27,968 nt of DNA from IMG/VR virus record IMGVR_UViG_3300032245_000624; one strand, written 5' to 3'. How positions within the stretch are numbered: position 1 is the stretch's first letter; every line of letters begins with the position of its first letter. Made by a program: the position numbers and the translations under genes. This DNA is from a virus. Taxonomy: Duplodnaviria; Heunggongvirae; Uroviricota; Caudoviricetes. The notes under the pieces were generated by a model that was not told the origin of the DNA, did no database searches, and saw nothing but the letters and a program-made list of their open reading frames with translations. Positions 1 through 27,968 of the stretch are shown one piece after another.

Positions 1-299
1 GCTTTATCTTTTGATGCTTCATGATATAATACTGCTCCCTTAAAAAAAACTCTTTTAATCCCATACACATGAGGACTGTGCGGATCGCCTGGCTCGTCAC
101 TGTATCTGTGATGTTTGCGGTGTATAGCTACCCATTGTTTGGTAACCATGCCTGTTGTGAGCCATAGCCAAAAACGCATGAAGTGAGATACAACTGGATG
201 GAATTCTACGCCCTTGTGTGCTTGGCTACGATGCAAGTATAAGGTAACACAGGCAATAGTGATATGTGTCATCACCAGGACATATAGTAGTGTGGTCAT
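1..299 (-). CDS. Membrane-bound fatty acid (acyl-CoA/acyl-lipid delta-9-type) desaturase, N-terminal 99 aa, truncated by window edge
   Basis: Manual translation from ATG at 299: MTTLLYVLVMTHITIACVTLYLHRSQAHKGVEFHPVVSHFMRFWLWLTTGMVTKQWVAIHRKHHRYSDEPGDPHSPHVYGIKRVFFKGAVLYHEASKDK. His box 1 (HRSQAH), His box 2 (HRKHH) and GDPHSP are typical of delta-9 desaturases. No stop before base 1. Not in the ORF track. Confidence 0.9.
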   Translation of the reverse strand, partial: MTTLLYVLVMTHITIACVTLYLHRSQAHKGVEFHPVVSHFMRFWLWLTTGMVTKQWVAIHRKHHRYSDEPGDPHSPHVYGIKRVFFKGAVLYHEASKDK

Positions 300-304
300 A
301 GCAA

Positions 305-310
305 TATTTA
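305..310 (-). promoter_or_regulatory. TAAATA late-promoter-like motif upstream of desaturase
   Basis: TAAATA on the minus strand 5 nt before the ATG; same motif precedes many other genes here. Confidence 0.55.
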
Positions 311-319
311 TTGCTAATA

Positions 320-619
320 CTACAATGAGCTTTTTATATCTTTGAGATCTTGTTTGGTTTCTTTTAGCAACTGCTCTGCTTCTGCTACAGCAGATTTAAG
401 ATCGGCCCACCAAGATATGATGCCATAAAAAGAACGCACAATCCATAAGGACCAAATAATACAACCCACTACTGCAATAGACATTATGATTTGTTTGAAT
501 GCAGACCAATCAGTAAACTGATCAGTTATTGAAATTACAGAAATTAAAAGAACCACGCTTATAATAGCGTGTTCCCATAACTTACATTGTTGTTTTGTTT
601 TTATTGGACAAATTTTCAT
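320..619 (-). CDS. Small membrane protein (2 predicted TM helices plus C-terminal coiled coil), 99 aa
   Basis: ORF track 320..643; more likely start is ATG at 619, overlapping the dps stop (ATGA). Two hydrophobic stretches then a heptad-like LKSAVAEAEQLLKETKQDLKDIK. Confidence 0.7.
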   Translation of the reverse strand: MKICPIKTKQQCKLWEHAIISVVLLISVISITDQFTDWSAFKQIIMSIAVVGCIIWSLWIVRSFYGIISWWADLKSAVAEAEQLLKETKQDLKDIKSSL

Positions 620-1050
620 TTTAGTGTGGCTCTCAACTGCCATGAATGCTTGCGATGTGCATCCATGCGCTCTGCTAGGAAGTTGGCAAGGCCGTCTTCT
701 CCTACCGCAGTAGCAATGTCGAAAGTCAACTTCAGTATTTTGGCCATTTTATCTGAATCAGCTAATAGTTCAGCTATCATTGCTTCAGGGGGTAGTATTT
801 CAGATTCGTCATTGATTTGACTCAGCATATTGAAACGTCCAAAACTGGCCGGAGTATATGCACCTAGCTTGCGAATATTTTCTGCAAATGGATCAATACT
901 GCCGTATACTTCTTCGTAGATGTTTCCAAATAAATCGTGTAGCTCTGCAAAGTGTATGCCTTCGACATTCCAGTGGAAGTTGTGCGCTTTCAGATAAAAA
1001 CTGAATTCACTTGCAAATGCTATTTTTAATGCGTTAACTAATTTATCCAT
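616..1050 (-). CDS. dps: Dps family ferritin-like DNA-protection protein
   Basis: KAHNFHWNVEG-x-HFAELHDLF-x3-YEE...IDPFAENIRKLG ferroxidase-centre motifs and C-terminal HRKHSWQL; 144 aa four-helix-bundle size. Confidence 0.93.
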   Translation of the reverse strand: MDKLVNALKIAFASEFSFYLKAHNFHWNVEGIHFAELHDLFGNIYEEVYGSIDPFAENIRKLGAYTPASFGRFNMLSQINDESEILPPEAMIAELLADSDKMAKILKLTFDIATAVGEDGLANFLAERMDAHRKHSWQLRATLK

Positions 1051-1057
1051 AGTATAG

Positions 1058-1063
1058 TATTTA
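1058..1063 (-). promoter_or_regulatory. TAAATA late-promoter-like motif upstream of dps
   Basis: ATAAATA on the minus strand 7 nt upstream of the ATG. Confidence 0.55.
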
Positions 1064-1064
1064 T

Positions 1065-1152
1065 GCTCACTTTATAGTTTCTGGGTAGCGAATCCATCCA
1101 CTAAGTCCAGCAGCCGGACACACCTCGCAACTAGTGCGGTCCTAAGGGTGTT
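1065..1152 (-). ncRNA. Candidate structured RNA of unknown class
   Basis: GC-richer intergenic stretch with hairpins CGCA-CTAGT-TGCG (1126-1138), GTCCGG-CTG-CTGGAC (1105-1119) and a weaker GG-ATTCGCTA-CC stem (1082-1100). Class not recognised. Confidence 0.4.
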
Positions 1153-1154
1153 CT

Positions 1155-2459
1155 TTAATTACTTGAGTATCTAGTTCCAGTTATTCCTGTAGGCGATCCT
1201 GGTGGAATTGTTAATTTCCATACGCCGCCTTTTTTAACATAGATAGCATCTATGCTTTTCCAAACTCCATTTTCTTTACGCCAAACATCAATACAGGGTT
1301 TCCACGAACCGTTTACTTTGGTAAACACATGGGTGATTTTACTAAAAATCAAAGTTACTTGTCCATTGCGAGTGTAGTTGCCAGCGTTGTTAATTCTATA
1401 CGGATTAGTAGGCTGACCAGCCGATGCGGCGTTTGGGTTGAGTGGTCTTGGATCTTCTGTGTAATCACCTAAGCTAGAGCCATTTTTTCCACCCTGGGTA
1501 CCACCGCCACCTGCTCCACCACGCCAACCTCCACCGCCTCCGCCGCCACCTCCGGGGCCATCGTCGTAACCACCCGAGCCGTCGCCACCGCGACCAGACT
1601 GAATATCGGCACTGCTAACTCCTAGTGCATCTTGACCGTCACTGCCATCGTCAGTGTTGCCACCGCCTCCGCCGCCACCGCCAGCAACACATACATGGGT
1701 CACACCCTCGGTTGCAGTTGTAACTACCATCACAGCACTAGCACCACCACCACCAGCTCCGCTGCCTTGATCGTTGTCAGCATCATATATTTGTTGACCA
1801 AATCCGCCACGTCCGTCAAAGTTAAGACCAGTATAATAGCCGCCACCATTTCCGCTGATGACAACATTTCGTGGCGAACGAGTGGTCCAAATCTGATTAC
1901 CATTTTGTAGGATACGAGCACCAATTGAAGCTGGACCACCAGTGTTAATGCCATTTATTCTGATAGTGTGCCATCCTTCGGTGATAACTTTAGAACCAGA
2001 CCAAACACTGTTATAGCTAGGGGCATACACTATTGCAACTTCATCAACATACAGTGTACCATAATTGTCAACAGATAAATCAAAATTATAACTTTGAGTT
2101 GCGGGAAAATAAAACCGCCAGGTGTAATCTCCATTGCCTTCCCACACGCTGAGACTGTTTAGCATACTGGCCCAGGCTCCGTTTGTTGCGCCGCCTGAAT
2201 AGTATGATGCCCCGGCACCCGGTGCTCGACCATTGGCACCAGCTGAGCCAACAGCAACTTCAATGTATTGGGTATCTTGGTTTACACTAAAATATGTTTG
2301 TGCAAAACTACCGCCTGCACCTGCACCACCTAGGTCACTGTTTCCGCCACCACCACCCCAGGCAAGTGCAGTTACCACAGGACGATATTTGTCCTTGGTA
2401 AAGCCGGTGACTTTGTATGCACCGGGCGAAGTAAAGTTTAAAACTATTTTAGCTGGCAT
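1155..2459 (-). CDS. Glycine-rich virion fibre/adhesin-like protein with a central PA14-like beta domain
   Basis: Poly-Gly runs (AWGGGGG, AGGGGGGGG); central FYFPATQSYNFDLSVDNYGTLYVD...GWHTIRING resembles PA14-type carbohydrate-binding inserts; three C-terminal K-x-(N/G)G-x-WK repeats. Confidence 0.6.
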   Translation of the reverse strand: MPAKIVLNFTSPGAYKVTGFTKDKYRPVVTALAWGGGGGNSDLGGAGAGGSFAQTYFSVNQDTQYIEVAVGSAGANGRAPGAGASYYSGGATNGAWASMLNSLSVWEGNGDYTWRFYFPATQSYNFDLSVDNYGTLYVDEVAIVYAPSYNSVWSGSKVITEGWHTIRINGINTGGPASIGARILQNGNQIWTTRSPRNVVISGNGGGYYTGLNFDGRGGFGQQIYDADNDQGSGAGGGGASAVMVVTTATEGVTHVCVAGGGGGGGGNTDDGSDGQDALGVSSADIQSGRGGDGSGGYDDGPGGGGGGGGGWRGGAGGGGTQGGKNGSSLGDYTEDPRPLNPNAASAGQPTNPYRINNAGNYTRNGQVTLIFSKITHVFTKVNGSWKPCIDVWRKENGVWKSIDAIYVKKGGVWKLTIPPGSPTGITGTRYSSN

Positions 2460-2461
2460 GA

Positions 2462-2668
2462 TTATTTGATACCTTTGGCCTTGGCTTCTTTTTCTAAGTC
2501 TGCTTTACGACGAGCCAGCTCTGATTTAAGATCTGGATCTTTGTGAGTTTCTGGATCCAATTGAATGTCTTGTAATGCTTTGCGTTTGGCTTGGTAATCT
2601 TCTTTGTCTTTTAGTGCAGACTCGGTTAATTTAGCTTCGTACGAATTTATTATATCTGATATGAACAT
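2462..2668 (-). CDS. Hypothetical charged protein, 68 aa (possible head-internal protein)
   Basis: Tightly packed ORF in operon; charged helical; N-terminal KLTE|S motif. Confidence 0.7.
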   Translation of the reverse strand: MFISDIINSYEAKLTESALKDKEDYQAKRKALQDIQLDPETHKDPDLKSELARRKADLEKEAKAKGIK

Positions 2669-2678
2669 ACGTTTATCC

Positions 2679-3410
2679 TCAAGGCTGTTGCAACATACTT
2701 TTTATTTTAGGAATATTCTCTGGAGTGATTTCCTGTGCCAATGCACTACCTATTGATGATAGTTGTTGTTTTTGTTGAGGACTAAGTTTAGTTGGATCAG
2801 TTTTGGCTACCGAGGCTGCTTGTGCCGCTTGTTGCGGATTTATTTTTGGATCTTGTATAGTACTCTTTAGTTGTGCCATTGCTTGTACTTGTTTTGGATC
2901 AGCTATAGGTGCAGTGCCTGGCTTTTGTTGCTGTTGTTGTGGCTGACCTGGTTTAGTTGGTGCAACAGGCTGTCCTGGCTTGGCAGGGGGTTGTCCTGCA
3001 ACAGGTGCGGCTGGTGTTGTTCCAGTAGCAGGCGCTGCACCAGGCTTTGCTGCCTGTCCGGTAGTTGGATCAGTTTCTTCTTCGTCTACTACTCGTTGCT
3101 GATTTTGACTTGGTGGATTGATGTTAGCAACAGGACTGGTTCCAGCCGCTTCCTTGTCATCGCCGGCTTGATTATCAGTGTCTTTGACAAAGTACTTGTA
3201 TTCTTGCATGAGGCTTTCGCGGAGTTGATCAAAGTCATCTCCATGTTCCACACTCTCGGCAGCACCGCTGCCTACCAGGCGACCTTTGAAAGGGTGATCT
3301 TTGCCACTCTTTTTGGCTTTGTCGGTTCCGCGAACTTGGTCTCCAGACTTTTGTTCAGGTTCCCCGGCAAACTTATCCATGCTCTCTAAGAGCTTACGCA
3401 TATCACTCAT
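2679..3410 (-). CDS. Hypothetical protein with Pro/Gln/Ala-rich low-complexity region, 243 aa
   Basis: ATGA overlap with upstream ORF; KLLE|S and QLRE|S motifs; repeated (A/T)KPGQP segments. Confidence 0.75.
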   Translation of the reverse strand: MSDMRKLLESMDKFAGEPEQKSGDQVRGTDKAKKSGKDHPFKGRLVGSGAAESVEHGDDFDQLRESLMQEYKYFVKDTDNQAGDDKEAAGTSPVANINPPSQNQQRVVDEEETDPTTGQAAKPGAAPATGTTPAAPVAGQPPAKPGQPVAPTKPGQPQQQQQKPGTAPIADPKQVQAMAQLKSTIQDPKINPQQAAQAASVAKTDPTKLSPQQKQQLSSIGSALAQEITPENIPKIKSMLQQP

Positions 3411-6400
3411 TTTTTCTTGGCCTTTTTCTGTTTTTTATAAAAGATGCTAACGCCAAATCCATTGCCGTCTCCTGTGCTAGTTGCAATGCCACCTGCACTA
3501 GTACCACCATCTTCCTTTACATATTTAGCGGCTTTTCGAATTGGTTCTTCTACAATCGCTGCCACTCGTTTTAATGCTGTTTCTTCTAGTTCAGTAACTG
3601 CTCGTTGTTTATTTTGGAATGCGCGACTGCGTGTACCACCTTGTCTACGAACTTTTTCCAGTTCTGCATGAGCTAGTTCAATTTCTTTTGCAATAGGCTC
3701 TAGATTCATTGATTGAATCTTTTTGTATACATTTTCCCACATCACTGGGTCATCAATGTGTTGTCCAGCAGACTCCAGGTCTTGAGCCAGTTTATTCACT
3801 CGACGAATCAAGCTCTGTTTCCAGCTACGCAAAGTCATGCGGCCCATGCCCACATCTGGTGCAAATTCACTGTTATACGGATCTTCACGATCGTATTGGA
3901 ACAGTGTTTCTTCTAGATCTCTATCGCCGTTTGGCATAGGCAACGCATAGTAATCTTCGTCTTCTTCATCAGCGTAGTCATTATACTCTACATTGCTGGA
4001 GTGGAAACTGTGCTTGCCGTGGTTGTATAAGTTAACAACAACAAAACGCTTGTCTGCACCAAAGCTGTCAATGTCACCAGTTTTACCTTCAAACTCCACA
4101 TTGCCTGTGATAATAACAGGGTCGCCGATGTGCAGTTCTTCTGCGTTTTCGCGCACGGCATCTTTAGGAACAGGCTTACCTGCCCACTTTTTTAATGCTT
4201 CGTGTCCGCGCTTGCTGTCTTTGACTTTCTTGGCCAGTGCTGGATCTTGTCTCAGCATCCAGCCTGGCTTGGCACCTGTGGCACCTTCATTTTGTGGGTA
4301 CCAAACTTTGCCTGTACCAAATTCGCGATCAGCTACTTGCTGTGCTAGTCTATTGCCAGTGGGCAGATACCATTTGCCTGAACGTGTTTGCTTTAATCCT
4401 AGCTCACGTGCTTTGTCAAAGTCTTTTACATTGTAGAAGATCATGCCGGTAATCTTACGCATCTTGTCGTCAAACTCTGAATTACCTTCGTCATCTTCTC
4501 TGCGGCGACCGCCAAGACTTGGTGCATGTGGACTTGCAAAGCCTGGGCTGTATCCACGGTTACGACCATATCCTGCTTCCGCTAAACCTTCTAGTTCTTC
4601 TGCTGGCCAGCTGATGTAGCTGTCGCCATTGATGTCGCCTGCTTGCACAACAAATGCGCCGCCGTTGTCATAGCCTTCATCTTGGCCAATTTCCCAACCT
4701 GCGGCTGCTAATGTTTTTTCTACACGAGGATCTTCGTCACCTTGCCACCACTGTGCGGCTAGACGTTTTAGTGTTTCATCGCTGAATCCATCGTTGCCGT
4801 CATCTCCGCCAGGAGGTGCAAATTCGTTAATACTTGGCTCTTTACCTAGATCTTTTTGACGCAGACTTTTCTTCATAGTATCAATCTTTTTACCTGCACC
4901 CACTTGGTCCAAGTTAGCATCCTTGGCAGCTTGATTGTACTTGCGTTTGACTTGCTTTAGTTCTGAGCCTTCCGCCATGCCTTGTTCATCAAACGGCAAA
5001 TACCAGAACCAGTTTTCAAATCCACCTGGATTTGTGTCGTAATCTAAATGTGCGCTATTTCTAGCACCACGCATCATTCTAGTAAATTCTGCCATGGCGT
5101 TGTTCTTTTCAGCCACGGCTTCCAAGGCATCATACAACTGACCTGCTTTGAAACTATCTTTATGTTTTTCAATACCTGGCGCCAATTGATCGTATACTTC
5201 AGCAAACTCAGCATGTAGGTCGCTCATTGCACTTTCACCTACTACGTCATCCATGGCACGTTTTAACAAACGTTCTTCTTGTTCTTTTCTTTTGTCCAGT
5301 GACTTGAATCTGTCATGCTTGTAGGATTCTACTTCGGGTTTATCAGTTAGGATATCAAACGCATCAGGATACTTGCCTGACACATAGGCCCATGCACGTT
5401 TGAATTCAGTTACATCGCCTGTCTTCAATGGTTCACGCAACAAACTGTATGCTGTTTCAATTTGATTAAAGTTATTATAAGACTCACGATGATCAACACA
5501 ATTACGATATGACTTGGTTAGCTTTTCTAAAATCTCGTCTGTGTTTAGTCCCTCTGAGATTAAACTTTTTCCATTCTTAAGGAAACTAAAACTTTCTTTA
5601 ATACCTTTACCTACTTTGCCAGTCACTGACTTCTGTGGTGTGTTTGCTGGATTTTTGCCTATCAAGTTATAGCCCTTCATCATTTTTCCTAATGTGCTTG
5701 CGTCCACGTCGTTATCGTCGCCCATGGTGGCCATCACATAACGTGGATCTTTTGAATTCTTTACAACGCCAACTCCTGCGGTCTCTAACACAGTGTCTTC
5801 GTTGGTATCAGTTAATGGTCCGCCGGTTACCCATGCATCACAGGTTCTGCGACTGGCGCATTTAAATTTTAAGAACTTACAATATCCTAGGTCACCAGCA
5901 TCGATAGTAGCTTCGGCGTCACTAGGATTGTCACGGTCAATACCTTGAGCAATACAGTCCAGTGTGTCTTGACGTACATCAAAGGCAGCACAGTTACCAC
6001 ATAGGCTTTGTTTAGCTTCATCTGCACTGTCAAGATTCCATTCATCTACTTTTTTCATCCAGAACTTGCGATTGGGTAGATCTGGATTCAGCGGGCCGTA
6101 CCCATATTCATCAATGGCCTTTTGTCTATTTTTAAGATTGAGTGCAATATCTTGTGTGGCAGGTGGGCATTCTTTGTTAACATCTTCTGACAGTCGAGGT
6201 GGACCGTACACAAAGGCCTTGGGATTCAAATTGAATTTCTTAGCAACTGCTTCGATATAAGCATGAGCTTTGCTCAATGGAATATCACGTGCTACCTGTT
6301 TCTTTATTTCTTGCCCAGGATACTTGCCCATGCCGTGAATGTAGATATTCACCAGCTCATCTTTGGTGAGCACAACACCTTCTGTAGTAACAGGAGTTTC

Positions 6401-7072
6401 AACTGGTTTAAGTTTAGGACTTGGCTTGGCAGCGGCTTCAGTCTGCCCATTGGGAATCTTGTCCAGTGTTTTGCCCAGCTCTGGGTCATTGATACCGTAT
6501 AGTTGTTTTAAAAATTCAGCACGTTGCTCAGGACTGTTGCGTACCTGATTCCAGGCAGCACGAGTTTGAGTGCCGTGACTTACATCTATAGTTTTGCCGC
6601 CAATGGTAATCTTGCGAGAACGCTCATTGGCAATAATAACATAGCCATGCTGGTCAGCAGTGGCGCAGTCATTTATATTTTTGAATTCTTGGAAGTAGCT
6701 AGGAGTACCGTCTTTTTTAAACGACCCTGGTCTGAGTCTTTGAGCATCTGGTGCGCCCACTGCGGTAATAAAAATAATGTTTTCTTTATCAGTCTGAAAT
6801 TGATCAGGAAGATCATAGGGTTTGCTGACTTCAATTACATTGTGATTGGGCACACCAGCGGCGTGCATGAAGCGAATTTTATCACTAAAATTAAATGGAC
6901 TTTTGTCCCCGTCTGTTTTGTTGCTGGTAACAATGTACACATTGTCGCTGCCAAATTTGCCAGCCAGCGTTTCAAATACATCCAGGTGCCCTAAATGAAA
7001 GGGCTGGAATCGTCCAGGATATGTAACCACTAGACGATGTCCAGCGCCTTCAAACATTTCAACTATAAACAT
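3407..7072 (-). CDS. 1221-aa modular protein: N-terminal HxGH (cytidylyltransferase-like) nucleotidyltransferase followed by many small modules
   Basis: YPGRFQPFHLGH at the N-terminus; Cys-rich module; SH3/KOW-like module (LHIGDPVIITG...GKTGDI); modules separated by hydrophobic-x-Glu linkers. Confidence 0.8.
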   Translation of the reverse strand: MFIVEMFEGAGHRLVVTYPGRFQPFHLGHLDVFETLAGKFGSDNVYIVTSNKTDGDKSPFNFSDKIRFMHAAGVPNHNVIEVSKPYDLPDQFQTDKENIIFITAVGAPDAQRLRPGSFKKDGTPSYFQEFKNINDCATADQHGYVIIANERSRKITIGGKTIDVSHGTQTRAAWNQVRNSPEQRAEFLKQLYGINDPELGKTLDKIPNGQTEAAAKPSPKLKPVETPVTTEGVVLTKDELVNIYIHGMGKYPGQEIKKQVARDIPLSKAHAYIEAVAKKFNLNPKAFVYGPPRLSEDVNKECPPATQDIALNLKNRQKAIDEYGYGPLNPDLPNRKFWMKKVDEWNLDSADEAKQSLCGNCAAFDVRQDTLDCIAQGIDRDNPSDAEATIDAGDLGYCKFLKFKCASRRTCDAWVTGGPLTDTNEDTVLETAGVGVVKNSKDPRYVMATMGDDNDVDASTLGKMMKGYNLIGKNPANTPQKSVTGKVGKGIKESFSFLKNGKSLISEGLNTDEILEKLTKSYRNCVDHRESYNNFNQIETAYSLLREPLKTGDVTEFKRAWAYVSGKYPDAFDILTDKPEVESYKHDRFKSLDKRKEQEERLLKRAMDDVVGESAMSDLHAEFAEVYDQLAPGIEKHKDSFKAGQLYDALEAVAEKNNAMAEFTRMMRGARNSAHLDYDTNPGGFENWFWYLPFDEQGMAEGSELKQVKRKYNQAAKDANLDQVGAGKKIDTMKKSLRQKDLGKEPSINEFAPPGGDDGNDGFSDETLKRLAAQWWQGDEDPRVEKTLAAAGWEIGQDEGYDNGGAFVVQAGDINGDSYISWPAEELEGLAEAGYGRNRGYSPGFASPHAPSLGGRRREDDEGNSEFDDKMRKITGMIFYNVKDFDKARELGLKQTRSGKWYLPTGNRLAQQVADREFGTGKVWYPQNEGATGAKPGWMLRQDPALAKKVKDSKRGHEALKKWAGKPVPKDAVRENAEELHIGDPVIITGNVEFEGKTGDIDSFGADKRFVVVNLYNHGKHSFHSSNVEYNDYADEEDEDYYALPMPNGDRDLEETLFQYDREDPYNSEFAPDVGMGRMTLRSWKQSLIRRVNKLAQDLESAGQHIDDPVMWENVYKKIQSMNLEPIAKEIELAHAELEKVRRQGGTRSRAFQNKQRAVTELEETALKRVAAIVEEPIRKAAKYVKEDGGTSAGGIATSTGDGNGFGVSIFYKKQKKAKKK

Positions 7073-7095
7073 AGCAATATAACCCTATATCACTA

Positions 7096-7101
7096 TATTT
7101 A
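7096..7101 (-). promoter_or_regulatory. TAAATA late-promoter-like motif heading the 7072..1155 operon
   Basis: CTAAATA in the 42-nt gap upstream of the 1221-aa ORF. Confidence 0.55.
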
Positions 7102-7114
7102 GCAGTTTGTAATG

Positions 7115-8059
7115 TTATACTGGCTGTGCTTGAGGAGCAGGAGCACCTTGCGGCTGTGCCATCTTTTGAATATCCAGCTTGCTGATGTCGCCTGCAAATT
7201 CGTAGTGTCCTACGTGGTTTAGCAGGGTTTTGCTGTGTGCCCAGATTTCACCGCCAATTGCTTGCCAGCGACGGCAGAATGTCCAGTCTTCGCTTAGATA
7301 GTGACCACGCTCGTCAATAACGCAGTCAAAAATAGCATACATCATTGGCTCGTATTGCTTGCCCAAGCCAATATCATCCACATATTTGCTTTCTGGATGT
7401 GCGGCAATCAACTTCTCGTACACATGACGCTTGAACAACAAGAATCCTGTGCCCATGGTATCCACAGTATAGATGTCGCCTTGTACAGTTACAGTGGGCT
7501 TCAAGTTAATAACATAGTTGATTGGCAGTGCTTTCTTAGGGTACAAACCACCAATAACATCCTTGTCATACGCAATCATCTGGAATATGCTTTCTGGTTG
7601 GAAGCGAATGTCAGCATCAATAAACATAAAGTGAGTGGCTTGTTTATTGGTCATCATCTTGGCCATCAAGTTGTTGCGTCCACGAGTGATCAATGATTCA
7701 TTGACCATTGTGTCCAGACTCCAGTTTAATCCCACTTGCTGTGCCATGAGCACAAAGCGCAGGAAGCTGGTCATTGTTGGCTCAGATACCATACCACCAT
7801 AGCAAGGAATACCGAGGTGTAAATGTACCTTGGTAAAATCAAATTGTTGATTTTGTTGTGGAGCATTGGATATTTGTTGGCTTTGGCCCACTCGTGCAAT
7901 TTCTTGCAGAATGCTTTGTTGCTGAGCCGCTGACTCAGGGCTGTTTGCAGGCGGATGAATTCCACCAGCTGGGGCCTGTAGTGTTGGCTCTGCAGAAGCA
8001 GGTGCCGCTCCAGGAATTACAATTTTTTTGCCCTTGCGGGGATTATTTTGATCTGACAT
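7115..8059 (-). CDS. Glycosyltransferase GT-A-fold-like protein with low-complexity N-terminus
   Basis: HLGIPCYGG beta strand, ESLITRGRNNL, FMFIDADI (DxD), GTGFLLFKR and SEDWTFC motifs typical of GT2-like phage proteins. Confidence 0.7.
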   Translation of the reverse strand: MSDQNNPRKGKKIVIPGAAPASAEPTLQAPAGGIHPPANSPESAAQQQSILQEIARVGQSQQISNAPQQNQQFDFTKVHLHLGIPCYGGMVSEPTMTSFLRFVLMAQQVGLNWSLDTMVNESLITRGRNNLMAKMMTNKQATHFMFIDADIRFQPESIFQMIAYDKDVIGGLYPKKALPINYVINLKPTVTVQGDIYTVDTMGTGFLLFKRHVYEKLIAAHPESKYVDDIGLGKQYEPMMYAIFDCVIDERGHYLSEDWTFCRRWQAIGGEIWAHSKTLLNHVGHYEFAGDISKLDIQKMAQPQGAPAPQAQPV

Positions 8060-8086
8060 TTGGGTCCTCTTTGAAAAACAGTTTAG

Positions 8087-8092
8087 TATTTA
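8087..8092 (-). promoter_or_regulatory. TAAATA late-promoter-like motif
   Basis: GTAAATA upstream of the GT-like gene, followed by AGAGG RBS. Confidence 0.5.
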
Positions 8093-8117
8093 CAGCAGCC
8101 TCACTGCCACTGTAAAT

Positions 8118-8282
8118 TTATGCTCGATTGGCTTCAACAATAATACCAGCACCTGCAAGTTCTTCTGCTACTGAAGCCAACGCTGATACTATGTCATCAG
8201 TTGCGATAGTTTCAGCAGGTGCGTTATCTTTTACCAATTTGCTTAATGTAATTACAATCACTTCTTCGTGTATTTTGGCCAT
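8118..8282 (-). CDS. Small hypothetical protein, 54 aa
   Basis: Manual translation MAKIHEEVIVITLSKLVKDNAPAETIATDDIVSALASVAEELAGAGIIVEANRA; strong AGGAGG RBS; below the ORF-track size cutoff. Confidence 0.8.
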   Translation of the reverse strand: MAKIHEEVIVITLSKLVKDNAPAETIATDDIVSALASVAEELAGAGIIVEANRA

Positions 8283-8306
8283 GATTGCCTCCTAAATAAT
8301 ATACTA

Positions 8307-9032
8307 TTATTTATCAGGCTCAATTTGCCGGTACTCCTCAATTGATCTAACAAAACCAGGAGAGATCAAACTCAACATGGTTATGATACCACGATCCTTG
8401 ATATAAAAATATCCTCCCCATATGGTATCAAACGGCTTGGCCAGCATGCCAGCTAGATGCCCTGGCACATGCACATCTGATCCAAGATTCTGTAGGTAAG
8501 ACAAAATTTGTTTTTTGGTTTCCACAGCATAGCGGCCTTCTCGAACATTCACACGAAATGGATATTCAACGGGTCCGTTTTTTACTACAAACCCTTCTTG
8601 GATTGTTTTGAGTATCTGTGCAGTAGCAGGCCTGTGTATCCTTGCCAAATGCTGATTTGAATTGTGTTGAATAGATCTAGCAAAATCCAATAGATCTTTT
8701 TCATTATAGCTGTACACACTCAGTCTTGGTTCTTCAACACGAAATTTTAAACGAGTTTCAAAATCTTTTTGTACCTGGCGTATTAGATGAAGAATTGCAA
8801 TTTCGTCAATAGTGGGTAACTTCATACGTCGGTTAACCCAACTACCACCATAGTTGATGGATCGTCGTTGTCTTATGCTGACATGTTCTGCTATAGTTTG
8901 GTCAGGGTACCTTAGTACACTAACTCCCACGGCCTCTACCTCTAGTTTATAGAAATACTGACCGTAGAAGTTACGTGTAACAGGTTTGACTTCTATATCA
9001 GGATTTAATTTGGTCCAGTACAATGTATCCAT
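8307..9032 (-). CDS. Hypothetical protein, 241 aa
   Basis: ORF track 8307..9080; likely start MDTLYW at 9032, overlapping the clpA 3' end by 35 nt. No family recognised. Confidence 0.75.
   Translation of the reverse strand: MDTLYWTKLNPDIEVKPVTRNFYGQYFYKLEVEAVGVSVLRYPDQTIAEHVSIRQRRSINYGGSWVNRRMKLPTIDEIAILHLIRQVQKDFETRLKFRVEEPRLSVYSYNEKDLLDFARSIQHNSNQHLARIHRPATAQILKTIQEGFVVKNGPVEYPFRVNVREGRYAVETKKQILSYLQNLGSDVHVPGHLAGMLAKPFDTIWGGYFYIKDRGIITMLSLISPGFVRSIEEYRQIEPDK
8308..8313 (-). promoter_or_regulatory. TAAATA late-promoter-like motif
   Basis: ATAAATA overlapping the stop of the upstream gene, 25 nt before the 54-aa ORF. Confidence 0.5.
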
Positions 9033-11289
9033 TAGAATCAATAGTTGGTAAAATAGTAAATGCAGATTGCTGTATATCAAATGTCATGGAATCGTTTTCA
9101 AAGTCCACAACCACAACAGATCCAGCTGGAACATCTTCAAATAACATTTTCTTACTCAGTGGCACTTTGATCAAGTCGTTGATCTTGCGTGTTAGAGGAC
9201 GAGCCCCCATCTTGCTGTCAAATCCAGTGTCCACCAAGTGATCAACTGCAACTTCACTCAAACGCACACGTACCTGTTTGTCGCTTAACAATTCATTCAT
9301 TTCATTGATAAACTTAGCAACAATCTTCTTCATGCTCAGACGATCCAGTTTGTTAAACTTACAGATACCATCCAAGCGATTACGGAACTCTGGCTTGAAG
9401 AAATCTTTCACAGCTCGGTCGTCTTCGCCTGTGCGTTCTAGACTGCGTCCAAAACCAATATTGTTACGTTCGTTGTCTGCGGCACCTAGGTTAGATGTCA
9501 TGATAATGATACTGTTACGGCAGTCGGCTTTTTTGCCGTTGCTACTGGTAACAAGACCTTCGTCCATCATGGTAAGCAAGATGTTGGTAACATCTGGGTG
9601 AGCCTTTTCTACTTCATCAAACAAGATAACACAGTTAGGGTTCTTTTCAATTTCGCTGATTAGCAAGCCGCCGCCAAGGTTGCTGTCATCATAACCTACG
9701 TATCCTGGGGGCGCACCAATCAGTTTAGCGATCGAATGCTTCTCTTGGTACTCACTCATGTCATATCGTAGTAGTTTCATCCCAAGACTTTCGGTTAACA
9801 ATTTAGCCAGTTCAGTTTTGCCTGTGCCTGTTGGGCCCATGAACAAGAACGAACCTATGGGTTTGTTGAGTGCTTTCAAACCAGCACGGCTTACATAAAT
9901 CTTTTCTAGCACAACATCAACAGCAGAGTCTTGACCAAACAGTTTGTTCTTGATCTTGAACTCTAAACCATCTAGACTCTTGGCGCCTTCGGTGTTGTTG
10001 ATTTGTTCAATTGGTAGCTTGGTAAACTTGCTGATAGTTTCAACAATGTTTATTTTGCTTGCAGTCCAGTCAACAGCATTGATCTTTAGTTTAGCACAAG
10101 CAGTGTCAATCAAGTCAATGGCTTTGTCTGGTAGCTTCTTGTCTGTTTGATAACGCACTGATAAGTCTACTGCGGAATCAATGGCCTCGTCGCTGATTTT
10201 GCCACCATGGAATTCTTCAAAGTGAACACGCAGGCCACGCAGAATATCTTTTGCCACAGCAGGAGTAGGCTCATCAACAGTGAGTCTATAGAATCGACGC
10301 ATCAACGCACGATCCTTCTCAAAACTTTGTGTGTATTCTTCCCAAGTGGTTGATGCAATAACCTTGATGCGACCTTTGGTCAGTGCTGGCTTGATCATGT
10401 TGGCAAAGTCAACATTGCTACCTGACCCAGAACCTGCGCCACGCATTTGATGTGCTTCGTCAATGAACAATATGCACTTGCCCTTGATGTTCAGTGCCTT
10501 GATAACATCCTTGAGCTTTTCTTCAAACTCGCCGCGGTATTTGCTACCGGCCAGCAATGATCCAATATCTAGGTTGTACACAGTGTAGTCTTTTAGGTAC
10601 TCTGGTACTTCGCCGTCCACAATCTTCTTGGCCAGTCCTTCTGCAATAGCAGTTTTACCCACACCAGGATCGCCTACCATGAGCACGTTTGATTTGTTGC
10701 GCTTGGCCAGCACATGTGAGATTTCTTCAATTTCATATTCGCGACCAATCACTGGATCAATCTTGCCTTCTTTGGCTTGTTCATTGAGATCGTCGCAATA
10801 CTCTTTGAGCACTGCCAGTGCCTGTTGTTTGTGAGCACTCTTGCGCTGACGGCCTTCGCGATAGTTTTCATTATAGAAATCTACAATTTTACCACGCTCA
10901 ATACCTGCTTTGATAATAAAATACGAAGCATGGCTGTTGGCTTCGCTACTGATGCTAATAAACAGATCAATCACTTGCATGTGACCACGTCCAGTGAATA
11001 GAACTTGTGTGAGTGCGCGATTGAACACACGCTCTAGTGCATGAGTTTTCTTTGGCTCAGTGTCATCAAGTTTAGCCACCAGCCAGTGTGCATTATCGTG
11101 ATAGTCGTTGATGTCATGAACAATGCCTTCTACGTTCGCGCCAAATGCTACCAGTAAATCACCAAATGGTTTGTAGGTAAGCACAGCATGTAATAGGTGC
11201 TCCAGAGTCACATATTCATGATTGTACTTTTTGGCATTTTCGCTAGCTGAAGTAATAATAACTTCAATTTCTGGATTGGGCTGTATCAT
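8998..11289 (-). CDS. clpA: ClpA-type Hsp100 AAA+ ATPase (ATP-dependent Clp protease ATP-binding subunit)
   Basis: Clp N-domain (HEYVTLEHLL), two Walker A motifs (GDPGVGKT, GPTGTGKTE), Walker B (LFIDE, LFDEVEKAHPDV), pore loop KYRGEFE, IGF loop (NNIGFG), GARPL; 763 aa with no ClpB middle domain. Confidence 0.93.
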   Translation of the reverse strand: MIQPNPEIEVIITSASENAKKYNHEYVTLEHLLHAVLTYKPFGDLLVAFGANVEGIVHDINDYHDNAHWLVAKLDDTEPKKTHALERVFNRALTQVLFTGRGHMQVIDLFISISSEANSHASYFIIKAGIERGKIVDFYNENYREGRQRKSAHKQQALAVLKEYCDDLNEQAKEGKIDPVIGREYEIEEISHVLAKRNKSNVLMVGDPGVGKTAIAEGLAKKIVDGEVPEYLKDYTVYNLDIGSLLAGSKYRGEFEEKLKDVIKALNIKGKCILFIDEAHQMRGAGSGSGSNVDFANMIKPALTKGRIKVIASTTWEEYTQSFEKDRALMRRFYRLTVDEPTPAVAKDILRGLRVHFEEFHGGKISDEAIDSAVDLSVRYQTDKKLPDKAIDLIDTACAKLKINAVDWTASKINIVETISKFTKLPIEQINNTEGAKSLDGLEFKIKNKLFGQDSAVDVVLEKIYVSRAGLKALNKPIGSFLFMGPTGTGKTELAKLLTESLGMKLLRYDMSEYQEKHSIAKLIGAPPGYVGYDDSNLGGGLLISEIEKNPNCVILFDEVEKAHPDVTNILLTMMDEGLVTSSNGKKADCRNSIIIMTSNLGAADNERNNIGFGRSLERTGEDDRAVKDFFKPEFRNRLDGICKFNKLDRLSMKKIVAKFINEMNELLSDKQVRVRLSEVAVDHLVDTGFDSKMGARPLTRKINDLIKVPLSKKMLFEDVPAGSVVVVDFENDSMTFDIQQSAFTILPTIDSNGYIVLDQIKS

Positions 11290-11307
11290 GTGATCCTTTG
11301 ATTAAAT

Positions 11308-11315
11308 TATTTATA
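11308..11315 (-). promoter_or_regulatory. TATAAATA, full T4-late consensus, upstream of clpA
   Basis: Exact TATAAATA on the minus strand at the dnaJ stop, followed by AAGGA RBS and the clpA ATG. Confidence 0.6.
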
Positions 11316-12168
11316 GGGTGTTTTTGAATATCAGTAGTGCTTGGCGTTGCTCGTCTGTTAAGTGTTTAGGAATTATAACATTAACATCCACAATCAAGCT
11401 ACCTCTTATATGACCATTATGGTTTTCTAAACTGTACAGGCCTTGATTAGGAATACGGAACTTGGTACCGGGAGTAACACCAGCTGGAATGTTGATGTTA
11501 AACACTCGACCATCAAGTCCAGGGATGTCCGCTTGTGTTCCTAACATTGCATCAACAGCATGAACATCACATTGATACAATAAATCCATTCCATGCACTT
11601 GGTATAGAGGATCTGAGTTGATATGAAACGAAACATACAGATCACCACGCGGTAGATTGCCCATCATGTTGTCACCAAGGCCGGAGTACTTGATACTTGC
11701 TCCAGTGGTTACACCACGTGGAATGTTTACCTGTACTGTTTGTCTTTCGCCGGTTGTGGTCTGAACACTGATTGTTTTTTGTTGTTCCTGAAGTGTATCC
11801 ACTAGGTTCAACGATATTTGTACACGAAGATCTTTGTTGCGCCTCTGTTGCTGTTGACGAGCATGAGCAAAAGGATCAACCCCGGGATGAAAACCAAATT
11901 GGCTAAAGATATCATCAAAAGGACTGCCGCCACCAAAGGTAAAACTAAAGCCGCCCGGGCCGTGGTTGAATCCTTGTGGTTGTGGGTTATCGTGTTGCTG
12001 TCGTCGAGCAGGGTCGCTGAGAGTTTCGTAAGCCTGTTGTAGTTCTTGAAACTTGGCTGTGTCACCACCTTTGTCAGGATGATGTTTTGCAGCCAGTTTT
12101 CTATAGGCTTTTTTGATTTCGTCTTCGGAGGCTCCCTTGGGAACTCCTAATATAGAGTAATAGTCCAT
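11311..12168 (-). CDS. dnaJ: DnaJ/CbpA-class co-chaperone (J domain plus C-terminal domain, no zinc finger)
   Basis: MDYYSILGV...YRKLAAKHHPDKGG (HPD), G/F-rich linker, GDLY and DLL motifs; no CxxCxGxG repeats. Start placed at second ATG (12168). Confidence 0.92.
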   Translation of the reverse strand: MDYYSILGVPKGASEDEIKKAYRKLAAKHHPDKGGDTAKFQELQQAYETLSDPARRQQHDNPQPQGFNHGPGGFSFTFGGGSPFDDIFSQFGFHPGVDPFAHARQQQQRRNKDLRVQISLNLVDTLQEQQKTISVQTTTGERQTVQVNIPRGVTTGASIKYSGLGDNMMGNLPRGDLYVSFHINSDPLYQVHGMDLLYQCDVHAVDAMLGTQADIPGLDGRVFNINIPAGVTPGTKFRIPNQGLYSLENHNGHIRGSLIVDVNVIIPKHLTDEQRQALLIFKNTL

Positions 12169-12174
12169 TCGCAT

Positions 12175-12203
12175 ATTCTACACGTTAATTAACCATGTGT
12201 CAA
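12175..12203 (-). promoter_or_regulatory. sigma70-type promoter for dnaJ
   Basis: TTGACA (12203-12198), 17-nt spacer, TAGAAT (12180-12175). Confidence 0.75.
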
Positions 12204-12236
12204 GCGGAAATCCCACCTTAGGCAATTTCCGCTGAC
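12199..12236 (-). terminator. Inverted repeat after the holin, possible terminator, overlapping the dnaJ -35 box
   Basis: GCGGAAAT (12204-12211) / ATTTCCGC (12225-12232), extendable by GTCA/TGAC with one bulge; no clear U-tract. Confidence 0.4.
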
Positions 12237-12259
12237 TTCTTATGCAAGTACTTATTTGA

Positions 12260-12799
12260 TTATTGCTTGTCGCCAAGTTTTTCTTTTGTACGACCGTATG
12301 CGGCAATACCAAGAACAGCACCCATAGCAATATGATAAAGACCTGCGCCCTGTAGTGTCAATGGTTGCCATTGGCTGGTAACCTGTCCACCTTGCAGAGT
12401 TTGGAGAATACTCCAAAGAATTGGAAAAATCACAAAGTCAAAGAAACAGGTCAGCATGTACAACCAACCCATGGCCGGACGCCACTTGTTGTTAATCCAG
12501 TCTGTGTTGGTGTTGGCCACTGTGCTTTCGGCGCCACCAGCTACTGCCGCGGCTGCACTGGCTGTACGATCAGGGGCATAACCTGTTGGACCAGCTTGTG
12601 GTTGTGGTGCCTGTGCTGGCAATGCTGCCGCACCAAATCCTACTGCACCAAAATTACTAGACGGTGTAACGGCTGGCGCAACACCAAATCCTGATGCTGG
12701 GGGTGCGGAACCAAATCCTGCACCAAATCCGGAAATCTTTTGATCTGCATCACCTGAGTCACCTAGGTCTGCAATCGGGGTTTTTGTATTTGTAGGCAT
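12260..12799 (-). CDS. Putative holin (3TM/GTA-holin-like) with FG-rich disordered N-terminus
   Basis: C-terminal NKWRPAMGW...FDFVIFP...WQPLTLQGAGLYHIAMGAVLGIAAYGRTKEK with hydrophobic helices; last gene of the lysis cassette. Confidence 0.65.
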   Translation of the reverse strand: MPTNTKTPIADLGDSGDADQKISGFGAGFGSAPPASGFGVAPAVTPSSNFGAVGFGAAALPAQAPQPQAGPTGYAPDRTASAAAAVAGGAESTVANTNTDWINNKWRPAMGWLYMLTCFFDFVIFPILWSILQTLQGGQVTSQWQPLTLQGAGLYHIAMGAVLGIAAYGRTKEKLGDKQ

Positions 12800-12823
12800 G
12801 TCGAGCTCCTTTTAAATATTTGA

Positions 12824-13087
12824 CTATTCAGTCTTTGCCTGTTCTATAAGTTGATACAGTATGTTGTTGAATACCAACTTGGGTTCTAACTCATGTGATT
12901 CAGCAAATGGGCTGGTTTCTCCCATCACAGTCTCGAGACTGTTGATCAATAACTGCTTGTCAGCATCCGCTTGGTAAGCATTAACAAAGATCAATGCTCG
13001 TGCGGCACTACCAGCAAACCAATAGTTGCTGTTTTTAAATTCTTCAATTTGTTGTTTAAAATCTTCCACTAATATACCCTCAAACAC
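12824..13087 (-). CDS. Hypothetical protein, 87 aa, in lysis cassette
   Basis: 8-nt overlap with upstream ORF; acidic, helical. Confidence 0.7.
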   Translation of the reverse strand: MFEGILVEDFKQQIEEFKNSNYWFAGSAARALIFVNAYQADADKQLLINSLETVMGETSPFAESHELEPKLVFNNILYQLIEQAKTE

Positions 13088-13343
13088 TAGTTAACATGCT
13101 GCCGGCGTTAATTACAACATTTATTATACTATTTAACCTTTCTTTGGCAGAAAGATCCGCACACTGTGCATGAATCAATTGTTGACGCTGAAAATCCACT
13201 AGCAGTTCTTGATATTCGTCAGCAGAACAGTTGCCTGCTTGAAAGTCCTTGGTTAATGCTTCCAACTCATGAGCCAATGCCAACACTGCTGGATCATTAA
13301 CTGAAGTAGCATATAACTCATTTAAAATCATCTGTGCGTTCAT
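13080..13343 (-). CDS. Hypothetical protein, 87 aa, in lysis cassette
   Basis: ATGA overlap with upstream lipoprotein gene; acidic, helical. Confidence 0.7.
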   Translation of the reverse strand: MNAQMILNELYATSVNDPAVLALAHELEALTKDFQAGNCSADEYQELLVDFQRQQLIHAQCADLSAKERLNSIINVVINAGSMLTSV

Positions 13344-13738
13344 CTTGGTTTAGCTCCTAACACTTTTTGTATGTTGTCTGCTGACTGTTCAATGGCTGTG
13401 AACTTGGCCCGGCAGTATACCACGCTTGGGTCTTTGTCGCCCTGGTATCTTTTGTAAAAGTCATTGGTAATTTGGCTCAGTGTATCAGCTAGTTTAAAAC
13501 TATCTGTGTTACGAGGTATATGCTCTGCATAATTTTTGTACTCATTGGCCACTACAAAGATATACTTGACTTCATCTTTTACAGCAGGGGTGCCGCATTG
13601 TTCTTTTCCAATGCCAGCATGTGTGCGTATGCGAGCAATGTACTGATACTCATTCACATCAAACTTGGCCATAAAATAAGCATCGTACAAAGCACAACCA
13701 GGAAGCAAGAATGGTAATAGTAAAACTAATTTTTTCAT
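13340..13738 (-). CDS. Predicted lipoprotein, 132 aa, in lysis cassette
   Basis: Signal peptide II MKKLVLLLPFLLPG|C; ATGA overlap with o-spanin. Confidence 0.75.
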   Translation of the reverse strand: MKKLVLLLPFLLPGCALYDAYFMAKFDVNEYQYIARIRTHAGIGKEQCGTPAVKDEVKYIFVVANEYKNYAEHIPRNTDSFKLADTLSQITNDFYKRYQGDKDPSVVYCRAKFTAIEQSADNIQKVLGAKPR

Positions 13739-13998
13739 TTTACACTCTCATAGATTTGCTTTTGTGTTTTATGCCATTCTTGCCAAGCATCAACCTTGAC
13801 TTTGCATCCATGATATTTGCTGTAGTTGCGTACGATTACTTCGCTGGTAACACTCAATTGTTTGGTGTCTGCTGGTATTTTTTCTAATGCCTCGCAACTG
13901 GTTTTCAAGTCATCAGGAATATCTGGGAATGTCATTTTAACAGGCACCGTGGTTGAACAACCTGTTAACAATATTGCTAGTGCTAGTAGGTACTTCAT
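13735..13998 (-). CDS. Outer-membrane spanin (Rz1-like lipoprotein)
   Basis: Lipobox LLTG|C, Pro-containing segment (VPVKMTFPDIP..L...C), directly after the i-spanin candidate. Confidence 0.75.
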   Translation of the reverse strand: MKYLLALAILLTGCSTTVPVKMTFPDIPDDLKTSCEALEKIPADTKQLSVTSEVIVRNYSKYHGCKVKVDAWQEWHKTQKQIYESVK

Positions 13999-14453
13999 TT
14001 GGGTTCCTCCGATGCTCGGTTAATTGTTTCAATTACTCGTGGATCAACTTCGCACTTGGCATCAACTTCTTTTGCAATCTCTTTGATGCGATCAATATAT
14101 ACTGTTTCTTGTTGTTTGATTACTTTGGTTTTGTAAACAATCTTTTCTTGAATCACTATGTTTTGTTTTTTGCTCTGCTCTTCGGCAATCTTGACCTTGG
14201 CTTCCATTTCAGCCACACGCTCACGCCAGAGCATTTCAATACCATATCCGCCTGACAGGTAAGCACCAATGCCAAACAGCAGTACACCAACTACCTGTAC
14301 AGGGAAACGATATCTATTGATAATTGGCAGTATGGTAATAAACCAACTGACCAATATCAGTGCAAAGCCTAGTCCGGCACACCCATAAAACAGCCACATG
14401 ACTAGACTGTCTGGTAATAAACCAATTAACCAGCCTATTGTGCTGAAGCTCAT
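13995..14453 (-). CDS. Inner-membrane spanin (Rz-like)
   Basis: N-terminal TM helices followed by a coiled-coil (WRERVAEMEAKVKIAEEQ) and C-terminal Cys; between endolysin and o-spanin. Confidence 0.7.
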   Translation of the reverse strand: MSFSTIGWLIGLLPDSLVMWLFYGCAGLGFALILVSWFITILPIINRYRFPVQVVGVLLFGIGAYLSGGYGIEMLWRERVAEMEAKVKIAEEQSKKQNIVIQEKIVYKTKVIKQQETVYIDRIKEIAKEVDAKCEVDPRVIETINRASEEPK

Positions 14454-14454
14454 A

Positions 14455-15081
14455 TCAAGCTCCTAGTACATGGACAGCATGTTGAATGTGGTGTTCGCGA
14501 TCTGCAAGTCCAATGTATCCGCCATTGATTTTTTTGGTCAGTAACTTAATGTCCATCTTGTCTGCTTGAACATTGAGATTGTTGCTTTCCCAGAACCAAC
14601 AGGCACTTTGCACAGCACCTTCGTAGGTTTCCAAAAACTCAATGGTCTCTGCAATAGAACACTCAATGCTGTCTGCAAAGTTTTGATAGTTGTCTTTACC
14701 TGTCAATTGGATCAGTCCACGGCCACGATGCTTCCATCCGTCACCACTGCTCTCTGGGCCATTGCCCATACGGTTAGCATAGATCTTGTTGGCAATTTTT
14801 TCAGGCTGACGCTGATAAGGAACTGCGCTTTCGATTGTTGGAAAGTATTTTTTAAAAATGCTGTTCAGGCCCTGTGCTGAATAGTTTAGGTTTTCACGCA
14901 GTGCGCGATAGCCGCCCGACTCATGTGCTGTTTGACCAAGGAAACACGCCACACGTTGTGGAGTGTCAATATCATAGTCTGGAAGAATTTCGTTTAGTGC
15001 CAGGAACCACTGATCTACATGTGGTGCACCTTTTAGTATTGCTCTTAGTTTTGCTTCAGTAAAATCAAACTTGAAACTCAT
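14455..15081 (-). CDS. Endolysin, glycoside hydrolase family 19 (chitinase-like lysozyme)
   Basis: FLGQTAHESGGY...ENLNYS, DGWKHRGRGLIQLTGKDNY, SACWFW, TKKINGGYIGLADR motifs. Confidence 0.92.
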   Translation of the reverse strand: MSFKFDFTEAKLRAILKGAPHVDQWFLALNEILPDYDIDTPQRVACFLGQTAHESGGYRALRENLNYSAQGLNSIFKKYFPTIESAVPYQRQPEKIANKIYANRMGNGPESSGDGWKHRGRGLIQLTGKDNYQNFADSIECSIAETIEFLETYEGAVQSACWFWESNNLNVQADKMDIKLLTKKINGGYIGLADREHHIQHAVHVLGA

Positions 15082-15096
15082 TTGTTGCTCCTTTTG

Positions 15097-15627
15097 TTAT
15101 AGTATGCCTGCGGCTATCCTCAGGCTGTCGGTGAGTTCATTCTTGGGTGCTTTGGTTTTGACCTCAATGCCAGAAATGGCTTTTAACTTGTCTAGTTCTT
15201 TGTGGCCAAATCGGCTTTCGTATTCACTAGAGGTTAGAGGAACCAACCCTTTGAGCGCAGTCTCATCCATTGGATGATCTTTGGTATCGTGATAGTAACG
15301 CACACGCCAGTCTGACCTTTCGAGGTCTGTTACTTTTTCAAGGTCTTCGGCCAACTCAATGATATGAGCTATGCTGTCACGGTCACGTGGAATTTCAATA
15401 AACACTATGTAGTCGCCGTCGTCCATCTCGCCTGAGCTAACGTCGGCATCGACCACCCACTCGTAACCTTTTTCAATAAAATCTACTAGGTCATTTGCAG
15501 GTTCTTTGCCTGTTACTTTAAAGCTGATGACTACTATATCTTTGTCTTCACCCATCTTGCTCTTGAAATCATCTATATGGATTTCACTGTGTACAAGACG
15601 TTTGAGATCATTTTTTTCTAAACTCAT
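15097..15627 (-). CDS. Hypothetical acidic protein, 176 aa
   Basis: ATGA overlap with upstream ORF; no family recognised. Confidence 0.8.
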   Translation of the reverse strand: MSLEKNDLKRLVHSEIHIDDFKSKMGEDKDIVVISFKVTGKEPANDLVDFIEKGYEWVVDADVSSGEMDDGDYIVFIEIPRDRDSIAHIIELAEDLEKVTDLERSDWRVRYYHDTKDHPMDETALKGLVPLTSSEYESRFGHKELDKLKAISGIEVKTKAPKNELTDSLRIAAGIL

Positions 15628-16178
15628 ACAGGTGCTCCTAGTGTAGGATCAGTTGCCTCTTCAGCAGGAGCCTCACTTGGACTCTTGTAGGATTCTTCGT
15701 CCATGCCTGATTCATATGCTTGCTCAATATCTTCTGCATCAATGGTTTCGTTTTCTAGTTCCACCGATCCTTGTGTGATATCTTGCATTAGCTTTTTAGG
15801 CATAACAATTTCCACCAACCAAATTGGCGAAGTTTTCATCTTGGGCATTTTTGTGCCAGCTTCAAAATCGTCAGGGCTTTTGATTTTTACTGGATATGCC
15901 AGTAGTTCTTTTTGATAGCGAACTTCGCATCCGTAATCTAACAAACGTCTGCCACCACGTGGGTCAGGCATCATTTTGTATGGCCACATAAACACACAGC
16001 GCACAAAGTATTTTTCGTAATCAGGGCCTTCTACTAGCTCGCCCTTTTTCCAGTTGTCGTATGCGTATAGATTTAGTTCGTCAATGACACGTTCAAAATC
16101 CATGAGCGTGACCACTGCACTATCACTCATGAAGATATCTTTGGTGTTTTTTAAGATGTTTGTAATGTCTGCTGGCAT
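15624..16178 (-). CDS. Hypothetical protein, 184 aa
   Basis: Globular core (W..GELVEGP...FMWP..MPDPRGGRRLL.YGCEV) and acidic tail; function not recognised. Confidence 0.8.
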   Translation of the reverse strand: MPADITNILKNTKDIFMSDSAVVTLMDFERVIDELNLYAYDNWKKGELVEGPDYEKYFVRCVFMWPYKMMPDPRGGRRLLDYGCEVRYQKELLAYPVKIKSPDDFEAGTKMPKMKTSPIWLVEIVMPKKLMQDITQGSVELENETIDAEDIEQAYESGMDEESYKSPSEAPAEEATDPTLGAPV

Positions 16179-16197
16179 GAATATAACCCGTTTACGT

Positions 16198-16203
16198 TAT
16201 TTA
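16198..16203 (-). promoter_or_regulatory. TAAATA late-promoter-like motif heading the operon that includes the lysis cassette
   Basis: CTAAATA 19 nt upstream of ATG 16178. Confidence 0.55.
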
Positions 16204-16311
16204 GCCTGAGAGCAATAGATGGGCTAATAGTTGATATGGCCCGTGACAGCTTAATACTTATGATATTTTTACAACTTTTAACTACCAGTTAAATCAATTT
16301 AGGATAACTTC

Positions 16312-16317
16312 TAAATA
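16312..16317 (+). promoter_or_regulatory. TAAATA late-promoter-like motif for phoH
   Basis: CTAAATA on the plus strand upstream of the only plus-strand gene. Confidence 0.5.
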
Positions 16318-16402
16318 ATTGTGTAGATAGCGCAAAAAAAGCTAGGCTACAAGGGAACTCAATATGCCTATCTACCATTTACATACCAAGGGAGCATCGA
16401 AC

Positions 16403-17128
16403 TTGTCCAAGAGAAAGCAAAAAATAGCAATTCAACCAGTAGACAATACAATCAGTTTTCAAGATTATAGAACTCAACGCAAGCCAGTCACACTACTTCC
16501 CAAGAGCGTGAATCAGGAACGCTACATAGAACTTCTTTCAGACCCAGGGAAAGTTATTGTGTTTGCGACAGGCCCGGCTGGTACTGGCAAAACAATGCTA
16601 GCAGTGCTAGCCGCAATTAAAGCATTCAGAGCAGGTGAATGTAGTAAGATTGTTATCACACGCCCAGCAGTGGGGGTGGATGACGAAAGGCATGGTTTCT
16701 TGCCTGGCGATTTAAACGCTAAAATGGAACCTTGGACGCGACCTATTATGGACGTATTTCACGAATACTATAGGCCGCAAGACACCACCCGTATGCTAGA
16801 AGATCAACAGATTGAGATTTCTCCACTAGCATACATGCGAGGACGGACATTTAAAAATGCGTGGATAATTGCAGATGAAATGCAAAACGCGACCCCAGGT
16901 CAAATGAAGATGCTGTTAACTCGTTTAGGTGAAAATTCCAAGATACTGGTAACAGGTGACACGCGACAAGCAGACCGTAAAGAGAACGACAATGGCTTGT
17001 TAGACTTTAAAAGGTTAGTTGATGCGTACACCAAACAAAGATTTATTGGCGGCGTAGAATTTTCTGGTAAAGATATTCACCGTCATCCAGCAGTCGCGGA
17101 GGTGCTAAAAATATACGGTGAAATCTAA
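16403..17128 (+). CDS. phoH: PhoH family ATPase
   Basis: GPAGTGKT Walker A, ITRPAV, GFLPGDL..KMEPW, PLAYMRGRTF, IIADEMQNAT, LTRLGENSK, VTGD..QAD, RHPAV. Probable TTG start at 16403 after GGGAG; ORF track gives ATG at 16364. Confidence 0.93.
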   Translation: MSKRKQKIAIQPVDNTISFQDYRTQRKPVTLLPKSVNQERYIELLSDPGKVIVFATGPAGTGKTMLAVLAAIKAFRAGECSKIVITRPAVGVDDERHGFLPGDLNAKMEPWTRPIMDVFHEYYRPQDTTRMLEDQQIEISPLAYMRGRTFKNAWIIADEMQNATPGQMKMLLTRLGENSKILVTGDTRQADRKENDNGLLDFKRLVDAYTKQRFIGGVEFSGKDIHRHPAVAEVLKIYGEI

Positions 17129-17719
17129 TCAGTTGTGACTGGGAGAGATAATACCAAATATCTCTTTCCAGTTTTTAGCAATAGGGTACGGACAAGCATG
17201 ATTCATGTTGTGTCCGTGTTCTATTAGAACACTCTTAAGACCGCGTTCATAGCCAACATCGGCATTTTCCGGCTTGTCTTCAATCCACCAATACCCGGTG
17301 CCTTTGAACGCATCCAATGCTTCATGTTTATCACTACCTGTCTCTAAACAAATAACATCGTCAAACACATTGCCGTAATACTTTTCTAGGTTCATGCGGC
17401 GCAGTTTTTGTGCATTTTTGTCTGTTGAGAGGCTGGTAATGCAGATAAACCTGTAGCCAAACTCTTCATTTAATCGCTTGACCCAATACACGCTATCTCG
17501 TAGTGGTGGAAGAAATCCTATTGCGGCTGATTCGTTAAACAGCCTTGTGAATTTTTTAGCTTCAGGCGCACTTAGATTTTCAAACTGATCACTGATCTTA
17601 TAGTAGTCTTTGGCATTAGGACGTTGCACATAGCCACGTTCGGTCATCCAAATATTAAAAGCCCATTCCCAGTCCAACAATACACCGTCGCAATCAACGA
17701 GGATAATTTGATCATTCAT
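17129..17719 (-). CDS. HAD-superfamily hydrolase, 5'(3')-deoxyribonucleotidase-like
   Basis: Motif I LVDCDGVLLDW, motif II CITS, motif IV WIEDK. Confidence 0.8.
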   Translation of the reverse strand: MNDQIILVDCDGVLLDWEWAFNIWMTERGYVQRPNAKDYYKISDQFENLSAPEAKKFTRLFNESAAIGFLPPLRDSVYWVKRLNEEFGYRFICITSLSTDKNAQKLRRMNLEKYYGNVFDDVICLETGSDKHEALDAFKGTGYWWIEDKPENADVGYERGLKSVLIEHGHNMNHACPYPIAKNWKEIFGIISPSHN

Positions 17720-17739
17720 GACATACCTTGAAAGTAATT

Positions 17740-17757
17740 GGGGGACCGTAGTCCCCC
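17740..17757 (-). terminator. Stable hairpin downstream of dnaK
   Basis: GGGGGAC-TACG-GTCCCCC, 7-bp stem with C(UACG)G tetraloop; U-tract weak (AATTACTTT). Confidence 0.55.
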
Positions 17758-17764
17758 TTGTTGA

Positions 17765-19690
17765 TTATTTGCTGTCTTTTACTTCTGTAAACTCAGCGTC
17801 TACTACATTTTCTTTGGGCTCTGCATCAGCGGACTTACTGGCTTCTGGCGCCGCGGCTGCTTGTTTATCAGCTTCGGCCTTCTGCGAGATTTCCATCAAT
17901 GGCATGAACTTAGGAAAACTTTCTTCAATTGCTTTTTGAATTGCATCAGGATCATCACCTTTGATAGCTTCTTTCAAGAGATCCAATTGTTCATTGATAG
18001 AAGTTTTCTGCTCGTCCAACAACTTATCGCCGTGTTCTTTGAGGCTTTTCTCAACTCCCCACACTTGATGCTCTGCACCATTTCTTGCCTCGACCAACGC
18101 ACGTTGCTTCTTATCAGCATCTGCATTGGCTTCTGCATCCGCAACCATCTTTGCAATCTCAGCTTCAGTGAGACCTGAATTGGCCTTGATTGTGATGTTG
18201 TTTTCTTTGCCGGTGTTCTTGTCTTTAGCAGACACTTTAAGAATACCATTGGAGTCAACATCAAAGCTAACTTCAATCTGTGGAGTACCACGTGGTGCTG
18301 GAGCAATACCTTCCAGATTGAACTCGCCCAACAGTTTGTTGTGTTGAGCTATTTCACGTTCACCTTGGTATACCTTGATAGTAACAGCAGGCTGGTTGTC
18401 ATCGGCTGTAGAGAACACTTGACTCTGTTTGGTAGGAATTGTTGTGTTCTTGGTAATCAGCTTGCTCATTACACCGCCCATGGTTTCAATACCCAGTGAG
18501 AGTGGTGTGACATCTAGTAGCAACACATCTGTCTTGTCGCCACCTAACACAGCACCCTGAATGGCCGCACCCGCGGCAACTGCTTCGTCTGGGTTAACGT
18601 CCTTGCGCGGTGCCTTGCCAAAGAAGCTTTCTACATAGCCTTGTACCATTGGCATACGTGTCTGACCACCAACCAAGATAACATCATCAATGTCAGCGGC
18701 TGTTAGTCCTGCATCCTTTAATGCTTGACGGCATGGCTCAATTGAACGCTCTACTAGATCAGTAACCAGTGATTCAAATTTGCTACGACTCAGCTTGATT
18801 GCCATGTGTTTAGGACCACTTGCATCTGCTGTGATATATGGTAAGTTGACTTCTGTTTGTGCAGAGCTGGATAGTTCAATCTTGGCTTTTTCTGCGGCAT
18901 CCTTTAGACGTTGCAGTGCCAGTGTATCCTTGCTTAGGTCAACACCGTCGCTCTTGAGGAACTCGTCTACCAAGTAGTTGATAATAGCTTGGTCAAAGTC
19001 TTCGCCGCCTAGGAATGTATCTCCATTGGTAGCAAGTACTTCAAACTGCTTGTCGCCATCCACATTGGCAATTTCAATAATTGAAATATCAAATGTACCA
19101 CCGCCCAAGTCGTACACAGCAATCTTTTGATCTTTCTTGGCTGCTTTGTCCACACCATAAGCAAGAGCGGCCGCTGTGGGCTCATTGATAATTCGCAGAA
19201 CTTCTAGGCCAGCAATCTTACCAGCGTCTTTGGTTGCTTGGCGTTGACTGTCGTTGAAGTACGCAGGCACGGTGATAACTGCTTGAGTCACTTCGTGGCC
19301 CAAATAGTCCTCTGCGGTCTTCTTCATCTTGCGAAGAACTTCTGCTGAAATCTGTGGAGGTGCAAGGTCTTTACCACCTGCTTGAATCCAAGCATCACCG
19401 TTTTTTGCTTCGGTGATTTTGAAAGGCATTAGGTCAATGTCCTTTTGCACTTCCTTGTCTTTGAACTTGCGTCCAATTAAACGCTTGCTGGCAAAGATTG
19501 TATTTTTGGAGTTTGTTACTGCCTGGCGCTTTGCACTTGCGCCTACTAGAACTTCATCATTGGCGTATGCAACAATACTAGGTGTAGTACGTGCGCCTTC
19601 TGAATTTTCGATTACTTTATATTTGTCGCCTTCCATAATAGCGACACATGAGTTTGTGGTACCCAGATCGATACCGATGATTTTAGCCAT
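17765..19690 (-). CDS. dnaK: DnaK (Hsp70) chaperone
   Basis: [52 protein letters not shown]-terminal DAEFTEV; 641 aa; AAGGAG RBS. Confidence 0.97.
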
Positions 19691-19716
19691 TTTTTATCTC
19701 CTTAAACAAATGGTTT

Positions 19717-19747
19717 TTGCATACGGCCCTAGCGGCACCGTATGCAA
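19717..19747 (-). promoter_or_regulatory. 5' leader hairpin of dnaK
   Basis: Perfect 10-bp inverted repeat TTGCATACGG-N11-CCGTATGCAA directly after TAAATA. Confidence 0.5.
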
Positions 19748-19748
19748 T

Positions 19749-19754
19749 TATTTA
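19749..19754 (-). promoter_or_regulatory. TAAATA late-promoter-like motif for dnaK
   Basis: ATAAATA upstream of the leader hairpin. Confidence 0.55.
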
Positions 19755-19781
19755 TCTCTAATTTTATAGGAGTTTACAAAG

Positions 19782-20066
19782 TTAAGCAATAGTCAATGGG
19801 CCCGTTTTCTTGGCTGGGTGATCTTCCATCCAACGTAGTACCACAGCTTCGTTGCCCCAACAACCCGCTGGTGCTTCGTTGTATACCCAACCAGTGATGT
19901 CTTTGATAGCAACAAAGTTATCTTTGTCAGCACGGCCAATTGCACCCATTAGATCATTGCTCAATACACTGTACAAAAACCCGCCAGTTTGAATACCGCG
20001 TTCAATGTAATCTGTCAGCGCCTGTTTGGTACTGTCAGGTATATTGTAACCAGAAAAATCAAGCAT
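19782..20066 (-). CDS. Hypothetical protein, 94 aa
   Basis: Likely start MLDFSGY at 20066 (AGAGG RBS, 8-nt overlap with upstream gene). Confidence 0.7.
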   Translation of the reverse strand: MLDFSGYNIPDSTKQALTDYIERGIQTGGFLYSVLSNDLMGAIGRADKDNFVAIKDITGWVYNEAPAGCWGNEAVVLRWMEDHPAKKTGPLTIA

Positions 20067-20448
20067 TGATAGCCTCTTTATTGATAACAAATCGATACAT
20101 GGGTTCTACTTCACGCAAGAAGTCTTCGCCCACATCCATGCTCACAAAGTTGTAACCTTGCATGCCTTGTTCACTGTAGGTAATGTCCTCGCAGGCTTGG
20201 CTGGTAAAGCCCAGGCTACGCATGAGCGCACGGAACTCATCAATCCAGCGTGGATCGGTATAGATAAGTCCGTTAGCATCACAGTTCCAAGTCTTGGTGT
20301 CAAATCTTGCACACAGTTCGCCAAAGTCACCCTCATCGTTGACGTTGCGTAAGTACACCTCAAGGACGGTAACAGGCGTTGCAAAGGTTGTCCAGTAGCC
20401 TTTGCCGTCTGTATGAGTTTGCCAATTTACTTTTTTTTCAAATTCCAT
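20059..20448 (-). CDS. Hypothetical protein, 129 aa
   Basis: AAGGA RBS, directly downstream of a consensus sigma70 promoter. Confidence 0.75.
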   Translation of the reverse strand: MEFEKKVNWQTHTDGKGYWTTFATPVTVLEVYLRNVNDEGDFGELCARFDTKTWNCDANGLIYTDPRWIDEFRALMRSLGFTSQACEDITYSEQGMQGYNFVSMDVGEDFLREVEPMYRFVINKEAINA

Positions 20449-20472
20449 TTTATAAATCCTTAATATGTGTAT

Positions 20473-20501
20473 ATTATAGCTTGTTTTGGTGTTTGTGTCA
20501 A
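20473..20501 (-). promoter_or_regulatory. Perfect-consensus sigma70 promoter
   Basis: TTGACA (20501-20496), 17 nt, TATAAT (20478-20473). Confidence 0.85.
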
Positions 20502-20962
20502 GCCCAATATTTCATAGCAAAAAATGCAACACCTGCCCAAAAAATCACACCCATTGGATGACGGAATGCAACCGCAAGATCCTGACGACTAGGGTAACTG
20601 CCTGATGCCACACTTGCGGCCAAAAACAACAGACCCAGGCTTGTCCAACTTAACTCCAGATCCATATGGTGCAGAATAAACATGCTCACCGCAGGAGCCA
20701 ACATGGGTGCTAGTGCAGTTGGCATGGCATTGAACCAGGTTATATTAGTAAAAGACACACTGCCTAGTTGCCTATATCCATCAGCATCTGCCTTGCTGGG
20801 CATGACGTTGAAATCGTAGGGCTCGGCTCCTAGCACTCTGCCCACACCATAGTGTAAAGTTTCGTGTACCACAGTTCCAGGCCAGGCCACGAACCAAAAG
20901 TGTTCGTGCCCACGCAAACGAGTGATCATGAATCCTAACAGTAATGCTGACAGCAACAACAT
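20498..20962 (-). CDS. Membrane protein with HExxH motif (M50-like zinc metalloprotease)
   Basis: WPGTVVHETLHY next to a TM helix, LGSV, TALAPML, PSRQDL; several hydrophobic segments. Confidence 0.65.
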   Translation of the reverse strand: MLLLSALLLGFMITRLRGHEHFWFVAWPGTVVHETLHYGVGRVLGAEPYDFNVMPSKADADGYRQLGSVSFTNITWFNAMPTALAPMLAPAVSMFILHHMDLELSWTSLGLLFLAASVASGSYPSRQDLAVAFRHPMGVIFWAGVAFFAMKYWA

Positions 20963-20963
20963 C

Positions 20964-21095
20964 TTAGAGTCCGTTTACCAACATACAAAAAACAAAACCT
21001 GCCGCAAAGGTGCATGTGTACATCACAGCACGGTCACCTGCTTCTGGGCTAGGCACAGGAATCGCATCAATAAGTTTCACTAGAAAGTTTGTCAT
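20964..21095 (-). CDS. Small membrane protein, 43 aa
   Basis: Likely start MTNFLV at 21095 after GGAG; C-terminal hydrophobic helix. Confidence 0.55.
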   Translation of the reverse strand: MTNFLVKLIDAIPVPSPEAGDRAVMYTCTFAAGFVFCMLVNGL

Positions 21096-21096
21096 T

Positions 21097-21381
21097 TTAC
21101 ATACTCCAATAAAGTTCGGTACTAGGATCGCACGAACGAGGAGTGTCATGCGGGATTTGAATTTCTTTGCCAGTCATCAAGTTCTTCACAGTCTTCATGG
21201 TTGGCACGAACTCGATACGGAAACCCTTGTGGATTGGATAGAGTTCGTATTGCAGTTCACGCACCTCGCGCTTCATTTCTGCCTCGTCGCGATGTTGCCA
21301 AACTGTGGTACTAACCAGGCGCTCGCCTGACTTCTTGCGAGCATCCTTTTTGTAGATGTACATGGTGTGATTCTGTTTCAT
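21097..21381 (-). CDS. Hypothetical protein, 94 aa
   Basis: GGAGG RBS; tightly packed; no family recognised. Confidence 0.75.
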   Translation of the reverse strand: MKQNHTMYIYKKDARKKSGERLVSTTVWQHRDEAEMKREVRELQYELYPIHKGFRIEFVPTMKTVKNLMTGKEIQIPHDTPRSCDPSTELYWSM

Positions 21382-21382
21382 A

Positions 21383-21616
21383 TTAAGCCTCCACTGAACG
21401 ACGAGCTTCCATCATTTCTGACAGGATAAATTTTGCAATGTTCATCTGCTTGCGGGCGGCATCTGAACGACCCATTGCCAACAGTTCTTGTGCATCACTC
21501 AGCACACCCATTGCAACCATTTCTAGTCCGCTGAATCTAGCGGTAATTGATTCCATGTATTCTTCACGGATATCAGCTTCTGTCATACCGTAGCAGTTTT
21601 TTTCGAATTCAGTCAT
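21383..21616 (-). CDS. Hypothetical protein, 77 aa
   Basis: Likely start MTEFEK at 21616 after AAGGAG. Confidence 0.75.
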   Translation of the reverse strand: MTEFEKNCYGMTEADIREEYMESITARFSGLEMVAMGVLSDAQELLAMGRSDAARKQMNIAKFILSEMMEARRSVEA

Positions 21617-21645
21617 TTCAGCTCCTTTTTGTTTACTATGAATAT

Positions 21646-21674
21646 AGTATAGCAAAACGGGTAGATTTGGTCAA
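21646..21674 (-). promoter_or_regulatory. sigma70 promoter with A-tract-rich upstream region
   Basis: TTGACC (21674-21669), 17 nt, TATACT (21651-21646) preceded by TGC; A-tracts upstream to about 21750. Confidence 0.8.
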
Positions 21675-21751
21675 CCGTTTTTAAGGTGCTGTAAGTGCTT
21701 GATTTTTGGGGGATTTTTGAGCAAAAATTGTTGTTTTTTTGCTACTTTTGC

Positions 21752-21994
21752 TTACTTTTTAAGCACTACCCGTTGTTGTAGTGCGTCTAAGTAGTTGGTT
21801 TGGGCACGTAGTTTGCGTTCTAACTCGTGTATTTTGCGCCGCATGAATTCCATTTCGGTTTGCATACTCTGTGCATCTGCTGTGATGCCCTTGATAGTTT
21901 TCTCATGACTCAGCAGGTTAGGGCGCGGTGGTGCGTTTGGGTCCACTTCACGTTTCTTTTTGGCCCGCATGGCCTTGAGCATATTTGGGTGCAT
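21752..21994 (-). CDS. Basic coiled-coil hypothetical protein, 80 aa
   Basis: Lys/Arg-rich N-terminus, heptad C-terminus; TAAATA at 22004-22009 upstream. Confidence 0.7.
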   Translation of the reverse strand: MHPNMLKAMRAKKKREVDPNAPPRPNLLSHEKTIKGITADAQSMQTEMEFMRRKIHELERKLRAQTNYLDALQQRVVLKK

Positions 21995-22317
21995 TATAAC
22001 AAATATTTATCGTCTAACACACCAGGTACTTTGACGACCACAGTGTGGGTATCTTCAAGGTAATGACATTCGCACATATCACCTGGTTCCATGACAATGA
22101 TATCACCAGCTGTGTATTCTTGTCCACTCATCACAACTCGCCCACTGGCAATGAGATTTATTTCTGTTGCGATTTTATGGGTGTGAGGCGCACATGACTC
22201 GCCTTTAGAATTGAACTGATAGGCCACTTCGCAGGCATTGGTTTTGAACACAGCCTTTTCAAACTGCCCAACAAACCAACCACGATCACCTGAATTACTG
22301 AGCTTGTGTTTCTGCAT
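21994..22317 (-). CDS. Cupin-domain protein
   Basis: GWFVG, APHTHKIATEINLIASG (H-x-H...E metal site), GDIIVMEPGD. Confidence 0.75.
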   Translation of the reverse strand: MQKHKLSNSGDRGWFVGQFEKAVFKTNACEVAYQFNSKGESCAPHTHKIATEINLIASGRVVMSGQEYTAGDIIVMEPGDMCECHYLEDTHTVVVKVPGVLDDKYLL

Positions 22318-22741
22318 TGATTACTGCTTCCTGTATAGAGGCTGTTGAAATAGTTCCTGAGGGCAGTTGTGATCCTGGCATGATTTCAGGTTGCTCGTCT
22401 TGTATTTTTTCTAGTTTTTTGGCCAGGGTTTCGATATACTCTGGATCTAGGGTAACCATCACGGGCATGATATACTTGTGGTAGTTTACAAAGTAATACT
22501 CAAAGATTTCGTCAAAATTTCTGTTGTCATTGAACTTGTTTGTGACCACAGTTTTTTCTTTTAGGTCAATGATCAACTGTGCGTTCATGTCCTTGGGTTT
22601 TACCACTCTACCAACTTCAACTTTTTCGTCGTACATCACATTGTCAGGATTGTCCATCCAGCCTTTTTGACTGGTGTTAACACCGGGGCGTGGCTTTTTA
22701 AAATACTGCACAATTAGAAAAATAGATTTTTTATTCATCAT
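22295..22741 (-). CDS. Hypothetical protein, 148 aa
   Basis: ATGA overlap with clamp-loader gene; no family recognised. Confidence 0.75.
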   Translation of the reverse strand: MMNKKSIFLIVQYFKKPRPGVNTSQKGWMDNPDNVMYDEKVEVGRVVKPKDMNAQLIIDLKEKTVVTNKFNDNRNFDEIFEYYFVNYHKYIMPVMVTLDPEYIETLAKKLEKIQDEQPEIMPGSQLPSGTISTASIQEAVINAETQAQ

Positions 22742-23652
22742 AGTTGACTCAATTCAATAATAGTTGCACTCAAGTTAATTTCGCTGTCGGCACAGGTTGC
22801 GTTCTGTACCAGTCCTTTGCGTATCACAAGAATAGCTTCATCTTGCTTTTCTTGTGTGTTTCCCCACAGTTCCAGGTTATCATACATCCAACGGAAGATC
22901 TCTTCCATTTCATCGGGACGTACATTTGCACACAGCAGTTTCCTAGCATCATTCACACGTTTGGCCTTGAACAGATCCACTACCTTGACTTTGAAATCAT
23001 CTGTGCCGTCTTCCTGCGAAGCTTCTGCCAGTTGCCCGGTTGCTGAACCTGACTGTAGTAGGTTTAGACATTTACGAAGATCTGGGTAAGTGGCCTTGAC
23101 ATAGCTGTCTAGTACGTCAAGATCAAAGTTGACTTTTTCCTCAACCAAGATAGTTGCAACACGAGCAGTGAACTCCACTGGGTCAGTGCTGTCAATATGA
23201 AATCCTTGGCAACGAGATTTCAGTGCTGGAATGATATAGTGCAGTTTGTTACAGGTAAGAATAAATCTTGCTGTGCTGGCGTACTGTTCCATTAAGCCAC
23301 GCAGAATAGCCTGTGCATTGTGACTGAGGTAGTCTGCCTCGTCTAGTAACACTACCTTGAACTCGCCAAACGGCATGGTTTGTACAAAGCCTTCTACTTT
23401 TTCTTTGAGGAAGTCCACACCGTTGTTTCTACTGGCGTTGACTTGTAAAAAGTCATATTCGTCCAGTTCCATGGCATTTACGAGAACCTTGGCCAGTGTG
23501 GTTTTGCCTGTGCCTGGCGGCCCGCTTAACAACAGGTGAGGAATACTTTTCTCTTTAACCCATTGTTCTACTGTGTTGCGTTGATTGTCAGTTTGAAACA
23601 CATACTCGCTGACATTCTTTGGACGATACTTTTCAACCCATAATTCTTTCAT
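22738..23652 (-). CDS. Sliding-clamp loader ATPase subunit (RFC small subunit / T4 gp44-like)
   Basis: LWVEKYRP, PHLLLSGPPGTGKTT, NAS, VVLLDEADYLS..AQAILR, FILTCN, IIPALKSRC, PDLRKCLNLLQ. Confidence 0.92.
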   Translation of the reverse strand: MKELWVEKYRPKNVSEYVFQTDNQRNTVEQWVKEKSIPHLLLSGPPGTGKTTLAKVLVNAMELDEYDFLQVNASRNNGVDFLKEKVEGFVQTMPFGEFKVVLLDEADYLSHNAQAILRGLMEQYASTARFILTCNKLHYIIPALKSRCQGFHIDSTDPVEFTARVATILVEEKVNFDLDVLDSYVKATYPDLRKCLNLLQSGSATGQLAEASQEDGTDDFKVKVVDLFKAKRVNDARKLLCANVRPDEMEEIFRWMYDNLELWGNTQEKQDEAILVIRKGLVQNATCADSEINLSATIIELSQL

Positions 23653-23659
23653 TTAAACC

Positions 23660-23881
23660 TCACCTTTTGAGAATTTGTACAATTCGTTCTTGTTCCCACT
23701 TTTCCTCGCCGGCGTATGTGGGCAACTTAGCATATTCATCTTCTAGCCAGCATTTTAACATATACAGTTCATGTTTGCAATGGCTTCCGGTAAAACCGTC
23801 GTTGGCCGGATGAGAAATTTCGTAGATGCTTTTTCGAATTTCTCTATAAGCAGGTTCTAGGTCTGGTTTTTGAAATCCCAT
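23660..23881 (-). CDS. Hypothetical protein, 73 aa
   Basis: Likely start MGFQKP at 23881; TAAATA at 23934-23939 upstream. Confidence 0.65.
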   Translation of the reverse strand: MGFQKPDLEPAYREIRKSIYEISHPANDGFTGSHCKHELYMLKCWLEDEYAKLPTYAGEEKWEQERIVQILKR

Positions 23882-23936
23882 ACTTTGGTCATTGATAATT
23901 AACACAACATTCAATGTTGGTATAAAAATATTCTAT

Positions 23937-24362
23937 TTAACGCTCTTTTTTAGCAACACTCACAGCAGTTGAAATAGTTTCGTCTATGTCTGGCTGTTCA
24001 TCTGACACAAACAAAATGCAGGCTGGGTCTACACGGCGGATAGTAAATGTTTCGTCGTTGACTTCGACTTCTAGTCCCCGACTCCAGCGACCATGTTCTA
24101 CCAAGATCCATTGTCCTGGCTCAACATCCTGTTGCTCTGGTCCAGTAGCATATACCTGGGCCCAGCGTGGGCGAATACCTTCGCTCTTTCCGTCGTCGCT
24201 GAGTAGTACAATGCCACTGGCTAGCTTGCGACCTGAGAAGTCCATGTCTCGTACAATCACGTTGTTTTTAAGTGGAACCAGTCGTCCAATTTTGTGAGTG
24301 AACTTAACTGACCCGCCTGCATCAAACAGGCCTTCTCCGAGTGTTTTGGTTGTTTTGGCCAT
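23937..24362 (-). CDS. groES: GroES/Cpn10-like co-chaperonin
   Basis: LVPLKNNVIV...LASGIVL...AQVYATGP...VEPGQWIL matches the Cpn10 pattern (PL.D.V.V, SGI.L, V.AVGPG, V..GD.VL); N- and C-terminal extensions. Confidence 0.8.
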   Translation of the reverse strand: MAKTTKTLGEGLFDAGGSVKFTHKIGRLVPLKNNVIVRDMDFSGRKLASGIVLLSDDGKSEGIRPRWAQVYATGPEQQDVEPGQWILVEHGRWSRGLEVEVNDETFTIRRVDPACILFVSDEQPDIDETISTAVSVAKKER

Positions 24363-24779
24363 TTAAATCCTCGATGGTCCAGACTTCTTAGGTGTTAGTA
24401 CCTTTTGCTCCACTGTGGCAGTTTTAGCAACAGCGTCAGCTAGACTACCACGTAGCTTTTTACCAACTGGCATTTCTGCGTCCTGTTCAGCAATTTCTGG
24501 ATCTAGGTCAGCAACATCATCAACCTCAGGCTGACGTTGCATTTGTGCAATTTCGCGATCACGTGCGGCAACACTTTCTTCTGTGTACACAGCATTAGAC
24601 TGATAATGGTCTTGCATGACTTCGTTGCGTGTACGCACAACAGTACCACCTGGTCCTAGTTCGTCGCCGCGAGCATTCACTTTCATGTTGCCTACTGCGA
24701 TTGTTTCTTCGTTTTGCAAACGTAGCATATCCACGTCAATGGACTTGCCTTGTGCAGTTCTGTAAATTTTTCTATTCAT
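24363..24779 (-). CDS. Hypothetical protein, 138 aa
   Basis: AAGGAG RBS; TAAATA at 24803-24808; YRTAQGK...AVGNMKVNARGDELGPGG core. Confidence 0.8.
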   Translation of the reverse strand: MNRKIYRTAQGKSIDVDMLRLQNEETIAVGNMKVNARGDELGPGGTVVRTRNEVMQDHYQSNAVYTEESVAARDREIAQMQRQPEVDDVADLDPEIAEQDAEMPVGKKLRGSLADAVAKTATVEQKVLTPKKSGPSRI

Positions 24780-24805
24780 TTTAGAAATCTCCTTGGTTTG
24801 GGTAT

Positions 24806-25318
24806 TTATTTGAGAAACTCATGTGGATCTAAATCATAGTAAAGACTGTTGATTCGATGTACTCCGATTTTGTATAATACAAAACTGGCCACACTAGATC
24901 CACGACCAACACCCCAAACTACATTGTGTGATCTCATGGTATCTACTAGGTACTTCATATAACGTAATAGTACAAAAGCATCTCGTTCTTGGTATAACAA
25001 AAGCTCTTCACCACACCGTTGAAGTTCAGCGTTATTGTTGCACTGGTTCAGCACCCAGGCTGCAATATCCATGTCACGATACTCCACAGGCATGTGCCAA
25101 TTGGATTGCAGTTGTTGATCAAACGCATTAACATCAGAATCATTGAATTGGTACAAACCCAGCGTGGGCATGTCTGCAAAAAACTTGGAAACAGCAGAAT
25201 TGTATTCTGCTGGATCCTCAACATTAAATCTACCTAGGTCCAGTGCAGGATCTTGATACAATAAGTCAAACAGTTCTCTAGAGTCAGTGTATGCTACGCC
25301 GTGATTGTCGTACTTCAT
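24806..25318 (-). CDS. dnaE: Stand-alone fragment of family C DNA polymerase III alpha subunit
   Basis: RCGEELLLY...LLRYMKYLVDTMRSHNVVWGVGRGSSVASFVLYKIGVHRINSLYYDLDPHEFLK parallels DnaE RL..EL...GPGRGS.AGSLVAY.LGIT..DPL.Y.L.FERFL; only 170 aa. Confidence 0.8.
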   Translation of the reverse strand: MKYDNHGVAYTDSRELFDLLYQDPALDLGRFNVEDPAEYNSAVSKFFADMPTLGLYQFNDSDVNAFDQQLQSNWHMPVEYRDMDIAAWVLNQCNNNAELQRCGEELLLYQERDAFVLLRYMKYLVDTMRSHNVVWGVGRGSSVASFVLYKIGVHRINSLYYDLDPHEFLK

Positions 25319-25563
25319 TTGATATCAATTATTTTGCTAAAATCTTTATCCTTGCCACCAAGAGCATTTTGTAATTGCTTTTGGTAACGATTGTTTAACT
25401 CATCTTGGTAATGCTGGCGTAATGCTTGCATCTGATCAATAATTCCATATGGGCCAGAACGATAAGCCTGAGCTAGTTTTTGATTTAGCTCGGCAAATTT
25501 TTTGTTCAGCTCGTCGTCAGTTAAGCTGGACAGATCTGGCGCCATTGGATGAAACGTTATCAC
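25315..25563 (-). CDS. Hypothetical helical protein, 82 aa
   Basis: ATGA overlaps on both sides; DLSSLTDDELNKKFAEL. Confidence 0.75.
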   Translation of the reverse strand: MITFHPMAPDLSSLTDDELNKKFAELNQKLAQAYRSGPYGIIDQMQALRQHYQDELNNRYQKQLQNALGGKDKDFSKIIDIK

Positions 25564-25748
25564 TTGGCTTCCTTGCGAGCGTTCTTTTCTGCTGTGATTT
25601 CGTTTCGTCGAGCTTTGATTAGTTTGGTCATTTCGCCCAATGCCTTGCGAGCACGGGTACCAGCGGCATTGTTACCGCTGTCAAATTTTTCGTTTTCTTT
25701 TAAGAATTCTTCCATGAATCCTTTGATGCTTTCAGTGGTATTACCCAT
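25560..25748 (-). CDS. Histone H1-like Hc1 family small protein
   Basis: ENEKFDSGNNAAGTRARKAL.E..KL.K..R matches the GNKAAGTRARK signature of short Hc1-family proteins. Confidence 0.7.
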   Translation of the reverse strand: MGNTTESIKGFMEEFLKENEKFDSGNNAAGTRARKALGEMTKLIKARRNEITAEKNARKEAK

Positions 25749-26182
25749 TATAGATCTCCTTGTTGTCTATTCTCACTGTGATACGGATCAAACTCACCAC
25801 CTGGGTAGCGAGCCTTCAGTTTATTTACGTTCTCTGCAATGACCTCGTTTGGATCTAGGTTCAAAGCACGGCAGGCATTGACCCAGTACCACATGATATC
25901 ACCCAATTCTCGTTTCATGTGAAATAGGTTTTCGTGTGTGAGGGGCTTGCCTTGAAAGAACATTTTTTTGGGGATTTCGCAGAACTCGCCTGTTTCGGCA
26001 GCAAGTCCTAGTGCGCCAGTTAACAGCAATGGAACATTGATGTCTGGGCCATGTGCTTCTGTTTCGAAGCTGTAGTTACCGTCTAGTTCATCTAGACGAT
26101 TCATAAATGTGGTTAAATCGTTTGAGGGCTTGCTGGTCACAGCTTCCACAAACTCAGAATAACGGGAAAGATCAATATTCAT
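25748..26182 (-). CDS. mazG: MazG-like nucleoside triphosphate pyrophosphohydrolase
   Basis: LGLAAETGEFCEIPKK...RELGDIMWY...ENVNKLKARYP; ATG at 26182 5 nt after AGGAG. Confidence 0.88.
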   Translation of the reverse strand: MNIDLSRYSEFVEAVTSKPSNDLTTFMNRLDELDGNYSFETEAHGPDINVPLLLTGALGLAAETGEFCEIPKKMFFQGKPLTHENLFHMKRELGDIMWYWVNACRALNLDPNEVIAENVNKLKARYPGGEFDPYHSENRQQGDL

Positions 26183-26201
26183 ATTCACTCCTATGTAGCA
26201 C

Positions 26202-26230
26202 AGTATACACTATGCCACATAGGATGTCAA
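26202..26230 (-). promoter_or_regulatory. sigma70 promoter for the mazG-Hc1-dnaE operon, embedded in a hairpin
   Basis: TTGACA (26230-26225), 17 nt, TATACT (26207-26202); 15-bp inverted repeat 26190-26223. Confidence 0.8.
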
Positions 26231-26237
26231 TATTTTA

Positions 26238-27968
26238 TCAATTGAGTTTTGTCCATTTGAAGAAGGTTTGACCTTTGATACTCAGGGTTGGACTTGAGCC
26301 GCCTGATATAGAAGCCTGTACCTTGACGTTGGTAGCCGCGGTATGGTAGTATGTACCTTGGATACGAGCCAACATACCTGTCACACTGGTCGAACTTGCT
26401 GTTGCAAGAGCACCTGCAGAACTTGCGGTAGCAACAGCACTAGCCACGCTCATTGCACCAGTGGCGCTAGCGTTCTGCTCAACTGTGTAGTTACATGTAC
26501 CTGCACTAAAAACCATTGAGAAAGTCTTGGTCATTGCGGCTGCAGAAGCAACTGTACAATCATGGAAGATCCAAGCTTCAAAGAAGTAGGACTTGTTGGC
26601 TTCCGCAGTAAAGTTCAAGTTAGTAACATCAGTTAACGAAGCACTGGTAACGCTTTGTGCGGAACCTACTCCACTAACCAGTGCAACACCGCTTGCACCA
26701 ACTGCATTGATTGGCTGTGCAGAACCTTGAACAAACAAGTTACCTGCAATGCTTGCGCCTGCTCCAGCACCTGACAGCACCAAAGCACCTGTACCTGCGC
26801 CGCCAGCTGTGGTGTCAGTTACTGTGATAAACTGCCCCACGTTCAAACGTCCGCCAATACCAACACCAGCAGTGCCAGCAACAACCAGCGCACCAGAAGT
26901 GGTTGTGGTACTTGCTTGACTTGCGGTTAGTACTAGGTTACCGTTGATTACACTGGTGTTGTTGATGTACATACCACCTGATGACACAACCAACGCACCT
27001 TCTTGCCAACCAGCACCGTTTGTATTGATACTGCCTGCTGTGGCACTAGTAATCACTAGGTTACCAGCTGTTACTGCATTGCCTGCAATACCAACTCCAC
27101 CCTTAACAACCAATGCACCTGATGTGGATGATGTTGATGTAGTAGTTGCAACCACAACCACGTTAGAGTCTGCGGAAGCAAGAGAACCTAGGTATACATT
27201 ACCTTGTACCCAAAGGTTACCAGCAATACCAACACCGCCTGAGTTAACACGACCATTTGCCGCAACAACTGCTTGTACTACTAATGCACCAGTGTTGAAA
27301 CTTATGCTTGGAGTACCAGACTGAATATAAATGTTACCTGAACCAAAACCTGGGTTGGTACCGTCACTTGGTTGACCTACATTGATGTTACCAAAAATGT
27401 TAACACCACCCAATGCTGTCATGGCACCAAAACTACCACCTAATGGAGTGTAAGCAACAGGGCTACCAGCAATGATAGCACCAAATGCGTTGTTACGGTT
27501 GCGTAGGTATAACGAACCAGAGTTGTTAATACCAATTTGCAACGAACCAGATATTGTTGCGCCACCGTAACGTGCTTGTTGTACGTTACCAATGACCAAT
27601 GAACCAGTGTTCATGTCATCGTATGTGATATCGCCGTTGGATACACCAACGTTGATTCGGATGTTGCCTAGCCCACTGTCGTCACCAACGTTTAGTGCTC
27701 TGGCAATATGTGCGCCACCAGTGACCACCAATGCACCATTGTAGTATGGATTTGGTGCACCACTAGAACCTGGGCTGTAAATGCTGTTGGTTACGTTGCC
27801 TAAAATAGTAAATCCATTGGCAATAACGTTTTTAACAACACCCAATCCGCCAAGTATAATTGTGGAAGCATCTGTTGTGCTAGATGCTTGTGTGGTATTT
27901 GCTATTAGAACGTTTGAGCCAAAGAATGCGGCACCAGCAACACTGAAGCCACCAGCGGATTGTAATGC
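26238..27968 (-). CDS. Tail-fibre-like beta-repeat structural protein, 5' truncated by window edge
   Basis: About 9 imperfect (S/T)GALVV-x-GG-x-GI-x-GNL repeats; frame remains open from 27845 to base 27968 (ALQSAGGFSVAGAAFFGSNV...). Confidence 0.75.
   Translation of the reverse strand, partial: ALQSAGGFSVAGAAFFGSNVLIANTTQASSTTDASTIILGGLGVVKNVIANGFTILGNVTNSIYSPGSSGAPNPYYNGALVVTGGAHIARALNVGDDSGLGNIRINVGVSNGDITYDDMNTGSLVIGNVQQARYGGATISGSLQIGINNSGSLYLRNRNNAFGAIIAGSPVAYTPLGGSFGAMTALGGVNIFGNINVGQPSDGTNPGFGSGNIYIQSGTPSISFNTGALVVQAVVAANGRVNSGGVGIAGNLWVQGNVYLGSLASADSNVVVVATTTSTSSTSGALVVKGGVGIAGNAVTAGNLVITSATAGSINTNGAGWQEGALVVSSGGMYINNTSVINGNLVLTASQASTTTTSGALVVAGTAGVGIGGRLNVGQFITVTDTTAGGAGTGALVLSGAGAGASIAGNLFVQGSAQPINAVGASGVALVSGVGSAQSVTSASLTDVTNLNFTAEANKSYFFEAWIFHDCTVASAAAMTKTFSMVFSAGTCNYTVEQNASATGAMSVASAVATASSAGALATASSTSVTGMLARIQGTYYHTAATNVKVQASISGGSSPTLSIKGQTFFKWTKLN

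Follow-up and report, generated by a model that had tools for sequence, protein, structure and literature searches.

A cassette mosaic in a huge T4-like phage as a probable capsid-cargo polyprotein

Introduction

Is a long phage protein that reads as a chain of unrelated small pieces one protein, or many that would be cut apart, and if so where and to what end? The question is raised by P0001, a 1221-residue ORF at 3407-7072 on the minus strand of the window, by which we mean the whole 27,968-nucleotide stretch of IMG/VR virus record IMGVR_UViG_3300032245_000624. The first-pass annotation read the span 2462-7072, which holds P0001 and the next two ORFs, P0002 and P0003, as a protease-processed polyprotein of head-internal proteins. 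We found no published description of such a polyprotein system. Here, we examined the cassettes and junctions of P0001, its homologues and the related phages.

Results

A mosaic of independently occurring cassettes

About 13 cassettes, each found independently of the others, make up the mosaic of P0001, and the initial view of it as a string of unrelated small modules is borne out. The features are listed from the P0001 N terminus onward, with residues numbered as in P0001 and arrows at the predicted cuts.

7049..7072, minus strand: N-terminal leader, residues 1-8, MFIVEMFE↓G, a candidate capsid-targeting sequence ending in hydrophobic-x-Glu
6380..7048, minus strand: cassette 1, residues 9-231, a cytidylyltransferase-like (HxGH) nucleotidyltransferase ending in TTE↓G
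6185..6379, minus strand: cassette 2, residues 232-296, ending in RLSE↓D
5783..6184, minus strand: cassette 3, residues 297-430, a highly conserved seven-Cys module ending in TVLE↓T
5552..5782, minus strand: cassette 4, residues 431-493, and a short spacer, residues 494-507, ending in GIKE↓S and LISE↓G
5234..5551, minus strand: cassette 5, residues 508-613, ending in VVGE↓S
4970..5233, minus strand: cassette 6, residues 614-701, ending in GMAE↓G
4823..4969, minus strand: cassette 7, residues 702-750, module GSELKQxK, ending in SINE↓F
4577..4822, minus strand: cassette 8, residues 751-832, FAPPGGDD...SWPAEELEGLAE↓A
4487..4576, minus strand: cassette 9, residues 833-862, ending in DDE↓G
4286..4486, minus strand: cassette 10, residues 863-929, ending in QNE↓G, with breakpoints at 862/863 and 929
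4148..4285, minus strand: cassette 11, residues 930-975, GATGAKPGW..., ending in AVRE↓N
3908..4147, minus strand: cassette 12, residues 976-1055, a small beta-barrel ending in DLEE↓T
3581..3907, minus strand: cassette 13, residues 1056-1164, a helical module, usually the last in family members
3407..3580, minus strand: C-terminal tail, residues 1165-1221 and stop, predicted disordered, Gly-rich and then Lys-rich
2679..3410, minus strand: P0002, 243 residues, leader MSDMRKLLE↓S and then a low-complexity Pro/Gln/Ala-rich protein
2462..2668, minus strand: P0003, 68 residues, leader MFISDIINSYEAKLTE↓S and a single small helical cassette

The family holds 174 long and 678 short homologues, in which the same cassettes stand in varied orders and combinations, and some cassettes are free-standing in cultured-phage records. 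Shuffling among related phages, proposed at the outset as a check, is found across more than 170 metagenomic homologues.

A known family was recognised for cassette 1 only (PF01467, E = 2e-9), which also has weak sequence matches to PPAT and NMNAT in the PDB and is the leading module in ~75 homologues. This was the only match of P0001 in the Pfam and PHROG searches, and the other 12 of the 13 cassettes fall in no family recognisable there, so to call them effectors is a guess. Searches of P0001 brought up no peptidase family; most cassettes are beyond modelling, and hidden folds are conceivable.

The cassettes differ greatly in their spread. Cassette 3 occurs in more than 60 homologues at 73-90% identity and at any position in their proteins, preceded by GVAE↓, GMAE↓, FVTE↓ and similar sequences; it is also free-standing in phage records, annotated there as 'HiPIP', a match not found in the Pfam search. 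Cassette 2 takes other positions in P0006, P0008, P0011, P0013 and P0071, and cassette 9, a separate unit of 30 residues, does so in more than 25 homologues and accompanies cassette 10 in the short proteins P0195 and P0201. Cassette 5 is rare within the family, and a Synechococcus phage, BUCT-ZZ01, has a hypothetical protein that matches its residues 510-578. Cassette 13 is a conserved C-terminal block in ~44 homologues.

Hydrophobic-x-Glu recurs ahead of the same cassette in different surroundings. It precedes cassette 4, the 'AAGVGVVK' module, in 34 of 39 distinct contexts, cassette 8 in 77 of 79 and cassette 12 in 47 of 53, the last with a highly variable P2. Cassette 8 is the most shuffled of all, with 93 HSP starts at residue 748. 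In unrelated contexts cassette 7 follows GVAE↓G, QVDE↓G and the like, and cassette 11 follows GVAE↓G, NMAE↓G or NVAE↓G in homologues. Cassette 6 lies in the polyproteins of two related genomes with a T4-type protease, G005 and G006, between TVKE↓G...DLNE↓S and SVAE↓G...QVDE↓A.

The structure models of P0001 are of low confidence overall (mean pLDDT 46-57). AlphaFold gives cassette 2 three strands and a helix (pLDDT 63-82), residues 985-1030 of cassette 12 reach pLDDT 70-77, and helices are placed at 1081-1187 in the cassette 13 region with modest confidence. The junctions at 296 and 1055 lie in low-confidence stretches (residues 290-313 and 1035-1079) that separate the predicted folded units. 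The C-terminal tail is below pLDDT 50 and has no conserved homology among the family homologues; its possible sites, LEE↓T (1164) and VKE↓D (1187), are both without comparative support.

The position of the junction motif

All 11 motifs listed in the first-pass annotation, hydrophobic-x-Glu at proposed module boundaries, are present, with P1 Glu at residues 296, 430, 493, 507, 613, 701, 750, 832, 975, 1055 and 1187. Ten of them are homology breakpoints in BLAST comparison with the family, and 1187 alone is without such support. Three further junctions had been missed, at Glu231 (TTE↓G), Glu862 (DDE↓G) and Glu929 (QNE↓G). Their P3 is not hydrophobic in P0001, and homologues show GLGE↓G or GVAE↓G at these places.

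The [ILVM]xE count in P0001 is 27 against 16.8 ± 3.5 in shuffles (p ~0.003). Its density of 2.2 per 100 residues is no higher than in the DnaK, ClpB and clamp loader of the window, so the early worry about chance matches was right as to raw counts. As to position the worry does not hold, for the motif is associated with breakpoints. The motif signal is position, not number.

At objectively defined breakpoint clusters of P0001, the motif stands at 6 of 9 and Glu at 9 of 9 (p = 1e-4 with a uniform null and 0.036 with a Glu-only null). Family-wide, a breakpoint lies in the -4..+2 range around P1 for 50-62% of [ILVM]xE instances, whereas the control motifs [ILVM]x[D/K/Q] reach 6-9%. Breakpoints land on P3. 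The expected enrichment at module boundaries is likewise seen in the junction contexts, where 314 of 366 distinct ones (86%) carry [ILVM]-x-E against 14% of random 10-residue windows.

The junction logo has L/V/M/I at P3, a variable P2 (A, N, D, S, K, T, E), Glu at P1 and F/G/D/N/S/A at P1'. Two cleavage rules had been cited for such sites. The T4 rule of hydrophobic-x-Glu agrees with the boundaries, but the phiKZ-type [SAG]xE has a breakpoint in 18-19% of instances, which is the background level.

Leaders and the downstream ORFs

The N-terminal leaders in the family are of 5-16 residues and end in hydrophobic-x-Glu, as in MFIQQLFE↓, MYAFELFE↓, MQIFDIFE↓, MKAIEFVTE↓ and MRASEFISE↓, in likeness to the T4 capsid-targeting sequence (CTS) MKTYQEFIAE. 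Those of P0001, P0002 and P0003 appear like the T4 one at the level of resemblance. Homologues of cassette 1 that have no leader begin directly at the Rossmann strand.

The start of P0002 overlaps the stop of P0001 by 4 nt. The motifs noted earlier near the N termini of both downstream ORFs, KLLE↓S, QLRE↓S and KLTE↓S, are all there, the P0003 leader reading ...AKLTE↓S. A homologue of P0002, P0196, has its leader and N-terminal 48 residues with cassette 8 inserted after hydrophobic-x-Glu sites, and residues 22-66 of P0003 are an internal cassette of an 870-residue polyprotein of G005, flanked by GVNE↓D and HIAE↓G. Judged from these arrangements, the 'leader plus cassette' proteins and the internal cassettes are interchangeable. 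P0002 and P0003 both belong to the polyprotein system, and what would be left of each after the cut is found again within other polyproteins.

A T4-type head protease in the clade

Genomes G005 and G006 encode Peptidase_S77 (PF03420), Portal_T4, scaffold and Gp23, and their DNA polymerases are 56-61% identical to that on the window's contig. One contig of 186,570 bp carries both a protease (P0284) and a polyprotein (P0115) that occupies the slot between the ClpB and ferritin genes, as P0001 does. In the closest relative, G001, the head block is missing for the sole reason that the contig is broken at just that point. The proposed search for a prohead protease gene has thus yielded a gp21-family protease in related phages, the polyprotein contig included.

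Discussion

P0001 probably serves a huge (~350-400 kb), uncultured T4-like phage as a capsid-cargo polyprotein, with P0002 and P0003 as its single-cassette versions. The 8-residue, CTS-like leader would carry all 135 kDa of the chain into the core of the prohead. A gp21-family (Peptidase_S77) prohead protease, presumably encoded by the phage, would then cut after Glu at each hydrophobic-x-Glu junction. Some 13 small proteins of 3-25 kDa would be freed, remain inside the head and pass into the next host along with the DNA.

As the cassettes are joined by the cutting motif of the T4-type head protease and headed by a T4-like capsid-loading tag, one tag probably loads many proteins for delivery. 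T4 CTS fusions load proteins up to the size of beta-galactosidase (PMC9026906). The early proposal of a processed, head-internal polyprotein thus gains the mosaic, the boundary motif, the clade's protease and the CTS-like leaders, and the processing itself is predicted from them. Packaging, cleavage, delivery and the roles of the cassettes are what we infer from the parallel with the T4 internal proteins and Alt.

A different and unlikely reading takes P0001 as an uncut multidomain protein of the polyvalent type, an established class (PMC5512222), with hydrophobic-x-Glu as flexible linker and in-frame recombination junction for swapping. The breakpoints lie exactly at the motif. Moreover, in related loci GVAE is encoded as GGTGTGGCGGAA in 21 of 33 distinct sites, and Ala is encoded there by the rare GCG in 82% of the sites versus 8% in the background, a DNA-level conservation that suits homologous exchange. 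As the junction is frozen at silent codon positions in relatives, it may be conserved partly for recombination rather than proteolysis.

However, only 2 of the ~14 P0001 junctions resemble this DNA word; the cassette 6 junction matches it in 15 of 18 bases. The others (RLSE, SINE, AVRE, DLEE) have unrelated codons and residues. Most junctions in P0001 have no DNA word in common but do have a hydrophobic P3, a P1 Glu and a free P2, the hallmark of a site that is read as peptide. By these comparisons the motif is conserved as peptide, not only as DNA. It also ends the N-terminal leaders, where nothing needs joining, and fits the specificity of the protease family that the clade encodes. The roles of recombination junction and cleavage site can coexist and are not exclusive.

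It is rather improbable that the prohead protease cuts P0001 into mere scaffold, core filler or DNA-condensing peptides, to be degraded or expelled like T4 gp22, gp67 and gp68. The T4 core proteins are indeed cut at many sites and most fragments exit the head (PMC9026906), several predicted P0001 fragments are tiny (14-49 residues) and alternate between basic and acidic, and most cassettes are without an enzymatic signature. But cassette 1 is a nucleotidyltransferase, and family members have ADP-ribosyltransferase (ART), ParB_N, Zeta-toxin-like and HD domains, ART and ParB_N both in the relative P0097. The Cys-rich cassette is near-invariant across the family, which fits a folded functional protein better, and the gene has chaperone and ferritin genes as its neighbours, a long way from the head block.

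A polyprotein that stays in the cytoplasm and is never packaged is very improbable; any processing would then fall to another protease, such as phage ClpP/ClpB or an enzyme of the host. ClpB-, DnaJ- and DnaK-like genes adjoin P0001, and the T4 late promoter TATAAATA is absent upstream of the gene, which also leaves the suggested late expression unsupported. To our knowledge, however, Clp proteases do not cut at defined hydrophobic-x-Glu sites, and the leader is CTS-like and the motif follows the gp21-type rule. An assembly chimera or mis-called ORF that fuses separate small genes, as might be thought of a single metagenomic contig with many cassettes that are separate genes elsewhere, is hardly credible given 3666 nt free of stops (table 11), the identical protein on two contigs and more than 100 independent long homologues of the same design (JGI, ENA, NCBI, Logan).

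One of the closest likenesses of the proposed capsid-cargo polyprotein is found in phage T4. Its internal proteins IPI, IPII, IPIII and Alt have, like P0001, a short N-terminal leader ending in hydrophobic-x-Glu (PMC3012670, PMC9026906, PMC8442874). Cutting after Glu by Peptidase_S77 is common to them and, as predicted, to P0001; both groups are diverse, fast-evolving cargo with only the leader in common, and ART is found in Alt and in other members of the P0001 family. The T4 proteins are single-domain with one cut (Alt at both ends), whereas P0001 has up to ~13 unrelated cassettes per leader, with a site between every cassette and the cassettes shuffled among phages. The Pfam and PHROG searches gave no sequence homology of P0001 to IPI-III or Alt.

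Polyvalent proteins (Iyer et al. 2017, PMC5512222) also combine many unrelated domains in one polypeptide with extensive mosaicism, and P0001 with its ~13 cassettes is within their range of 2-15 unrelated domains. They are predicted to be packaged and injected, with proteolytic domain release proposed (PMC5512222). They rely on hub domains (zincin-like peptidase, MuF, ART, helicases, methylases) and an embedded peptidase, but the zincin-like MPTase, MuF, ART, SNF2 and methylase hubs were all absent from P0001 in the Pfam search. Its cassettes are mostly tiny (30-130 residues), and their release would depend on the head protease acting in trans at a defined junction motif.

The inner-body and ejection proteins of phiKZ, 201phi2-1 and SPN3US belong to giant phages too and are processed by gp175/gp245. 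There a diverged gp21 homologue cleaves a large number of head-internal proteins after Glu, some of them multiply (PMC9026906, PMC5694885). However, their S/A/G-x-E motif is not associated with the P0001-family junctions, and the substrates are paralogous families with propeptides rather than a chain of unrelated shuffled cassettes. The polyproteins of positive-strand RNA viruses, where one product is cut at short motifs into many proteins at fixed stoichiometry, are an analogy only: P0001 is from a dsDNA tailed phage, its protease presumably acts in trans within the prohead and the gain would be co-packaging, not genome economy.

At about even confidence, a large clade of uncultured T4-like giant phages has a combinatorial cargo, in which one capsid-targeting leader and interchangeable cassettes bounded by the head-protease site would let a single gene supply the capsid with a dozen proteins at a fixed ratio, the cassettes being re-dealt among phages. 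In some relatives the cut would be needed to uncover a Tat- or Sec-type signal peptide on a cassette, and if so the injected cargo could go on to the next host's periplasm.

Should the junctions prove to be cut, this large clade's packaged proteome would be readable from sequence as a leader and hydrophobic-x-Glu-bounded cassettes. It would then hold hundreds of candidate host-takeover or anti-defence proteins, mostly without a known family, and provide a natural set of rules for packing several proteins at once into capsids of the T4 type. It would also mean that dsDNA phages use a polyprotein strategy, for co-packaging and stoichiometric delivery.

Cassette mosaic of the putative polyprotein

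Read with table 11, the 1221-aa ORF (P0001, 3407-7072, minus strand) has no internal stop. The one family that Pfam and PHROGs detect in it is a cytidylyltransferase-like nucleotidyltransferase of the HxGH type, in the first 200 residues. Among 5.8 billion proteins searched, 174 were long relatives of 671-2137 aa, on contigs of up to 371 kb. BLAST resolves their common sequence with P0001 into discrete blocks, namely 1-210, 231-297, 294-422 and 430-489 in the N-terminal part, 696-752, 748-832, 830-862 and 863-929 in the middle, and 929-978, 973-1055 and 1052-1153 in the C-terminal part.

The order and combination of these blocks vary among the relatives. One or a few blocks occur in 678 further, shorter proteins, and single blocks stand alone in some cultured-phage records. 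Thus, the string of unrelated small modules described in the first-pass annotation is real, and its modules are shuffled among homologues.

Junction motif

All 11 [ILVM]-x-E sites that had been listed in the ORF are present. P0001 holds 27 [ILVM]xE against an expected 16.8 ± 3.5 (p ~0.003), but DnaK, ClpB and the clamp loader of the window match its motif density. Motif counts alone are weak evidence, the earlier concern that common Glu gives chance matches being valid for counts, and raw density was rejected as evidence, since the motif is just as frequent in DnaK and ClpB.

The positions are informative. Homologue alignments by BLAST start exactly at the hydrophobic P3 residue of the motif at LSE|D, INE|F, LAE|A, VRE|N and LEE|T, where the bar marks the predicted cut after Glu at P1. 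For nine junction classes, hydrophobic-x-Glu directly precedes the cassette in homologues with unrelated upstream sequence. It is found in 314 of the 366 distinct junction contexts (86%), compared with 14% of random 10-residue windows.

When 120 family proteins were compared all against all, a homology breakpoint lay within -4 to +2 of P1 for 50-62% of [ILVM]xE. Among the controls, [ILVM]x[D/K/Q] reached 6-9% and [^ILVM]xE or [SAG]xE 18-19%, so the motif is enriched at module boundaries. The pooled logo has Gly at P4 (31%), L/V/M/I at P3, any residue at P2, Glu at P1 and F/G/D/N/S/A at P1'. Three more junctions, Glu231, Glu862 and Glu929, add to the 11; their P3 is not hydrophobic in P0001 but is so in homologues.

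The specificity rule of T4 gp21, the prohead protease, is (L/I)-x-E. Judged from its residues, the junction site is of this type and not of the phiKZ type. Of the two cleavage rules cited earlier, the T4-type hydrophobic-x-E stands and the phiKZ-type S/A/G-x-E is rejected on its 18-19% near breakpoints versus 50-62% for [ILVM]xE. Both types of protease cut after Glu (PMC9026906).

Leaders and downstream ORFs

P0001 begins with MFIVEMFE|G, and other family members with MFIQQLFE|, MYAFELFE|, MQIFDIFE|, MKAIEFVTE| or MRASEFISE|. The T4 capsid-targeting sequence (CTS) is MKTYQEFIAE (PMC8442874). Some homologues of cassette 1 (residues 9-231) are leaderless and start right at the first strand.

The two downstream ORFs, P0002 (2679-3410) and P0003 (2462-2668), are part of the same system. 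P0002 has the leader MSDMRKLLE|S, and its homologue P0196 is identical to it over the first 48 residues and carries an insertion of cassette 8 of P0001 (751-832). In the related giant-phage contig G005, the mature part of P0003 recurs as a cassette inside a polyprotein of 870 aa, between GVNE|D and HIAE|G. The genes P0001-P0004 are tightly packed, with a 4-nt overlap followed by 10-nt and 2-nt gaps.

The last gene of this string (1155-2459, minus strand) encodes a protein of 434 aa that is rich in Gly and contains long poly-Gly tracts. It matches virion structural PHROGs weakly, has a stretch of 30% identity in the closest relative, G001, and is without the leader motif. Directly upstream of the polyprotein gene, 7115-8059 (minus strand) encodes a protein of 314 aa that resembles glycosyltransferases (phrog_1574, weak Anp1) and whose N-terminus is rich in Pro and Gln. 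In about 20 related loci, homologues of it (40-75% identity) adjoin the polyprotein gene.

Peptide rule or DNA word

In related IMG/VR loci (L001-L050), GVAE is written GGTGTGGCGGAA at 21 of 33 distinct sites, and its Ala codon is the rare GCG in 82% versus a background of 8%. This junction DNA word of the relatives is real. Among the junctions of the P0001 gene, just two come close to it, 701 (window 4970-4987) with 15 of 18 bases and 832 (4577-4594) with 13 of 18. The remaining junctions have unrelated residues and codons and keep P3 and P1; hence, as read from these sites, the common denominator is a peptide rule, as expected of a protease site.

The main rival explanation is that the multidomain protein stays uncut and that its linker functions in recombination only. 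A second role of the junction in cassette exchange is indeed likely in part of the clade, where the DNA word suggests an in-frame recombination site. An uncut protein is made less probable because the peptide rule is conserved independently of codons and the same rule is used at the leader ends.

Prohead protease in the clade

The prohead protease gene that was to be sought is found in relatives. In G005 (285 kb) and G006 (331 kb), Peptidase_S77, the gp21 family, adjoins the T4 portal, a coiled-coil scaffold and Gp23. Both contigs encode leader-bearing polyproteins with cassette 6 of P0001 (614-701) between hydrophobic-x-E sites. No protease, major capsid protein or portal was found in G001-G004 and G007-G010, which apart from G001 are 20-39% fragments.

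G001 (IMGVR_UViG_3300032268_000986, 342,865 bp) is 99% complete by CheckV, yet has no gene for a portal, protease, scaffold or major capsid protein. When it is aligned with G006 by gene order, the absent block falls exactly at the G001 contig ends. By this synteny the head-gene gap is an assembly break, and the completeness estimate is too high.

The protease P0284 lies in a block of Portal_T4, two other genes, S77, scaffold and Gp23, and shares one 186,570-bp contig (sample 3300059473) with P0115, a 1775-aa family member. P0115 sits between ClpB-like and ferritin genes, the slot of P0001, and has a leader-like N-terminus and a Cys-rich cassette bounded by AVAE|D and GVAE|G. A putative second protease/polyprotein pair is P0301 and P0117, both on 118,891-bp contigs. 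The protease family is very abundant, with at least 585 matching IMG/VR stretches and at least 8000 candidates at E <= 1e-20 in a large protein database. P0001 itself was not found in five protease-bearing IMG/VR records.

Genomic setting

The genes of the window are nearly all on the minus strand. They include a clamp loader, PhoH, a lysis cassette and the following chaperone set.

Chaperone genes of the window
8998-11289, ClpB-like double-AAA ATPase
11311-12174, DnaJ
17765-19690, DnaK
23937-24362, GroES-like protein (phrog_931)

The related locus L187 keeps the ClpB-to-ferritin surroundings of the polyprotein, with ClpB 56% identical. In the locus L053 (16023-17487, just past window position 1), the operon is followed by genes for a ferritin-like protein and a fatty-acid desaturase, both unusual as auxiliary genes of phages, and then by a family-B DNA polymerase. 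The probable lysis cassette (12260-15081, minus strand) comprises a holin-like protein, a small protein resembling LysC, two lipobox-bearing lipoproteins (spanin-like) and a glycoside-hydrolase-19-type endolysin, whose N-terminus MSFKFDFTE|A is likewise compatible with the leader rule.

P0001 is also encoded on a 101,152-bp ENA metagenome contig, with a family-B DNA polymerase a few kb downstream. Against IMG/VR giant-phage contigs, this polymerase is 74% identical to that of G001, 71% to G002, 62% to G004, 61% to G006 and 56% to G005. These five contigs are 101-343 kb, the shorter ones being 25-39% complete (CheckV). On these identities, the phage is a member of a clade whose genomes measure roughly 350-400 kb. 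Megablast with the window gave no DNA-level match among cultured phages.

Structure and possible functions

AlphaFold models of residues 970-1221 and 225-510 are of low confidence (mean pLDDT 57 and 46), with a small beta-barrel at 985-1030 and a three-strand-plus-helix unit at 231-289 (pLDDT 63-82). Confidence is low around junctions 296 and 1055, consistent with linkers. A fragment-based MAFFT alignment for folding 690-1221 was dropped, short fragments being misplaced.

The seven-Cys cassette (297-430) hardly varies within the family. The AlphaFold run over 225-510 gave no model of it, and ESM Atlas returned unnamed viral clusters only. Its GenBank label of high potential iron-sulfur protein (HiPIP) was rejected, with no Pfam HiPIP match.

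Other family members contain ADP-ribosyltransferase with ParB_N, a Zeta-toxin-like kinase, HD (RelA/SpoT-type) and several DUFs. These domains recall T4 Alt and the repertoire of the polyvalent proteins (PMC5512222, PMC9503650). If all junctions were cut, the predicted products would be 3-25 kDa with pI alternately acidic and basic.

Discussion

CTS-targeted internal proteins and polyvalent proteins are already known in general. In the literature searched, no published description was found of shuffled-cassette chains punctuated by the head-protease site. The proposed late expression of the polyprotein is unsupported, with no T4 late promoter found upstream of its gene.

On the evidence combined, P0001 is probably a capsid-targeted polyprotein that a gp21-type prohead protease cuts into about a dozen small proteins travelling with the DNA. 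The whole polyprotein would be targeted to the capsid and cleaved there by analogy with T4, and the released proteins, likewise as in T4, would be packaged and delivered along with the DNA.

Some cassettes of related polyproteins open with a twin-arginine-type signal right after the hydrophobic-x-Glu site, e.g. ...E|IDRRGFLKGLGAAAVAGAAG, and others with a Sec-type signal ending in APAQA, ...E|GWKSRLAGAALAGAAALGGAPAQA. They are seen in G005 (L100 and neighbours), the G001 ORFs 162554-163921 and 179650-181551, P0134 and P0166; P0001 has neither signal after such a site. The cut would expose the export signal at the N-terminus, so the injected cargo of these relatives might then be directed to the periplasm.

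Follow-up and report, generated by a model that had tools for sequence, protein, structure and literature searches.

A 170-residue DnaE-like gene of an uncultured T4-related giant phage as the probable N-terminal unit of a split minimal DNA polymerase III alpha

Described split polymerases and the setting of the locus

Cyanobacterial DnaE (Ssp, Npu) is encoded by two distant genes, and the two halves carry intein fragments and are rejoined by protein trans-splicing. For the jumbo phages of group 2.2, including Atu_ph07, a "minimal split DNA polymerase III alpha" was described from sequence by Iyer, Anantharaman, Krishnan, Burroughs and Aravind (Iyer et al., 2021; Viruses 13:63, PMC7824862). 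The two proteins were proposed to reconstitute an enzyme cooperating with the family B polymerase which these phages carry already, and the split enzyme was viewed as a picture of the ancestral state (PMC7824862). The genome paper of CBB called a 172-aa homologue a "truncated" DnaE-like protein (PMC5259590). A search of the literature yielded no experimental study of the split enzyme.

Here, a stretch of 27,968 nucleotides (IMG/VR record IMGVR_UViG_3300032245_000624, called the window throughout) was analyzed with respect to one of its genes, located at 24806-25318. The window originates from an uncultured clade of giant phages related to T4. Among its products are a gp44-type clamp loader, MazG, PhoH, a GroES-like protein, an Hc1-like histone and a Lon-like protease, and both gene content and gene order agree with a jumbo phage related to T4 that has a clamp loader of the RFC type. 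The idea of a split polymerase was already published in 2021, and the window gene is a further member; the value of the analysis for this window is a correct annotation. Probably, the gene encodes the N-terminal unit of the split minimal Pol III alpha known from group 2.2 phages (Rak2-, PA5oct- and Atu_ph07-like), which would pair non-covalently with a second protein and act as an accessory polymerase. Downstream of it, three genes are of relevance:

24363..24779, minus strand: 138-aa downstream neighbor, PHROG 14844, given as context only; conserved in position and unrelated to DnaE
23937-24362, minus strand: GroES/Cpn10-like protein of 141 aa, PHROG 931; Cpn10 listed as weak in relatives
22738..23652, minus strand: large subunit of a gp44-type clamp loader, three genes downstream; PHROG 168, E 5.5e-78

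The gene order around the clamp loader is common to the window, Atu_ph07, Cassandra and GAP32. Homologues of PHROG 14844 directly follow the N-terminal unit in Atu_ph07, Cassandra and GAP32, and the GroES/Cpn10-like gene was found two genes downstream of this unit in all four lineages compared. Its 141-aa product in the window is presumably a gp31-type co-chaperonin. Upstream of the N-terminal unit an 82-aa ORF and the genes for the Hc1-like protein and MazG are located.

Some further genes of the window, all on the minus strand, deserve mention in their own right. The 62-aa protein encoded at 25560-25748, between MazG and the N-terminal unit, matched Pfam Hc1 (Chlamydia histone H1-like) with an E of 4e-14, and such a gene is also present in the closest relative (L048). 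A long ORF at 26238-27968, which continues past the end of the window, is rich in G, A, S, T and V with recurring 'GALVV...G' motifs and gave no PHROG match; its product is probably a fiber or surface protein. On the overlapping Logan contig L019 its counterpart has 1108 aa, with an 1827-aa gene upstream. The 1221-aa ORF at 3407-7072 matched PHROG models of the cytidylyltransferase type over a short N-terminal stretch only. The 763-aa protein encoded at 8998-11289 belongs to PHROG 4871 (ATP-dependent protease, E 2e-238), and in Cassandra an ATP-dependent protease PHROG annotation is likewise found close to the N-terminal unit.

Ends, conservation and selection of the gene

The gene and its parts are as follows:

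24806..25318, minus strand: probable N-terminal unit of a split minimal DNA polymerase III alpha (group 2.2 jumbo phages); assigned from the ORF, PF07733, PHROG 11127, about 8000 homologues and the AF2 model
25100..25318, minus strand: residues 1-73, lineage-variable N-terminal segment without VIA-align match in solved DnaE
24809..25099, minus strand: residues 74-170, first part of a DnaE-type palm up to the helix preceding the DxD strand, from VIA-align
24893..24913, minus strand: G136-V-G-R-G-S-S142, the hG[GS] nucleotide-binding loop, from its invariance in 63 homologues and from the complex model

Between its ATG and TAA the ORF is intact; the 170-aa product carries GVGRGSS at residues 136-142 and has ...DPHEFLK as its last residues. 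PF07733 (DNA_pol3_alpha) was found by Pfam with 26.8 bits against a cut-off of 23.9, the match being limited to residues 120-169 of the protein and to positions 45-94 of the 260 in the profile. Using phmmer against the PDB sequences, residues 123-168 were aligned to Taq Pol III alpha 408-453, the last residues of which are LLFERF. The protein stops about 10 residues short of the position of the catalytic PDxD motif. An earlier note on this DNA had described an ORF with its own start and stop, a GRGS motif and a terminal HEFLK equivalent to FERFL, and these observations were confirmed. Also in agreement with it, neither PHP nor intein families were detected by Pfam in the 170-aa protein and the five neighboring proteins scanned, and the next gene, encoding the 138-aa protein, is not DnaE-like. 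A finger match was equally not obtained by Pfam for the 170-aa protein. With the 82-aa ORF upstream the gene shares the letters ATGA, in which its start codon and the stop codon of that ORF overlap. A gap of 26 nt separates it from the next gene, and AAGGAG is found 8 nt ahead of the ATG of the latter. This is the tight coupling in an operon that had been put forward in the note as an argument against a pseudogene.

The family to which the protein belongs is large and uniform. PHROG 11127 (171 positions) matched it from end to end with an E of 1.2e-38, and about 8000 metagenome proteins match the N-terminal unit. The best 120 of these homologues mostly comprise 169-178 aa and show an identity of 60-74% to the query. 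When a library clustered at 50% identity was searched, E<=0.001 was reached by 980 representatives; among the best 150 of them nearly all have 160-190 aa and end at the last residue of the query. Comparing 63 diverse members, R101, E105, G136, G138, R139, G140, S141, L148 and F168 were found invariant. All 63 aligned proteins end with (E/D)F(L/M/V)(K/R) or at most 4 residues beyond, and the ORF of the window ends 2 residues past the invariant F168. In 15 of 15 related loci checked, the stop codon was located in the same column directly after this boundary. Between the window and its closest relative (72% amino acid identity) dS was saturated, and dN/dS values were taken from other pairs of the family, with 0.075 (dS 0.70) for one pair and 0.10 (dS 1.6) for another. 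The conserved boundary together with a dN/dS of about 0.08-0.10 indicates, at the sequence level, purifying selection on the N-terminal unit and not the neutral decay that the earlier note had wished to see examined.

These data bear on a further reading, which we consider hardly credible: the gene would be a truncated or decaying dnaE remnant, would owe its form to a frameshift or an artefact of assembly, or would encode the N-extein of a DnaE split by an intein. This reading could be based on the Pfam model being matched by just 50 residues and on the term "truncated" used for the 172-aa homologue in the CBB paper. However, thousands of homologues share the same length and the same stop column. 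Moreover, an identical gene with the identical stop is present in a second (Logan) assembly, with 100% identity across 6317 nt, and a DnaE-like continuation of the ORF was not found in any frame of the 28-kb window, so that no frameshift or assembly error restoring a full-length dnaE, as considered in the note, came to light. Due to the fixed length and stop column in relatives and the low dN/dS, a pseudogene, a frameshift and an assembly error are excluded, and a decaying dnaE remnant is refuted by the conserved boundary and purifying selection. An intein-split DnaE was rejected as well, as no intein/Hint family was detected in the proteins scanned and no room is left between the FL(K/R) end and the start of the partner protein described below.

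Within the family the sequences diverge considerably. The N-terminal unit of the window is 38-44% identical to the copies of cultured phages and 38-48% identical to those of the relatives in which a partner gene was found, and homologues of Rak2-like phages align from residue 74 onward only. Three proteins were longer forms of the N-terminal unit, two of them fused to the downstream neighbor and one to an upstream protein; a fusion of the N-terminal unit with the partner was not among these three. In the metagenome proteins P0121 and P0122 (383-400 aa) the N-terminal unit stands in frame with a PHROG 14844 homologue, with the junction ...EEFLKQDKNM.... The rare fusions to the 138-aa neighbor may reflect a functional link, or read-through or sequencing errors.

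Structure of the N-terminal unit and its proposed partner in related phages

The AlphaFold2 model of the N-terminal unit had a mean pLDDT of 94.4, with residues 1-73 also confidently modeled. Using Foldseek, all top matches were C-family polymerases, with zero matches at E<=0.001. Residues 74-170 have the fold of a Pol-beta-like nucleotidyltransferase, and VIA-align placed them on solved enzymes as follows:

M. tuberculosis DnaE1 (5lew), residues 307-413: Z 12.4, rmsd 2.1 Å, 93 aligned
E. coli alpha (4jom), residues 279-393: Z 11.3, rmsd 2.4 Å, 93 aligned
Taq alpha (4iqj), residues 296-455: Z 10.2, rmsd 1.9 Å, 92 aligned
PolC (3f2b), residues 825-965: Z 8.2, rmsd 2.4 Å, 91 aligned

The match extends from the start of the palm to 8 residues short of the catalytic aspartate D401 of E. 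coli alpha. Thus, the proposal that the protein ends just before the catalytic aspartates was borne out in structural terms. For residues 1-73 no counterpart was found in the solved DnaE structures of these VIA-align comparisons.

When PF07733, PF17657 and PF02811 were run against the complete genomes of Atu_ph07, Cassandra and GAP32, only the N-terminal unit scored above cut-off, and no PHP match was obtained by Pfam in these three genomes. The PHP and finger fragments for which the earlier note had suggested a genome-wide search did not appear as Pfam matches in these relatives; a shortened finger is found within the partner protein. The palm, finger and PHP models of Pfam are too insensitive for the partner, and this null result does not oppose a split enzyme. 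A weak PF07733 match in GAP32 (at 56.6 kb, 13.4 bits, with 2 stops) was discarded as chance, as it runs from the last part of one gene into the beginning of a dCMP deaminase gene.

The first lead to the partner came from PHROG 405, a model of full-length phage DnaE, with weak matches in Cassandra and Atu_ph07. The corresponding ORFs encode 200 aa in Cassandra (PA5oct-like) and 191 aa in Atu_ph07 and open with MAKVVTDVDIDV... and MKNIPDIDIDF..., at the PDxDxDF catalytic strand of DnaE. A C-terminal unit in a separate gene, with the DxD, a third Asp and finger motifs, is present in Atu_ph07, Cassandra, GAP32 and a 277-kb IMG/VR genome with terminal repeats; in the latter the N-terminal unit and a 198-aa partner lie about 55 kb apart. 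In GAP32, Cassandra and Atu_ph07 the two genes are separated by about 34, 44 and 182 kb, respectively. Partner proteins begin 3-5 residues ahead of D-I-D-I-D, and D6, D8, D10, K69, D71, R138, P139, F166, K167, H170 and Y174 are invariant. From these motifs and the structural ranges given below we infer the relation to DnaE: the region D6-D10 would correspond to the PDxD strand with two catalytic Asp, K69/D71 presumably to the third catalytic Asp in the K-F/M-D-F-L motif, and F166/K167/H170, as we assume, to the FNKSH motif of the finger.

The partner family yielded 6868 matches, the best 120 of which comprise 185-206 aa. Both units are very common in metagenomes, with thousands of clusters each. 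Using tblastn over phage records, the partner was detected in 96 and the N-terminal unit in 93. Grouped by the first word of the organism name, the tallies for partner versus N-terminal unit were near-identical, with Escherichia 34 versus 34, Pseudomonas 11 versus 11, Klebsiella 11 versus 10, Salmonella 8 versus 8, Erwinia 8 versus 8, Xanthomonas 4 versus 4, Yersinia 4 versus 4, Agrobacterium 2 versus 2 and Serratia 2 versus 2. The phyletic distributions of the two units match. In the 28-kb window the partner was not found (tblastn, best E 0.13), which is expected given the gene separation of 34 to 182 kb in relatives. The separate ORF starting near PDID envisaged in the earlier note therefore exists in the complete genomes of relatives and is missing from the window itself; judged from these relatives, the genome of this phage would encode one elsewhere. 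Four of five IMG/VR contigs with an N-terminal unit also gave no partner, these four being fragments with an estimated completeness of 16-51%.

At the level of sequence profiles, all matches of the partner to DnaE models remained below cut-off, and no DnaE was found with the partner profile among the PDB sequences. The partner of an IMG/VR phage (L046:1501-2097), modeled alone, had a pLDDT of 70.6 with low confidence for the first 70 residues. This model was compared without Foldseek to 48,161 PDB representative chains. The top seven, including the four given here, were C-family polymerases, the next structure having a Z of 3.7:

DnaE1, residues 420-808: Z 8.5, rmsd 8.0, 170 aligned
Taq, residues 458-838: Z 7.6, rmsd 6.6, 168 aligned
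E. coli, residues 405-781: Z 6.6, rmsd 3.5, 119 aligned
PolC, residues 968-1357: Z 6.4, rmsd 6.0, 168 aligned

In each enzyme the range matched by the partner opens a few residues past the end of the range matched by the N-terminal unit. As the two ranges adjoin, the two proteins represent consecutive pieces of one DnaE core, and both are homologous to DnaE. With about 190 aa the partner covers a DnaE range of about 380-390 residues. Since it is so much shorter than its DnaE counterpart, it is without large parts of the latter, much of the thumb among them, and a processive DNA polymerase activity is not assured.

Complex prediction for the N-terminal unit of the window with the IMG/VR partner gave a score of 0.88, while the best of 3 controls reached 0.03. 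The mark set for this score is reached by 58 of 80 solved complexes and by 2 of 110 mismatched pairs. Alignments built by us were used as input (A1 for the N-terminal unit, A3 for the partner), the partner being taken from another phage. Three runs agreed in at least 96% of contacts, with a partner pLDDT of at least 86. In the model, the GRGS loop of the N-terminal unit (residues 131-144) is in contact with the DIDID strand of the partner (residues 1-13), and residues 1-9, 19, 27-31 and 63-76 of the N-terminal unit also contact the partner. A model of the heterodimer that the earlier note had suggested predicting was thus obtained. We are aware that this pass may reflect memory of solved DnaE structures and not real binding, as both halves lie in one chain of these structures. 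Modeled alone, the partner had a pLDDT below 50 at residues 25-54, and the mean within the predicted heterodimer was 87. The gain would fit a strand-completion interface which folds only with the N-terminal unit.

Proposed enzyme and alternative roles

According to the reading we regard as probable, the N-terminal unit would supply the first Pol-beta-like palm part including the GRGS loop, by which the triphosphate of an incoming nucleotide is held in DnaE. From the partner of about 190-200 aa would come the following beta-strand, on which two of the catalytic aspartates lie (DIDID), as well as the third one (K-L/F-D) and a finger of reduced length with the IRP and FKKSH motifs. Joining without covalent linkage and without an intein, the two proteins would form a nucleotidyltransferase of about 370 aa without PHP, clamp-binding and OB domains, and the likely role would be that of an accessory template-dependent DNA polymerase beside the family B replicase of the phage. 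One of the two readings of the earlier note had been a family C polymerase that is divided within the palm and put together from the products of separate genes, and this reading gained support from the DIDID partner in relatives, the matching distribution and the adjoining structural ranges.

The other of those readings, a non-catalytic module, did not find favor. Here the N-terminal unit alone would be an accessory protein, either a partner of the replisome or clamp loader or a decoy which binds or poisons the host Pol III. Its position beside the gp44 clamp-loader block in four lineages, the large distance to the partner gene in GAP32, Cassandra and Atu_ph07, and the rare in-frame fusions with the downstream neighbor and not with the partner speak for such a role. 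It is nevertheless quite improbable, as the invariant residues form the nucleotide-binding GRGS loop and no surface patch, the unit is distributed like a partner whose catalytic triad is intact and whose catalytic residues are all invariant, and the corresponding region of DnaE is the palm interior. The beta, tau and epsilon subunits are not known to dock at the DnaE palm interior.

It is rather unlikely that the heterodimer forms a nucleotidyltransferase which does not replicate DNA but acts in end tailing or repair, in the synthesis of short primers or signaling nucleotides, or in host conflict. The Pol-beta-like fold serves many non-replicative transferases, the split enzyme lacks PHP, clamp-binding and OB elements and most of the thumb, and a family B polymerase is already present in these phages (Iyer et al., PMC7824862). 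Against this, the DnaE-typical finger motifs (IRP, FKKSHxxAY) are invariant in the partner, the closest structures to both units are solely replicative C-family polymerases, and the gene of the N-terminal unit is located in a replication block, by the clamp loader. Taken more broadly, an unconventional phage-specific nucleotidyltransferase, with counter-defence among its conceivable tasks, or a second role of the N-terminal unit beside the 138-aa neighbor and the clamp loader, has a small chance of being correct; the rare in-frame fusions to the neighbor hint at such a second role.

If active when reconstituted, the accessory polymerase favored here would have a family C core smaller than any other known and would be a natural active site built across two polypeptides without an intein, which bears on the evolution of polymerases. 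It also bears on why giant phages retain a second polymerase beside their family B replicase.

Comparison with known systems

Cyanobacterial intein-split DnaE and the phage system are alike in that a C-family catalytic subunit is derived from two distant genes. However, the cyanobacterial protein breaks at a different site, while in the phage system the GS loop and the DxD strand stand on either side of the break and no intein is present; with such a break and no intein sequence, any assembly must be non-covalent. With DnaE and PolC (PDB 2hnh, 2hpi, 5lew, 3f2b) the window protein shares the first palm part (Z 8-12), the GRGS motif and the next helix. In contrast to these enzymes of 900-1200 aa, which combine PHP, the Asp triad, fingers and clamp-binding in one chain, the 170-aa polypeptide of the window is without PHP, thumb, finger, clamp-binding and OB parts and without the catalytic aspartates. 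Compared to the published split Pol III alpha, the window differs by its origin from an uncultured clade, with the low identity to cultured copies and the lineage-variable first 73 residues described above, and by a partner gene not found within the 28 kb examined. Length, the boundary before the DxD and the invariant GRGS loop are the same as in the published N-terminal unit (PHROG 11127), which has homologues in Atu_ph07, PA5oct-like and Rak2-like phages, and so is the neighborhood, in which MazG and, further on, the N-terminal unit, a small protein, a GroES-like protein and the gp44 clamp loader occur in this order.
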